NCBI GenBank assembly: GCA_024682375.1
Contig: JAIKZI010000007.1
Location: 6,815 to 70,814 of the forward strand
Direction of reading: 5' to 3'
Source: Lachnospiraceae bacterium
GTDB lineage: Bacteria; Bacillota; Clostridia; Lachnospirales; Lachnospiraceae
Length of the DNA stretch: 64,000 nucleotides
The position numbers and the translations under genes were made by a program. The notes below the pieces were generated by a model. It saw only the letters and a program-made list of their open reading frames with translations, had not been told where the DNA came from and ran no database searches. Positions 1 through 64,000 of this stretch are shown piece by piece (within the stretch, counting starts at the first letter, position 1; the number at the start of each line of letters is the position of its first letter).

Positions 1-277
1 TGATACTTAACCTGTCAGCATCAAATCCATCCGAAAGCGCATACATCGCGCCATTTGCAACCTCATTCATAGTTCCATCGCCACCACAGGAGACGAATCG
101 AACCTCTTCATCATTGTTACTACAATATTCTCTAACAAATCTAGTCGCATCACCTGCTGATTTTGTTACATAAACTTCAATTTTATCCTTGTATTTTGAA
201 TTCTCAATCAATCTGCGAATATCAGATTCGTTATTTCTATCCCCAGAAATAGGATTGATTATAAAAACATATTTCAT
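1..277 (-). CDS. Diacylglycerol kinase family (YegS/BmrU-like) lipid kinase, N-terminal part; runs off the window start
   Basis: Hand translation from ATG at 277: MKYVFIINPISG...VSCGGDGTMNEVANG, giving the NPxSG and GGDGT motifs. Start overlaps the LysR stop (ATGA). Confidence 0.9.
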   Translation of the reverse strand, partial: MKYVFIINPISGDRNNESDIRRLIENSKYKDKIEVYVTKSAGDATRFVREYCSNNDEEVRFVSCGGDGTMNEVANGAMYALSDGFDADRLSI

Positions 278-1146
278 AACTTATTTTCCTCAAAATATTT
301 TCTTGCCGCTTTGATCACTGTCATATCCCGCTTTTCTCGAAGCCAGGTTGAATAGATATCCCAGGTCAATCCCTCATTTTTAAACGGAACGAATTTCGTA
401 TCTTTTATTTCAAGCTCTGGAAATTCCGGGGAAAAAGCAAGTCCCAATTTTTCTTCGCAAAATCTATTCAATGTCTCTCCATCCGCAGCCACGAGCTTTA
501 TATAAGGCTCGAATCCCTCTGCAAGACAGGCATCCTTTAGGTGATGATAAATCCTGAAATTCTCGTTCATAGAAATCATGCCTTCATTTCTTAAATCAGA
601 AATCTCAATCGATTCCTTCTCATAAAGCCTATGTCCTTTGTAAACAAGAATTCCAAGCGGAAGCTTCATCACAAGTTCCTGCTCGATTCTATTATCATCT
701 ATCTTTCCGATTGTAAGCCCGAAGTCGACCTTCGATGAAATCAGTTTTTCGATAAGTTCTCGGTTCTCATATTCAAACATTTGAACCAATACCTGATCAT
801 CATAGGAAAAAATATCCATCAGGGTCTTCATTTTAAAAGCCTTTGCGGCTCCATTCGCTATGGCGATTCGAAGTGAAAGATGTGTGTTATCGATATCCTT
901 TATCTTGTCGTGAATAATAGCCATGCTGTCCGTAAAATTTTTCGACCATTTATAAAAGGCTACCGCACTCTCCGTCGGAATCATTCCGCTTTTCGTTCTT
1001 ACGAAAAAAGTTGTATCGAATTCATCCTCCAAAGTTTTTATGATTTTTCCCAATCCTTGAGGCGAGATAAAAAGAATCTTCGCCGCCTCACGAATGTTTC
1101 TCTCTTCAAAAACCGTATTAAAATATCTAAATGATTTGATATCCAT
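274..1146 (-). CDS. LysR family transcriptional regulator
   Basis: N-terminal HTH (NIREAAKILFISPQGLGKIIKTLEDEF..FVRT), 290 aa, substrate-binding C-terminus. Confidence 0.93.
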   Translation of the reverse strand: MDIKSFRYFNTVFEERNIREAAKILFISPQGLGKIIKTLEDEFDTTFFVRTKSGMIPTESAVAFYKWSKNFTDSMAIIHDKIKDIDNTHLSLRIAIANGAAKAFKMKTLMDIFSYDDQVLVQMFEYENRELIEKLISSKVDFGLTIGKIDDNRIEQELVMKLPLGILVYKGHRLYEKESIEISDLRNEGMISMNENFRIYHHLKDACLAEGFEPYIKLVAADGETLNRFCEEKLGLAFSPEFPELEIKDTKFVPFKNEGLTWDIYSTWLREKRDMTVIKAARKYFEENKL

Positions 1147-1236
1147 ACTTCACCTACTTTTTAACAATTCACATCTTTACTATCTTATATGTTTTTGAGG
1201 ATTTTTTAAAGGTTGTAGGTATTTTTTTCATACATG

Positions 1237-1275
1237 AAAAAAATTCCCCAGAGGCAAATTGCCTCCAGGGATTCT
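1237..1275 (-). terminator. Rho-independent terminator after the enoate reductase gene
   Basis: CCCC-A-GAGGCAA/TTGCCTC-CA-GGGG stem followed by a T run on the minus strand. Confidence 0.75.
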
Positions 1276-1291
1276 TTTAATGAGGGTATAT

Positions 1292-3283
1292 TTAAATGTG
1301 GTTTGCAACTTCGAAGGCGTCCCAAATTGCGTACATGATGTTTGATACTTTCTTTGCATCTCCAAGTTCGAAAATTTCATCCATGTCGTATTTGAGTTCC
1401 TCGTATAAGCTGTTTTCGCTTGCATAACCAACGCAAAGTACTACGCTGTCTGCGTTTAATTCCTTTACGCCGTCTGAAACTTCTGCTGAAAGAACACCAT
1501 CTTTGTAACCAGTTACTTTTGCACTTGTGATTACATCGATGCCATTGAATGGGATAAGTCTTTCAAGCATTTCCTTGTTTGCTGAGCAAAGTGGTCCATT
1601 TACAGCCATAATTTTATCTAGTGCTTCAACGATTGTGACTTTCTTTCCCTTCTGTGCGAGGTCGAGTGCAAGCTCACAACCAACAAGTCCAGCACCTACA
1701 ACAACTACTTCATTTCCAGTTTCTTTCTGTCCAAGAAGTACCTGTTCAGCTGAGTATACATGCTCGTCATCTCCAAGTGAGAACATCTTTGGACGAGATC
1801 CTGTAGCAACGATTACGCTGTCGTATCCGCCCTTTCTAATTTCCTCAGCTGTGACTTTTGTGTTCATGTGTATTTCAACATTTAGACGCTTCAAGTCGTC
1901 TGTGTACCACTGAGCGAGCGCGATATCGTCTTCCTTGAACGAAGGTGCGCCACCAGGAATGAGGTTTCCACCAAGTCTATCTGTTGCCTCGAATAATACT
2001 GGCTCGTGTCCTCTCTCAGCAAGAACTCTGGCTGCTTCACAACCAGCAGGACCACCACCGATTACAGCAACTTTTTTCTTCTTAGTAATAGGATTTAACT
2101 TGTTAGTACGTTCTTTTCCTGCCTGAGGGTTAACTGCACAGTTGATGAGTGAGTAAGTCTGAATACGTCCCATACATCCTTCCTGGCAGCTGATACAAGG
2201 TCTGATTTCCTTGATTCTCCCTGTTCTAATTTTCTTTACGATGTCAGGGTCAGCAAGAAGTGGTCTTCCAAGACTGATCATGTCGCAAATATTTGTAGTA
2301 AGGCATTCAAGTGCAGTATCAGGGTTGTCCACACGTCCAGCCATAAGTACAGGAACTGAAACGTTGTCCTTTACAATCTTTGCAAACTTTCTATATGGAG
2401 CCTTTTCCATATACATTGGTGGGTGGTTCCACCACCAGGCATCGTAAGTTCCGGCATCGACATCGAGCGCATCATAACCAAACTTTTCAAGAAGTTTTGC
2501 AGCTTCAATTCCTTCTTCGATGTCTCTTCCCTTCTCTTCAAACTCTTCTCCAGGAAGTGCTCCTTCTCTGAAATCTTTTACCATAGATTTGAGCGAGAAT
2601 CTCATGGCAACAGGGAAGTCCCAACCACAAGTTTTTGCAATTTCTTCTCTAATTTCTTTTGCAAAACGAAGTCTATTTTCAAGTGATCCACCATATTCAT
2701 CAGTTCTATGATTGAAGAACGAAATAGCGAACTGGTCAATCAAATATCCTTCGTGAACCGCATGGATTTCAACACCGTCGAATCCAGCTCTCTTTGCATT
2801 GTAAGCACCTTTTCCGAAGCTTTCTACGATTCCTCTAATCTCTTCTTTTTCAAGTGGACGACATGTTTTATCAAGCCATCTATGAGGAATAGCTGATGCA
2901 GATACAGGTGGGAACTCTCCTAGGTTTGTAGGAATTGTAACTCGTCCGAATCCACCACTCATCTGTAAGAATATCTTTGAGCCATAAGCATGAACTCTTT
3001 CTGTCATCTCACGGCTAGTTCTAACAAACTGAACTGGGTTATATGTAGAATTAGGTGTATTTGGGAATGATGGTTTCTCAACTTCTGTGTCAGAAAATGT
3101 TACACCAGTAATAATAAGACCTACTCCGCCAGCAGCTCTTCTTGTGTAATAATCAATACCTTTCTGATTCCAACCACCTTCACAGTCACCAAGGCCAAGT
3201 GGTCCCATAGGTGCCATAGCATAGCGGTTAGGAATTTCAAGCTTACCGATTTTAATCGGCTCAAACAAATCTCTATACTTCAT
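1292..3283 (-). CDS. 2-enoate reductase-like flavoenzyme (OYE TIM barrel, 4Fe-4S, FAD/NADH domains)
   Basis: HAVHEGY active-site motif, CISCQEGC...CAVNP cluster motif, GGGPAG FAD motif. Overall resembles clostridial enoate reductases (Enr/FldZ) as I remember them. Confidence 0.85.
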   Translation of the reverse strand: MKYRDLFEPIKIGKLEIPNRYAMAPMGPLGLGDCEGGWNQKGIDYYTRRAAGGVGLIITGVTFSDTEVEKPSFPNTPNSTYNPVQFVRTSREMTERVHAYGSKIFLQMSGGFGRVTIPTNLGEFPPVSASAIPHRWLDKTCRPLEKEEIRGIVESFGKGAYNAKRAGFDGVEIHAVHEGYLIDQFAISFFNHRTDEYGGSLENRLRFAKEIREEIAKTCGWDFPVAMRFSLKSMVKDFREGALPGEEFEEKGRDIEEGIEAAKLLEKFGYDALDVDAGTYDAWWWNHPPMYMEKAPYRKFAKIVKDNVSVPVLMAGRVDNPDTALECLTTNICDMISLGRPLLADPDIVKKIRTGRIKEIRPCISCQEGCMGRIQTYSLINCAVNPQAGKERTNKLNPITKKKKVAVIGGGPAGCEAARVLAERGHEPVLFEATDRLGGNLIPGGAPSFKEDDIALAQWYTDDLKRLNVEIHMNTKVTAEEIRKGGYDSVIVATGSRPKMFSLGDDEHVYSAEQVLLGQKETGNEVVVVGAGLVGCELALDLAQKGKKVTIVEALDKIMAVNGPLCSANKEMLERLIPFNGIDVITSAKVTGYKDGVLSAEVSDGVKELNADSVVLCVGYASENSLYEELKYDMDEIFELGDAKKVSNIMYAIWDAFEVANHI

Positions 3284-3323
3284 TTGTCTACTCCCTCCAA
3301 TAGATTTAACATTAATCGCAATT

Positions 3324-3341
3324 TTGTTAATTAATTGACAG
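3324..3341. promoter_or_regulatory. Putative Rex operator upstream of the enoate reductase gene
   Basis: TTGTTAA-TTAA-TTGACAG against the Rex consensus TTGTTAA-N4-TTAACAA (2 mismatches). Confidence 0.45.
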
Positions 3342-3476
3342 TATTATAATAGCACAATTGTTTTTATATAAGTACAAACTAAATATTTCTACGGGGAAAC
3401 GGATAGTTTATAATAAAAGAATTTTTAAAAAGATACTTTGAGGAGAATATAAAATCCCCCTGCATCCTATAAAAGC

Positions 3477-3506
3477 AAAAAAGAGGTCTGCTACGCAGAC
3501 CTCTTT
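3477..3506 (-). terminator. Rho-independent terminator after the MCP gene
   Basis: AAAGAGGTCTGC-TAC-GCAGACCTCTTT perfect stem with A/T tract. Confidence 0.85.
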
Positions 3507-3516
3507 CATTCTTATA

Positions 3517-5232
3517 TTACAACGTAAACGAATCTTTGATATCCATAAGATCTGTTGAGTTGTCTTTTGTTGCAGCGACTACTTTTACTACTCCATCGGA
3601 GAGGTTTGCTACGTCTGTTGCCTTTTCTGCGACAATTGTTACAGCATTTGCTGCTTCTGCTACAGTTCTTGAAATCTCCTCTACTGACTGAGAAATCTCA
3701 GCTGTAGATTCCTGAAGAGAAACAATCTGCTCTGTAATATTGCCCATCGAATTTGAAAAACTCTTTGCATCGTTCTGATAATCATCAGCCACACCTAAGA
3801 ATTTATCATAGTCATCTGAAATATCTGTTTCGATATACTTAAGAGTTCTCTCTAAACATTCGCTCATAGCTGCTACTGAACTCTGAACCTCTGAAACGAT
3901 TTCCATGATACCAGCTACTGTATCACTTGACTGAGTTGCAAGAGAACCAATTTCTGTAGCAACTACTGCGAAACCTCTACCGGCCTCACCTGCACGAGCT
4001 GCTTCAATAGAAGCATTGAGGGCAAGAAGATTTGTCTGGTTTGCAATATCCTGAATTGCAGCAGCAAGCGTATTAACCTTCTCAACTGCCTTTGACTTTT
4101 CAAGAGCCTCCTTACCCTGGTCACTGATCTCAGCATAAATAACTTCTGTCTTACGACGAGCCTCAACTGTCTCAGCATGTATACGTGTTGCCTTGGCACT
4201 AATCTCATCCGCAAGAACGGCTCCAGCCTTTGTTTCTTCAGCGATACCATCTGCATTCTTCTTAATAGCAACAGTTCTCTCACTGATAACATCAGTAGTA
4301 GCTGAAGTCTCTTCCATAGAAGCTGCAAGTTCCTCTGAAGTTGCTGAGTTATCAGCATTAGCTGAATCGATCTCTGTAGTAATATCTTTAAGCTTAATTG
4401 CATGACCTTCCAAATCTGAAGACGTATTCGCAATACGACCTACTACATCGCGAAGACTATCTTCCATCTCGGCTACTGCTCTAGCCATAACACCTGTTTC
4501 ATCCTTATTCTCTTCGATATGAACTAAATCAGCATTGGCAGAGAAATCTAATTTTCCAACTCTCTTTACCACATCTGTGATAATCTGGATTGGCTTTGTA
4601 ATAGTCTTTGCTGCAATTATACTAATCAAAAGAATAGCAACAGCGATAATTAATGAAAGAATAATTCCCAAGTTTCTAACTTCATTAATTCCAGCTAAAA
4701 CTTCCTTTTCATCACCTACAATTACAGTTACCCAGCCTGTTGACTTGATAACCTTGTAAGCTGCATATTTTACAACACCATTCTCATCTGTATAGTGGAA
4801 AACAGCCTCATCTTTATAATTACCTGTTGGAATTTTTTCCAAAAGACTCTTAATATCTTCATTGAAAATTTCAGTTCCAACCTTATCAGATTTCTTATGG
4901 TAAAGGAATTTACCATTTCCATCTACAACATATACATAGCTTGATTCTATTCCGTCCAAACCTCTACCATCAAAAATAGGCTTTAGGGCTTCATAATCAA
5001 CATTTTTCTTACCCTTTACTTCAATTTCTGTCTCGACTAATTCTGAAGAAAGTGTAGCAATATCTTTCATATTGTTCTCACTAGCCTTCTGAACTGAAGC
5101 TCTTGCTTTTGGTATAATGTACAAAATATTCATGTTTGAAAAAGCAAAAATACTTACAAGTACAATTAGCAAAATCTTTACGTAAATTGAATGAATATTA
5201 AACCCACTCTTCTTTGCACCTTCTTTACTCAT
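3517..5232 (-). CDS. Methyl-accepting chemotaxis protein (Cache-type sensor, HAMP)
   Basis: [27 protein letters not shown] hairpin motif; two TM segments flank an extracellular domain. Confidence 0.95.
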
Positions 5233-5265
5233 CTTGTTACATCCTTTCGTAAAACCTCACTGCAA

Positions 5266-7380
5266 TTATCTCTTCACGTTTTTCAGATTAGCATAGTATT
5301 CACTCTTCTTGTCGTACATCCTTCGGTCAGCAATTTTTGAAATCTCGACTATTGTATATTCTGGAAATTCTCTTTTTTCCACAAAACCAACTGCCAAACT
5401 TATATTTTTTACCAAATGCCCTTCCCAACTACTTAGTTTTTCATCGAGAACGACCTTGATATCACTAACTTCCTTTGATGATGCCTCTATTATTGCAATA
5501 AACTCATCACCACCTGTTCTATAGACATCTCCATAGAACTGAAATGCACTCTTCAAACAATCTGCGACACCGATAATCATCTCATCGCCCGCATCATGTC
5601 CAAGCGTATCGTTTACATTCTTCAAGCCATTCATATCCAAAGAAACATAACAAAAATCATTCGGCATTCCGTGCTTTTTTAACTCATTGAAACATTCCTC
5701 GTATGAACGTCTATTCAAAAGTCCAGTCATACTGTCCATATGAGCCATTCTGTCGAAAATTTTCTGGTTTCTCGTCTTGTTATAAATAATTACACTGAAA
5801 AAAATCAATGTAGCGAAGAGCGAAAGAATAATTGCAACTGTTTGAATGAAGTGAGTCTTCATAAAATCAAACAAAGTGTAATCTACATATCTTCCACTAT
5901 ATTTGTAAACACTATTTAAAGCATAATCATCTGTAAGAGTTCCCAAGCCCCTATTGATAATAGAAAGTAAAACCGTATTATTCTGATTTACCGCAAAACA
6001 TCTATCAGTGCCATCAGGAAGAGTCATAGTGGATAGATCTTCAAACTTCGTATCGCGGATATAACCGGAGGTTCTATAACTATTAACAACAGTAGCTGTT
6101 GCATTGTCTGTAGCAACTGCATTTATGCATTCTTCGATAGAATTAAAAAAAGCTATCTCCGAATCTGGGAAGTTCAACCTGACATAATTCAGCTGCGCTA
6201 TATTATTTCGGTTAACTGCGATTCTTTTTTTAGTGTCTTTTGTAAATTTTCCCTTAAAAACTAAATCCATCCCCGTCTGAATTACACTTCTACTTTGGAA
6301 TAGATTCATCTGCTCAAGATAATAAATATTATCCGTTGCGGGAAAAATGATGTCCAAATCGCCATCTTGCAAATCTTCTACAATCTTCTGCCCGTTCTTA
6401 TATGGTACATATTTTACCTTCACCTCATCATTAATTCCGAGATTCTTCAGTATTTTGGGAAAAATATCGCTAATAAGTCCTACAATCTTTCCATTCTTTG
6501 TTCCACAAAAAGGAAGGTAATCCTCATAAAATCCAATCTTTATAACAGGATGCTTTTTTAAATACTCTCTTTCTCTGGCTGTGACAGTTCTAATCGCTCC
6601 GCTAGTAGTAAAATATTTCTGTGTCAAAACAACTGTAAAATAAGGATCTTCAAGTTCTATTTGAGACTGTGCTTTATTTAAATCTGCCAAGAGATCTTTT
6701 CTATCATTTGTAACGCAAAGATACATATCAATATCTTTTACTTTTAAAAGGGGTTGAATTGTTTCAGAGGATTGAACCATGACAGATTCACCTATTGCAC
6801 AATCTACTTCACCGCTTTCCAAAGCTTTATCACGTTCAAAGGCATCTTCATAACCTACCACAGTAGCGTTTATATTTTTTTCCAAAAGCCAATCCGAAAG
6901 CGTAGTCAACATAGCGCCCTTCATAGCTCCGATCTTCTTTCCGGATAATGTTTCAATATTGGTTGTGACTGTATTATCACCGATTCTTGAATACATGAAA
7001 TAGCTTTCCTTACCCATAGGAAGATCAGGATAAAGCATTTTATCAACACGATCATCGGTATGTGCAAGTCCTGCTAAAAGATCAATCTTTCCATCCAAAA
7101 ATTTCTGATACAAATCAGCCCAGTCACCATAAACATATTCATACTTCCAACCAGTCAAAGATGCAATTTTCTGCAGATACTCATAAGCGTATCCCCTTTT
7201 CATACTCTTTTTAGAAGCACCTTCCTGAAAACTTGCGTTTTCATAATAGCCCACCTTTACCGTTTTTACCTCACTTCCAGATTTTTCGACGGCTAAAACA
7301 GGGCTGGCACAGGAAAAAATAAGCAAAAACATACAGAAAAAAGCAATAATCCTTTTTTTAGTCGAAATACGTAGTCTCAT
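5266..7380 (-). CDS. Diguanylate cyclase with tandem family-3 solute-binding sensor domains
   Basis: Signal/TM segment, two SBP_bac_3-like domains, TM, DSMTGLLNRR, DMNGLKNVNDTLGH and GGDEF. Confidence 0.92.
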   Translation of the reverse strand: MRLRISTKKRIIAFFCMFLLIFSCASPVLAVEKSGSEVKTVKVGYYENASFQEGASKKSMKRGYAYEYLQKIASLTGWKYEYVYGDWADLYQKFLDGKIDLLAGLAHTDDRVDKMLYPDLPMGKESYFMYSRIGDNTVTTNIETLSGKKIGAMKGAMLTTLSDWLLEKNINATVVGYEDAFERDKALESGEVDCAIGESVMVQSSETIQPLLKVKDIDMYLCVTNDRKDLLADLNKAQSQIELEDPYFTVVLTQKYFTTSGAIRTVTAREREYLKKHPVIKIGFYEDYLPFCGTKNGKIVGLISDIFPKILKNLGINDEVKVKYVPYKNGQKIVEDLQDGDLDIIFPATDNIYYLEQMNLFQSRSVIQTGMDLVFKGKFTKDTKKRIAVNRNNIAQLNYVRLNFPDSEIAFFNSIEECINAVATDNATATVVNSYRTSGYIRDTKFEDLSTMTLPDGTDRCFAVNQNNTVLLSIINRGLGTLTDDYALNSVYKYSGRYVDYTLFDFMKTHFIQTVAIILSLFATLIFFSVIIYNKTRNQKIFDRMAHMDSMTGLLNRRSYEECFNELKKHGMPNDFCYVSLDMNGLKNVNDTLGHDAGDEMIIGVADCLKSAFQFYGDVYRTGGDEFIAIIEASSKEVSDIKVVLDEKLSSWEGHLVKNISLAVGFVEKREFPEYTIVEISKIADRRMYDKKSEYYANLKNVKR

Positions 7381-7484
7381 ATCAAAATCCCCTTATTTAA
7401 ACAAAGTAAACTAAGGTTATTATATACTATGTATTTTTTTGAAAAAAGGATTATTGCTTTGCCAAATTTAAATATTAGAAAAAA

Positions 7485-9038
7485 TTAATAAATTCTAGTC
7501 GTCCATTTTGTGCAATCCCATACATCTGTAGCGATATCTTCATAAAATAGTGGCTCATGGCATACCATGATAATTGTTCCTCTATATTCTATAAGTGCAC
7601 GCTTCAATTCTTCTTTTGCATCCACATCGAGATGATTTGTCGGCTCATCGAGTACCAAAACATTGGACGGACGATTTATAAGTTTACAAAGTCGAACCTT
7701 TGCCTGCTCTCCACCTGATAGAACTTTTATCTTGCTTTCGATATGCTGACTTGTAAGTCCACAGGAAGCCAGTGCAGATCTGACTTCAAACTGATTGAAG
7801 CCCGGAAACTCATTCCAGATTTCTTCCAGACAAGTTGTATCGCTCTCAGGAGTTTCCTGTTCAAAGTATCCAATATCCATCTTGTCTCCAAGTTCTACTC
7901 TACCTGAAAGAGGTTTTATAATTCCAAGAATAGATTTAAGAAGTGTAGTCTTTCCAATACCATTTGCACCAGTAAGTACAATCTTCTGTCCTCTTTCGAT
8001 TGTAAAATCAAGTGAACTAGAAAGTGCCTCATCATAACCAATAACAAGTCCTTTAGCCTCAACTAAAAACTTTCCAGGAGTTGTAGAATACTGGAAATTA
8101 AATACAGGCTTTGGCTTCTCATGGACCTTTTCGACTCGTTCCATCTTGTCCAATTTTTTCTTACGAGACATAGCCATATTTCTCGTAGCAATTCTGGACT
8201 TATTTCTAGCGATAAAATCCTCAAGCTCTGCGATTTCCTTCTGCTGTCTGTTAAAAGCCGCCTCTGCCTGAGCTTTTTTCGCCTCAAACACTTCCTCGAA
8301 ATGAGAATAATCTCCAACATATCTTGAAAGTGTATGATCATACATATGATAGATGATATTTATAACGCTATCTAAGAAAGGTATATCATGGGATATCAGG
8401 ATAAAAGCATTCTCATAGTCCTGCAAATACCTCTGCAACCATACGATATGCTCTTCATCTAAATAGTTTGTAGGCTCATCGAGAAGTAGAATCTCCGGTT
8501 TTTCAAGAAGAAGTTTCGCAAGAAGCACCTTCGTTCTCTGTCCACCAGAAAGCTCCGATACATCATGGTCCAATCCTAAATCCAAGAGTCCTAGAGCTCT
8601 TGCGACTTCAGAGACTTTTGCATCAATCATATAAAAGTCATGACTATCGAGAAGTTCCTGAATGGTTCCAGTCTCTTCCATATATTCAGCCATCTCTTCC
8701 TCAGTGCAATCGCCCATCTTTAAATAGAGTTCATTTGCTCTTGCTTCTAGTTTAAAAAGCTTATCAAAGGCACTCTTTAATACGTCTTCTATAGTCATTC
8801 CTTTTTCAAGAACGGCGTGCTGATCCAAATAGCCAACAGAGATATTCTTTGCCCATTCAATCTTTCCTTCATCGGGCTGAAGCTTTCCTGTTATGATGCT
8901 CATGAAAGTAGACTTACCCTCTCCATTTGCACCGACTAAACCTATATGTTCACCTTTTAAGAGTCTAAAAGAAACGTCATCGAAAATTGCTCTGTCTCCA
9001 AAACCATGTGTCAGATGTTCTACATTTAAAATACTCAT
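7485..9038 (-). CDS. yfmM: ABC-F family ATPase (YfmM-like translation factor)
   Basis: Two ABC domains (GANGEGKST, LSGGQ; GANGIGKTT, LSGGE), no TM segments, 517 aa. Closely resembles B. subtilis YfmM as remembered. Confidence 0.85.
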   Translation of the reverse strand: MSILNVEHLTHGFGDRAIFDDVSFRLLKGEHIGLVGANGEGKSTFMSIITGKLQPDEGKIEWAKNISVGYLDQHAVLEKGMTIEDVLKSAFDKLFKLEARANELYLKMGDCTEEEMAEYMEETGTIQELLDSHDFYMIDAKVSEVARALGLLDLGLDHDVSELSGGQRTKVLLAKLLLEKPEILLLDEPTNYLDEEHIVWLQRYLQDYENAFILISHDIPFLDSVINIIYHMYDHTLSRYVGDYSHFEEVFEAKKAQAEAAFNRQQKEIAELEDFIARNKSRIATRNMAMSRKKKLDKMERVEKVHEKPKPVFNFQYSTTPGKFLVEAKGLVIGYDEALSSSLDFTIERGQKIVLTGANGIGKTTLLKSILGIIKPLSGRVELGDKMDIGYFEQETPESDTTCLEEIWNEFPGFNQFEVRSALASCGLTSQHIESKIKVLSGGEQAKVRLCKLINRPSNVLVLDEPTNHLDVDAKEELKRALIEYRGTIIMVCHEPLFYEDIATDVWDCTKWTTRIY

Positions 9039-9098
9039 AAAAACCTTTCCTAAATTTTATTCACAAAAACCAGAATATATTAGCATAATTTTTTCCGT

Positions 9099-9132
9099 AA
9101 AAAAAGGCAGAACCGAAAATCGGTTCTGCCTT
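9099..9132 (-). terminator. Rho-independent terminator after the DUF5692-like gene
   Basis: AAGGCAGAACCG-AAAAT-CGGTTCTGCCTT with a T tract on the minus strand. Confidence 0.85.
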
Positions 9133-9161
9133 CAAAATTATCGAGTTAGGAAAAAAGCAAA

Positions 9162-10280
9162 TTAAGCTCTTCTTGCCATTGCTTCTTCGTAATCCTTTGT
9201 ACCAACCCAAACTTCGTTTGCGTATGGGTTCTTGCCATTCTTAATAGAACGCTTGATGATAGCAGCCATAACTACTACGTTGATTGCGATTGCAAGTACT
9301 GCAACGAATCCCTGCATTCTAGGATCAGCTACGATGCCCATGTCAGCGATAGCTTTTCCAGCTGCTGCTGTCTTACCTTCGCCTGCATTGTAGATATCAA
9401 TAGCCTTTGAGTAAAGGTCCATAGTTGTGATTCCCTTTGCTGTAGCGTTTCCATAAACTGATGGAAGTGCTGCTGCAAATTTACCATCAAGCTGGAATAG
9501 AGGCACAACCTGAGCCCACATACACCAGATAGCAAGTGTGTTAGCACGGTTCTGGATCCAAGCACCTTTGTTCCAGAATGCGTTTGCAAATGTAGGTGCA
9601 AGAAGAAGTGCAACACCACAGTACCATGTATGAGTTGGAAGGTTCAAATATGTATATTCGAAGTTCCATACATCGTATGCAAGAATGAACATAACTGTCA
9701 TATCAGGCCAAAGCATATCTGACTTGTTCTTGTCGTTTGATGTGTAAAGATGTACACAACCTGTCATACAGAAGATGTTGATAAGACCTGCGATAGCGTT
9801 TAGGATATTCCACCATCCACCGTAGATGAATACACCTTCGTTTGAGCACCACCAAGCACCGCTTAAGTTTCCTGAAACCTTGTAAGCTGCAAGAGCTGAT
9901 TCCATATCAGAAACGTTTGCGATCATAATGTTAGCAGCTACGATGAGCCATGGGAACCAAGCAAACCATTTTTCTTTGCCAATGCCCCATTTGTACTTGA
10001 TCATCATGAAACCTACGCATCCGATGTCAGCTGCGTAAAGTTTAAAGTAGTGGAACCAACCATCCATGTAAGCAACTGTAGGGTTGTCATGTCCACCGAA
10101 CATTCCGCAATGAGCGGCGATAAAGTAAACAGTAAGAACAACAGGTATGATTACAAATACAAGCATACCGCCTACTTTTGTTCTACGACCAATCTCGTTC
10201 ATGATGATTAGACCTGCGAATACAAGTAACCATCCGAGCAGCTGCATTGCAGCATGGTCGCTGTAAAGTTGAAATAGCAT
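9162..10280 (-). CDS. Polytopic membrane protein of unknown function (DUF5692-like)
   Basis: About 9 hydrophobic segments; motifs GGWWNILNAIAG, WPDMTVMFILAYDVWN, WIQNRANTL; RBS GGAGGGA; codon usage typical of highly expressed genes. Confidence 0.75.
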   Translation of the reverse strand: MLFQLYSDHAAMQLLGWLLVFAGLIIMNEIGRRTKVGGMLVFVIIPVVLTVYFIAAHCGMFGGHDNPTVAYMDGWFHYFKLYAADIGCVGFMMIKYKWGIGKEKWFAWFPWLIVAANIMIANVSDMESALAAYKVSGNLSGAWWCSNEGVFIYGGWWNILNAIAGLINIFCMTGCVHLYTSNDKNKSDMLWPDMTVMFILAYDVWNFEYTYLNLPTHTWYCGVALLLAPTFANAFWNKGAWIQNRANTLAIWCMWAQVVPLFQLDGKFAAALPSVYGNATAKGITTMDLYSKAIDIYNAGEGKTAAAGKAIADMGIVADPRMQGFVAVLAIAINVVVMAAIIKRSIKNGKNPYANEVWVGTKDYEEAMARRA

Positions 10281-10314
10281 AATTCTTTCCCTCCTAATTT
10301 ATAAGAATTATTAT

Positions 10315-10332
10315 TTGTATATAGTTTATCAA
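10315..10332. promoter_or_regulatory. Putative Rex operator upstream of the DUF5692-like gene
   Basis: Minus strand reads TTGATAA-ACTA-TATACAA against TTGTTAA-N4-TTAACAA (3 mismatches). Confidence 0.45.
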
Positions 10333-10385
10333 ACATTAAGAAAAAATTAAATGGACAAATATGCATTTATGTTTACGTTTAATGC

Positions 10386-10419
10386 AAAAAAGCCTAGAAA
10401 TCAAGGATTTCTAGGCTTT
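10386..10419 (-). terminator. Rho-independent terminator after the HPr-LDH gene
   Basis: AAAGCCTAGAAATC-AAG-GATTTCTAGGCTTT with a T tract on the minus strand. Confidence 0.75.
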
Positions 10420-10487
10420 CACTGACCAATATTCATTTTCTTTCGAAACCGAAAATTTGAATTTGGTTTCTCTTTTTTAAAGATTTA

Positions 10488-11789
10488 TTATTTAACTTCA
10501 GCTGGTCCGTATGGATGAGACTCGTTGAAGTTTCTAGCATTTTCTAATGTTACAGCTGCAATAGCCTGGAGTGCTTCACGTGTGAAGAACGCCTGGTGAG
10601 ATGTAAGAATTAGGTTAGGGAAGTTTGTAAGTCTAGCAACAATATCATTTGAAAGCATATCTTCTGAATGATCTGTGTAAACGTTTGAATCTTCACCTTC
10701 GTATACATCAAGTGCAACTGCATGGAACTTGTTAGCCTTAAGTCCTTCGATAAGAGCTTCTGTATCTACAAGACCACCACGTGATGTGTTTACAAGCATA
10801 ACATTTTCCTTCATCATAGCGATTGCATCTGAATCGATAAGATGATGTGTACCACCCTCGCCCATAATAAGTGGAGCGTGAAGTGAAATCAAATCAGAAC
10901 GTGAAAGGAGTTCTTCTTTTGAAACATATGTAAGAAGTCCATCCTCTTCAAGCTTCTTATTAGGATAAGCATCCCAACCAAGAACTGTCATTCCATAACC
11001 CTTGCAGATTCTAGCCATACATACACCGATACGGCCAGTTCCCATGATACCTGCAACCTTGTTATGAAGGTCGATACCAAGAAGACCTGAAAGTGCAAAG
11101 TTGTTATCTCTTACTTTGTTGTAAGCCTTGTTGATACGACGGTTAGCGGCCTGAATGATTGTCATAGCGTGCTCTGCTACTGCGTATGGTGAGTAAGCTG
11201 GAACACGAAGAACTGTCATTCCGTATTCTGCTGCAGCCTTTGCATCAACATTGTTGAAACCAGCACAACGAAGAAGGATAAGTTTAACTCCGCCATTGTG
11301 AAGAGTTTCAATTACAGATCTAGGACATTCATCATTTACGAAGATACATACTCCGTCGAATCCCTTAGCAAGCTGTGCAGTCTCTTCTGTAAGTCTTGTG
11401 CTGAAATACTTAATATCTACATTATATGCACCATCTCCGCGATCCTTTGAAAGTTCGCTGAAGAAGATTCTGTCATAATCCTTAGTTCCGAAGAAAGCGA
11501 TCTTAAGAACGTCGGCCTTTTTTGCCTTATTAACAACTACTTCGTTAAAAACCTCTTCGATCTTTGCCAAAGCTTCATCTTCATCTGGGCCATCAGCTGT
11601 AATCTTCAATACTGTACCATTCTGTGCATCAAGTGAAAGAATCTGAAGTACATTGTTGGCATTTGCCTTTGCTTCATCAGTTTCAATTGTTACGATACTT
11701 TTGAATGCAGTACATGCCTGTGCAATCAGAGCTGCTGGTCTAGCATGAATTCCAAGTGGATTTTCTACAACGTGTTCGATAGTCTTCAT
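10488..11789 (-). CDS. ldhA: Fusion of an N-terminal HPr domain to a D-lactate / D-2-hydroxyacid dehydrogenase
   Basis: GIHARPAA (His15) domain, then GTGRIG, NTSRGG, LDVYEGE, TSHQAF. Start moved to ATG 11789 (MKTIEH) because of the AAAGGAAA RBS. Confidence 0.9.
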   Translation of the reverse strand: MKTIEHVVENPLGIHARPAALIAQACTAFKSIVTIETDEAKANANNVLQILSLDAQNGTVLKITADGPDEDEALAKIEEVFNEVVVNKAKKADVLKIAFFGTKDYDRIFFSELSKDRGDGAYNVDIKYFSTRLTEETAQLAKGFDGVCIFVNDECPRSVIETLHNGGVKLILLRCAGFNNVDAKAAAEYGMTVLRVPAYSPYAVAEHAMTIIQAANRRINKAYNKVRDNNFALSGLLGIDLHNKVAGIMGTGRIGVCMARICKGYGMTVLGWDAYPNKKLEEDGLLTYVSKEELLSRSDLISLHAPLIMGEGGTHHLIDSDAIAMMKENVMLVNTSRGGLVDTEALIEGLKANKFHAVALDVYEGEDSNVYTDHSEDMLSNDIVARLTNFPNLILTSHQAFFTREALQAIAAVTLENARNFNESHPYGPAEVK

Positions 11790-11842
11790 AGTTATTTCCT
11801 TTCCCAAATCTATAATGAAACATAACGTATCTAACGCTCGAT

Positions 11843-11860
11843 TTGATAATATCTTAACAC
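11843..11860. promoter_or_regulatory. Putative Rex operator upstream of the HPr-LDH gene
   Basis: TTGATAA-TATC-TTAACAC, 2 mismatches to consensus; ldh genes are canonical Rex targets. Confidence 0.65.
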
Positions 11861-12018
11861 TTAACCCTATCCTAATTCATCGTGTAAACTTCACCAAATT
11901 TGAATTGCGAAAACTGTTATTTATTATACTTTTACCAAATCTCGCTAAATCTGGACTCTAAAGAAACCAAACTAGAACATATTTCAAGTAAATCCGAGTC
12001 TTTTTCTATTATATACCA

Positions 12019-13386
12019 TCAGGCCTTATCAAGCATACGAATAATCTTTTTTCTTGTGTAAAAATATGCCGGCCACAGGAACAAATCAGCAAAAATCCAG
12101 GCAATCGGGCTTGCAAAACATGCTGCTGCGAATCCGTATTTTGAAACAAACATAAATGCAATCCATGATCTTCCGACCATTTCCATGAATCCAGCAAAGA
12201 TTGCAATCATTGAATAGCCCATTCCCTGAATCATGAACCTGACACAATTAACAAAGACAAGTGCTGTATAGAAAAGACTATTTACAATCAAATACTGGTG
12301 TCCATAATGCATAACAACATCTCTCGACTTCGTTCCTGCCTCCAAAAATAGTCCAGTCAGATTTCCACCCAGGAAGTAAAGTACGATAAACGCACAGAAT
12401 CCATAAATGATACCAACTGTGCAGGCTGCTTTCATTCCAGGATTGAATCTTTCAGGTTTTGCAGCTCCGACATTCTGTCCACCGTATGTCGCCATCGTAG
12501 ATCCAAGTGCATCAAATGGTGTCGAGAAAAACATAAGAACTCTAGATCCGGCAGTCATAGCTGCAACATAAGTAGATCCAAGTCCATTTACCGCTGTCTG
12601 CAAAATCACAGATCCGATTGCAGTGATTGAATACTGAAGTCCCATCGGAATTCCCATCTTGCAAAGAGTTCCGATTATAGGCCCATTAACAGCCTTCCAC
12701 TCCTCTTTTCGGATTCGTAGGATATCAACTTTTTTCATAATATATATTACAGAAAGTATTCCGGAAAAAAGCTGTGATATCACAGTTGCAAGTGCAGCCC
12801 CAAATACTCCCATTTTGAATAGAATGATAAATGTTAGATCAAGTCCAATATTTATAACTGATGAGATTATAAGGAATACAACCGGTGCCTTTGAATCTCC
12901 AAGCGCTCTGATTGCAGCCGATGCCAGGTTGTAAAGATATGTCGCTGGGATTCCAAGGAATATAACTAATATGTATGTATATGAATACTGAAATACATCT
13001 TCAGGTGTATTCATCCAAATCAATATGTCTTTACATAAGAAAGAAACCACTACAGTCATAATTGCAGCGAATACAACTGATAGGTAGATACTTCCAGCGA
13101 AGAATCTTCTCATATTTGAATATTCCTTCGCTCCAAATTCCTGCGAGATAGGGATTGCAAAACCATTGGTAACCCCCATACAGAATCCGATTATCATAAA
13201 GTTTATTGATCCAGTCGAACCAACCCCCGCAAGTGCTTTCACTCCCAGGAACTGTCCAACTATAAGTGTATCCATCAAACTATAAAACTGCTGGAAAAGC
13301 ATACCTCCTAAAAGCGGAAGAGCAAATCCAAGGATCAATTTCATCGGCGATCCAACCGTTAAATCTTTTACTCTAGATCTAGACAT
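12019..13386 (-). CDS. MATE family efflux transporter
   Basis: DLTVGSPMKLILGFALP, DTLIVGQFLG...LAGVG, about 12 TM segments, 455 aa. Confidence 0.93.
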   Translation of the reverse strand: MSRSRVKDLTVGSPMKLILGFALPLLGGMLFQQFYSLMDTLIVGQFLGVKALAGVGSTGSINFMIIGFCMGVTNGFAIPISQEFGAKEYSNMRRFFAGSIYLSVVFAAIMTVVVSFLCKDILIWMNTPEDVFQYSYTYILVIFLGIPATYLYNLASAAIRALGDSKAPVVFLIISSVINIGLDLTFIILFKMGVFGAALATVISQLFSGILSVIYIMKKVDILRIRKEEWKAVNGPIIGTLCKMGIPMGLQYSITAIGSVILQTAVNGLGSTYVAAMTAGSRVLMFFSTPFDALGSTMATYGGQNVGAAKPERFNPGMKAACTVGIIYGFCAFIVLYFLGGNLTGLFLEAGTKSRDVVMHYGHQYLIVNSLFYTALVFVNCVRFMIQGMGYSMIAIFAGFMEMVGRSWIAFMFVSKYGFAAACFASPIAWIFADLFLWPAYFYTRKKIIRMLDKA

Positions 13387-13480
13387 TGCAAAACCTCTTA
13401 TCTTCTATAAAACTACCACTATATTTATATCCTTTTGTAGGGAAAGTCAATTGTTTTATGTTTAACGAAAAGATAGATTC

Positions 13481-13600
13481 GAGATTGTGCTCCGGCATGA
13501 GCTAGAGATTGCACTCTGGCGGGGATTCCATACTTGTATTCTGGCATTGGCTCGAGATTGTGCTTGTCGGGAATTCCTGATTGTGCTTGGCGGGAATTCC
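13481..13600. repeat. Cluster of short direct repeats (GAGATTGTGCT, GGCGGGAATTCC variants)
   Basis: GAGATTG(T)GC/GATTGTGCT at about 13481, 13505, 13554 and 13579; CGGG(A/G)ATTCC at about 13520, 13568 and 13591. Confidence 0.6.
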
Positions 13601-13625
13601 GTGCTATGAGCGTTTATTGACCTAT

Positions 13626-13837
13626 ACCTCGTAGTTTATCCAGGGAAACTAAGTTTTTGATGCCAAACCTCGTAGTTTTTAACTTCTAAAATCAAGTTAG
13701 CTAAGATAATTCTACGAGGTTTACCTCTCTTCTCGCAAAAACCTCGGATTTAAAGTCCCTAACTTGCTATTTTTCGACTAAAATTTACGAGGTTTTTAAA
13801 TTATAAAAGCCAAAACTCGGTATAACAACGAGGTTTT
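13626..13837. repeat. Degenerate palindromic cassette array (AAACCTCG(TA)...(TA)CGAGGTTT arms, about 73-74 bp period)
   Basis: Left arms at 13667, 13741 and 13814; right arms at 13713 and 13786; CTAACTTGCT at 13759. Confidence 0.65.
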
Positions 13838-14241
13838 GCCTTAAAACCACAAAAAACATGGAACCCAAAAGCAAAATACAAACTCAGGATCGTAGGTATA
13901 GCACGGGCTTTCCAAATAAGAAATATATAGAATCCCCTTAAAAAAGCGCAAAAAAGATGACTTCCGGGGAAGAAGTCATCTGGGGGAGGATTATGAAAAA
14001 GTTTTTGTGTCAAATGGGGTTCATTTGATGATTTAACTATACAGTTAATTTGTGACGAAACTATGTCCATTCTCTGAATAAAGGTTAAAGAATGTGAAAA
14101 GAAAAAATTAAGCATTTTTGAACAAACAATAAACTTTATAAACAGATGAATTTATAATATTTACCTTTTATACTTTTTTGTATAGAATATTCATATATAT
14201 TTATCCTTGAAAAGAACATATTTTTTGACGAGGTATCTGGT

Positions 14242-14394
14242 ATGAGACAAAAGAAAGAAAAAGACGTAATTCTCTATTCCGACAATAAAATGTTCAAAGA
14301 AACAGATGCGTTCGGACAGACAGTCACAAGGCTTTGCATGATTGTCACAACAATACTTATTGTAATTGGAATCATTTTTTTATTTAACATCTAG
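14242..14394 (+). CDS. Small (50 aa) single-pass membrane protein, not in the ORF track
   Basis: GAGG RBS; MRQKKEKDVILYSDNKMFKETDAFGQTVTRLCMIVTTILIVIGIIFLFNI*; its TAG stop overlaps the AGGAGG RBS of the K+ channel gene. Confidence 0.65.
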   Translation: MRQKKEKDVILYSDNKMFKETDAFGQTVTRLCMIVTTILIVIGIIFLFNI

Positions 14395-14403
14395 GAGGTT
14401 CCC

Positions 14404-15147
14404 ATGCCAACACGTGACAAGGATTATTACAAAAAAAGAGTCTTTGACATAATCGAAGTATCAAAAGACAATGATATCGCATCTACCGCTTACGATATCA
14501 TGATAACTTTTGCGGTCATTGACGGACTACTACCACTAACTATAAAAGGTACAAGTATTTATACAAATATACTAGAACTTTTTTCCACATTCATATTCAT
14601 CGTAGATTACAGCTTAAGAATCTACACTTCTGATTATAAAATGGGTGTGAAAAGTTACAAAGCATACATTGCAAACCTACTACAACCAATGAGCATAATC
14701 GATTTGATATCAATCGTACCGGTTATATCTGTTTTTTTCCCGAGAATCGAAATCATAAGAATATTGAAGATTTTCAGAATCGTACGTATCTTCAAATTAC
14801 TGCGATACTCAAAAACGATGAGAAATATCACAAATGTAATCAGACGTGTGAAGAAACCACTTTTTGCAGTTTTGGTTTTGACTGCAATCTATATCACTGC
14901 TTCTGCCATGTTTATCTACCAGATTGAGCCGAACCTTTTCAATAGTTTCTTTGATGCACTTTACTGGGCAACAATTTCAATCACAACTATCGGATATGGC
15001 GACATTTCACCGGTCACAACTCCAGGTAGATTCATAACCATGATCTCTGCACTTGTTGGTGTAGCTGTGATTGCGCTGCCTTCAGGTATCATCACTGCCG
15101 GATTTATGGAAGAGATAAAAAAGAAAAAATCAAAACTTGAACTTTAG
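14404..15147 (+). CDS. Voltage-gated potassium channel (6TM, Kv-like)
   Basis: TITTIGYGD selectivity filter and Arg/Lys-rich S4 (RILKIFRIVRIFKLLR). Confidence 0.93.
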   Translation: MPTRDKDYYKKRVFDIIEVSKDNDIASTAYDIMITFAVIDGLLPLTIKGTSIYTNILELFSTFIFIVDYSLRIYTSDYKMGVKSYKAYIANLLQPMSIIDLISIVPVISVFFPRIEIIRILKIFRIVRIFKLLRYSKTMRNITNVIRRVKKPLFAVLVLTAIYITASAMFIYQIEPNLFNSFFDALYWATISITTIGYGDISPVTTPGRFITMISALVGVAVIALPSGIITAGFMEEIKKKKSKLEL

Positions 15148-15242
15148 GTCTTGCGAATGAAAATTTAGAAGCATATAATGTTGAGTTAGAAAAAAATAAA
15201 CAATCTTTTAACACAGTACGAGATACTGTAAAGGAGGAAATC

Positions 15243-16652
15243 ATGAAACAGAAAGTCAAAAAGAATTTGACGGCTAGAATCATGTTCGCCATGGTAGCCG
15301 GAATCGTCGCAGGAATCCTTATGATCGTTCTCAGAGAGAATCTCATTTCTTCTGGAAATGGTTCTATTTGGAATTCCATCAACAATCTCCTATTCGCAGA
15401 TATTTCAATTGAAGGAAATGAAAGAGCTGTTGGTCTTTTCTACATCGTAGGACAGATTTTTGTAAGAGCTCTCCAGTTAGTAATTATTCCAATGGTATTT
15501 ACAAGTATCGTACTTGCAATGGTACGAATTTCAGATTCCAAGAAGCTTGGTCGCATCAGCACTAAGACTCTTGGATTTTTTTTGCTCACAACTGTATGTG
15601 CCATTATCATGGCATCAATCGTAGGAATGATTGCGCTTTCAAGTGGAATGTTTACCAATATCCAGACTGGACTTGAAAAAGGTTCCGGACAGTCAGGTGC
15701 AAACCCACTTATGCTTCTTGTAAATGCAATGCCAAACAATATGGCATCTGCATTCTCAAATAACGGTGGCGTTCTCGCAATCGTTGTTACTGCTGTAGCT
15801 GTAGGACTTTGCATTAATAAACTCGGTGACAAAGTCACAGTGTTCACAAAACTCTGCCAGGAAATCTCAGATATCATCACAGTTTTCCTAAGCTTCGTAG
15901 TCAACACATTCGGACCAATCGCAATCTTCTGCCTGCTCACAAGAGCTTGCGCTTCTTATGGAATCAGCTACCTAAGACCAGCAATTTCATACATTGGTCT
16001 CACTACACTACTTCTACTAACTATCCTCTTTATCGGATATCCACTCTTCGTAAAGATTACAACTGGAGAAAATCCAATCGTCTTCTTCAAGAAGATTTCT
16101 AAAGTTGCACTCTTCGGATTTTCAACATCATCAAGTGCAGCTACACTACCACTTAATATGGAAACAACTACTAACGACCTCGGGGTAAAAGAAGAAATCG
16201 CAAGCTTCGTCCTTCCTCTTGGAATGACAGTAAACATGGATGGAACTGCCGTAATGCAGGTCATCGCAGCAATCTTCATCGCAGGATGCAGCGGATACAC
16301 AATGGGACCTTCTACATTGTTACTCATAGGTCTTCTTGCTATTGTTGCTTCTATTGGTACACCAGCCGCTCCTGGCGCTGGTGCCGTAATCCTCTTCACT
16401 ATTCTTTCAGGAGTTGGATTTACAAATGAAACAGCACTCGTTGCATACTCACTTATCCTCGCAATCAACCGTCCTATCGAAATGCTTGTAACATCACTAA
16501 ACATCGTTGGCGACGCTGCTTGCGCTATGGCTGTTGCAAAATCAGAAGACGCACTTGATGAAAAGGTATATAATAGTATTTCTGATGAAGAAACTGAAAC
16601 AATAAGTACAAAAGTTCCAGTTTATGCAGCAACTAATCTTAAAAGAAAATAA
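15243..16652 (+). CDS. Dicarboxylate/amino acid:cation symporter (DAACS, GltP-like)
   Basis: FSTSSSAATLP, LPLGMTVNMDG and RPIEMLVTSLNIVGD motifs. Confidence 0.92.
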   Translation: MKQKVKKNLTARIMFAMVAGIVAGILMIVLRENLISSGNGSIWNSINNLLFADISIEGNERAVGLFYIVGQIFVRALQLVIIPMVFTSIVLAMVRISDSKKLGRISTKTLGFFLLTTVCAIIMASIVGMIALSSGMFTNIQTGLEKGSGQSGANPLMLLVNAMPNNMASAFSNNGGVLAIVVTAVAVGLCINKLGDKVTVFTKLCQEISDIITVFLSFVVNTFGPIAIFCLLTRACASYGISYLRPAISYIGLTTLLLLTILFIGYPLFVKITTGENPIVFFKKISKVALFGFSTSSSAATLPLNMETTTNDLGVKEEIASFVLPLGMTVNMDGTAVMQVIAAIFIAGCSGYTMGPSTLLLIGLLAIVASIGTPAAPGAGAVILFTILSGVGFTNETALVAYSLILAINRPIEMLVTSLNIVGDAACAMAVAKSEDALDEKVYNSISDEETETISTKVPVYAATNLKRK

Positions 16653-16665
16653 TTGAGGATACTTG

Positions 16666-17205
16666 ATGAAAGAAAAGGCTTTGATCATGGATGAGAATCA
16701 GATCAATCGTTCGATTGCCCGACTCTCACATGAAATTATTGAAAAAAATAACGGTGCAGAAAAGGTTTGCCTCCTCGGTATAAAACGAAGAGGCATCCCT
16801 ATTGCAAAGCAGATTGCAGAAAACATAAAAAAGTTCGAAGGAATAGATGTACCGGTTGGACAGCTCGATATCTCACTATATAGAGATGATCTTACAGAAA
16901 TTGCAAAAGAAGCAATCACATCTAATACTTCTATCCCGGTTGAACTTGAAGGATACACAATAGTTCTTGTAGATGATGTAATCTACACCGGAAGAACATG
17001 TAGAGCTGCAATCGAAGCTGTCTTTGACAAGGGAAGGCCTAAAAATATACAGCTTGCAGTACTTGTAGACAGAGGTCATAGGGAATTACCTTTCAGACCC
17101 GATTTCGTGGGAAAAAACATTCCTACATCCAGATCAGAAGTCGTAAGCGTAAAGCTTCCTGAATATGACAACGGAGAATATGGAGTAGTTTTGGGAGATT
17201 TGTAA
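16666..17205 (+). CDS. pyrR: Bifunctional pyr regulator / uracil phosphoribosyltransferase
   Basis: RLSHEIIEKN, LGIKRRG, LVDDVIYTGRT, LVDRGHRELP, DFVGKNIPTS. Confidence 0.95.
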   Translation: MKEKALIMDENQINRSIARLSHEIIEKNNGAEKVCLLGIKRRGIPIAKQIAENIKKFEGIDVPVGQLDISLYRDDLTEIAKEAITSNTSIPVELEGYTIVLVDDVIYTGRTCRAAIEAVFDKGRPKNIQLAVLVDRGHRELPFRPDFVGKNIPTSRSEVVSVKLPEYDNGEYGVVLGDL

Positions 17206-17274
17206 AAATCTCCCCTTTTTTTTCTATTTATGTTATTATTTTTGCATACTTAAATTAAAAGGAGGCACAAGAGT

Positions 17275-18375
17275 TTGGCTGAAGATAACAAGAAAATCAT
17301 CCTCACTGGAGATCGTCCTACTGGAAAGCTTCATTTAGGACATTATGTCGGCTCTCTAAAACGTAGAGTAGAGCTCCAGAATTCAGGTGAATATGATGAA
17401 ATAAATATTTTGATTGCTGATGATCAGGCACTTACAGACAATGCCGACAATCCTCAGAAAATCAGAGACAACATGATCGAGGTTGCCCTCGATTATCTTT
17501 CTGTAGGAATCGATCCTGCAAAATCTACAATCTGTGTACAGTCAGGAATTCCTGCACTACACGCTTTGACTTTTTACTATAGCAACCTGGTTTCAACTGC
17601 CAGATTGTCACGTAACCCAACTGTAAAGAGTGAAATTCAGATGAGAGGCTTCGACAATGAAGGACTTCCAGCTGGTTTCTTCACATATCCTATCTCACAG
17701 TCTGCCGACATCACAGCTTTTAAAGCTACTACAGTTCCAGCTGGTGAAGATCAGGAACCTATGATTGAACAGTGCCGTGAAATCGTACGTAAATTCAATT
17801 CTACATACGGCGATGTTCTAGTTGAGCCAAAGATTCTGCTTCCAGAATCAAAGACTATGCTACGTCTTCCTGGTATCGACGGAAAAGCAAAGATGTCAAA
17901 GTCACTCGGAAATGGAATCTTCCTTTCTGATGATGAGAAGACTGTAAAGACAAAAGTTATGAGCATGTACACTGATCCTACTCATGTAAACGTCGCTGAC
18001 CCAGGTCACGTAGAAGGAAACATGGTATTTACCTACCTTGATGCTTTTTCCCACCAGGAACAGTTTAGTGAATACTTACCAGAGTACTCTTGCCTGGATG
18101 AAATGAAAGAACATTATGCTAAGGGTGGTCTTGGAGATGTTAAATGTAAGAAATTCCTAATCAAAGTTTTGGAAGATATGCTCTCTCCTATCAGAAAAGA
18201 AAGAGCTAAATGGGAAGCACAAATTCCTGAGGTTTATGATATTCTTCTATCTGGTACACGTGATGCAGTCGAAAAGACAAATGAGACACTCGAAGAAGTA
18301 CGTGAAAAAATGAAAATCGACTACTTCAAAGATAGATCAATTATCGCTGATTGGGAGAAATGGATCCAGAAATAA
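17275..18375 (+). CDS. trpS: Tryptophanyl-tRNA synthetase
   Basis: TGDRPTGKLHLGH and KMSKS motifs; TTG start with AAGGAGG RBS. Confidence 0.96.
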   Translation: MAEDNKKIILTGDRPTGKLHLGHYVGSLKRRVELQNSGEYDEINILIADDQALTDNADNPQKIRDNMIEVALDYLSVGIDPAKSTICVQSGIPALHALTFYYSNLVSTARLSRNPTVKSEIQMRGFDNEGLPAGFFTYPISQSADITAFKATTVPAGEDQEPMIEQCREIVRKFNSTYGDVLVEPKILLPESKTMLRLPGIDGKAKMSKSLGNGIFLSDDEKTVKTKVMSMYTDPTHVNVADPGHVEGNMVFTYLDAFSHQEQFSEYLPEYSCLDEMKEHYAKGGLGDVKCKKFLIKVLEDMLSPIRKERAKWEAQIPEVYDILLSGTRDAVEKTNETLEEVREKMKIDYFKDRSIIADWEKWIQK

Positions 18376-18409
18376 TAATCGTAAGTAGTTTTTAACAGAG
18401 GATTAATTT

Positions 18410-19513
18410 ATGAAGTACATTCGACCCGATGATTTAGAAAGTGGTATGATTCTTGCCACTCCGGTTTATGACGAAAAAGGACTATGTCTACTCGCAGCTA
18501 ACAAAGCTTTGACAAACGACATAATTCTAAAGTTACAGGAACGCCACTGCGGGCTCTATATTTTTGACGAGTTCTCCGAATATGAAGAATTCAACATCAT
18601 AATCTCAGATGAAACTCGTAACAAAATCATGGAATGTACAGAGCATCTAAAAATAGACAGCGTTGTCTACTATTCCAACATGATTGTAGACAGCCTTCTA
18701 AAGCAGGAAAACATCCTGATGGATACAGGTGCTCTTAAAGAATACGATGAAAGTATTTATGAGCATTCTTTAAATGTTGCCATGCTTGCAACTAACACCG
18801 CTATCGGAATGGGACTCTCAAATGAAGAATTACAGCATGTAGCTCAGGCTGCTCTTCTTCACGATATCGGAAAACAGATGGTTCCTCTAGAAATTTTAAA
18901 TAAAGAAGGAATCCTGACACCTGAAGAATATGAGGTAATGAAATCACATCCTCGATTTGGGTATGACATGCTATATACAGATAATAGAATTCACCCAGAA
19001 GTCAGATCTGCAGTACTTTGTCATCACGAAAACTATAATGGAACCGGTTATCCAAACGAATTATCCGGAAACAATATTCCTCTTATCGCTAGAATCATAA
19101 GAATTGCCGATACTTACGATGCTATGTATCATAAGAGAAGTTATAAAAACCCTCTTCCGGCAAGTGAAGTATTAGAATATCTGATGAGCAATAACGGAAC
19201 TCTCTTTGATTTATCAATCATGCAGGTATTCCTACAATACATAGTTCTCTATCCTGTTGGAACTGATGTCACTCTATCGAATGGGGAAAGGGCCCGAGTT
19301 ATCAAAAATAGAGCTAAGTCCATCAACCGTCCGGTTGTTATGACACTAAAAGATAAGAAAAAATACGATCTTGCAAAAGATCCAGATTGTTTCTCAATCA
19401 CAATTCTTGATAACCAAAAGATGGATAAAGATAAAGAACGTGCCAGAGAAGAGACAAGACTTCATCTACTCGAAATAGATGCAGAAAACAAAGAGAAAAA
19501 CCACATTTCTTAA
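18410..19513 (+). CDS. HD-GYP domain c-di-GMP phosphodiesterase
   Basis: EHSLNV, HDIGK, HHENYNGTGYP, IADTYDAM. Confidence 0.92.
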   Translation: MKYIRPDDLESGMILATPVYDEKGLCLLAANKALTNDIILKLQERHCGLYIFDEFSEYEEFNIIISDETRNKIMECTEHLKIDSVVYYSNMIVDSLLKQENILMDTGALKEYDESIYEHSLNVAMLATNTAIGMGLSNEELQHVAQAALLHDIGKQMVPLEILNKEGILTPEEYEVMKSHPRFGYDMLYTDNRIHPEVRSAVLCHHENYNGTGYPNELSGNNIPLIARIIRIADTYDAMYHKRSYKNPLPASEVLEYLMSNNGTLFDLSIMQVFLQYIVLYPVGTDVTLSNGERARVIKNRAKSINRPVVMTLKDKKKYDLAKDPDCFSITILDNQKMDKDKERAREETRLHLLEIDAENKEKNHIS

Positions 19514-19517
19514 TATT

Positions 19518-19550
19518 AAAAGACCAAGTGAAATACACTTGGTCTTTTTT
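19518..19550. terminator. Bidirectional terminator between convergent genes
   Basis: AAAAGACCAAGTG-AAATA-CACTTGGTCTTTT. Confidence 0.85.
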
Positions 19551-19551
19551 C

Positions 19552-21327
19552 TTACATCAAATCTTCATAATGATCTCGAAGCTTTCGCCCTATTTCCTTC
19601 ATGACATTTAAGTTTACTTTTAAAACCTGCCTATCATAAGTATAGAATCCATTGCTCTCATCCTCTACATCCGTAAACTGCGTATAAATAGATCCGCAAA
19701 GTCCACGCTTTATCTCCGGAAAGACCTCATTCACATACAGCTTTTCAATCATATATGTAAGATCCGTCTCTTCCTTTGCCTTATCATATCCATAAGAAGA
19801 TTTCTCATTAAACTTATGCCCATCAATCGGAAGCGAATATCCACCGAATTCCGAAACCACAACCGGTCGATTAGACTCTTCGAAAATAACCGGATGATAA
19901 TAAACATGAAAACTATCTACATCCGATTTATCCTGCCAAAACCATCCCGAAGTAGAATCTAAAATTCTCGTATCATCTAAAGCCTTCACAATTTCATACA
20001 TCTTATCGCTATCAAACTGTCCCCAGCCTTCATTGAAAATCGTATAGTAGCAAACCGAAGTGAAATTATAAAGCCTATTTATAGTCTCCTCCATACATTC
20101 AATAAATGCCCTCTTTGTCTTATGAGATATTGGTCGATTCCTATCATCCTTCTTCTGCTTGCCCATATTTGCAAGCGCTGTATCACGGATAAAAGAATAC
20201 TTGCCATTATTCACCATATCCTGCCAGACAATCATTCCAATCCTATCGCATGCTTCATAGAAAAAAGTAGGCTCGACCTTGATATGCTTCCTTATTGTAT
20301 TAAATCCGAGTTCTTTCATCTTACGGACATCATCGTAATAATCCTTCTCACAATTAGGTGTATAGATGCCCTCAGGGAAATACCCCTGATCTAATACTCC
20401 ATGAAAGAAATACGGCTTTCCATTTAAAAGGATTCTCTTCTTCTCTTTTACGGTCTTTATAGAAAGAGTACGAAGTCCAAAATAACACTTCACACTGTCA
20501 TATGAACCATCGCCCGAAAACCCTTCCTTTACGATATCATCATACGATTTTCCATCAAGTGCATTAAATGCACGAATCTTTAAATCATAAAGATTCGGCT
20601 CTTCAGGTGTCCATAATTTTGGGCTGTCGATGTTAATCCTTTTTTCAATAAAACCATCGATACTATCCATATATTTAGAGAGTCTGACTGTCTTTACAAC
20701 CTTTTGATTCTCACTATTGCTAGGATATAGAATCTGCACATCAAAGTATGCTGCCTCCGAATCAATCTTTAAATCGATACCCTTTAAATCCGGTTTTATC
20801 TTCACATCTTTTATATAGTCTTCCCAAACGCTCTCAATCCAGACACTCTGCCAGATACCGGAGATAGGCGTATACCACATGCCCCCTCTCTTCCTTCTCT
20901 GCTTTCCATAAGGATAAATATGAGAAAGATGATCTACCACGCGTACTCTTAGAGAGTGTGTTTCATCTGGAACTATAAAGGATGTAATATCAAAGGAAAA
21001 AGGAGTATAACCACCTGCATGATGACCTACATATTTTCCATCGATATATACTTCTGCAATCTGATCTACTGCATCAAAGTGCAGAATAATCTTATCCCTT
21101 ATAAACTCTTTTGGAATTTTAAAATTTCTTTTATAAGTGAATTCTTCTGGAACATGATGTTTTTTATAGTTTGAATTTTTTGATTGAGGAGGAAACGGAA
21201 CTATAATCCCCTTATCCCATTCTCCATTTAAACTTATATAAGAATCCCTAATCATATCCCTTCTTGGATATATATTAAATGGTACTTTTTCGACTTTCGT
21301 GCCCATTTCTAGAGTAGATTTTGTCAT
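19552..21327 (-). CDS. Glycoside hydrolase family 2
   Basis: LNGEW, HFDAVD, GGYTPF, GVLDQGYFPEG, FNEGW (acid/base), VVSEFGG (nucleophile). Confidence 0.9.
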   Translation of the reverse strand: MTKSTLEMGTKVEKVPFNIYPRRDMIRDSYISLNGEWDKGIIVPFPPQSKNSNYKKHHVPEEFTYKRNFKIPKEFIRDKIILHFDAVDQIAEVYIDGKYVGHHAGGYTPFSFDITSFIVPDETHSLRVRVVDHLSHIYPYGKQRRKRGGMWYTPISGIWQSVWIESVWEDYIKDVKIKPDLKGIDLKIDSEAAYFDVQILYPSNSENQKVVKTVRLSKYMDSIDGFIEKRINIDSPKLWTPEEPNLYDLKIRAFNALDGKSYDDIVKEGFSGDGSYDSVKCYFGLRTLSIKTVKEKKRILLNGKPYFFHGVLDQGYFPEGIYTPNCEKDYYDDVRKMKELGFNTIRKHIKVEPTFFYEACDRIGMIVWQDMVNNGKYSFIRDTALANMGKQKKDDRNRPISHKTKRAFIECMEETINRLYNFTSVCYYTIFNEGWGQFDSDKMYEIVKALDDTRILDSTSGWFWQDKSDVDSFHVYYHPVIFEESNRPVVVSEFGGYSLPIDGHKFNEKSSYGYDKAKEETDLTYMIEKLYVNEVFPEIKRGLCGSIYTQFTDVEDESNGFYTYDRQVLKVNLNVMKEIGRKLRDHYEDLM

Positions 21328-21397
21328 AAATATTTGCCCCTTATTAACCCAAAATAAAATACCAATAGAAGCTAAAACTTCTATTGGTATTATAACA

Positions 21398-23029
21398 TTA
21401 TTTTGTGACAGGAAGGATAATCTTATAAAAAGTTCCCATTCCGTTTATTTTTCTATCTGAAATAGATATCTTTCCACCGTGAGCTTCTACTATTGACTTT
21501 GCAATAGAAAGTCCGAGGCCTGTACCCTGACCATTGCTTCTTGCATTTTCTGCAACTACAAATGGTTCAAAAATCTTCTCTTGAAGTTCTTTAGGAATAC
21601 CAGGGCCATTATCTCCGATTTCAATCTTCATGATATCTTTTCCATAACGAAGAGTAAAATAAATAGTCGTTCCCACATCTGTATAGCGGACAGCATTTGA
21701 AATGATATTTTCAAATACTCTCTTCAGCTGCATTTTATCAAATTTAACATATACTACTTCTTCAGGAATCTCTACATCGACTTCATATCCACCTACTGTA
21801 AGCTCCTGATATTTAGATGCAACATATTCTCTGAAATATTCACATATATCATCCTTCTCCAAATTATATTTGAACTTCGGATGTTCAAGTCTTGAAAAAT
21901 CACTAAAAGAATTAATTAGTTCAACCAGAGTAGAAGTCTTTTGACTAATGATTTCCAAATATTTTTGTCTTTCATATTCTGGAATGAGGCCATCACGCAT
22001 AGCATCCACATAACCTTGAATAACCGTAATAGGAGTTTTCAAATCATGTGAAATATCAGCTAACATCTTCTGACGAGCATCTTCCGATTTCTTTAACTGT
22101 AATTCCATATTATTAAACGTTTCTACAACCTGATTAAATTCCTTTGTACCTTGCTGGGTATTAATCTGTTCCCTATCGCCTCTCGCGAAACCATTCATAG
22201 CAATTCTTAGCTGTTTCAAAGGCTTTCTCATCTTAGAAGATATCCTAAAGATAGAGAAGAATACAGCAATCATAACCATGATCACATATGTAAATACAAG
22301 AATTATATGTCGTCTTAAAATGATACCCTCAACCTTTTCATAAGGACTTTCGTAGTGAATGAGAAGATATCTGGTATCGCCAGAATTAGTCTTAAACTTA
22401 TACTTCTGAAGAATTAGTCCATACTCATACTTCATATTTTCAGCTGAACCCATCAGATACTCAAGCTCTTTTTCGGTAATCTTGCTGCCTTCAAAATCCA
22501 TATTTGTATAGATAATTTCATTCTTTGAATTTATAACTGTGATACCGTTTACAGCCTCACCTGTCTTTTCATCATATGCAAATCTGATAACCAAATAACC
22601 ATATTCACCTTTTTTCGTAATAGGATAAATTGTATAGTTTACATCACGATTCAAGTCTTCGATGTACTTCGTTGAATATTCATCATATTTATTATGATAT
22701 GAGGTGTTAGAAGAATAATAAATCTTTCCGCTATCATCGATTACTTCGATGTAACCTTTCTTTCCGATATAGTTTTTCAACACAATATCGCTGTATTTTT
22801 CTTCTTTTAACTTTTCCTTCTGATCGATAATCTTTTCAGTCTTTACCTTTCTATAAGTCGTCTCGGAAATCTTCTGACCAGCTTTTATAAAGAAAAAAGT
22901 CAAAATAGTAACCATTACAATCAACATAAAAAGGTCTTTAAGCAAAAAGAGATAGAAGCTAGGAGCTTCCTCTCTTCTCTTTTTTATGTATGAAATTATA
23001 TTAAAGCGTTTCTTACAGTTTTTCCTCAT
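21398..23029 (-). CDS. Sensor histidine kinase (HAMP, HisKA, HATPase)
   Basis: DISHDLKTPIT, FENIISNA, DNGPGI, GTGLGL; two TM segments. Confidence 0.95.
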   Translation of the reverse strand: MRKNCKKRFNIISYIKKRREEAPSFYLFLLKDLFMLIVMVTILTFFFIKAGQKISETTYRKVKTEKIIDQKEKLKEEKYSDIVLKNYIGKKGYIEVIDDSGKIYYSSNTSYHNKYDEYSTKYIEDLNRDVNYTIYPITKKGEYGYLVIRFAYDEKTGEAVNGITVINSKNEIIYTNMDFEGSKITEKELEYLMGSAENMKYEYGLILQKYKFKTNSGDTRYLLIHYESPYEKVEGIILRRHIILVFTYVIMVMIAVFFSIFRISSKMRKPLKQLRIAMNGFARGDREQINTQQGTKEFNQVVETFNNMELQLKKSEDARQKMLADISHDLKTPITVIQGYVDAMRDGLIPEYERQKYLEIISQKTSTLVELINSFSDFSRLEHPKFKYNLEKDDICEYFREYVASKYQELTVGGYEVDVEIPEEVVYVKFDKMQLKRVFENIISNAVRYTDVGTTIYFTLRYGKDIMKIEIGDNGPGIPKELQEKIFEPFVVAENARSNGQGTGLGLSIAKSIVEAHGGKISISDRKINGMGTFYKIILPVTK

Positions 23030-23739
23030 AGCTTATTTCCATCTTCAAATTTATATCCCAGTCCTCTGACCGTGATTAGATATTTAGGATTCTTAGAATC
23101 CTCTTCAATCTTTGTTCTGAGATTTGAGATATGAACTATAACTGTACTCTCATCCGCAATAAAGAATTCACCGTTTAGGTATTCATAAATCTGTACCTTC
23201 GTATAAATCCTTCCTGGATTCTGCATAAGGAGGATGAGGATTTTCAATTCTGTAGGTGTAACACTGATTTCCTCATCATTCTTATATAGTTTCATCTTCT
23301 TCTGATCAAGTCTAAGCTCTCCTATGCAGATATCAGACATCTCATCTTCATCACTAAAAGCAGGATTTAACTCATAGAATCTTCTAAGCGAAGACTTCAC
23401 TCTTGCAATTACTTCAAGAGGGTTGAAAGGTTTTGTAAGATAATCATCTGCTCCAATATTTAAGCCAATAATCTTATCACTATCCTCTCTTTTTGCTGAG
23501 ATAATAATAATAGGGAAATTATATGACTCTCTAGCTTTCTGAATGAGTTCATACCCATTCATCTCAGGCATCATAATATCAAAAAGAGCTAAATCTATAG
23601 TCTCATTTTCTAATATATCAAGTGCCTTCTTACCATTCGGAGCAGAAAGCACTTCATATCCTTCGTTCTCCAAATAGAGTTTCAAAACTCCTACTATATC
23701 CGAATCATCTTCTGCAATTAAAATGCGATATCTTTTCAT
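23026..23739 (-). CDS. OmpR family response regulator
   Basis: LIAEDD, DIMMPEMNG, GADDYLTKPF, TVRGLGYK; ATGA overlap with the kinase. Confidence 0.96.
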   Translation of the reverse strand: MKRYRILIAEDDSDIVGVLKLYLENEGYEVLSAPNGKKALDILENETIDLALFDIMMPEMNGYELIQKARESYNFPIIIISAKREDSDKIIGLNIGADDYLTKPFNPLEVIARVKSSLRRFYELNPAFSDEDEMSDICIGELRLDQKKMKLYKNDEEISVTPTELKILILLMQNPGRIYTKVQIYEYLNGEFFIADESTVIVHISNLRTKIEEDSKNPKYLITVRGLGYKFEDGNKL

Positions 23740-23763
23740 CTCATATCCTTCACTAATTTAAAA

Positions 23764-23991
23764 TTAATCTTCGGAAAGTCTGTTTACCATCTTTAAAATA
23801 GCTTCTGCAGAGTTAAAGTTCTCTGGTGTCATTTCAGAAGCATCGATAGAGATATCATACTCTTCCTCGAGTTCGCCAACTAGAGAAATGATTCCAAAAG
23901 AATCTAAAAGATGATCATCAATAAGTGCTGTCTCATTTTCAAAATCAATACTGTCGTCGATGTCGTTTAAGATTTCTAGTAATTTTTCCAT
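23764..23991 (-). CDS. Acyl/aminoacyl carrier protein (DltC-like)
   Basis: 75 aa, acidic, LLDSFGIISLV phosphopantetheine-Ser motif. Confidence 0.9.
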   Translation of the reverse strand: MEKLLEILNDIDDSIDFENETALIDDHLLDSFGIISLVGELEEEYDISIDASEMTPENFNSAEAILKMVNRLSED

Positions 23992-24007
23992 TTTAATACC
24001 TCTTTCT

Positions 24008-25201
24008 TTATTTCATAAATGGTGTATTTAATCTGTAACTTTCCTGCTTTTCTCTAACAAGCTGTAAGCCATCTTCTTCACTATAGAATGCAATTCCTGG
24101 AAGTTCATGACTGAGGAATAGAGACATACCCTCATAAACAGAATACGCTCCTACACGCTCAAATACAATAATATCGCCACAATCCACTTCTTCAGTTTCA
24201 AAATCAGAAACCAAAACATCATTAGTAGTACAAAGTGAACCATATAGAGAATAATGCTTCTTTACATCAGAACCTTCTCTATTCTTTAACACACGAAGGT
24301 GTGGTAAATACATTCCTCGAAGCTGTCCATCATAGTTTATCTGATGAATACCACCATCGCAAATAATATAATTCTTACCTGCGCTCTCCTTTACATCACG
24401 AATAGTTACTGCATAGTAACCACAGTTAAATGCGAGAGCTCTTCCCATCTCAAGTGAAATATTTCCCTTCCACTTCATATTGAGAAGCAGATTCTTAAAC
24501 TCATACAAATTCTCAGGAGTTGTAACTGTCTCCTCCTGATCCACGAAATATGGAACTCCAAATCCTGTTCCGTATTCCAAATTCAAAACTTTCTTTCCAG
24601 TTTCTTCTTCGATTCTGGAAAAAAATTCGTCCAGCTTGTTAATTTCCTTCTCATGCTTTCTTAATTTATGCTTCTGAGTACCAGTAAAATAATGAATACC
24701 GTAGAAGTTAATATTAGAAAACTCATCACTCTTAAGAAGAGAAATGATAGTATCCTCATCCATACCAAACTGTCCACAGTTCAATCTGAAATATACATTT
24801 ATATGAAGATTAAGATCTTTGGCAATCTTCTGCATAACCTTTACCTGGTTAGGAGATTCCGCTGTATATACGCCCTCCTCCTTACAGTACTCAATAGTCT
24901 CTCTCATATCTTCTTCTTTTTTCAAAACTCCTGAAATAAGAAGTTTAGATGGAGAAATCTTTAATTCCTTACAGATTAAGAATTCCCCATAAGAACATAC
25001 TTCGATTCTATCTGTATCATTTACTGAAACCTGTGTAAGAAAAGGATTTGTCTTCATACAGAAGTTTACTTTTATCTCGTTTCCAACCTGACGCTTCAAA
25101 TAATCGAAGCGCTCGTGGAAAGCATCTAAATCAAATACATATAGGGGTGATCCATATTCTTTGACTGCGTTTTTTAATGTGCTATCTGTGAGGGTTCTCA
25201 T
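24008..25201 (-). CDS. PLP-dependent fold-type III decarboxylase (LysA/BtrK/VinO-like)
   Basis: CMKTNP (PLP Lys), HYFTGTQ, EYGTGFG, EMGR, GSLCTTND, VGAY; these diverge from canonical LysA motifs. Confidence 0.85.
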   Translation of the reverse strand: MRTLTDSTLKNAVKEYGSPLYVFDLDAFHERFDYLKRQVGNEIKVNFCMKTNPFLTQVSVNDTDRIEVCSYGEFLICKELKISPSKLLISGVLKKEEDMRETIEYCKEEGVYTAESPNQVKVMQKIAKDLNLHINVYFRLNCGQFGMDEDTIISLLKSDEFSNINFYGIHYFTGTQKHKLRKHEKEINKLDEFFSRIEEETGKKVLNLEYGTGFGVPYFVDQEETVTTPENLYEFKNLLLNMKWKGNISLEMGRALAFNCGYYAVTIRDVKESAGKNYIICDGGIHQINYDGQLRGMYLPHLRVLKNREGSDVKKHYSLYGSLCTTNDVLVSDFETEEVDCGDIIVFERVGAYSVYEGMSLFLSHELPGIAFYSEEDGLQLVREKQESYRLNTPFMK

Positions 25202-26730
25202 CCAATAACCTCCAAGTCATTTAAAACTTTTCTATCTACTTTTCCATTCTTATTTAGAATGAATTCCTTTACATGGTTAAATCTGTTTGGAACCATGTAA
25301 ACCGGAAGCTTCTCTTTAAGTTTGAGATGTAGTTCCTTTTTTTCCATAGAGCCTGTATAGAAGGCTGTGATTCTTTTCTTTGCAGCATCATAAGTGCAAA
25401 TACATCTTTCGATTCCATCGATTGCATTTACGCCACGCTCAATTTCCTCAAGCTCGATTCTATGTCCCATATGCTTAATCTGGAAATCCTTACGACCTGC
25501 GAAATACATCTGTCCATCGTCTTCGATTACTGCCATATCTCCAGTTCTATACATACGAACTACACTTCCATCTGCTTCTGTATAGTTTACGAAATGAGCC
25601 TTTGTCTGCTCTTCATTGTGGTAATAACCAATTGCAAGAGATTCACCTGTTACACAGATTTCTCCTGTAATGCCAGGCTCTGTAATAACCTTGTCATTTT
25701 CATCTAGAAGACGAACCTTTCTTCCCTCGAAAACTTTTCCAAGAGGAAGTCTCTCATCTTTTTCATACTTTCTTTCAAGTTCGAAATATGTACAGTTACA
25801 TGTGATTTCTGAAGGGCCATACAGATTTACGAAACGTGCTTCTGGAAGGTTCTCCTGCCAAATAAGAAGCTGCTTCATCGGCATAACTTCACCTGAGAAC
25901 ATAACTCTCTTTATCTCTGTAGGAACTCTATAGCTGAATCCCTTTAGACCAGAAATAATACAAAGCGCTGAAACTGCCCAAGTCAGATTAGTAACATGGT
26001 TGTCACAAATATAGTCAAGAAGTCTAGCTGGAGTTGAGAAATACTCTCTAGGGATTAGTACTAGACTTGCTCCAGAAAAGTATGCTGTAACAATATCCTT
26101 TATTGATACATCGAAATCAAATGGAGCCTGATTTCCGATTACATCATTTTCTGTGAATCCAAAAGTATCAACAAAATGATTGATAAAGTCCATTGCATTT
26201 CCATGAGAAATAAGAACACACTTAGGAGTTCCTGTAGAACCCGATGTAAAAATTCCATATAGAGGAGTCTCTCTGTCTATTTTCTCTCTCATCTCAGGAA
26301 GAAGAGTTGAATACTCATTTACATCCATCTCGGACATAAGAATAATCTCACCCTGATAGCCTGTCTCAAGGAATCTATCCTTTAATTCATCACTTAATAC
26401 TACAGCCTTTGGTTCAAGAACATCTAAAATCTTATTAATTCTATCTGCAGGCTGTTCTGGATTGATATAGGTGTAAAAAGCACCTGCGTAGTTGATACCG
26501 AGAATACTTGCAAGAAGTGATACTGTCTTTTCGGAAAAAACAGCAACCGGATAGCCATCTTCTGATGGATTTACTCTGTCTAGAATTACACTCGCATACT
26601 TCTTTGCTCTATCTTCTAATTCTTCCCAAGTAATTCTGCTATTTGGATCTATAGCAGCCTCTCTCTTAGGAAATCTTGATACTGTATTTTCAAAAACATC
26701 TAGTATTGAATTAAAATTCTTTAATACCAT
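25198..26730 (-). CDS. Stand-alone amino acid adenylation enzyme (DltA/VinN-like)
   Basis: FTSGSTGTPK, FDFDVS, NLYGPSE, YRTGD, GRKDFQIKHMGHRIELEEIE, NKNGKVDR. Confidence 0.93.
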   Translation of the reverse strand: MVLKNFNSILDVFENTVSRFPKREAAIDPNSRITWEELEDRAKKYASVILDRVNPSEDGYPVAVFSEKTVSLLASILGINYAGAFYTYINPEQPADRINKILDVLEPKAVVLSDELKDRFLETGYQGEIILMSEMDVNEYSTLLPEMREKIDRETPLYGIFTSGSTGTPKCVLISHGNAMDFINHFVDTFGFTENDVIGNQAPFDFDVSIKDIVTAYFSGASLVLIPREYFSTPARLLDYICDNHVTNLTWAVSALCIISGLKGFSYRVPTEIKRVMFSGEVMPMKQLLIWQENLPEARFVNLYGPSEITCNCTYFELERKYEKDERLPLGKVFEGRKVRLLDENDKVITEPGITGEICVTGESLAIGYYHNEEQTKAHFVNYTEADGSVVRMYRTGDMAVIEDDGQMYFAGRKDFQIKHMGHRIELEEIERGVNAIDGIERCICTYDAAKKRITAFYTGSMEKKELHLKLKEKLPVYMVPNRFNHVKEFILNKNGKVDRKVLNDLEVIG

Positions 26731-26761
26731 TTTAAAACTCCAAATCGTATTCCAATTTATA

Positions 26762-27772
26762 TTACTTGTAAAAATCCTTTAGCTTAGAAAGGAAAGCAAC
26801 CTCTTTGTTGTTTTTATTCTCTTCAACTTTGAACTTAGCTTTGTCAAATCTCTTATCGTAGTTATTTAACAATTTGTCCCATCTTAAAGCTGTAGTTCTA
26901 TCCTGTGTAAATCCAAGATTAAAATTCTTTACTAAATACTTTCCGATATAAGCTGTTGTCTTTTCTGCGCCTGAACAATTCAGATGATCACCCTTGTCTC
27001 TAGTATCCTTAGACCAGTCAATGTTCAATTCATCAAGTTTCATATTTAGATCTACATACTTAAGGCCTTCTTTTTTAGAAAGGGCAACAAGTGCATTATG
27101 TTTCTTATAGTTATAATTCTTAGGTGATGGAGCTGAGTACAAAACAAGCTGTGCTCCATTTTCTCTACACATTTCTTCGATATCATGAAGAGTATCTATA
27201 TTAGTCTGCTCGATTTTCATTCTCTTAGAAGTTCTAACCATATAATCTCCACCCTTATAAGGCTTTACCTTTGTAGAGATTGAGAAACCTTTAAACGTCT
27301 TTCCACGAAGCTCCATAAAAGGTGACTTCCATACATTGTGTTCCTTTAAAAGCGGAAGACTCTTATAAATCTTTCTTGAGATGAAATCCTGTGTTTCATT
27401 CTTCTTTGCTTCAAATCTGAAAAGATTATTAGTCTCAAGCATTACAACCTTTGGCTTCTGGTTTTTAAGTGCCGTTCTAAGAACTGATTTTGACTCAGTT
27501 AATTTAGCTCCAGGCTGACCTGCTGCATATGTTGTAAATCCATAGTCTTTCCAAATCTGCATAGGGGATACTGAAGTATAGCTCTCACTATCACCGATTA
27601 CGATTACATCCAAACTATTTTTATGTTCACATGCTAACTTCGCATGAACACCATTTTTTCCATTTGCAAGATGATTTCTCTCCATGAATTTAGATGTCAT
27701 CATTGTTCCTGGTAAAACAAGTAATAAAGCCAAAATCACGAAGAACAAAATATTCTTTGCTGTCTTCTTCAT
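26762..27772 (-). CDS. Membrane-anchored SGNH-fold protein (DltD/AlgJ/PatB-like acyltransferase)
   Basis: N-terminal TM anchor, IGDSES block I, DKGDHLN DxxH block; start ATG 27772 with GAGGTG RBS. Confidence 0.8.
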   Translation of the reverse strand: MKKTAKNILFFVILALLLVLPGTMMTSKFMERNHLANGKNGVHAKLACEHKNSLDVIVIGDSESYTSVSPMQIWKDYGFTTYAAGQPGAKLTESKSVLRTALKNQKPKVVMLETNNLFRFEAKKNETQDFISRKIYKSLPLLKEHNVWKSPFMELRGKTFKGFSISTKVKPYKGGDYMVRTSKRMKIEQTNIDTLHDIEEMCRENGAQLVLYSAPSPKNYNYKKHNALVALSKKEGLKYVDLNMKLDELNIDWSKDTRDKGDHLNCSGAEKTTAYIGKYLVKNFNLGFTQDRTTALRWDKLLNNYDKRFDKAKFKVEENKNNKEVAFLSKLKDFYK

Positions 27773-27784
27773 ATTTCTCACCTC

Positions 27785-29374
27785 TTAGAAACCTGCATAA
27801 ATCAAATCTGCTGGTTGGTAACCAACTCCGTATGCACCAAAGATTACGATTGACATAATAAGTGCGTAATAAATAACCCATCTTCTAGCTGTTGGAAGCT
27901 TAGGAATGTTTTCAAACATCTCTGGATTCTTTTCAAGTCTTACATCTACAGCAAATACTACAAACATGCCAAGAAGTACAACTGCAAAATCTCCTATATC
28001 AAGTCCAACTTCAAGAATTCTTCCTGCGAAGAATCCACCGTCCCATGGACCTCTGAACATGTTCTTCATCATAGTTGCAAACTGTCCAAGTGTCTCAGCT
28101 CTAAATAGAACCTCACCTACAAGGATGATCACCCATGTTCTTACCATTCTAAAAGCACTTACAAACTTTCCATTTATATCAAATCTAAGTGAATTCCAGA
28201 ACTTCTCACCTGCTGGTTCAAGCATAACCTCTAGAAGCAGGATTACAAAATAATAAACACCGTACATAATGTATGGAACCTTCGGTCCATGCCAAAGTCC
28301 GTTCAACATCCATACGGGGAAAAGTGCAATTGCTGATGTAACAACTGTTGTTACATATTTACCTGCATGTTTACGTCCGAATTTGTTCCACTTCTTCATG
28401 ATGTGTGAAGTTGATACAGGATAGAAAATATAATTCTTAAACCATGTACCAAGTGATATATGCCATCTTCTCCAGAACTCAGCTGCGCTCTTTGCAAAGA
28501 AAGGCTGTCTGAAGTTTTCCGGAAGCTTTATATTAAAAATTCTTGCTGAACCGATTACGATATCGATTGTTCCTGAGAACTCCATGTAAAGCTGAATCGT
28601 TGTAGCAAGCATCGCAATAAACATCATCAAGCCATTGTATGAATTTGTTGGCTTATAGAAAATATTTACAGCTGTATTCAATCTATCAGCGATAAGCATT
28701 CTCTTGAAAAGTCCCCAGACGATTCTTATAAATCCCTGTACGAAAGAATCTCCAGTGATTGGCTTACCTTCAAATAGCTGCTCATTCACATCTGTCCATC
28801 TGCAAATAGGACCTTCCATAAGTGTTGGGAAGAAAATCATAAATAATAGAAGCTTTAAGATATTTCTCTCTGCCTCTATTCTCTTCCAGTAAACATCTAA
28901 AAGATATCCAATAGCCTGCATTGAATAGAAAGAGATTCCGATTGGAACCAAAATCTTAAGTGCATGTAAATCACTAGATTTAAAAACGCTATTTATAATT
29001 TCAATCGTAAAGTTTGTATATTTAAGACCAGCAAGGATTGCTACAACTCCAACAATTGCAAGCTTTACTACATGAGAAGCTTTCTTCTCTGCAGCTTTTT
29101 TTATACCCTTCTTGTCGATCTCTATACCTTTTGCTTTTGCATCACTGATTTGTAATTTTGCTTTTCCGAATATATCCTCAATACAAATTCCGCCGAAATA
29201 TGTGATTGCAGTTGTTATAAGTGCCCAATAAATTAGCTGTCTACTTATAATCATGAAAAAAGCAATTGAAGCTGCCAAAAGAGACATAAATCTATATTTC
29301 TTTGGAGTCAACTGGTATAAAATCATTGCCGCCGGCAAAAATAATACAAAATACGTGTTAGTGTTATAAGCCAT
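27785..29374 (-). CDS. MBOAT family membrane-bound O-acyltransferase (DltB/AlgI-like)
   Basis: PIGISFY, FFPTLMEGPI, ENFRQPF, FWRRWHISL, NGLWHG (catalytic His). Confidence 0.94.
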   Translation of the reverse strand: MAYNTNTYFVLFLPAAMILYQLTPKKYRFMSLLAASIAFFMIISRQLIYWALITTAITYFGGICIEDIFGKAKLQISDAKAKGIEIDKKGIKKAAEKKASHVVKLAIVGVVAILAGLKYTNFTIEIINSVFKSSDLHALKILVPIGISFYSMQAIGYLLDVYWKRIEAERNILKLLLFMIFFPTLMEGPICRWTDVNEQLFEGKPITGDSFVQGFIRIVWGLFKRMLIADRLNTAVNIFYKPTNSYNGLMMFIAMLATTIQLYMEFSGTIDIVIGSARIFNIKLPENFRQPFFAKSAAEFWRRWHISLGTWFKNYIFYPVSTSHIMKKWNKFGRKHAGKYVTTVVTSAIALFPVWMLNGLWHGPKVPYIMYGVYYFVILLLEVMLEPAGEKFWNSLRFDINGKFVSAFRMVRTWVIILVGEVLFRAETLGQFATMMKNMFRGPWDGGFFAGRILEVGLDIGDFAVVLLGMFVVFAVDVRLEKNPEMFENIPKLPTARRWVIYYALIMSIVIFGAYGVGYQPADLIYAGF

Positions 29375-29483
29375 TTTTTAATTCCTCATATATTACATTT
29401 TTTTGACCATAGATAATATATCCTATGAAAATAAAGACAGCATTAATTAAACATTAAGATTTCTTAATAATCTTTTTATACAC

Positions 29484-29497
29484 GTTGCACAGGCAAC
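29484..29497. promoter_or_regulatory. Palindrome GTTGC-N4-GCAAC, candidate Crp/Fnr-type operator
   Basis: Perfect 5-4-5 inverted repeat in the divergent MBOAT / Crp intergenic region. Confidence 0.45.
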
Positions 29498-29540
29498 AAA
29501 ATTAGTGTATCCTTATATAAATTTGTTTTAAAAGAGGGAT

Positions 29541-39445: not shown

Positions 39446-40162
39446 TTAGTTCTTCTTCGTATATGCTTTAAAGATTTTCTTTGATACAGGCTTATTATAT
39501 ATTAATCTAGTAACAATAATATATACTACCAAAGAAACAACAACTAACAAATAACCTACTCCAACAGCCTGTAGAAAACTCATATCACCGACTTTTATCA
39601 TAATGTCAGTTAAAAACTGAATCTTATATAATCCAATCATAGCAAAGTAAAAGAATAAATATCCCGCGATAAAAAGAATGACTGAAATTATATAATATTT
39701 AAATACAAGAGCTGTATATAGATTTAGAATAATACAAATAATTCCAAGTTCTACTACTCCAAGCTTTGCTATTGAAGTATATTCAGGATTCACATGAATC
39801 ATCCATACTCTAAGTAAAACTACAACTGTATATGAAACCATCATAAAACAAGTATATAAAGCTACCGGAACATCGTAAAATAATTTCTTTGCCATTCCAG
39901 ATGAGCTAACCATACCTGAAAGTGATAATCCTAAATACATTTGTGCAAAATACATAGGCATAATAGCTATAAACAGTCCGCCCAATGGAAAAGACATATT
40001 AGATGTCATAATTGAATCTCCATAAAAGGCTTGTGGAGCTATAATATTCTGGAAAATTTCGAATCCAAATCCAAATAAAGTAAACAAACCAGCAGTGATT
40101 ATCATCATCTTAAATCTCTGCGAAAACTTCAAAAGCGAAACTATTCTTTTAAAATCACTCAT
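39446..40162 (-). CDS. Putative ABC transporter permease
   Basis: About 6 TM segments, in an operon with the ABC ATPase. Confidence 0.6.
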   Translation of the reverse strand: MSDFKRIVSLLKFSQRFKMMIITAGLFTLFGFGFEIFQNIIAPQAFYGDSIMTSNMSFPLGGLFIAIMPMYFAQMYLGLSLSGMVSSSGMAKKLFYDVPVALYTCFMMVSYTVVVLLRVWMIHVNPEYTSIAKLGVVELGIICIILNLYTALVFKYYIISVILFIAGYLFFYFAMIGLYKIQFLTDIMIKVGDMSFLQAVGVGYLLVVVSLVVYIIVTRLIYNKPVSKKIFKAYTKKN

Positions 40163-40829
40163 CGAAGTAACTCCTCTCTAGTTTCTTATGTATATCAAAA
40201 AAGTAAAAAACTATTATTACACAAGATAAAACAATTGCTAAAACATCTACCCAACCTGGCAACATAAAGCTTACGATTATATAACCTGCATATACATATA
40301 ATAGAAGTAGGGAACTCATGACTGAAATCATAAAAGTTCCACCCATTCTAGATAGATAAAGTCCTAAACATAAAAATCCAAGTAATGTAATAAAAATAGT
40401 TACGTATCTACAAATATCCAGGTTCAATCCATCAAACAAACCAAAATACATTACTAAAAAGATAGATCCGTTTACCAAAAGCTTTCTTAATGCATCAATT
40501 ATTACAGCTGATTCAAAGAAGCCTCTTCCTTTTGATGATGAATTCAGATACACCATTCCACCAATCTTCTTTCTTTCAACAGACTTCATAAAGAAGATGT
40601 CTGAAAGTGGTTCTATAAATACACTCAAAACTGCTGGAAGTAAGATAGCAAATACAATCATTCCTGTAGCAAAATCATCCTGTGGTAATCCAACATTCCT
40701 AAGAATGTCAAGATTATCTTTCATGACAAAAGCTCCGCCAATCTGACAGCCCGGAATCAAAAGCCACATCACTAATCTATATAGAGGTGATGTAAAAATC
40801 GAATACTCACGAAAGATATTTTTTTTCAT
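40155..40829 (-). CDS. Putative ABC transporter permease
   Basis: About 6 TM segments, overlaps the next gene, follows the ABC ATPase. Confidence 0.6.
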   Translation of the reverse strand: MKKNIFREYSIFTSPLYRLVMWLLIPGCQIGGAFVMKDNLDILRNVGLPQDDFATGMIVFAILLPAVLSVFIEPLSDIFFMKSVERKKIGGMVYLNSSSKGRGFFESAVIIDALRKLLVNGSIFLVMYFGLFDGLNLDICRYVTIFITLLGFLCLGLYLSRMGGTFMISVMSSLLLLYVYAGYIIVSFMLPGWVDVLAIVLSCVIIVFYFFDIHKKLERSYFDE

Positions 40830-40839
40830 AATATCCTCC

Positions 40840-41805
40840 TTAGATTCTTACCTTTGAACGCTGCTTCATAAGTGATACAGAAATCTCTGTAAGAGTAGGA
40901 ACTTCGCATACAGCACCCATAGCTTCACATTTATCTCTATTCTCAGAAAGAACCAATCCTTCAATACCCATGCTGCTTTCATGAGAACCAATCATAAGTG
41001 GTTTTAGCTCAGAGATCACCTTCTCATCACCCTTTACCATTATGTACTTTTCTTTCAAATCTTCTGTAAATCCCTGTTCTATAACGCCACCCTTATGCAT
41101 GATGATTGCGTAGTCAGTGATTTTTTCCATGTCTGCGATATTATGAGTTGAGAAGAATACGCTTCTCTTTCCAGGCTTACTCTCGATGTATGACTGAATC
41201 ATATCGCATAGTGTATCTCTCATAAGAGGATCGAGAGGTGATGCAGGCTCATCCAAAATAAGAATATCTGTATCACGTGCAAGAACTGTCGCAAGCTCAA
41301 GCTTCATCTTATTACCATCGGAAAGTTCGGAGACTTTTTTCCATTTCTTTCCAATCTTATCAACAGGGATGTCTAGATCAGAAACGATTCTGTCGTACTT
41401 TTCTTCATCGAAGTTGGAAAAAAGAAGTTTCGATGCGTCTTTCACCTGCTTTACTGTCCACTCTGGTAAGAAGAAGTCATTAGGAGATGTGAATCCGATT
41501 CTTTCTCTAAGTTTTTCTGTAGTCTTCAAGAATGGATCGATATTTCCACGATTTTTCTTATCCTGTCCAATTCCCTTAAAGGCTTCTTCGTCTTCAAAGA
41601 AGTTTACTGTTCCTTTGTAATCAAGTCTTGTACCAGAAATAATATTTAAAAATGTTGATTTTCCGGCTCCATTTTCTCCGATAAGCGCTGTTGCGAGACC
41701 CTCTGGAATGCAAAGCTCATTGATATTCAATTCAAAGCTGTTGTATTTCTTAACAACATTTGATACATGAATTGCATTCTTAAATTCACAATTTTTCATA
41801 TCCAT
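40840..41805 (-). CDS. ABC transporter ATP-binding protein (YtrB-like)
   Basis: GENGAGKST, LSDG signature variant, ILDEP, STH. Confidence 0.92.
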   Translation of the reverse strand: MDMKNCEFKNAIHVSNVVKKYNSFELNINELCIPEGLATALIGENGAGKSTFLNIISGTRLDYKGTVNFFEDEEAFKGIGQDKKNRGNIDPFLKTTEKLRERIGFTSPNDFFLPEWTVKQVKDASKLLFSNFDEEKYDRIVSDLDIPVDKIGKKWKKVSELSDGNKMKLELATVLARDTDILILDEPASPLDPLMRDTLCDMIQSYIESKPGKRSVFFSTHNIADMEKITDYAIIMHKGGVIEQGFTEDLKEKYIMVKGDEKVISELKPLMIGSHESSMGIEGLVLSENRDKCEAMGAVCEVPTLTEISVSLMKQRSKVRI

Positions 41806-41840
41806 AATTATTTTCCTTTCCCCGTGAACCTATAGCTTAT

Positions 41841-42215
41841 TTATAGTTCATCGATATCAAGTAGACTTTCTAGTGTCTGAACTAATTCTTCTCTAGTCAT
41901 CTTAGCAACTTTCGCAGCCTGTATAGCTTCTGAAAGTGCTTCCTCAACTTTTCTAAGATGCTGTTCTCTCATCATCTCAGCATCCTGTGCGTTTACATAA
42001 AATCCTTTACCTTGAACAGCTTGTATGATTCCTTCTTCTTCAAGAACTTCATAGGCTTTCATCGTTGTAATAACACTAATTTTCAAGTCTTTCGCCAGAG
42101 ATCTAATCGAAGGAAGATAAGTACCCTGCTCTATCTCACCCTTCAAAATTCTATCTCTAAAATCATTTGCAATCTGCTGATAAATGGGAACGCCACTATT
42201 TTTTAATATTATCAT
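41841..42215 (-). CDS. GntR family regulator (YtrA subfamily)
   Basis: PIYQQI, LPSIRSLA..LKISVIT..KAY, QGKGFYV; 124 aa. Confidence 0.93.
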   Translation of the reverse strand: MIILKNSGVPIYQQIANDFRDRILKGEIEQGTYLPSIRSLAKDLKISVITTMKAYEVLEEEGIIQAVQGKGFYVNAQDAEMMREQHLRKVEEALSEAIQAAKVAKMTREELVQTLESLLDIDEL

Positions 42216-42266
42216 TCTCTCACCTATCCTACATTCTATAGAAACCCTATTTTTAGAGCTTCGACT

Positions 42267-42321
42267 GTTATATATAACTGTTTATGTGTTATATATACAC
42301 TATATACTGGTGCTTTGTCAA
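42267..42321 (-). promoter_or_regulatory. Promoter and candidate GntR/YtrA operator
   Basis: TTGACA at 42321-42316, TATATA-like -10, perfect palindrome GTTATATATAAC at 42267-42278 and a near copy at 42286-42300. Confidence 0.55.
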
Positions 42322-42330
42322 TGTTTTATT

Positions 42331-42371
42331 AAAAAAAAAGATTACGTCGGTAATAAACCAACGTAATCTTT
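42331..42371 (-). terminator. Terminator after putP
   Basis: AAAGATTACGT...ACGTAATCTTT with a T run on the minus strand. Confidence 0.75.
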
Positions 42372-42378
42372 AAAAAAA

Positions 42379-43902
42379 TCACTTCACACTATCATACATC
42401 TCCACCACACTATCTTCTGGCTTAGGTGTTAGAAGTGAAACCACTACTTCCACTAAAAGCGCAAAAATAAATGCAGGAAGAAGCTCATAGATATCAAAAT
42501 ATCCACCTAGTGGACGTACGAAGAATTTCCACACAAATACGAAAACGCCACCTGAAATAAGTCCTGCCATAGCACCATATTTATTAGATCTTCTCCAGAA
42601 AAGAGCAAGAATCATAACCGGTCCAAAGACAGCGCCCAAACCAGCCCATGCAAATGAAACAATTGCAAAAACAGAGCTATCAGGATTCCATGCAATGATT
42701 ACTCCAATAATTGCAATCAACAAAATTGTAAGTCTTGAAATAACCATAAGCTTCTTTTCAGACAGCTTACTATGAAAGAATTCTACCAAGATATCACTTG
42801 AAATAGATGATGAAGCAGCTAGTAGCTGTGAGTCAGACGTAGACATTGTCGATGCAAGAATACCTGACAAAACAACACCTGCAATAATCGCTGCAAAAAT
42901 TCCATATTTAGATAAAATCTTTGAAAGTTCAATAATAATTGTTTCAGAAGCAGAACCCTCTAAGAAAGGAAGCTTTCCTTTATGAGTAATTCCAAGTCCT
43001 ATAATACCAATCAATACTGAAACAAACATTGAAATCAAAGCCCAAACAGAAGCAATCCTTCTAGAAAGCTTGAGTTTAGAATCATCTTCAATCGCCATAA
43101 AACGAAGAAGAATGTGCGGCATACCGAAGTATCCAAGTCCCCACGCAAGTGTAGAAATTATAGACACTGCAGAAAACGCTACAGACTTATGTGTCTCTGG
43201 ATCATAACTCTGTGTTATAGAAAAATATCCAGGCAATTCTTTAGCATACGAATCCACATCCATAAATCCACCAGCTAGCTGAATACCAAACACCAAAATA
43301 ATAATCAGTGCTATCGACATTACAATGCTCTGAACCAAATCAGTAGTTGATGCAGCGAGGAATCCTCCCAAAGTTGTATATAGAAGAATTACAATCGCAC
43401 TCACAATCATAGCTACATGATAATCAATTCCAAACAAGCTTTTAAAAAGCTTTCCACAAGCAGCAAAACCTGAAGCTGTGTAAGGAATGAAATAAATTAC
43501 AATCCATATAGCAGATATCATCATAAGGATATTTTTTCCATCGTTATATCTTCTGGAAAAAAAGCTTGGTACAGTAATTGAACCTGTAGCTTCCGAATAT
43601 CTACGTAATCTCTTTGCTGTAATAAGCCAGTTCAAATATGTTCCGAGGACAAGTCCAAGAATTGTCCATCCAACATTTGCAACACCTGATAAATAAGCTA
43701 GTCCGGGGAGTCCCATCAGAAGATAACTACTCATATCTGATGCTTCAGCACTCATCGCTGTAACAAAGGGGCCAAGTTTTCTACCGCCGATGTAAAAATC
43801 GTTGACCGTATTATTCTTCTTTGAAATTACAAAACCTATGTAAACCATTCCAAAGAGATATACGATCATGGTCAGTAGAATCATAATTTCCGAACTGTTC
43901 AT
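42379..43902 (-). CDS. putP: Sodium/proline symporter
   Basis: GGRKLGPFVTAMSAEASDMS, WGLGYFGMPHIL.RFMA, MSTSDSQLL. Confidence 0.93.
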   Translation of the reverse strand: MNSSEIMILLTMIVYLFGMVYIGFVISKKNNTVNDFYIGGRKLGPFVTAMSAEASDMSSYLLMGLPGLAYLSGVANVGWTILGLVLGTYLNWLITAKRLRRYSEATGSITVPSFFSRRYNDGKNILMMISAIWIVIYFIPYTASGFAACGKLFKSLFGIDYHVAMIVSAIVILLYTTLGGFLAASTTDLVQSIVMSIALIIILVFGIQLAGGFMDVDSYAKELPGYFSITQSYDPETHKSVAFSAVSIISTLAWGLGYFGMPHILLRFMAIEDDSKLKLSRRIASVWALISMFVSVLIGIIGLGITHKGKLPFLEGSASETIIIELSKILSKYGIFAAIIAGVVLSGILASTMSTSDSQLLAASSSISSDILVEFFHSKLSEKKLMVISRLTILLIAIIGVIIAWNPDSSVFAIVSFAWAGLGAVFGPVMILALFWRRSNKYGAMAGLISGGVFVFVWKFFVRPLGGYFDIYELLPAFIFALLVEVVVSLLTPKPEDSVVEMYDSVK

Positions 43903-44112
43903 GTTTTTATACCTCTTATTCTATTTTTCTAGGGCTTTTTTCCATATAAGGAAAAAAGATTCCCCACACTGTGAAATCTTGCCTCGAAAATATAAAAGGA
44001 GTATAATTTCACAGTGTTTAGGCATTTTGCCATAGAATGATATATTAACACTAAAACAAAAATCATTCAATTTAATTTGACATGAGAATTTATATACTAA
44101 AAGGAGATTCAA

Positions 44113-45321
44113 ATGGAACAGAAATTCTATCCATTACTTTTCGGTGGTGATATCAATGTATATTCACTTGCTCGCGCATTTCACGAAGAATACAAAATCA
44201 AATCTACAGTTTATGGAAAGTATAAATCTGGCCCAGCCGCTAGAAGCTCCATCATCGACTACCATGCATGTGTCGACAATGAAAAACTAGATACATTCCT
44301 ATCTATAGTAAGAAATTTTGCAGAAGAACATAAAGATGCAAAGGTTCTAGTAATCGGTTGTAGCGATTCTTACGTTCAGCTCATTTCTGAAAACAAAGAT
44401 AATCTTCCAGAGAACTGTATTGCTCCTTACATCGATTCTAAGATGCTAAATAATCTAGTTCAGAAGGAATACTTCTACAATCTTTGTGACAAGTATGATA
44501 TCGATCATCCTGACACATTCATATATAAGAAAGAAATGGGACATGATTTTGAAATCCCATTCAAAGCGCCTTTCATCTGTAAGCCTTCTTGCTCTATCAC
44601 ATATTGGGAGCATCCTTTCGAAGGCAACGACAAAGTCTTCATCGTAAACTCACGTGAAGAACTTCTCGACATCCTAGACAGATGCTACGCTGCAGGCTAT
44701 CCGGATTCTATGATTATTCAGGATATGATTCCTGGTGATGATACTTATATGAGAGTTTTGACTTCATACTCAGACAAAAACGGAAAAGTCAAAATGATGT
44801 GCCTGGGTCATACACTTCTTGAAGAACACACTCCTCATGGAAGTGGTAACCACGCTACTATCCTCACAGAGTACAATAAAGAGCTTTGCCTCAAGGTAAA
44901 AGCCTTCCTCGAAGACATCGGTTATGTAGGATATTCAAACTTCGATATCAAATACGATGAACGTGATAACAAATTCAAGTTCTTTGAAATCAACTGCCGC
45001 CAGGGCCGTTCAAACTATTATGTAACTGGTGCAGGATTCAATGTTGCAAGATACTTTGTAGAAGACTATATTTTTAATAAAGATATGGACTTTACAATTT
45101 GCAAGAACGAATCTCTTTGGAGTGTCGTTCCTCTAAAAGTTGCAAAAGACTATATAGTTTCAAAGTATCACGACAAGATGAATCAGCTTGTGAAAGAGCA
45201 CAAATTCTCTAACTCACTTTGCTATTCAAAAGACCATAGCCTTCTCCAGAAGATCTGGGTAAAACACAACCTGGCTCGTCACAAGAAGAACTATGCTACT
45301 TACTACGAAAAGAAAAACTAA
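44113..45321 (+). CDS. D-aspartate ligase (ATP-grasp, Aslfm/YxbA-like)
   Basis: GGDINVYSLARAFHE, QDMIPGDD, EINCRQGRSNYY; adjacent to a racemase. Confidence 0.85.
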   Translation: MEQKFYPLLFGGDINVYSLARAFHEEYKIKSTVYGKYKSGPAARSSIIDYHACVDNEKLDTFLSIVRNFAEEHKDAKVLVIGCSDSYVQLISENKDNLPENCIAPYIDSKMLNNLVQKEYFYNLCDKYDIDHPDTFIYKKEMGHDFEIPFKAPFICKPSCSITYWEHPFEGNDKVFIVNSREELLDILDRCYAAGYPDSMIIQDMIPGDDTYMRVLTSYSDKNGKVKMMCLGHTLLEEHTPHGSGNHATILTEYNKELCLKVKAFLEDIGYVGYSNFDIKYDERDNKFKFFEINCRQGRSNYYVTGAGFNVARYFVEDYIFNKDMDFTICKNESLWSVVPLKVAKDYIVSKYHDKMNQLVKEHKFSNSLCYSKDHSLLQKIWVKHNLARHKKNYATYYEKKN

Positions 45322-45350
45322 GATTAGTTCTAAAAAAAGAAGAGATTTTT

Positions 45351-46067
45351 ATGAGAGATTTTAAAGGTCAGAAACTAGGAATACTTGGCGGAATGGGACC
45401 ACAGGCCACTCAGGTCTTATACCAGTGGATTTTAGATCGCACAGACGCGAAAAAAGATCAGGAGCACATCCCAACCGTAATTTTAAGCGATACAATCATG
45501 CCAGACCGAACTTCTGCTATCCTATCCGGTAACACAAAAGAAGTTTTCGAAAAGATGCTCGACGATTGTAAAACCCTCGAATCAGTCGGCTGTTCCTGCA
45601 TCGCAATTCCTTGCAATACATCACACTACTTCGCAGATGACATTCAAAAGGAAATAAACATTCCAATCATCCACATGCCTCGCGAAACAGTAAAGCGAAT
45701 CAAGGAAAACAAGTCTCATAAGAAAGTAGCCATCCTTGCAACGGATGGTACCCTAGCAACCGGCATCTACAAAAAAGAATTAGAAAAAGCCGGCCTAATC
45801 CCTTATGAACCGACCGACGAAATCCAAAAAACAGTCATGAGCTTAATCTACGATGAAATCAAGAAAGGGGAAAAAGGTAACCGCCAGACTTTCTCCGTTA
45901 TAGATAAAGCCATCCACGAAGCCGGTTGCGACTGCGCCATCCTCGGCTGCACCGAACTCTCCGTCTACAGAGAGTACCACAACCTTCCAGCGTACTACAT
46001 CGACGCCATGGAAGTCCTCGCCGAAAGCGCAATCAAATTCTTCGGCCTAACACCAATAGAAGTATAA
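45351..46067 (+). CDS. racD: Aspartate racemase
   Basis: GILGGMGP, AIPCNTSH and LGCTELS (two catalytic Cys). Confidence 0.9.
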   Translation: MRDFKGQKLGILGGMGPQATQVLYQWILDRTDAKKDQEHIPTVILSDTIMPDRTSAILSGNTKEVFEKMLDDCKTLESVGCSCIAIPCNTSHYFADDIQKEINIPIIHMPRETVKRIKENKSHKKVAILATDGTLATGIYKKELEKAGLIPYEPTDEIQKTVMSLIYDEIKKGEKGNRQTFSVIDKAIHEAGCDCAILGCTELSVYREYHNLPAYYIDAMEVLAESAIKFFGLTPIEV

Positions 46068-47152
46068 AAAAGCCCAATTCCTTCTGATTCGAAAAAGAAT
46101 CAGAAGGAATTGGGTTTTATTTTGTGCTGCGAGAAATTTACGGATACCACACCTCCCCTAACTTGCTTTCATCCGTATATTTTAAAGCAAGTTGGCTTCT
46201 CCTACGGATACCTCACGACTTAATCACACACTTCATCCGTACCAAACCTTCGCTTTCCGAAAAATATACAGATACCTCCCTATCCCTAACTCGCTTTCAT
46301 CCGTAAGAATTAAAACCACTCGTCTCGTATTCGAGAAAAGAATCCTCGACGTGTGGTTTTAATTTTGTGCTACGAGAAATTCACGGATACCACACCTCAC
46401 CTAACTTGCTTTCATCCGTAAATTTTAAAGCAAGTTGGCTTCTCCTACGGATACCTCACGACTTAATCACTCACTTCATCCGTACCAAACCTTCGCTTTC
46501 CTAAAAATATACGGATACCTCACTATCTTTAACTCGCTTTCATACGTAAGAATTAAAACCACTCGTCTCGTATTCGAAAAAAGAATCCTCGACGTGTGGT
46601 TTTAATTTTGTGCTGCGAGGAATTTACGGATACCACGCCTCCCCTAACTTGCTTTCATCCGTATGAATTAAAACCACTCGTCTCGTATTCGAAAAAAGAA
46701 TCCTCGACGTGTGGTTTTAATTTTGTGCTGCAAGAAATTTACGGATACCACACCTACCCTAACTCGCTTTCATCCGTAAGAATTAAAACCACTCGTCTCG
46801 TATTCGAAAAAAGAATCCTCGACGTGTGGTTTTAATTTTGTGCTGCGAGAAATTTACGGATACCTCACCTCCCCTAACTTGCTTTCATCCGTAAATTTTA
46901 AAGCAAGTTGGCTTCTCCTACGGATACCTCACGACTTAATCACTCACTTCATCCGTACCAAACCTTCGCTTTCCTAAAAATATACGGATACCTCACTATC
47001 TCTAACTCGCTTTCATCCGTATGAATTAAAACCACTCGTCTCGTATTCGAAAAAAGAATCATCGACATGTGGTTTTAATTTTGTACTGCAAGAAATTTAC
47101 GGATACCACACCTACCCTAACTTGCTTTCATCCGTAAATTTTAAAGCAAGTT
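46067..47152. repeat. Mosaic palindromic repeat array 2 (same family as array 1)
   Basis: 12 cassettes (T/C)AC(G/A)GATACC...TTCAT(C/A)CGTA of 39 bp; 5 copies of a CCACTCGTCTCG-TATTCGAn-GAATCCTCGACGTGTGG hairpin; a related hairpin at 46067-46118 follows the racD stop. Confidence 0.95.
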
Positions 47153-47168
47153 AAAACAGACCATTTCC

Positions 47169-47302
47169 ATTTATCCATCCTGCTTGATTACAAAATATCT
47201 ACAAATGCAGGTTTGTCAAGAACTAGCCACGTAGTGGTGCTTCGCATTCTTGACAAACCTGCATTTGTAGAAAAAACAATCAAACAAGCAGGATGGATAA
47301 AT
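47169..47302. repeat. Long hairpin element A (MITE/PATE-like)
   Basis: Perfect 18-bp outer arms (47169-86 / 47285-302) and perfect 25-bp inner arms (47198-222 / 47247-271). Confidence 0.85.
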
Positions 47303-47386
47303 ATAGGATTCCAACAATCTCTTCCTTTTACGTCGCAGCATATAGTTTGCGGGGTTTTAGGTTTAAGGAAAGATTCGATATTAGGC

Positions 47387-47611
47387 AATTAAATATGCAG
47401 TGAGTAGTGGGAATCTTTATTTATGAAGATGTTTAGGGAGAGTTAACTAAACAAAAGCAACTGTCCGTAAAACACCCGAGGACTGTCTGAGCTTCCGAAA
47501 GGAAGCGAGTTCCGCAGGGTGTTTTATAATAAAGACAGTTGCTTTTTAGTTTACTCTCCCTTTACATCGGAATCCTTATAAAGATTCCCACTACTCACTG
47601 CATATTTAATT
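47387..47611. repeat. Long hairpin element B, 225 bp (MITE/PATE-like)
   Basis: Perfect 34-bp terminal inverted repeat, further nested stems, apical GCTTCC-GAAA-GGAAGC. Confidence 0.85.
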
Positions 47612-47633
47612 ATCTAAAAACAATATTTTTTCC

Positions 47634-48980
47634 TTAAACCAAAAACCCCAAAAACAAATTTGATAATCCCAAGAAAATAAAGAACCCCAGCACGTCCGTT
47701 GCTGTTGTTACAAAAATAGATGAGGCTATCGCAGGATCTGCGTGTATCTTCTTTAAAATCACAGGAACCAAGAAACCAAAAAGGCCTGCTACGACCAGGT
47801 TACCGATCATCGCTAAAAGAACGATAAGTCCAAGGAATGGATTGTTATAAACAAGAGCTACGATAATACCTGTGGCGGCTCCGGTTGCTGCACCGTTTAC
47901 AACGCCTAGCATCAGTTCCTTGCCAAAAGCTCGAAGAGAATCCTTTAAGTCGATATCCTCCTGAGAAAGCTCACGAACAAGAATGGACATAGTCTGTGTT
48001 CCGGCGTTTCCGCCCATGCCACTGACGATAGTCATAATAGCGGAAAGAGCTACGACCTGCTCGATCGTAGACTCAAAAAGTTTTACTGTAAAAGATGCTA
48101 AAAAAGCTGTGAGCAAATTCAAGAAAAGCCAAGGAAGACGCATCTTTACGGATTCGAGCAAAGTGCTGTCCATGCTTTCTTCCTTGCTAACGCCGGCCAA
48201 CTGGAGAATATCTTCATCGTACTCTTCTACGATTACATCGATGATATCATCTACAGTTACAATACCGACTATCTGATTGGTTTTTGTCACGACAGGGATT
48301 GCATCCAAATCGTATCTTGAAACCATCCTCGCAACCTCTTCCTGATCCACTTCAGGTTCAACTGAGATCACATGGTCATTCATAACATCTTTTATTTTTA
48401 CTGTACGGGAAGCATTTAAAAGATCTCGTAAATCGCAGACGCCGACAAGCTGTCTCTTATCATTTATTACAAAAATCGTCTCGATAACTTCTGTCTTCGG
48501 ACCGATTTCAATTATCTTCTGGAAGCCTTCATAGACCGACAAATCTTCTTTTATCGCTATATAGGCAGTTGTCATAATACCGCCGGCTGAATCCTCAGGA
48601 TACTGAAGAAGTTCACTGATAATCTTACGATCAGATGCCTTCATCAGATTCACAACAGTCTTCCTACGACCAATTGGAAAATCCCCGAGCATATCTACGA
48701 TATCATCCTTCTGCATATAAGAAAAAGCAACAAGAAGCCTGTCATTATCAAGATTGTGGGCAATCCTGATTCTGTCTCTATCATCCGATTGCTCCATCAG
48801 ACTCGCCAGCTGATTCTCATCTAAAACCTGAAGCAAAGACTTCATCATATCAGGCTCTAAATCAGAAACCTCCTGCGCAAAATCGATAGGCTCCCTCTCC
48901 TCGATATAATTGTCGAGAGCCTCTTTATCCTGATTTTCGATTATCGAAATCAAATCATAAATTGTCTTAAATTCTTCCAT
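47634..48980 (-). CDS. mgtE: Magnesium transporter MgtE
   Basis: YPEDSAGGIMTT, CBS pair, RLPWL, MGGNAGTQT, DPAIASSIFVTTATDV; start may instead be GTG 48989. Confidence 0.95.
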   Translation of the reverse strand: MEEFKTIYDLISIIENQDKEALDNYIEEREPIDFAQEVSDLEPDMMKSLLQVLDENQLASLMEQSDDRDRIRIAHNLDNDRLLVAFSYMQKDDIVDMLGDFPIGRRKTVVNLMKASDRKIISELLQYPEDSAGGIMTTAYIAIKEDLSVYEGFQKIIEIGPKTEVIETIFVINDKRQLVGVCDLRDLLNASRTVKIKDVMNDHVISVEPEVDQEEVARMVSRYDLDAIPVVTKTNQIVGIVTVDDIIDVIVEEYDEDILQLAGVSKEESMDSTLLESVKMRLPWLFLNLLTAFLASFTVKLFESTIEQVVALSAIMTIVSGMGGNAGTQTMSILVRELSQEDIDLKDSLRAFGKELMLGVVNGAATGAATGIIVALVYNNPFLGLIVLLAMIGNLVVAGLFGFLVPVILKKIHADPAIASSIFVTTATDVLGFFIFLGLSNLFLGFLV

Positions 48981-49204
48981 GGCACCCACCCTAAAAATTT
49001 ATAAACCTTATTAATTATAACTTACTTCAAAATGTTTATCGAGTGGAAAAAAGACTCAGAAATGCCTTTCTGATGCCTATTGGAAACAGTTTGTTTCCAC
49101 AACTCAAAAAAATACTTCCAATATAAAAATTTATGTTATAATCGAAAACCTATTTTGTCTTTTAGGGTAACAAAAATGGGAACAACATTAATCAAGGAGG
49201 AAAC

Positions 49205-51214
49205 ATGAACCAAAATCCTAAAAAAGAAACAAATGCTATTCCTTTTTTCCATAGTCTAAAAACAAGACTTGTTTTGACTATGCTACTAATAGCAGCACTT
49301 CCACTAATCTTAATCGTATCAATTACATACATTCAATCTACATCAAAAGCAAAAGACGATGCGAAAGCTAATCTTGTATGGCAGGCAAAATTCCTAGAGT
49401 CATCCATTAACACAATTATTACAGACAACAAATCAGCTCTAAAAACCCTAGCTTCATCTCCAGAAGTTATAAACTTCCTAGAGAGTGACGGACAGAGTTC
49501 ACCTGATAATATTTATCATCAGATGGATGCAATTAACGACATGTACGAAGACAAAAACACAATCGTTCTTTCTAACAACAAAGGTATGATGGTACTTCGA
49601 AGCGACAAGGGAACTTGTGTAGATATCTCTTCAAGAGATTACTACAAGAAGGCCTTTAGCGGAAAAGACTGTACTTCAAGCGTATTTGTTAGTAACTCAA
49701 CAAACGCTAGAAATATGTGTATCGCTGTACCTGTAAAAAATATGAATGGCGATGTAATCGGTGTACTTCACAGAAGTTTCGATCTAAACGATTTCCACAA
49801 ACTTCTTGCAAAGAACAGTAAAGAGGCCTTTCTGGTTGATAACACTGGTATCCTTGCAGCTCATTCACAGTATGAAATCAAAGTTAATGACAAACCAGTC
49901 GACTTTTCACAGTCACCTTATATGACATCAGATGTAGCTGAAGACACATATGAAAGCAACGCAACTGGACATGCTACATATGTTTCATACATCAAGGAAC
50001 CGGTTTCCGGATATACAGTTTGTATCGCTACAAGTGTAAGTGGTGTAACAGCTCAGGCAAGACGTGGCGCCCTTTCAGGTATTATCCTTGGTGTAGTAAC
50101 ACTTATACTAGTTGCAATCATCTCCTTCATGATTTCACTCAACTTCATAAGACCTATCACTGAAGTTGAAGAGTCAATTCGTGCTCTATCTGATGGTCGA
50201 TTCATCGTTATCAAAAATCACTTAAACAGAAAAGATGAATTCGGACACATCATTAGAAACACAAATGCTCTTATCGAAAAGCTAAGAGGAATTGTTGATC
50301 ATATCAAGAACTCATCAAGCACTGTTGGAGTTTCTTCTGAAGAACTTTCAGAGATGGCAAACCAGATTGCTGCCACTACTGAAAGCGTAGCTGGTGCAGT
50401 TCAGGAAATCGCAAATGGTGCTATCCACCAGGCTGAAGAAATCCAGACAGCTGCTACAAGCACAGGTCAGATCACTGAAGCTGTTGAATCTGTTCAGAAT
50501 TCTTCAAACGATGTAAATGAAATCGCTACTAAGATGAAGATTGCATCTGAAGAATCTAGTGCATCACTTTCAAACCTTCAGGAATCAAATATAAAGATGA
50601 CTTCAATTATTGAAAGTATTACGGAAAAAATTGAAGCCACACAGAATGCAGTTACAAACATCAACGAACATGTAACTGGAATTTCTGGAATCGCAGCTCA
50701 GACAAACCTTCTTTCACTAAACGCTTCAATCGAAGCCGCACGTGCTGGTGAAGCCGGAAGAGGATTCGCTGTAGTCGCATCAGAAATTCAGAAGCTCGCT
50801 AATGATTCTGAAACACTTGCACAGGAAATCAGAGTTGTTATGGATGAACTTCTTAAAGATGCTAGTGAAGCTGTAGTTGCTGCCGGTGAGGTAAAAAATG
50901 GAAACATCGAACAGCAGGCTGCACTTACAGAAACATTTAATTCAGTACAGGGAATGTTAAAAGACATCGAACATACTGTATCAGGTGTTTCAAATATCAA
51001 TGATGAGTCAGTGACATGCGTCTCATCAAACAAAGTCGTTTCTAATGCTATGTCTTCTCTCTCAGCTATTTCTGAAGAGAACGCTGCATCATCTGAAACA
51101 ACAAGTGCTTCAGTAGAAGAACTTTCTGCTACTGTTACAAGCCTTTCAGAATCAGCAAACGACTTGAGTGAAATCGCTGAAAGACTTAATAAAGAGATTT
51201 CATTCTTTAAATAA
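49205..51214 (+). CDS. Methyl-accepting chemotaxis protein (dCache, HAMP)
   Basis: [27 protein letters not shown]; two TM segments. Confidence 0.95.
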
Positions 51215-51243
51215 GCTAACAAAAGAAAACTATTCAAACTATA

Positions 51244-51275
51244 GAAAAGCCTAGAGCATTTGCTCTAGGCTTTTC
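51244..51275. terminator. Bidirectional terminator
   Basis: GAAAAGCCTAGAGCA-TT-TGCTCTAGGCTTTTC. Confidence 0.85.
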
Positions 51276-51278
51276 ATT

Positions 51279-52274
51279 TTAGATTTCAATAATCTTCATC
51301 ACTTCTAGTGAATAATCCAAAAGTGATTCCATCTCATCATGTTTCTTAGCGTCAATCATTCTTGCAAAATCCATAAACTCTCTTGTCATTCTGTGATGAG
51401 GCTTATCTGGAACGAACTCATTTACGACCTTCTCACGGACAACTGCGCCCGCTGCATCCTTTTTTCCAGAGGAACCACTCACATATTCAATAGTGAGGTT
51501 CGGCGCGAGATTCGGTTTCCCATTTATTTTCATCGTACCTTTCTCGCCCTGGATGATAACAAAGCAATCACTATCAGAATCCTTTGCAGCTGTACATGTT
51601 GCAGTAAAACCTTCGTAACGCATAACGAGAGTTCCCGAAGTATCGATTCCATTCCATCCATAATTTGGAAAATACATAAAATCCTTTGGTCCACCGAAAA
51701 GACCGATTACATAAAACAGATTGTAAACATTTAAATCTCGTAGACAGCCGCCCTGACTATCAGGATCAAAAGCAGGGCTTACTTCATGATTCAAATAGTT
51801 GTCATATTTACTTGAATACTGAGAGAAATTGCACTGCACCATCTTGATATTTCCAAGCTGTGGCAACATCTCTTTCATAGTATCAAAGACATCATTATGA
51901 AGTACTGTTATCGCTTCAAAAAGGAAATGTCCATTATCACAAGCCAGACACGCAAGCTCTTCCGCCTGCTGATAAGTACCTGTGAAAGGCTTTTCGAGGA
52001 TAACATTTTTCCCAGAAAGAATAGCCATCTTCGCATAATCGTAATGCGCGCTATTTACAAGTCCGATGTAAACTGTATCGATGTCAGCGTTCATAAGAAG
52101 TTCTTCATAATCCACATAAACTTCGTCGATATCGTATTTCTCAGCCAACTCCTCCCCTCTAGCTTTGCTGTGTGGTCTCGCATAGATAGCCTTTAGCTCG
52201 ATGTTTGGAATAGGTACCATGGAAAAAAGTGCTTCCTCAACAATATTTCCAGAACCAATAATCGCTAGCTTCAT
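51279..52274 (-). CDS. Gfo/Idh/MocA family oxidoreductase
   Basis: IIGSGNI, HYDYAK, VILEKPF, GGCLRDLNVYN. Confidence 0.92.
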   Translation of the reverse strand: MKLAIIGSGNIVEEALFSMVPIPNIELKAIYARPHSKARGEELAEKYDIDEVYVDYEELLMNADIDTVYIGLVNSAHYDYAKMAILSGKNVILEKPFTGTYQQAEELACLACDNGHFLFEAITVLHNDVFDTMKEMLPQLGNIKMVQCNFSQYSSKYDNYLNHEVSPAFDPDSQGGCLRDLNVYNLFYVIGLFGGPKDFMYFPNYGWNGIDTSGTLVMRYEGFTATCTAAKDSDSDCFVIIQGEKGTMKINGKPNLAPNLTIEYVSGSSGKKDAAGAVVREKVVNEFVPDKPHHRMTREFMDFARMIDAKKHDEMESLLDYSLEVMKIIEI

Positions 52275-52295
52275 AAGAATTCTCCTATTTGTTGT

Positions 52296-53459
52296 TTACA
52301 ATGAGTTCTCAAAAATCTTCTTGATATCTGCTTCGTTAAGTGGAACCCAAGCATTCTCAAGTCCTTCATTTATAGCTACATGATGTGCCATCTCATCTAG
52401 TCTCTTTTCATCGATTCCAACCTCTCTAAGTGTCATAGGAATTCCCATAGATACGAAGAAATCGTATGTCTCTTTGATAGCCTTCTTTGCTATTTCAAAT
52501 TTATCAAGTTTAGAATCGATTCCAAATACATTTACTCCGTATTTTACAAAACGATCTACTGTCTTATCGCTAAGAACATATTCCATCCAACGTGGTGTGA
52601 TGATAGCAAGTCCTTCACCATGTGTTATGTCATAATATGCTGAAAGAGCATGCTCCATACCATGAAGTGGCCAGTATGATTCACTGTTTCCAAGAGAATA
52701 GATTCCGTTACAACCATATGTACATGTAAGCATCATCTCTGCTCGGGCTGTGTAATCTTCTGGGTTCTCGAGACATTTTTTCCCGTTTACCATAAGACTT
52801 CTAAGTCCGGCTTCCATAAATCCATCATTTAGAAGTGTAGAATCGTCGCAGAAATACTGCTCCATGATGTGGTTCATGGCATCTGCACAACCTGCTGCTG
52901 TCTGTTTCTTTGAAACTGTAAATGTAAGTGTTGGATCTAGAAATGAAGCAGCCGGGTATAAATATGGACTGCTATAAGATGTCTTATCATTTGTCTCTGT
53001 TCTAGAGATAACACCGCCTGCATCATACTCACTTCCTGTAGCAGCGAGTGTGATGATGTCAACTATTGGAAGTGCAGCCTTCGTCTCTGCCTTATAAGTG
53101 ATCAGATCCCATGGATCTCCATCGTATTTAGCACCACCGGCGATAGCTTTAGAGCAATCCAAAACAGATCCACCACCCACTGCAAGAATTACATCAATAT
53201 TCTTTTCCTTACAGATTTTTACACCATCTAAAACACTAGGATCATATTTAGGATTTGGCTGAATTCCTGGAAGCTCGTAGATTTCAAATCCATCTAAAAG
53301 CTCATATACACGGTCATATAGGCCAATCTTCTTAATAGATCCACCACCGTAAGTAAGAAGTACTTTCTTACCATATTTAGCCAATTCCTCGCTAAGATGA
53401 CCAAGCTGTCCCTTACCGAAATACAATCTAGTCGGTGTTCTGTAAATAAAACTCTGCAT
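52296..53459 (-). CDS. Iron-containing alcohol dehydrogenase (butanol dehydrogenase-like)
   Basis: YGGGSIKK, AVGGGSVLD, TLAATGSE, HGMEHALS, THGEGLA. Confidence 0.92.
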   Translation of the reverse strand: MQSFIYRTPTRLYFGKGQLGHLSEELAKYGKKVLLTYGGGSIKKIGLYDRVYELLDGFEIYELPGIQPNPKYDPSVLDGVKICKEKNIDVILAVGGGSVLDCSKAIAGGAKYDGDPWDLITYKAETKAALPIVDIITLAATGSEYDAGGVISRTETNDKTSYSSPYLYPAASFLDPTLTFTVSKKQTAAGCADAMNHIMEQYFCDDSTLLNDGFMEAGLRSLMVNGKKCLENPEDYTARAEMMLTCTYGCNGIYSLGNSESYWPLHGMEHALSAYYDITHGEGLAIITPRWMEYVLSDKTVDRFVKYGVNVFGIDSKLDKFEIAKKAIKETYDFFVSMGIPMTLREVGIDEKRLDEMAHHVAINEGLENAWVPLNEADIKKIFENSL

Positions 53460-53572
53460 TTTCTCCTCCTTTTAATTTTAAATAATCCAAGTAAACCCTG
53501 TCTGTTTCTATTTTACCCTCATCTATATAGTCTGTAAATCCGGGAAACCATATAGATATAAGGTATTATCTC

Positions 53573-54442
53573 CTATGTCCAGATTGCCATAGCAACTGTT
53601 CCTAAAACCATAAGAAGCAATCCGAAAGCTGATCTCTTTGTTAGTCTTTCATTAAAGACTATACGGGAAAAAGCAATAGATACGATGATACTCAATTTAT
53701 CGATAGGAACTACTACGCTTACAACTCCATGCTGGATTGCATAGTAATAGCAAAGCCAGCTTCCTCCGGTTGCAAATCCAGATAAGACGATAAATACAAG
53801 TTCTTTCTTATCAATCGTCTTTACTAAAGACTGTTTTCCTTTCAGAAATACAATTAACCAAGCCATGATGAGGACTACGCCTGTTCTGATTGCAGTACCA
53901 AGGTTTGATTCAACTCCCGTAATACCAATCTTTGCAAGTATTGATGTAAGTGCTGCAAAGACAGCTGAACCTACTGCGTATGGAAACCAGGTAGCCTTCG
54001 TTTCTTTTGCATCAGATGACTTCTTTTCTATCATAAGAAAAACACCCAGAGCCAAAAGCGCTGTACATATAAGTTTTACTGTGAGATTTTTTGTTTCGCC
54101 AAAAAGAATTATGGCAAGAAGAATCGTAAGAATTGTACTGGATTTGTCTATTGGTACGACTTTGTTTACATCACCAATTGAAAGTGCTTTGAAATAGCAA
54201 ATCCACGATGCGCCTGTAGCAATTCCAGAAAGTACCAAAAATACATAGGACTTGGGAGTGATTTCACTAAGAGTTCCTGCCGATCCCACGATAAAGACCA
54301 TCACCCAGGAAAAAAGCAAAACCACTATAGTCCTTACAGCCGTCGCCAAATCAGAATCTGTTTTTTTGATTCCGCATTTTGCAAGGATTGAAGTTAGACC
54401 AGCAAATAGAGCTGAAAAAATTGCCATTATAAGCCACATCAT
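53573..54442 (-). CDS. EamA/DMT family transporter (duplicated domain)
   Basis: Two copies of FAxLTSILAKxG...SWxCYxxA...VVPIDKxS. Confidence 0.9.
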   Translation of the reverse strand: MMWLIMAIFSALFAGLTSILAKCGIKKTDSDLATAVRTIVVLLFSWVMVFIVGSAGTLSEITPKSYVFLVLSGIATGASWICYFKALSIGDVNKVVPIDKSSTILTILLAIILFGETKNLTVKLICTALLALGVFLMIEKKSSDAKETKATWFPYAVGSAVFAALTSILAKIGITGVESNLGTAIRTGVVLIMAWLIVFLKGKQSLVKTIDKKELVFIVLSGFATGGSWLCYYYAIQHGVVSVVVPIDKLSIIVSIAFSRIVFNERLTKRSAFGLLLMVLGTVAMAIWT

Positions 54443-54489
54443 AGATTAACCCTCCCTTTATTTTAAGCATGTCATTCTAAACTTTCCCC

Positions 54490-54831
54490 TTAAAAGTTAG
54501 AACCGTTCCATCCCCAATCATTTACTGGATGATATGTCACATAAACCTGATTTCCAGGAATCCCTAATTTTTCATTGAATAAATCACAAATCTGTCCTGT
54601 AAGTTTATCATAAGCATCCCTTGATGCATTTCCAAATAGACTTACAGATACATATGCTCCCTTTTCAAGTTTTTCACCTGCAAACCATAAATCATAATCA
54701 TCATCTATTCCAACCATTAGATAAGATTCTGGTTTTCCAAGTGTAGAAATAAGCTGACCGAGTTCTGTTTTGATTTCTTCTTTTAGTGTATCATTTACTT
54801 TTGTGGAAATTTTTGAATCAATGAATGGCAT
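54490..54831 (-). CDS. MIF-like phenylpyruvate tautomerase family protein
   Basis: Starts Met-Pro (catalytic Pro1), GKPESYLMV, C-terminal WGWNGSNF. Confidence 0.85.
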   Translation of the reverse strand: MPFIDSKISTKVNDTLKEEIKTELGQLISTLGKPESYLMVGIDDDYDLWFAGEKLEKGAYVSVSLFGNASRDAYDKLTGQICDLFNEKLGIPGNQVYVTYHPVNDWGWNGSNF

Positions 54832-55456
54832 TTTTTAACTCCTCCATATTCTTAACAATACAAATTGCCCCTGCTTCTTTCATGTCCTCTATATCACCGA
54901 ATCCCCATGTAACAGCAATACACGGAAGATCAAGTTTCTTCGCACCAACTACATCATAGATAGTATCTCCAACCATGACAATATCATCTTCTATCCCCTG
55001 CTTCTTAAGAAGATATTCAATAACATCATTCTTTTTCTCACGGCTTCCATCCAGGGTTGCACCTGCGATTTCATCGAAGTACTTTGCCATATCGAAGTGT
55101 TCTAAAACTTCCTTCGCAGTAATCTCAGGCTTCGATGTAGCAACATATAATCTGTAGCCTTCTTCTTTTAACTCTTTAAGTAAATCTATAATTCCAGGAT
55201 AAGGTCTATTTTCAAATTTACCCTTTACGTTGTATCTTTCTCTAAAGATATCTACTGCTTTTATCTCATCTTCTTTTGGAACACTATGCTTTATAAAACT
55301 ATCTCCCAAAGGAGGTCCAATAAATGTCTTCAAAACTTCTTCGTCTGGAGGAGTAATCCCCAGCTTCTTATATGCATAAAGAACACTTTTAATAATTCCA
55401 TCTGAAGAATCTGTAAGTGTTCCATCTAAATCAAATAATATATTTTTATATTTCAT
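54818..55456 (-). CDS. HAD family hydrolase (phosphoglycolate phosphatase / nucleotidase-like)
   Basis: FDLDGTLTDS, ATSK, MVGDTIYD. Confidence 0.92.
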   Translation of the reverse strand: MKYKNILFDLDGTLTDSSDGIIKSVLYAYKKLGITPPDEEVLKTFIGPPLGDSFIKHSVPKEDEIKAVDIFRERYNVKGKFENRPYPGIIDLLKELKEEGYRLYVATSKPEITAKEVLEHFDMAKYFDEIAGATLDGSREKKNDVIEYLLKKQGIEDDIVMVGDTIYDVVGAKKLDLPCIAVTWGFGDIEDMKEAGAICIVKNMEELKNAIH

Positions 55457-55474
55457 ATTACAATCCTAATTTCT

Positions 55475-56219
55475 CTAGTTCTATATCCGTCTTTGCTAAC
55501 TTGCTTCTCCACGGCAGACTCCAAAATAGGGCTTCACCGTGGAAAATTCTAGTCAGCTATCCGCCTTCGACAACTTGCTTCTCCACGGCAGACTACAAAA
55601 TAGGGCCTCACCGTGGAAAATTCTTGTTCTATATCCGCCTTCGACAACTTGCTTCTCCACGGCAGACTCCAAAAGAAGGCTTCACCGTGGAAAATTCTAG
55701 TCAGCTATCCGCCCTCGACAACTTGCTTCTCCACGGTAGACTCCAAAAAAGGGCTTCACCGTGGAAAATTCTAGTCGGCTATCCGCCTTCGACAACTTGC
55801 TTCTCCACGGCAGACTCCAAAATAGGGCTTCACCATGGAAAAATCTAGTTCTATATCCGCCTTCGCTAACTTGCTTCTCCACGGTAGACTCCAAAAGAAG
55901 GCTTCACCGTGGAAAATTCTAGTCGACTACCCGCCTTCGCTAACTTGCTTCTCCACGGTAGACTCCAAAAGAAGACCTCACCGTGGAAAAATCTAGTTCT
56001 ATATCCGCCTTCGACAACTTGCTTCTCCACGGCAGACTCCAAAAGAAGGCTTCACCGTGGAAAATCTAGTCGCCCATCCGCCTTCGACAACTTGCTTCTC
56101 CACGGCGAAAAGCAAAATAGGGCTTTACCATGGAAAAATCTAGTCGGCTACCCGCCTTTGCTAACTTGCTTCTCCACGGCAGACTCCAAAAGAAGGCCTT
56201 ACCATGGAAAAATCTAGTT
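55475..56219. repeat. Tandem palindromic repeat array 3: ten 74-bp units
   Basis: CTAGT starts at 55475, 55549, 55623, 55697, 55771, 55845, 55919, 55993, 56066, 56140 and 56214; each unit has AACTTGCTTC-TCCACGG...CC(G/A)TGGA. Confidence 0.96.
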
Positions 56220-56234
56220 TTTTGCAATATTTCT

Positions 56235-56308
56235 GCGCCGAGCCGGTACAACTAACTTTTGGTTCCGTTTTTAGGAACCCAAAGTTAGTTGTAACCGCTG
56301 CTCGGCGC
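56235..56308. repeat. GC-capped long hairpin downstream of metA
   Basis: GCGCCGAGC/GCTCGGCGC, TACAACTAACTTT/AAAGTTAGTTGTA and GGTTCC/GGAACC nested stems. Confidence 0.8.
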
Positions 56309-56333
56309 TATATTATAAAAAACTATAATTCCC

Positions 56334-57254
56334 CTACTCTGCTATCCTATTCCACTCATACGGTGTATTCTGGTACACATAGTAATTCAACCAATTGGTA
56401 TAAAGAGTGTTGCCATGACCTCGCCAGTTCATCATTGGGCGATTAGACGGATCATCATCGGGATAATAATTCTTAGGAAGATCAATAGAAAGGCCTGCCG
56501 CCTTATCCCTCTTATACTCCTTATCCAAAGTCATCCTGTCATACTCCGGGTGACCCATGCAAAAAATCTTCGAACCATCTTTTGTCATGCAAAGAAACAT
56601 GCCGGCTTCCTTTGACTCGGAAAGAATGATTAGATCATCTATATCCAAAACATCATCCATAAGAACCGTCGTATGCCTTGAATGAGGCGCGTAGAAATAG
56701 TCATCGAAACCTCTGACTAGAGGCACCTTTCTATGTCTAACCTTGTGAGAATACACGCCGAAAAGCTTATGAGAAAGTTCATGCTTTGGAATATCATAAA
56801 AATAGTGAAGCGCCGCCTGAGCTCCCCAACAGATATAAAAAGTTGAAGTAACATGATTCTCTGTCCAGGCAAAAATCCTCTTCATCTCATCCCAGTAATC
56901 CACCTCCTCAAAAGGAAGTTTCTCAACCGGCGCACCAGTCACAATCAAACCATCAAAATTCATATCACAAACATCATCAATAGTCTGATAGAACGACTTA
57001 AGATGTGACAGAGAAGTATTCTTCGAAACATGATTCTTCACAGTAAGAAAAGTTACATCCACCTGAAGAGGCGTATTTGAAAGCGAGCGAAGAAGGGCAA
57101 GCTCAGTGTCCTCTTTCAGCGGCATCAAATTCAAAATCGCGATTCGAAGCGGACGGATATCCTGGTGAAAAGCCATATCCTCATCCATCACAAATATATT
57201 CTCTTTTTCAAGAGTTTGATTAACAGGTAAATCCTGTGGTGTTTTAATCGGCAT
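56334..57254 (-). CDS. metA: Homoserine O-acyltransferase (MetA family; probably acetyltransferase)
   Basis: LNLMP, ICWGAQA, GHPEY; TGAPVE carries the Glu associated with acetyl-CoA use (Gly in succinyltransferases). Confidence 0.93.
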   Translation of the reverse strand: MPIKTPQDLPVNQTLEKENIFVMDEDMAFHQDIRPLRIAILNLMPLKEDTELALLRSLSNTPLQVDVTFLTVKNHVSKNTSLSHLKSFYQTIDDVCDMNFDGLIVTGAPVEKLPFEEVDYWDEMKRIFAWTENHVTSTFYICWGAQAALHYFYDIPKHELSHKLFGVYSHKVRHRKVPLVRGFDDYFYAPHSRHTTVLMDDVLDIDDLIILSESKEAGMFLCMTKDGSKIFCMGHPEYDRMTLDKEYKRDKAAGLSIDLPKNYYPDDDPSNRPMMNWRGHGNTLYTNWLNYYVYQNTPYEWNRIAE

Positions 57255-57298
57255 CTATAAATCCTTCTTAATAAAACTTCATCCTTTTAGGGAAAAAA

Positions 57299-59305
57299 TC
57301 ATCCAATCATCGAAAGAATGCCTTCCTCATCGAGAACAGGTATTCCAAGCGCATTAGCCTTCTCCAGTTTAGAGCCTGCTGCTTCTCCGGCAATCAAATA
57401 ACTTGTCTTCTTTGAAACTGAACCTGTACACTTACCACCGTTCTTCTCGACAAGTTCCTGCATTTCCTTTCTTCCATAATTTGGAAGAGTTCCAGTGATT
57501 ACAAAAGTAAGACCTGCCAGCTTATCTGAATCATTTTCCTTCTCTTTGATAACCATATTAAGACCACATTCCTTGAAATCAGAAATGATTTCAATATTTC
57601 TTTCATCAGAGAAGAAATCATGAATACTGATTGCTGTTGTTTCTCCTACATCAGGAATCTCCTGAAGCTTTTCAACAGAAATAGACATCAAGTTATCTAT
57701 TGATTTAACCTCACTCATAATTGTTGTTGCTGTTCTTCTTCCAACATTTCTAATTCCAAGACCAGCTAAGAATCTATCTGCATCATTCTCTTTTGATGCT
57801 TCAATAGCCGAAAGAAGTTTATCTGTATTCTTCTCTCTACCAATGATTCCCTTTTCAACAAGTTCATCTCTATGTTCCTTCAAGTGATAGATATCAGCAT
57901 AACTTGATAAATAACCTTCTTCTAGAAGTGAATCTATAAGCGTTTCACCGAGGCCCATGATATTCATACAGTTAATAGAGGTGAAATAAGAAATCGTACG
58001 TGAAAGCTGAGCTTTACATGTTGGATTTACACAACGAATATCTGCTGTATCCTCTTCCACTACAAGCTCTGCCCCACAGACAGGGCAAACCTTTGAAACT
58101 TCATAAAGCATCTTTGGTTCTTTTACCACGCCACAAATCTTTGGAATGATATCACCTGATTTCTTAAGCTTATACACACCTCCGAGTCCAATTTTATTCT
58201 CTCGCATATAATCAGCGTTATGAAGTGTAACCCTTGAAACATTGGTACCGCAGAGTCTTGCAGGCTTATGTGTTTCAGCATCAATAACATGTCCGATAAA
58301 TGCAAGCTTACCTGTACGACCAACAGTCTCTTCAATCTCCTCCATCACAACCGGTCTCTCTTCCGGTGGGTACTTGAAGGCGATATGGCCTGAAGAATAC
58401 TTGCTTCCTGCAGGGAAATCATTTCTATATGCGATGTGATCGACCTTTACGACAGCTCCATCGATGTCAAAAGGGAGCTCACTTCTCATCTCACCAATCT
58501 TTCGAATTGCTGAGACAACCTCATCAGATGTCTCGCAAAGCTCATGATAAACAGTTCTGATTCCTGCCTTCTCTAAGATATTTAAGCCTGCATTATGTGA
58601 CTCCATAAGTTCCTCTGGCCCATCCTGAATATTGAAGACAAACATATTAAGTCCACGATTCTTTGTAATTGAAGTATCGAGCTGACGAAGAGTTCCGGCT
58701 GCAAGGTTACGCGGATTTGCGGAAGCTTTTTTCCCAAGGCGCTCCTGCTCTAAATTAAACTTCTCGAAATCCTCGTGAGACATGTAAACCTCACCTCTGA
58801 CCTCGAGATAATCATAATCTAAATCAAGTTCCTTCTGGACATCCGGAATCACATGCGCATTGGCTGTGACATCCTCACCAACTATTCCGTCACCTCTAGT
58901 CTCTGCGAGAGTGAGATGCATCTTGCCATCATCCATCCTTGTGTAACGAAGCGTCATAGAGAGTCCGTCGATTTTCTGCTCTACGGAAAAAAGAGCATCC
59001 GAATGTATATTCTTTACCTTGTTTACCCAGGAAACTACATCTTCTTCAGTAAAAACATCTTCGATAGAAAGCATAGGAACATTGTGAGTTACCTTCACAC
59101 CTGCTTCTCTCTTTGCAACTCCACCGATTTTCTGAGAAGGAGAATCAGGTGTGATCCACTCTGGGTGCTCCTTTTCGGCTGCCTTTAAATCCTGCATCAT
59201 CATGTCATAATCATAATCAGAAATCTCAGGCGAATCCTCGTTATAATAACGATTCATATGATAATCAATTTCTTTTGCTAATGCTTTGTATTCCTCAAAA
59301 GTCAT
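57299..59305 (-). CDS. ligA: NAD-dependent DNA ligase
   Basis: PMLSI, QKIDG, RGDG..GEDVT, EVRGE, DGAVVK, zinc finger, BRCT (TFVITGTL). Confidence 0.97.
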   Translation of the reverse strand: MTFEEYKALAKEIDYHMNRYYNEDSPEISDYDYDMMMQDLKAAEKEHPEWITPDSPSQKIGGVAKREAGVKVTHNVPMLSIEDVFTEEDVVSWVNKVKNIHSDALFSVEQKIDGLSMTLRYTRMDDGKMHLTLAETRGDGIVGEDVTANAHVIPDVQKELDLDYDYLEVRGEVYMSHEDFEKFNLEQERLGKKASANPRNLAAGTLRQLDTSITKNRGLNMFVFNIQDGPEELMESHNAGLNILEKAGIRTVYHELCETSDEVVSAIRKIGEMRSELPFDIDGAVVKVDHIAYRNDFPAGSKYSSGHIAFKYPPEERPVVMEEIEETVGRTGKLAFIGHVIDAETHKPARLCGTNVSRVTLHNADYMRENKIGLGGVYKLKKSGDIIPKICGVVKEPKMLYEVSKVCPVCGAELVVEEDTADIRCVNPTCKAQLSRTISYFTSINCMNIMGLGETLIDSLLEEGYLSSYADIYHLKEHRDELVEKGIIGREKNTDKLLSAIEASKENDADRFLAGLGIRNVGRRTATTIMSEVKSIDNLMSISVEKLQEIPDVGETTAISIHDFFSDERNIEIISDFKECGLNMVIKEKENDSDKLAGLTFVITGTLPNYGRKEMQELVEKNGGKCTGSVSKKTSYLIAGEAAGSKLEKANALGIPVLDEEGILSMIG

Positions 59306-59346
59306 GTTCTACTCCATTACACAAAAATCTATTTCAATACGATTTA

Positions 59347-60048
59347 TTAAATCAATCCGATATCGCTTTTTAGCTTCTTTTCTTCTTCAGGTGTGATCTT
59401 TCTATATTTTCCCTCTTCAATTCCATCTATAGAAAGATTCATAATCCTGATTCTTCGAAGGTCATGTACATAGTAACCCTCTTCCTGACACATTCTTCTG
59501 ATCTGACGATTCAATCCCTGTGTCAAAATGATATGAAACTCATTGTATTTGGATTTCCAAACCTTACAAGGGCGAGTTGTCACATCGAGTTCTTTTAGAT
59601 AAATTCCTTCACTCATATGTGTGATGAATTCATCTGTGACAACATGATCTACCTTTACAACATATTCCTTCTCATGGTAGTTAGATGCCTTGTTTAGGGC
59701 ATTTACCAAGTCTCCCTGATTTGTAAGAAGAATGAGTCCTCTTGAGTTTTTATCAAGACGACCTACGTTATAAACACGAACAGGGTAATTGATAAAATCG
59801 ATGATATTCTTTTTTTCCCGTTTCTCTGCTGTACAGACAATTCCCTTCGGTTTATTAAAGAGAAGAATAACAGGTGCATCGGCTCCCTTTACAGGCTTCC
59901 CCTTATGTGTAACTACATCGCCCTCTTCAACCATCTGACCGAGTTCACTTGTCACTCCATTTATTTCTATTTCTCTATTTTCTATAAGCCTGTCGGCTTC
60001 TCTTCTAGAACAATATCCGACTGAACTTAAGTATTTATTTAATCTCAT
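59347..60048 (-). CDS. rluF: 23S rRNA pseudouridine synthase (RluF/RluB family)
   Basis: S4 domain MRLNKYL, GRLDKNSRGL, GLNRQIRRM; start ATG 60048 with GAGGA RBS. Confidence 0.8.
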   Translation of the reverse strand: MRLNKYLSSVGYCSRREADRLIENREIEINGVTSELGQMVEEGDVVTHKGKPVKGADAPVILLFNKPKGIVCTAEKREKKNIIDFINYPVRVYNVGRLDKNSRGLILLTNQGDLVNALNKASNYHEKEYVVKVDHVVTDEFITHMSEGIYLKELDVTTRPCKVWKSKYNEFHIILTQGLNRQIRRMCQEEGYYVHDLRRIRIMNLSIDGIEEGKYRKITPEEEKKLKSDIGLI

Positions 60049-60158
60049 ATATACATCCTCATCTTTAAAACGCTTTAAATATTTTAACAAAAAATCGGCT
60101 TCTAATCGATAGCAAACTATCAACCAGAAACCGATTTTAAAATATCTAATTTTTTAAT

Positions 60159-61463
60159 TTACTGAAGGAGTTCAGTCTTAACATATCCAGTTACATTTCC
60201 GTATGTTGTAACCTTTGTCCAGCCTGAAGCATAGTTCTCATGAATTGTAAGTGGTTCAGATGTATATGCTACAGCGACAACCTGTGAAGTCTCATCCATA
60301 TCTGCTCTTACACGAACTGTTGTGTTAAGTGTGATTGATGAGTTTGCCGAAAGTCCCGGAACCTCAACTGCATCTGTACCCTGAGGCTTTGTCTCTGAAA
60401 GGTCAGCCTTTGCAACGTAAGCATTGTGGTTATCGTTGTAAAGGATTCTAGCATAGTCGCCTTCAGTTGCATACATTGTAACTTCAGCACCGATATCTAA
60501 GTTTCCAAGGACCGTTCCGTCTGTACCAGCCTTATCATAAACTGTTACAGCCTTTGAAGTGTACATAGTCTTCTTATTCTTCTCGTCCTTCTTATCCTGT
60601 TTAGCCTTTTCTTTTGCAGCCTTCTTATCAGCAGCTGACTGCTTCTTCTTAGCCTTGTCAGCTTCTTCCTTCTGCTTCTTCTCTTCGGCTTTCTTTGCTT
60701 CTTCTGCCTTCTTAGCTTCATCAGCCTTTGCAGCTTCCGCATCATAGTTTGATGACCATGTGCTTGTTGCAGATGGGAGTGTCTCACTTAGGAATGTGTT
60801 TAAATCCTCATCCTTAACCATAGCCTCATTGAACTTCTCCTGAACCTTTGTCTGGAGATTCTTTACGTCATCCTGCTGCTCAAATGTAGCAATCAACTTA
60901 ACAATCTTTGAATCCATCTCGTACTCAGTATTGTTTGTATTGAAGTTGCTATAAATATTATCGATATAAAGGTTACCCTTCTTATCAGTCTTTACATAGA
61001 AGAAATCCAGTCCGGCAGCTTCAGTCTTTATGTTCTTAAACTTCATCTTCATAGAAACTGAAACCAAATATGATTCCTTATCAAGACCTCTCTTTGAGTA
61101 AATTGTGATGTCATTATACTTCTCAACATACTCACCGAAGAACTTAATATAACTCTTCTCTTTATCAGAAATAGGATTTGCAACCTTCTCAAGTGCTTTT
61201 ACATCACCGTCTGCATAAGCCTTGTAATAGCTATTCATAAGATTTACTAATTCTTCATTAGTCTTCTTACTCTCAGTTGTAAACTTCGCATATGCTCCTG
61301 CCATCGGATCACTATCAGCTGCTGTCCCGCTTGTACATCTAGCCAAAATAAGTGTGATAGCAATCAAAACTACAACCGCACCATAATATCTATACTTCTT
61401 TGAATCAAATACAATTTCAACAAATCTCTTCCAAATCTTCTTTAGCTTTTCCTTGTTAGTCAT
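60159..61463 (-). CDS. Membrane-anchored protein with an Ala/Lys/Glu-rich linker and two SH3b-like domains
   Basis: N-terminal TM segment, charged helical linker, two C-terminal SH3_3-like repeats (GWTKV..GYVKTE). Confidence 0.75.
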   Translation of the reverse strand: MTNKEKLKKIWKRFVEIVFDSKKYRYYGAVVVLIAITLILARCTSGTAADSDPMAGAYAKFTTESKKTNEELVNLMNSYYKAYADGDVKALEKVANPISDKEKSYIKFFGEYVEKYNDITIYSKRGLDKESYLVSVSMKMKFKNIKTEAAGLDFFYVKTDKKGNLYIDNIYSNFNTNNTEYEMDSKIVKLIATFEQQDDVKNLQTKVQEKFNEAMVKDEDLNTFLSETLPSATSTWSSNYDAEAAKADEAKKAEEAKKAEEKKQKEEADKAKKKQSAADKKAAKEKAKQDKKDEKNKKTMYTSKAVTVYDKAGTDGTVLGNLDIGAEVTMYATEGDYARILYNDNHNAYVAKADLSETKPQGTDAVEVPGLSANSSITLNTTVRVRADMDETSQVVAVAYTSEPLTIHENYASGWTKVTTYGNVTGYVKTELLQ

Positions 61464-61530
61464 TGTAACTATTCCCTCTATCTCTAATAAATTTATTTAC
61501 AAAACTAATCCGGCATCACTCGACGCCTAA

Positions 61531-61604
61531 TGTAGACGACCGGATTCGAACCGGCGATCTTCGGAGTCGGAGTCCGATGCGTTATCCAGCTACGCTACGT
61601 CTAC
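61531..61604 (-). tRNA. tRNA-Arg(CCG)
   Basis: Cloverleaf GTAGACG...CGTCTAC, anticodon loop CT-CCG-AC, GGA in the D loop (A20), TTCGAA T loop; CCA not encoded. Confidence 0.95.
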
Positions 61605-61744
61605 GTAACAAAATCTTAATAATATTATCAAAAAAAGCCCTCTAAGTCAATGAAATAATAGTGCTAAATACTAACCTTTCGCGAGGCGACGTTTTGTAAC
61701 ATTTATGTAATATTTGTTTTTGTGGGAACTTTTTTCCGGAAAAA

Positions 61745-61783
61745 AATAGCGATTCTACGTTATTTCTCCGTAGAACCGCTATT
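61745..61783 (-). terminator. Terminator after the MCP gene
   Basis: AATAGCGATTCTACG...CGTAGAACCGCTATT with a T run on the minus strand. Confidence 0.75.
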
Positions 61784-61818
61784 ATAATTCTTAATATTCA
61801 TGTAAATATTTACAAGAT

Positions 61819-63594
61819 TTAATACTTAGTAAATACATCAATCTCATCTTTGAAGCCATTGATTGCTCCAACTGATTCCTGCATTTCCTTATCAATATCA
61901 GAAATCCTTCCTACAAGTGTAGTTGTATTTCCCGAAGAAGAAATAACTGCCTGTGCACTCTCTTCGGAAGCTTTTGCAATTCCTTCGATTGAGCTTACTA
62001 TTTCATCCATAATTCTCTTTAGATTATCAGTCTTTTCTGAGAAGGCTGACATAGCTTCATTGATATGCTCAGCATCTCCTTTATACTGTTCACCGGAATC
62101 TACGAAACTATCATAATCTACAAGAACCTTTTCCTGCATGAAATCTAGCATCTGCTGTGAATTATCGATAAGAGAATTAACAGCTTTTACTACCATGTCA
62201 TTGATTTCCTGGATATTATTTGCAGTCTCTCTTGAAGATTCTGCCAAATCTCTAATTTCATCAGCTACAACTGCAAAGCCTCTTCCGGCTTCACCAGCAC
62301 GGGCAGCTTCGATTGAAGCATTGAGGGCAAGAAGGTTTGTCTGTGAAGAAATAGAAAGGATTTCACCTGTCAGGTTATTTACCTCATCTACACTCTTTGA
62401 ATCATTGATAGCCTTCTTCATAGTCTCAATCAAAGATCCGAGCATTTCATTTGCCGCATCTTTGTTCTCACGTGCAGTATTTGCAAGCTCTGTAGCTCTC
62501 TCATCCATATCTCTTGAATAATCAGCGATATCATTTGACTGTGAAGAAATAGCATCTACCTCTTCTCCGATATTTGCTGTACCTTCAGATACCTGATGAA
62601 CTGTAGAAGAAACCTCTTCCATAGAAGCTGCAAGTTCTTCAAGAGTTGCACTAACTTCACTTGCATTAGAATTAGAATCACCGATATTCTGATTTACATT
62701 TCCAATCAAATCCATGAGTTTTGCAGATCCGCCACCTAGTTTTGTGACAATCTTCTGCATGATCTCAAGGAAATTATTCATACCACTCGCTAGAACTCCA
62801 ACTTCGTCATTTGACTTAACTGGAAGTCTAAGAGTTAAATCACCATCATTATTTTTAAGGGTTTTGTTTATTTCATCAATAGTATTTGAAGCGCTCTTAA
62901 GAGGTCTTACTACACTTCTTTCAATAATTATAATTGCTACTGCAATCAAAACCACAATCTCAATCATAAGGAAGACTGCATAATTTACAGCCTGATAGTA
63001 AGTGCTCTTTGCCTGCTTTGAAGCATCCTCTGCTCTCTGCATTTCCAATGCTGAAAGCTTCTCAGCTCCCGCTTCCATAGATTCAGCTTTTGCAAGCATC
63101 TTGTTCTGCATTACACCGATAGCTGTAACTGCATCACCTTTTTGCATTGCCTCGATTGCTGTTGTTGCATATTCTGTTGTATCACTGATGTCCGCTTCAA
63201 ACTGAGCCAGAAGTGCATCCTTTTCTGATGTAGAAGAAAGTTTCTTATAAGCCTTTAGATCTTTAAGTGTCTGATCTTTGATCTTATACATCTGATCCAT
63301 GAGAGACTTTACTTCTTCCATGTTCTTCTGTGAATAAGCGATTACAAACTGATCTAATACTCGCCATTCATGCTCAATGTCATACTGTAACTGTCCAGCT
63401 AATTTAACGCCCTGCATATAGTCACCAGAAATATCCACCTGTTCTTCGTGGACTTCTGTCAAACTATAGATTCCTACACCTACAGCCACTACAGCAACTA
63501 CTGCCAGCAAAATAACTGGTAACAACAATTTAGTACGAACAGAAAAAGATTTCTTTTCTGTTGTGCTATGACCTTCCCTACTTTTTTCAGCCAT
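61819..63594 (-). CDS. Methyl-accepting chemotaxis protein (four-helix-bundle sensor)
   Basis: [27 protein letters not shown]; helical periplasmic domain; HAMP. Confidence 0.95.
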
Positions 63595-63699
63595 AACTAT
63601 CTCCTTCTATCAAAATAAACTAAAATGAAATGAACTCCCAATAATTACGCTTCATCTTAATTTTAAATATAACTATTCAGATAGTAAAGAAAACAAAAT

Positions 63700-64000
63700 C
63701 TAAAATTTCTTTATACCAATAATTTCAAAGGCCACATTTTCCGGGCTTCTATTCTCAGTATTAATAAAGAGATTACCTGCTGCCTTATATGAGGCCTCTC
63801 TTGCCTTCATCATACGCTCTATTCTAGAAACCATTTCTTTCTCAAACATAAGAGAATTAGCCGGAAGGAAAAGTTCCATATCAGCTTCATTATTCTCAGA
63901 CGCTTTTAAAAGAGGTCTTGTAAGTTCATCTTTCGTTCTCTCTCTTATAGTCTCAGGAGATGCTTCTAGAACTACAACAGAACCTGTCTCTTTCATAACT
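63700..64000 (-). CDS. aroK: Shikimate kinase, C-terminal part; runs off the window end
   Basis: VVVLEASPETI.ER...TRPLL...R..SY...INTENRSPE. Confidence 0.8.
   Translation of the reverse strand, partial: VMKETGSVVVLEASPETIRERTKDELTRPLLKASENNEADMELFLPANSLMFEKEMVSRIERMMKAREASYKAAGNLFINTENRSPENVAFEIIGIKKF

Follow-up and report, generated by a model that had tools for sequence, protein, structure and literature searches.

An HPr–D-lactate dehydrogenase fusion family of rumen and gut Firmicutes with a predicted Enzyme I phosphorylation site and a replaced Ser46

Introduction

Can a fermentative dehydrogenase be controlled by a PTS phosphocarrier that is part of the same polypeptide? This question is raised by a gene within the window, by which we mean the entire 64,000-nt stretch of Lachnospiraceae DNA analyzed here. 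The window was drawn from a draft genome of 85 contigs. We delineated the gene and its domains, compared it with its homologs, inspected the genomes that carry it, and weighed several explanations for the presence of an HPr domain in front of a D-lactate dehydrogenase (D-LDH).

Results

A single reading frame joins HPr to a D-lactate dehydrogenase

The gene is located at positions 10488..11789 on the minus strand. Its stop-free translation yields 433 aa and the stop codon occupies 10488-10490; ORF and translation, domains and homologs identify it as a complete CDS for an HPr–D-LDH fusion. Upstream of the ATG at 11789, a Shine-Dalgarno sequence, GGAAAGGAA, can be read at 11796..11804 (minus strand). 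The HPr (PTS phosphocarrier) domain comprises residues 1-82 (11544..11789, minus strand), as defined by PF00381, TIGR01003 and the AF2 model. The Pfam PTS-HPr match covers residues 5-82 (E 1.4e-24; 86.4 bits, cut-off 23), and the TIGR01003 HPr_family match residues 1-82 (E 1.2e-22; 79.7 bits vs. a cut-off of 47.9). An inter-domain linker of residues 83-94 (11508..11543, minus strand), assigned from the alignment and an AF2 pLDDT of ~65, leads to an LdhA-type NAD-dependent D-LDH domain with a GTGRIG NAD motif (residues 95-433; 10491..11507, minus strand). This domain was recognized by its catalytic residues and by the Pfam domains 2-Hacid_dh (PF00389; residues 123-424, E 3.4e-29) and 2-Hacid_dh_C (PF02826; residues 211-400, E 3.1e-45). 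The open reading frame, the Pfam and TIGR matches and the presence of the catalytic residues bear out the preliminary description of this locus, which had reported an HPr domain in frame with an intact D-2-hydroxyacid dehydrogenase.

The junction between the HPr and dehydrogenase parts contains no ATG, GTG or TTG, making the fusion obligate. The position of the dehydrogenase's former start methionine is occupied by Leu, Ile or Phe in 73 of 75 family members, which counts against an artificial joining of two adjacent genes during assembly or annotation. Given the distribution of the fusion over independent assemblies and cultured isolates described below, such an artifact can be dismissed with near certainty.

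The HPr domain keeps the Enzyme I site and has lost the HprK site

HPr residue numbers are used here in register with B. subtilis HPr. The window protein carries the motif G13-I-H15-A-R17-P-A-A (GIHARPAA, residues 13-20). Within this G-x-H-A-R-P-A motif, the codon of His15, the predicted site of phosphorylation by Enzyme I, lies at 11745..11747 (minus strand). Residues G13, H15, A16, R17, P18 and A19 are invariant in all 75 species-level homologs. Because the mean pairwise identity of the HPr domain is just 51% over the same 75 homologs, this invariance points to selection acting on the phosphorylation site.

The segment around position 46 reads A42-N-A-N-N46-V-L-Q-I-L-S-L53. Helix 2 is thus N-capped by Asn46 (codon at 11652..11654, minus strand) instead of the Ser46 that HprK phosphorylates. 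Of the 75 members, 59 have Asn at this position, 11 Asp, two Ser, and one each Glu, Gly and Lys. Ser46 is therefore replaced in 73 of 75 members, and its retention in just two indicates that HprK control was dropped family-wide. Residues able to cap a helix N-terminus (N, D, S or G) are found at this position, likewise in 73 of 75 members. Judged from its sequence, the HPr module keeps all requirements for His15 phosphotransfer and has lost the HprK/CcpA site. The earlier observations that His15 is kept and that Asn replaces Ser46 therefore hold throughout the family, with His15 and Arg17 invariant in 75 of 75, and the proposed independence from HprK/CcpA is a sound inference in view of the replacement of Ser46.

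Position 46 is occupied by Asp or Glu in approximately 16% of the members. The S46D substitution impairs phosphorylation of free HPr by Enzyme I. The same substitution mimics Ser-P (PMC2788870). Charging by Enzyme I may hence be poor in the Asp46 and Glu46 members.

AF2 predicts the elements E2-7, H16-27, E32-36, E41-43, H47-52, E60-66 and H70-86 for the HPr part with a pLDDT of 90-96, corresponding to an open-faced beta-sandwich in the order beta-alpha-beta-beta-alpha-beta-alpha.

A linker of fixed length leads to a complete D-LDH domain

The last helix of HPr ends at residue 86 and the first dehydrogenase strand begins at residue 95 in the AF2 model. The linker is 11 residues long in 68 of 75 members (range 10-12), and its sequence is free to vary, with a mean identity of 21%. 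A linker of fixed length fits a defined geometry of the two domains better than a loose tether. The full AF2 model (pLDDT 84, pTM 0.76) is confident for each domain, and no PDB chain among the structure matches covered both HPr and dehydrogenase.

The catalytic residues R337, E366 and H398, the glycines G250, G252 and G255 of the GxGxxG motif, and D273 are invariant in the fusion family. In the window protein, the catalytic and NAD-binding residues align with those of the D-LDH 5z21. Over its full length, the dehydrogenase part is ~44-46% identical to D-LDHs of known structure (5z21, 3wx0 and 5z20; E 8e-93 to 2e-88). Since the NCBIfam D-LDH models score below their curated cut-offs (PRK08605, 182 vs. 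356 bits; PRK12480, 175 vs. 579; vanH_gen, 213 vs. 540), the assignment as D-LDH rests on the ~46% identity to characterized enzymes. The closest of these, FNLDH, also takes 2-ketobutyrate and 2-ketovalerate (PMC4230899).

With a mean identity of 76%, the dehydrogenase domain is more conserved than the HPr domain, which evolves faster, and the two domains have diverged in a correlated manner (r = 0.83). We listed 23 positions in the dehydrogenase domain that are specific to the fused clade. Several candidates for fusion-specific features, namely H242, H356, an MGEGG insertion and a KDxGxGxYN insertion, were discarded because the nearest unfused D-LDHs have them as well. Clade-specific residues being mostly common to the closest unfused relatives, we identified no fusion-specific docking patch on the dehydrogenase domain.

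The fusion has a single origin and a patchy distribution

A search for the same domain architecture, as had been suggested earlier, yielded more than 120 clusters at 90% identity and 76 species-level genomes, including those of cultured isolates. Among the isolates are Lachnospiraceae bacterium KH1T2, Floccifex porci, Selenomonas bovis DSM 23594 and Bilifractor spp. In RefSeq, PGAP names such proteins ‘fused HPr family phosphocarrier protein/2-hydroxyacid dehydrogenase’, for instance in Bilifractor spp. and in Eubacteriales MAGs. The window protein is 74-94% identical to the so-named proteins at 100% query coverage, and they share the same three Pfam domains and a length of 432-434 aa. It is thus a member of a family already catalogued in RefSeq, where the name is an annotation label only. 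Our literature searches found no paper on an HPr–dehydrogenase fusion, its function, regulation or structure; the ‘HPr’ in a paper on a 2HADH knowledgebase stands for hydroxypyruvate reductase, not for the phosphocarrier.

In the phylogenetic tree, the fused proteins have one origin relative to unfused D-LDHs, and the window protein lies inside this single fused clade. The fusion is carried by rumen and gut Firmicutes scattered over the Lachnospiraceae, Erysipelotrichaceae, Oscillospiraceae and Selenomonadaceae. Such a patchy spread of a single-origin family suggests horizontal transfer, and repeated transfer between families in turn suggests that the fusion is beneficial without other genes. 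We also considered an ancestral HPr gene located just upstream of ldhA. Such an arrangement was not observed beside the nearest unfused relatives: none was present at the unfused locus L092, a LacI-type gene was found at L095, and L094 was too short to show it. In a survey of the family for further HPr fusions, the best 150 matches were all short ORFs.

The fusion is the only recognizable lactate dehydrogenase of most hosts

A single LdhA-type match was found in all five fusion-carrying genomes of the family sample, including the window genome. Neither the window genome nor 36 of 50 hosts yielded a gene of the L-LDH/MDH family. On the basis of gene content, the fusion replaces a plain D-LDH rather than being an addition to it, and is the sole recognizable lactate dehydrogenase in most hosts, including that of the window.

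Enzyme I is encoded in the window genome and in 49 of 50 fusion-carrying genomes. In genomes labeled as Oscillospiraceae, it was found in 8 of 8 with the fusion, whereas the family sample had it in 57 of 200 (Fisher p = 7e-5). HPr is almost universal in the Lachnospiraceae (199 of 201 genomes), so that the presence of Enzyme I alongside the fusion has no discriminating value in this family. The window genome further keeps HprK together with separate Ser46-bearing HPr and Crh paralogs for the HprK/CcpA route. It encodes two free HPrs with His15, one of them adjoining a PTS EIIC gene, and Crh-like paralogs that lack His15.

The fusion gene stands without conserved neighbors

In the window, the gene is flanked by a MatE transporter gene upstream and, past the terminator, by a gene for a DUF5692 protein downstream. 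The terminator is an intrinsic one, predicted by folding at 10382..10420 (minus strand), ~70 nt past the fusion stop codon, with a ~15-bp stem followed by a U-run. A 116-nt stretch of this region folds with -32.2 kcal/mol (z -5.3). The fusion gene is probably monocistronic. The neighbors vary among ~65 loci, in which we found no conserved operon partners and never a linked PTS gene.

A Rex-like inverted repeat, GTGTTAAGATATTATCAA, precedes the ATG by 54-71 nt (11843..11860, minus strand). It is a weak candidate with two mismatches in a genome that possesses a rex gene. Genome-wide, the Rex consensus matched 20 times vs. ~35 expected and is thus not enriched, none of the matches had one mismatch or fewer, and among 74 orthologous upstream regions only 8 contained a Rex-like box with up to three mismatches. 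We therefore treat Rex control of the fusion as weak. The upstream region 11790-12018 contained no CcpA cre site with up to two mismatches.

Discussion

A proposed regulatory role for the tethered HPr

We infer that the phosphorylation state of His15 in the fused HPr tunes the attached NADH-dependent D-LDH, the main fermentative one of this organism, a reading to which we give about an even chance. In this scheme, Enzyme I~P would reversibly phosphorylate His15, whereby the fused HPr would report the PEP:pyruvate ratio and the PTS flux. The very short linker of fixed length would hold HPr against the dehydrogenase's catalytic domain, and enzyme activity would change with the phosphorylation state. 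The most likely direction would be that dephospho-HPr, when PTS sugar is abundant, leaves the enzyme active and permits lactate overflow, and that His~P-HPr, when sugar is scarce, dampens it and leaves pyruvate for ATP-yielding routes. This direction of control, drawn by analogy, is speculation, as is the comparison to FBP-activated L-LDHs offered in the preliminary description.

Control of lactate formation by the PTS state is consistent with the co-occurrence of Enzyme I, the fixed linker length and the allosteric behavior of the closest solved relatives. The proposal also draws on the invariant His15 motif, the family-wide replacement of Ser46, the correlated divergence and single origin of the fused domains, and the substitution of the fusion for a plain D-LDH. 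The D-LDHs of F. nucleatum, P. aeruginosa and E. coli are tetrameric and allosteric, and some are activated by FBP or Mg2+ (PMC4230899), which suggests that the dehydrogenase scaffold is responsive to allosteric input. In other LdhA-type D-LDHs, the N-terminal place taken here by HPr is filled by an unrelated sensor domain, cNMP_binding. Precedents exist for HPr acting in trans on enzymes and regulators: dephospho-HPr binds pyruvate kinase A of V. vulnificus when glucose is present (PMC5987630), HPr binds LsrK (PMC5983913), and in Firmicutes His~P-HPr not only stimulates YesS but also phosphorylates proteins outside the PTS (PMC2788870). The fusion would be a hard-wired version of such regulation in cis. 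Against the proposal stand the possibly poor charging of the Asp46 and Glu46 members, the non-discriminating co-occurrence with Enzyme I in the Lachnospiraceae, and the negative result of the search for a fusion-specific docking patch.

Alternative explanations

The same features could be read differently. The fused HPr might be a working phosphocarrier from Enzyme I to EIIA in a PTS-fermentation metabolon, in which the tethered dehydrogenase reduces PEP-derived pyruvate at once and sugar uptake is stoichiometrically coupled to NADH re-oxidation without allosteric switching. The canonical phosphotransfer face (H15, R17 and a hydrophobic helix 2), the co-occurrence of Enzyme I and the established PTS chemistry by which Enzyme I makes the substrate of the fused enzyme all agree with this. 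However, the window genome already has two free His15-bearing HPrs, one beside a PTS EIIC gene, the fusion gene is never PTS-linked and has no conserved neighbors, the acidic residue found at position 46 of 16% of the members (Asp or Glu) would hinder high-flux transfer, and pyruvate diffuses freely, so that little would be gained from channeling; we consider the idea unlikely. Alternatively, His15~P might phosphorylate a residue in the dehydrogenase part and by this covalent modification switch its activity, as for glycerol kinase and PRD regulators in Firmicutes. Non-PTS proteins are indeed phosphorylated by His~P-HPr in this phylum (PMC2788870), and the dehydrogenase domain contains the invariant histidines H242, H304, H316 and H398 and the nearly invariant H356. 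Yet P0125 and P0130, the closest D-LDHs without a fused HPr, likewise have H242, H356 and the MGEGG insertion close by, so that these features did not come in with the fusion, and no acceptor motif is identifiable in the dehydrogenase domain, which leaves such covalent control very unlikely. Taken jointly, docking of Enzyme I on the tethered HPr with release of pyruvate beside the active site and phosphate still passing to EIIA, or else phosphorylation of the dehydrogenase by His15~P, would describe the family only with a low likelihood.

Signaling might also run in reverse. The dehydrogenase would then sense its occupancy by NADH or pyruvate and gate access to His15, and the protein, by competing for Enzyme I~P, would inform the PTS network of redox or pyruvate status. 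The large open-to-closed transitions of the catalytic domain in D-LDHs of this clade (structures 5z20/5z21 and 6abi/6abj) and the short linker joining HPr to the catalytic domain in the AF2 model would suit such a sensor; against it, the dehydrogenase is catalytically complete and the sole LDH in most hosts, so that its main role should be metabolic, and we give this scenario little credence. Finally, HPr may be an inert appendage that serves folding, solubility or oligomerization only, its signaling lost. Its faster evolution relative to the dehydrogenase would be expected of such a domain, but the six-residue phosphorylation motif is invariant over 75 species from several bacterial classes, and HPr-like domains without signaling also lose His15, as seen in the paralogs of the window genome. 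This makes an inert role highly improbable.

Implications

If His15 phosphorylation tunes the enzyme, this would be, as far as we searched, the first fermentative dehydrogenase found hard-wired to the PTS. It would constitute a one-polypeptide switch that sets lactate against more ATP-efficient products according to sugar supply, without FBP, HprK or CcpA, and its covalent 1:1 layout would offer a simple model for the regulation of partner enzymes by HPr. The overproduction of D-lactate that follows a surge of sugar drives acidosis of the rumen as well as D-lactic acidosis, and the fusion may bear on both. Should direct pyruvate hand-over or phosphoryl transfer to the dehydrogenase be true instead, the family would represent a new coupling of sugar uptake to redox balance that also bears on lactate surges in the rumen; in the former case, one PTS transport event would be mechanically coupled to one NADH re-oxidation.

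Comparison with known systems

FPr/FruB, MTP and DhaM are multidomain PTS phosphotransfer proteins that contain HPr. Like the fusion, they place HPr inside a larger polypeptide, but their HPr is partnered by PTS domains (EIIA, EI), whereas the fusion has only 2-Hacid_dh domains beside it. In the regulation by free HPr in trans (PykA, PMC5987630; E. coli LsrK, PMC5983913; Firmicute targets, PMC2788870), the phosphorylation state of His15 likewise signals sugar availability to a non-PTS protein. The HPr of the fusion differs in being linked covalently and 1:1 to its presumed target, and in the literature searched we found no fermentative dehydrogenase among the targets of HPr. The tetrameric allosteric D-LDHs (5z21, 5z20, 3wx0) share the fold of the fusion's dehydrogenase (TM ~0.8, normalized to the target) and its catalytic residues; they lack an N-terminal domain, and their effectors are small molecules or conditions (pyruvate, FBP, Mg2+, pH), not a protein domain. 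The cNMP_binding–D-LDH fusions (P0134, P0135, P0146 and P0167, one from a EukProt protist), apparently uncharacterized as well, belong to a different lineage and carry a different sensor, for cyclic-nucleotide binding, and resemble the family described here in placing that sensor N-terminal to an LdhA-type D-LDH.

The fusion gene and its domains

The fusion gene (10488–11789, (−)) has a stop-free reading frame of 433 amino acids, in which an HPr domain (residues 1–82) is joined by a linker to an LdhA-type D-lactate dehydrogenase (D-LDH; residues 95–433). A Shine-Dalgarno sequence, GGAAAGGAA, lies 5′ of the ATG at 11789, and the sequence of the HPr/dehydrogenase junction leaves no possible internal start codon. 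About 70 nt past the stop codon, a ~15-bp stem forms a strong hairpin that is followed by a U-run, so the gene looks monocistronic. Directly downstream, past this terminator, a 372-aa multi-pass membrane protein of the DUF5692 family is encoded (9162–10280, (−); E 1e-126).

Pfam assigned PTS-HPr to residues 5–82 (E 1.4e-24), 2-Hacid_dh to residues 123–424 and 2-Hacid_dh_C to residues 211–400, and NCBIfam assigned HPr_family to residues 1–82. The top NCBIfam models for the dehydrogenase part are D-lactate dehydrogenases, every one under its curated equivalog cut-off. The nearest solved structures are D-LDHs with ~44–46% identity across the entire dehydrogenase part, from Fusobacterium nucleatum (5z21, E 8e-93), E. 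coli (3wx0, 5z1z), Salmonella (4cuj) and Pseudomonas aeruginosa (5z20); no PDB chain covering both domains was matched.

A widespread protein family

Searching 5.8 billion proteins yielded >120 clusters at 74–94% identity and 100% coverage, all with the same three Pfam domains. Scanning one genome per GTDB species, we recovered the fusion at full length in 76 of them (62–83% identity), mostly in rumen or gut MAGs, with Lachnospiraceae bacterium KH1T2, Floccifex porci and Selenomonas bovis DSM 23594 among the cultured carriers. This recurrence in clusters, species and cultured isolates excludes the assembly artefact considered in the preliminary description. At 50% clustering the entire family collapsed into one full-length representative, P0122, and the closest unfused D-LDHs, P0125 and the product of a 334-aa gene of genome G045, are ~61–63% identical. 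Another representative, P0124 (361 aa), combines the HPr domain with a dehydrogenase without ~70 residues of the NAD-binding domain; it may have arisen by deletion, be a pseudogene or result from mis-assembly.

RefSeq already has a name for this architecture, which NCBI gives to several of the clusters, e.g. in Bilifractor spp.; the KH1T2 protein is labelled “D-lactate dehydrogenase”. Our literature searches found no published study of an HPr-D-LDH fusion.

Conservation and predicted fold

Both motifs noticed initially, G13-I-H15-A-R17-P-A-A and A42-N-A-N-N46-V-L-Q-I-L-S-L53, were confirmed and line up with the numbering of B. subtilis HPr. In an alignment of 75 full-length members, G13, H15, A16, R17, P18 and A19 are invariant and A20, A23, Q24, C26, V47, L51 and L53 nearly so; the HPr module is canonical and predicted to be phosphorylatable at His15, the Enzyme I site. 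The proposed loss of Ser46, the HprK site, was borne out as well: the window protein has Asn46, and across the family N is the commonest residue at position 46 (59 members), ahead of D (11), S (just 2) and E, G and K (one each). The site for the HprK/CcpA route is thus missing from the fusion. Almost all of the residues found here are good helix N-caps, which suggests that structure, and not phosphorylation, constrains the position.

In pairwise comparison the HPr domains are on average 51% identical, the linkers 21% and the dehydrogenases 76%, and divergence in one domain correlates with that in the other (r = 0.83). The linker, though variable in sequence, is short and fixed in length, with 11 residues in 68 of the 75 members (range 10–12). 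The former start Met of the dehydrogenase is replaced by L, I or F in 73 of 75, and the catalytic and NAD-binding residues are invariant; by sequence, the D-LDH is catalytically complete. AlphaFold2, run on the fusion-family alignment, gave confident domains (overall pLDDT 84.3, pTM 0.76, HPr pLDDT 90–96). In this prediction ~8 flexible residues separate the C-terminal HPr helix, which extends to residue 86, from the first strand of the dehydrogenase, which begins at residue 95.

Host genomes and co-occurrence

The host genome (1.9 Mb, 36.8% GC, 94% complete) contains genes for Enzyme I and HprK. Counting the fusion, six HPr-fold genes are present, the other five lying at C77:13638–13928 (+), C19:95179–95457 (−), C45:28897–29193 (−), C81:661–894 (+) and C40:34976–35269 (−). 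One paralogue has His15 and Gly46 and adjoins a PTS EIIC gene, one has His15 and Ser46, a Crh-like one has Ser46 without His15, and two distant ones lack His15. The two phosphosites are thus split among the paralogues, and the fusion has His15 only. With HprK, HPr and Crh-like genes located elsewhere, the HprK/CcpA and transport branches are encoded apart from the fusion.

We detected no L-LDH/MDH-family gene in the host genome (94% complete). The only other clear 2-Hacid_dh gene there encodes a 308-aa paralogue of non-LdhA type; a third match, a 420-aa ORF on contig C22, is weak. Among 201 sampled genera of the host family, five carry the fusion, in each as the sole LdhA-type gene, and ~90 carry an ordinary unfused D-LDH (47–58% identity). 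An L-LDH/MDH-family gene was not found in 36 of 50 fusion-carrying genomes, and judged by sequence the fusion is the only recognisable LDH in most hosts.

Enzyme I was found in 49 of these 50 genomes. Among Oscillospiraceae-labelled fusion genomes it occurs in 8/8, compared with 57/200 in the family sample (p = 7e-5). HPr is near-universal in Lachnospiraceae (199/201 genomes), so the Enzyme I association says little there. None of the ~65 fusion loci compared revealed a conserved neighbour gene.

Evolution of the fusion

In a maximum-likelihood tree all fused proteins form one clade relative to unfused D-LDHs; the family has a single origin. Host families are mixed inside this clade, and well-supported branches force at least six label changes for Erysipelotrichaceae, at least four for Lachnospiraceae and at least two for Oscillospiraceae. 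This suggests that the fusion has moved horizontally more than once between Firmicutes of gut and rumen, with the caveat that many rows of the tree are MAG bins. Three loci (L016, L022, L070) on short contigs of 2.6–21 kb are binned as Duodenibacillus, Bifidobacteriaceae and a Methanomethylophilaceae archaeon; their fusions sit on very short branches within Erysipelotrichaceae-dominated clades and are most likely mis-binned, not transferred to these phyla. An unfused, high-GC 344-aa D-LDH (P0130; locus L095, 748–1782), with a LacI-type gene upstream, was also placed within the fused clade. Its branch is long and its composition odd; either it has lost its HPr domain secondarily or its placement is a long-branch artefact.

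Possible regulation

Enzyme I would reversibly phosphorylate His15, following PTS flux and the PEP:pyruvate ratio, and HPr, by touching the catalytic domain, would change the activity of the dehydrogenase according to its phosphorylation state. We infer that the dephospho form would be the active enzyme when sugar is plentiful, by analogy with dephospho-HPr, which binds V. vulnificus PykA when glucose is present (PMC5987630); this direction would fit lactate-overflow physiology. In Firmicutes, His~P-HPr also has non-PTS proteins among its targets (PMC2788870). The fusion would be an unstudied variant of HPr-mediated enzyme regulation. The nearest solved D-LDHs are tetrameric and allosteric, some being activated by FBP or Mg2+ (PMC4230899).

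Apart from control through His15, the HPr domain may form part of a PTS-LDH metabolon or act as a bifunctional carrier, may pass its phosphoryl group onto the dehydrogenase in a GlpK-like manner, may signal in the reverse direction, or may be an inert appendage. A point against control through His15 is that Enzyme I could charge the ~16% of members with Asp or Glu at position 46 less well. In HPr, S46D weakens the reaction with Enzyme I. This substitution is a mimic of Ser-P (PMC2788870).

Many other LdhA-type D-LDHs carry an unrelated sensor, a cNMP_binding domain (PF00027), at the same N-terminal position. These proteins (P0134, P0135, P0146, P0167; 437–517 aa), one of which belongs to the EukProt protist set, seem to represent an uncharacterised sensor-D-LDH fusion paralleling the HPr fusion. 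P0127 (929 aa), whose cluster includes an MMETSP transcript, is another unusual D-LDH-family architecture, with a His_Phos_1 histidine-phosphatase domain and two tandem 2-Hacid_dh units.

Candidate transcription signals

A Rex-like box lies 54–71 nt 5′ of the fusion ATG and a rex gene is present in the host genome; the Rex consensus is not enriched genome-wide there, and the box is seldom kept at orthologous loci. Upstream of the fusion gene no cre-like site was found. The sole zero-mismatch match to the cre consensus TGWAANCGNTNWCA in the window is TGTAAACGGTATCA at 22540–22553 (−).

Follow-up and report, generated by a model that had tools for sequence, protein, structure and literature searches.

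The locus lies on the minus strand of the window, by which is meant the whole stretch of 64,000 nucleotides from Lachnospiraceae bacterium contig JAIKZI010000007.1 that was analysed. Five tightly packed co-directional open reading frames span positions 23764–29374 exactly, matching the preliminary description of genes for an MBOAT protein, an SGNH protein, an adenylation enzyme, a decarboxylase whose gene overlaps the preceding one by ATGA, and a carrier. They encode an MBOAT acyltransferase (27785–29374, 529 aa), a predicted membrane-anchored extracytoplasmic SGNH-fold transferase (26762–27781, 339 aa), a stand-alone amino-acid adenylation (A) enzyme (25198–26730, 510 aa), a fold-type III PLP decarboxylase (24008–25201, 397 aa) and a small carrier protein (23764–23991, 75 aa). 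The ATGA shared by the A and decarboxylase genes was read directly as ...GGATGAGA..., and the two genes are predicted to be translationally coupled through it. The gene for an OmpR/VanR-type response regulator (23026–23739, 237 aa; PF00072 and PF00486; 242 bits to the VanR family model) begins 24 nt past the end of the carrier gene, the gaps along the row apart from the ATGA overlap being 3, 31, 16 and 24 nt. It is overlapped by 4 nt by the gene for a sensor histidine kinase (21398–23029, 543 aa; PF00512 and PF02518), in which two hydrophobic segments can be read either side of an extracytoplasmic domain of ~185 aa. A strong intrinsic terminator-like hairpin, with a 15-bp stem followed by a T-run, is located at 21358–21391, 6 nt beyond the stop codon of the kinase gene. 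No comparable hairpin was found between the carrier and regulator genes, indicating a seven-gene unit that is wider than 23764–29374. The 166 bp intergenic region upstream (29375–29540), which has a divergent Crp/Fnr-type regulator gene on its other side, presumably holds the operon promoter; this is unmapped, and a promoter scan of the region gave a result no better than shuffled sequence.

The operon is kept in hundreds of Firmicutes of gut, rumen, oral and vaginal origin. Gene content and synteny were computed directly, the latter over 80 related loci (decarboxylase identity 42–76%) from Lachnospiraceae, Mogibacterium, BVAB1, Lactimicrobium and Mediterraneibacter. Orthologue clusters for the decarboxylase, A enzyme, SGNH protein and MBOAT protein were represented in 79, 75, 71 and 66 of these loci respectively, with several of the missing members explained by loci truncated at contig ends. 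The genes had been expected to stay syntenic across genomes, and did so in two gene orders; the arrangement is not due to chance. At one locus (L013) the A–decarboxylase–carrier triad is split off and the MBOAT–SGNH pair is found elsewhere in the same genome. The order of the triad and the frequent start–stop overlap of its first two genes persist even where it is apart from the MBOAT gene. A response regulator–histidine kinase pair immediately follows the acylation genes in about 35–40 of the 80 loci, and several loci contain two or three SGNH paralogues. No further gene was conserved in the flanks of more than 11 of the 80, and the flanks contained no conserved mutase, racemase, second ligase or glycosyltransferase, so that the substrate should be a common metabolite. 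Nor was a PKS, NRPS or lipid-synthesis gene conserved near the operon in these loci.

Adenylation enzyme and decarboxylase

The genome has no A domain besides this enzyme, which matched PF00501 at 197 bits and TIGR01733 at 316.9 bits, while the DltA equivalog gave 281 bits (cut-off 560). The specificity code was D235 V236 K239 S278 M299 S301 L322 C330 N331 K517, and the pattern DVKS[M/L]SLCNK was almost invariant in 81 orthologues, with Lys239 invariant. The DltA pocket contains L198, C269 and V301 (PMC11253843); at the equivalent positions (236, 301 and 330) the code has different residues. Going by its sequence, the enzyme is not DltA-like. A domains for β-amino acids carry bulkier residues, such as F231 and S299 of VinN and the A236V substitution of TycA, which Val236 and Ser301 resemble, whereas VinN differs in having its basic residues at positions 330/331 and not at 239 (PMC11253843). 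The shortened β13–β14 loop of VinN-type enzymes was not evident here, there being no gap in the alignment of the A enzyme with LgrA. In canonical Glu-activating NRPS domains Lys239 is the residue that binds the side-chain carboxylate of α-loaded Glu. Given this, and the location of the basic residues in VinN, the code alone does not prove side-chain loading.

The decarboxylase contains PF02784 and PF00278 domains, and the PLP lysine Lys50, the Cys324/Asp328 pair and the EMGR motif are intact, with the catalytic residues invariant in the orthologues. The best NCBIfam match was TIGR03099, the exosortase-A-associated decarboxylase, at 164 bits (cut-off 478), and the lysA model gave 144 bits (cut-off 298). 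In a PDB search with the family profile BtrK came out on top, with 171 bits (E 3e-49), and all DAP decarboxylases stayed at ≤144 bits; SbnH, a decarboxylase of a conjugated substrate, likewise outscored most DAP decarboxylases. The AF2 model (mean pLDDT 90.1) also gave BtrK as the top Foldseek match (7ru7, TM 0.86), but DAP decarboxylases reached 0.84 and the comparison of models barely tells the two apart. BtrK and this decarboxylase are only about 21% identical in sequence. The family and BtrK have in common the motifs DGG[I/M]H and FL(S/G)H..P, and this decarboxylase reads DGGIHQ in place of the LysA counterpart DAGMND..RP, the arginine of which contacts the distal end of DAP. Many homologues match PF01168, and some records are labelled 'alanine racemase' or 'diaminopimelate decarboxylase'.

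A phylogeny had been proposed as a check on the decarboxylase. In the tree the family formed its own clade (support 99/98), outside a LysA clade (96/99) that takes in the genuine LysA of congeners; the separation from LysA was thus borne out, while the relationship to BtrK remained an unresolved polytomy. Four genomes of the same genus hold a true lysA (about 430 bits) in addition to the operon paralogue. A housekeeping LysA was ruled out by the lysA score of 144 against 298 bits, the separate clade and the true lysA that co-occurs in these four congeners. The preliminary description would have been refuted by a decarboxylase that acts on free meso-DAP and is the only lysA. It is indeed the sole lysA-like gene in this genome, yet it falls outside the LysA clade, and neither dapA nor dapF was found in the genome, which leaves no recognisable route to DAP. 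The search for a separate lysA and dltABCD, also called for, found neither a separate lysA nor a canonical dlt or separate dltA elsewhere in the genome. The non-LysA and non-DltA status of the two enzymes and the nearest structural relative were, like the catalytic motifs, computed directly.

Carrier, MBOAT and SGNH proteins

The carrier matched PF00550 at 20.1 bits, just below the cut-off of 20.8, and the DltC model NF003464 with an E value of 1.1e-9. The serine for phosphopantetheine attachment is predicted to lie within LLDSFG, and the LDSF motif was present in 68 of 79 carrier orthologues. The MBOAT protein matched PF03062 (E 2.7e-11), and the DltB model TIGR04091 gave 135 bits against a cut-off of 375, covering residues 98–424 only. 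The motif of the catalytic histidine is FWRRWHISL, and WRRWH was found in all 68 MBOAT orthologues. Residues 425–529 form a C-terminal tail past the DltB model that ends in the hexapeptide LIYAGF, and the extreme C-terminus was [DE][LM]IYAGF in 67 of the 68. An FxYxxF motif with a tyrosine acyl shuttle is known for DltX and PatA (PMC12148441). Judged from these motifs, the MBOAT protein is of the PatA/AlgI type and not the DltB type, with a fused C-terminal tyrosine shuttle motif, yet it is inferred to be fed by a carrier. An MBOAT of this type, with the tyrosine motif fused and no separate DltX, is a refinement beyond the preliminary description.

The SGNH protein gave no match in Pfam or NCBIfam. 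The AF2 model (mean pLDDT 91.2) had an N-terminal helix of residues 2–27, which is taken as a membrane anchor, and the top Foldseek matches in the PDB were all SGNH/GDSL esterases, with a TM-score normalised to the target of about 0.65. Residues G63-D64-S65, D262 and D265 were invariant in 29 orthologues and H266 nearly so; Ser65 of the GDS motif is the predicted nucleophile. Translation of this protein may in truth begin at an ATG that lies three codons after the listed GTG.

Proposed pathway and alternative explanations

It appears probable, though some way from assured, that the seven-gene unit carries out carrier-dependent amino-acylation of a cell-envelope polymer by way of decarboxylation on the carrier. 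This reading of the operon, put forward in the preliminary description, is supported in that none of the in-silico tests that could have refuted it did so. Both the substrate and the order of steps are inferred, without biochemistry on any member. The substrate adenylated by the A enzyme would be an amino-dicarboxylic acid, with aspartate (L or D) the likeliest and glutamate a weaker candidate; the invariant Asp235 would hold the amine and the invariant Lys239 the free α-carboxylate. The activated side-chain carboxyl would then be joined as a thioester to the phosphopantetheine arm of the carrier. The PLP enzyme would strip the α-carboxyl from the tethered substrate, in the manner of BtrK, VinO and FlvO, giving β-alanyl-S-carrier from Asp or 4-aminobutyryl-S-carrier from Glu. 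This −44 Da step on the carrier is unproven. The β-alanyl product is favoured over GABA because a 4-aminobutyryl thioester left free is expected to close easily into its lactam and no protecting ligase is conserved in the operon; in the butirosin pathway the GABA intermediate is shielded by γ-glutamylation. Chemical reasoning is the sole basis for preferring Asp to Glu.

With the export machinery unchanged, the decarboxylase might instead act on a free metabolite, in a side or supply reaction, and an acidic amino acid go onto the carrier through its α-carboxyl by way of the A enzyme, which would give α-glutamyl or α-aspartyl esters of the polymer. Lys239 would suit such loading, as it occurs in α-Glu-activating NRPS codes, and the unshortened loop and the tree, with no firm tie to BtrK, also speak for it. 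This explanation is nevertheless unlikely: BtrK came first by profile and fold and SbnH ranked above most DAP decarboxylases, the order and overlap of the triad are kept away from the MBOAT gene, the operon offers no obvious use for a diamine or lysine from a free-substrate fold-III reaction, and a Dlt-like system with its own envelope sensor would hardly be expected to make an anionic or zwitterionic ester.

Following decarboxylation on the carrier, the histidine of WRRWH would move the acyl group over the membrane to the tyrosine of the MBOAT protein's own C-terminal LIYAGF, and Ser65 of the SGNH protein would take it and esterify a hydroxyl on an envelope polymer. The tyrosine and serine intermediates are inferred, as is the acceptor, for which an LTA-like polymer, a wall polysaccharide and peptidoglycan are candidates, none having been identified. 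The genome has no canonical LtaS, the only LtaS-like protein being weak (43 bits, cut-off 970), and no TagF-type polymerase was found in it, leaving some room for the same carrier chemistry to serve a membrane lipid, a glycolipid or a secreted small molecule as an aminoacyl-lipid or natural-product route. MBOATs in other organisms acylate lipids, and the multiple SGNH paralogues of several loci suggest several acceptors. An acceptor of this kind is doubtful, however, as all characterised bacterial FxYxxF MBOAT–SGNH pairs acylate LTA, peptidoglycan, alginate or cellulose (PMC12148441), and the neighbourhood lacks conserved PKS, NRPS and lipid-synthesis genes. The physiological role is likewise inferred; the presumably co-transcribed VanR/VanS-like pair would probably adjust expression to envelope stress.

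It is very improbable that meso- or LL-diaminopimelate is α-loaded and decarboxylated at its distal centre on the carrier, giving lysyl-S-carrier for lysylation of the polymer. The decarboxylase does fall in the fold-III branch of DAP decarboxylases and Lys239 could bind the distal carboxylate, but the operon is intact in a genome without dapA, dapF, a true lysA or a recognisable DAP route, the LysA motif is replaced by the BtrK-like DGGIHQ, and direct loading of lysine would need no decarboxylase. Least credible is a divergent Dlt D-alanylation, with the PLP protein supplying D-Ala much as an alanine racemase would, or being a bystander housekeeping LysA, since the database names, the PF01168 matches, the sole lysA-like gene and the lack of a canonical dlt are outweighed by an A code unlike the DltA pocket at 236, 301 and 330, the invariant Lys239, DltA, DltB and DltC models far under their cut-offs, the retained decarboxylase C-terminal domain and Cys/Asp proton-donor motif, and a position outside the LysA clade, alongside true lysA in congeners and without a DAP pathway.

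Comparison with known systems

The operon resembles the Dlt system (DltA, DltC, DltB, DltX and DltD), which D-alanylates teichoic acids in Firmicutes, in having an A enzyme, carrier, MBOAT and anchored SGNH protein in one operon, in the proposed transfer of aminoacyl groups from thioester linkage in the cytoplasm onto a polymer outside it, and in its linked two-component system; in group B streptococci dltRS has a similar position. It differs from Dlt in the fold-III PLP decarboxylase gene that is added between those for the A enzyme and the carrier, an A code that is not of the D-Ala type, scores under the cut-offs for all four Dlt models, a tyrosine shuttle motif fused onto a longer MBOAT in place of a DltX microprotein, and an SGNH protein without a DltD family match. 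The PatA/PatB, AlgI/AlgJ/AlgX and WssH/WssI systems for O-acetylation of peptidoglycan, alginate and cellulose share the MBOAT histidine, the C-terminal FxYxxF-type motif, which in PatA is on two extra C-terminal helices, and a separate anchored SGNH transferase, but use acetyl-CoA as donor and have no carrier protein (PMC12148441). In the present operon, genes for an A enzyme, a carrier and a decarboxylase are built in, and the motif opens with Leu or Met where the FxYxxF pattern has Phe ([L/M]IYAGF).

The combination of A enzyme, stand-alone carrier and PLP decarboxylase is shared with VinN/VinL/VinO (vicenistatin), rightly cited as the precedent in the preliminary description, and with FlvN/FlvL/FlvO (fluvirucin), where FlvN acting on Asp also fits; in these the β-carboxyl of Asp or 3-methyl-Asp is loaded and the α-carboxyl removed on the carrier (PMC11284099). 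Both come from polyketide biosynthesis in actinomycetes, in which a second ligase with a protecting role (VinM), a transfer enzyme (VinK) and a PKS also take part; all three are absent here. BtrK, the best PDB match by profile and fold, is the L-glutamyl-[BtrI carrier] decarboxylase of the BtrI/BtrJ/BtrK system and acts on γ-glutamyl-S-carrier; in butirosin biosynthesis loading is by an ATP-grasp ligase, not an A domain, and the side chain made is attached to an aminoglycoside. An uncharacterised pair of AMP-ligase and fold-III decarboxylase is also found in the proteobacterial exosortase-A (PEP-CTERM) system as TIGR03098/TIGR03099, members of which adjoin each other in exopolysaccharide loci. 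The scores are far under the cut-offs (165 against 592 bits for the A enzyme on TIGR03098, 164 against 478 for the decarboxylase), the A enzyme is closer to NRPS and DltA domains, and without a dedicated search no exosortase or PEP-CTERM was seen among the genes annotated here. No published description was found in the literature of such an operon or of the surface decoration that it appears to make, probably β-alanine exported to the cell surface.

Organization and putative regulation of the operon

The operon lies on the minus strand of the window, which has a G+C content of approximately 37%. Five open reading frames had been claimed at positions 23764–29374, and their coordinates matched exactly. 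The first gene (29374–27785) encodes an MBOAT protein of 529 amino acids belonging to PF03062 and the second (27781–26762) an SGNH protein of 339 amino acids, for which searches of Pfam and NCBIfam gave zero matches. These are followed by a 510 amino acid adenylation (A) enzyme (26730–25198) that matched PF00501 with 197 bits and TIGR01733 with 316.9 bits, a 397 amino acid fold-III PLP decarboxylase (25201–24008) containing PF02784 and PF00278, and a carrier protein of 75 amino acids (23991–23764) that matched the DltC model with an E value of 1e-9 and PF00550 with 20.1 bits against a cut-off of 20.8. The overlap of the A enzyme stop and the decarboxylase start within an ATGA tetranucleotide was seen in the sequence.

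The preliminary description ended the unit at the carrier gene. The five genes do belong together, but the unit extends further, as a VanR-like regulator (23739–23026, minus strand) begins 24 nt after the carrier gene and is directly followed by a histidine kinase (23029–21398, minus strand). The first convincing terminator of the unit is a 15-bp hairpin at 21391–21358, just 3' of the kinase gene. A promoter scan gave a result no better than shuffled sequence. The two-component system would regulate the operon. Immediately 3' of the terminator, on the same strand, is a gene for a GH2-family glycosidase of 591 amino acids (19552–21327, minus strand); no link between this gene and the operon was seen in other genomes.

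Properties of the decarboxylase and adenylation enzyme

The proposal of a carrier-bound decarboxylase would have been refuted if the enzyme acted on free meso-diaminopimelate (DAP) and were the only DAP decarboxylase, LysA, of the organism. The gene is indeed the sole lysA-like gene in the genome assembly (G000; 1.9 Mb, 94% complete), but it does not encode a housekeeping LysA. The protein scored 144 bits against a LysA equivalog cut-off of 297.9, and the maximum-likelihood tree placed its family in a clade (99/98) apart from the LysA clade (96/99), which includes the genuine LysA of congeners. Four genomes of the same genus contain both a true lysA (~430 bits) and this paralogue (~130–143 bits), and six contain the paralogue only. 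Neither dapA nor dapF was found in the 94% complete assembly, leaving no recognizable route to DAP. Taken together, the scores, the tree, the true lysA of congeners and the missing dapA and dapF ruled out a housekeeping LysA. The absence of dapA, dapF and a true lysA implies lysine auxotrophy and a non-DAP peptidoglycan in this lineage, the latter probably of the Lys type. The catalytic set of the decarboxylase (the PLP lysine Lys50, His170, the Gly loop, E251/R254, Cys324/Asp328 and Tyr353) is invariant, from which the protein is predicted, in the absence of biochemical data, to be active as a decarboxylase with a substrate that is not free DAP.

When a profile of 20 family members was compared with the PDB, the first match was BtrK (171 bits, E value 3e-49), followed by the best DAP decarboxylase (144 bits) and SbnH (141 bits). 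BtrK is the L-glutamyl-[BtrI carrier protein] decarboxylase of butirosin biosynthesis, and the substrate of SbnH is a citryl conjugate. The motifs DGG[I/M]H and FL(S/G)H..P are common to BtrK and the operon decarboxylase, whereas LysA contains DAGMND..RP instead. BtrK was also the top match of a fold search (TM 0.86), but DAP decarboxylases were practically tied with it, so the fold does not discriminate between the two. Phylogeny put the decarboxylase cleanly outside LysA but did not support a sister relationship to BtrK, since BtrK and SbnH fell on long branches in an unresolved polytomy, in a tree that lacked VinO and FlvO. That the enzyme acts on a tethered substrate, rather than on a free amino acid, is an inference with only the indirect support of BtrK as the top PDB relative. 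The top NCBIfam match was TIGR03099, an uncharacterized exosortase-A-associated decarboxylase, but the operon fell short of the cut-offs for the exosortase-A ligase/decarboxylase pair (165 against 592 for TIGR03098, 164 against 478 for TIGR03099) and, judged by locus annotation only, its neighboring genes are unrelated to exosortase systems.

A separate dltABCD was proposed as a check on the genome; neither a second A domain nor a DltA above 281 bits was detected in G000, making the operon A enzyme the sole A domain of the assembly. This enzyme reached 281 bits against the DltA equivalog (TIGR01734) cut-off of 559.85, and the DltA pocket residues Leu236 and Cys301 are replaced by Val236 and Ser301, together with Lys239. 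The Stachelhaus positions, mapped through the core motifs by alignment with LgrA and not from a structure, gave the code D-V-K-S-M-S-L-C-N-K. Across 81 orthologues this code varied only at position 299 (M/L in 78, other residues in 3) and position 322 (one sequence). The invariant Lys239 adjoins the amine-binding Asp235, suggesting that a second carboxylate is still present on the substrate at adenylation, which argues that adenylation would precede decarboxylation. Val236 and Ser301 are reminiscent of the bulkier residues described in A domains for β-amino acids. However, VinN has a shortened β13-β14 loop, where the operon enzyme shows no gap relative to LgrA, and basic residues at 330/331, which are Cys/Asn in the operon enzyme, its basic residue being Lys239. 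As far as residue comparison allows, the pocket appears to be of its own type. Loading through the side-chain carboxyl is not shown, and is inferred by analogy with the Vin, Flv and Btr natural-product pathways.

Comparison of the predicted export proteins with known acylation systems

The proteins predicted to export the acyl group resemble those of Dlt, the system for D-alanylation of teichoic acids, without meeting its family models. The matches of the carrier to DltC models all fell short of the cut-offs (38 against 68 and 24 against 52), the MBOAT did not reach the DltB model TIGR04091 (135 bits against a cut-off of 375), and the SGNH protein matched no family, DltD included, despite having an SGNH fold and an N-terminal helix. 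The AlphaFold2 model of the SGNH protein (mean pLDDT 91.2) consists of this helix, which is taken as a membrane anchor, and a domain whose structural neighbors in the PDB are all SGNH/GDSL esterases. Residues G63-D64-S65 and D262/D265 are invariant among orthologues and H266 is nearly invariant.

The catalytic WRRWH sequence of the MBOAT was present in 68 of 68 orthologues, and 67 of the 68 end in [DE][LM]IYAGF. This C-terminus lies approximately 105 residues beyond the DltB model, which spans residues 98–424 of the 529. The FxYxxF "acyl-shuttle" tyrosine bears D-Ala in the case of DltX and acetyl in that of PatA; outside Dlt, two additional helices of the MBOAT itself bear the motif, and these fused-motif systems use acyl-CoA and have no carrier protein (PMC12148441). 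While Dlt has a separate DltX, the operon MBOAT carries the shuttle motif fused at its C-terminus, and the gaps within the operon (at most 31 nt) leave no space for a small open reading frame encoding a DltX microprotein. The MBOAT histidine, the C-terminal FxYxxF-type motif and the SGNH serine partner of the PatAB/AlgIJX type are all present, although the first residue of the motif is L/M rather than F. The carrier-free use of acyl-CoA typical of that type is not met, as a carrier and A enzyme are co-encoded in nearly all loci. Because it combines a fused shuttle motif with its own carrier, A enzyme and decarboxylase, the operon is a hybrid of two known architectures.

Two relatives of these proteins are encoded outside the window in G000. 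A second MBOAT of 476 amino acids (contig C30, 4289–6835), 28% identical to that of the operon, ends in a canonical FMYFSF and adjoins a 365 amino acid GDS-motif protein. Neither a carrier nor a ligase was found in the vicinity, and the pair is probably an ordinary PatA/PatB-like O-acetylation system. A stand-alone SGNH paralogue of 323 amino acids (contig C23, 25700–26671), 40% identical to the operon protein, adjoins a 905 amino acid fused ABC ATPase/permease and may be an extra acceptor-specific transferase.

Distribution, proposed pathway and significance

Homologues of the decarboxylase number in the thousands, most of them without a name or annotated as "diaminopimelate decarboxylase" or "alanine racemase" in MAGs of Lachnospiraceae. 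Species-representative genomes were scanned and gave 438 stretches encoding a relative, of which the best 80 loci were fetched. These span Lachnospiraceae, Mogibacterium, BVAB1, Lactimicrobium, Mediterraneibacter, Extibacter, Merdimonas and others. The preliminary description depended on the genes remaining syntenic across genomes, and the five genes are together in nearly all of these best 80 loci, in the order MBOAT-SGNH-A-decarboxylase-carrier or A-decarboxylase-carrier-MBOAT-SGNH. The A-decarboxylase-carrier order is kept in every complete locus, frequently with a start-stop overlap. The regulator-kinase pair directly follows the acylation genes in about half of the 80, and several contain two or three SGNH paralogues. 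No extra partner (racemase, mutase, protecting ligase, glycosyltransferase or LtaS) was conserved in the 10-kb flanks of the 80 loci, where the most recurrent genes occur in at most 11 and are all housekeeping.

The A-decarboxylase-carrier triad is isolated in three loci (L005, L013 and L014), with the MBOAT-SGNH pair elsewhere in one such genome. In L005, from a metagenome relative, the triad (2923–6392) adjoins a PcsB-like cell-wall hydrolase (coiled coil and Hydrolase_2) and a MatE/Polysacc_synt-type flippase, which occupy the place of the MBOAT-SGNH pair. The relative genome G016 encodes an operon-type decarboxylase (contig C23, 23924–25003) with 136 bits to the lysA model, within the range of the operon family; no DltA-like A enzyme was found there at an E value of 1e-40, and the decarboxylase may be paired with another kind of ligase.

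Of 401 genomes sampled evenly across the order, 19, representing 14 of 181 genera, had the decarboxylase and two had a DltA-grade ligase, neither of which was among the 19. Mutual exclusion of the operon and Dlt cannot be judged from these data, as the overlap of zero compares with an expectation of ~0.1. Cultured carriers of the operon include Extibacter muris DSM 28560, Merdimonas faecis BR31, Mediterraneibacter glycyrrhizinilyticus, Mogibacterium kristiansenii and Lactimicrobium massiliense.

The operon is interpreted as combining on-carrier decarboxylation with acylation of the envelope by an MBOAT-SGNH pair, as in Dlt and PatAB. For the decarboxylation it has, like the Vin, Flv and Btr pathways, a ligase, a stand-alone carrier and a fold-III PLP decarboxylase encoded side by side. 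The A enzyme would load Asp, or less likely Glu, onto the carrier via the side-chain carboxyl, and the decarboxylase would strip the α-carboxyl to leave a β-alanyl or 4-aminobutyryl thioester. The MBOAT histidine would pass the acyl group to the tyrosine of LIYAGF outside the membrane, and Ser65 of the SGNH protein would accept it and then esterify a polymer hydroxyl. Substrate, intermediates, acceptor and physiology are all inferences, without biochemical or transcript data.

The β-alanyl product, and with it Asp over Glu, is favored on chemical reasoning alone. A free 4-aminobutyryl thioester should readily cyclize to the lactam; butirosin biosynthesis masks this intermediate, and no masking ligase is conserved in the operon. 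An Asp-racemase-family gene in the window (45351–46067, plus strand; TIGR00035, 228 bits) directly follows an open reading frame of 402 amino acids that gave zero matches in Pfam and NCBIfam, the two spanning 44113–46067. The layout is reminiscent of the pair of D-aspartate ligase and racemase responsible for the D-Asp cross-bridges of Lys-type peptidoglycan. With the racemase gene present, the cell would have D-Asp at its disposal, which remains a possible substrate of the A enzyme and would give a product identical to that from L-Asp. As to the acceptor, G000 encodes one distant LtaS-like protein (43 bits), and no TagF-type polymerase was found in it.

A full-text literature search found no description of the operon and no β-alanyl or GABA (ω-aminoacyl) esters on teichoic acids or wall polymers. 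In Firmicutes, surface charge, host signaling and resistance to cationic antimicrobial peptides are, by the textbook account, adjusted through D-alanylation. It is possible, although the proposal remains tentative and somewhat doubtful, that many Clostridia of the gut, rumen, mouth and vagina, almost all of them without Dlt, instead make their envelope cationic with an ester-linked, Asp-derived β-alanine that is made on a carrier and exported by a PatA-type MBOAT that is fed by the carrier and has the tyrosine shuttle fused to it. General ester chemistry suggests, as an untested inference, that β-alanyl esters would be more resistant to hydrolysis at neutral to alkaline pH than α-aminoacyl esters such as D-alanyl, so that the modification would be more persistent. 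If true, this would be a new ester-linked ω-amino-acid decoration of the Gram-positive envelope, would extend carrier-fed MBOATs beyond DltB and DltX, and would be the first case of on-carrier decarboxylation, a natural-product trick, in primary envelope biogenesis. The organisms would possess a chemically distinct and longer-lasting charge modification, induced through a dedicated two-component system that senses the envelope, with possible effects on how the host recognizes them and on their resistance to its cationic peptides.
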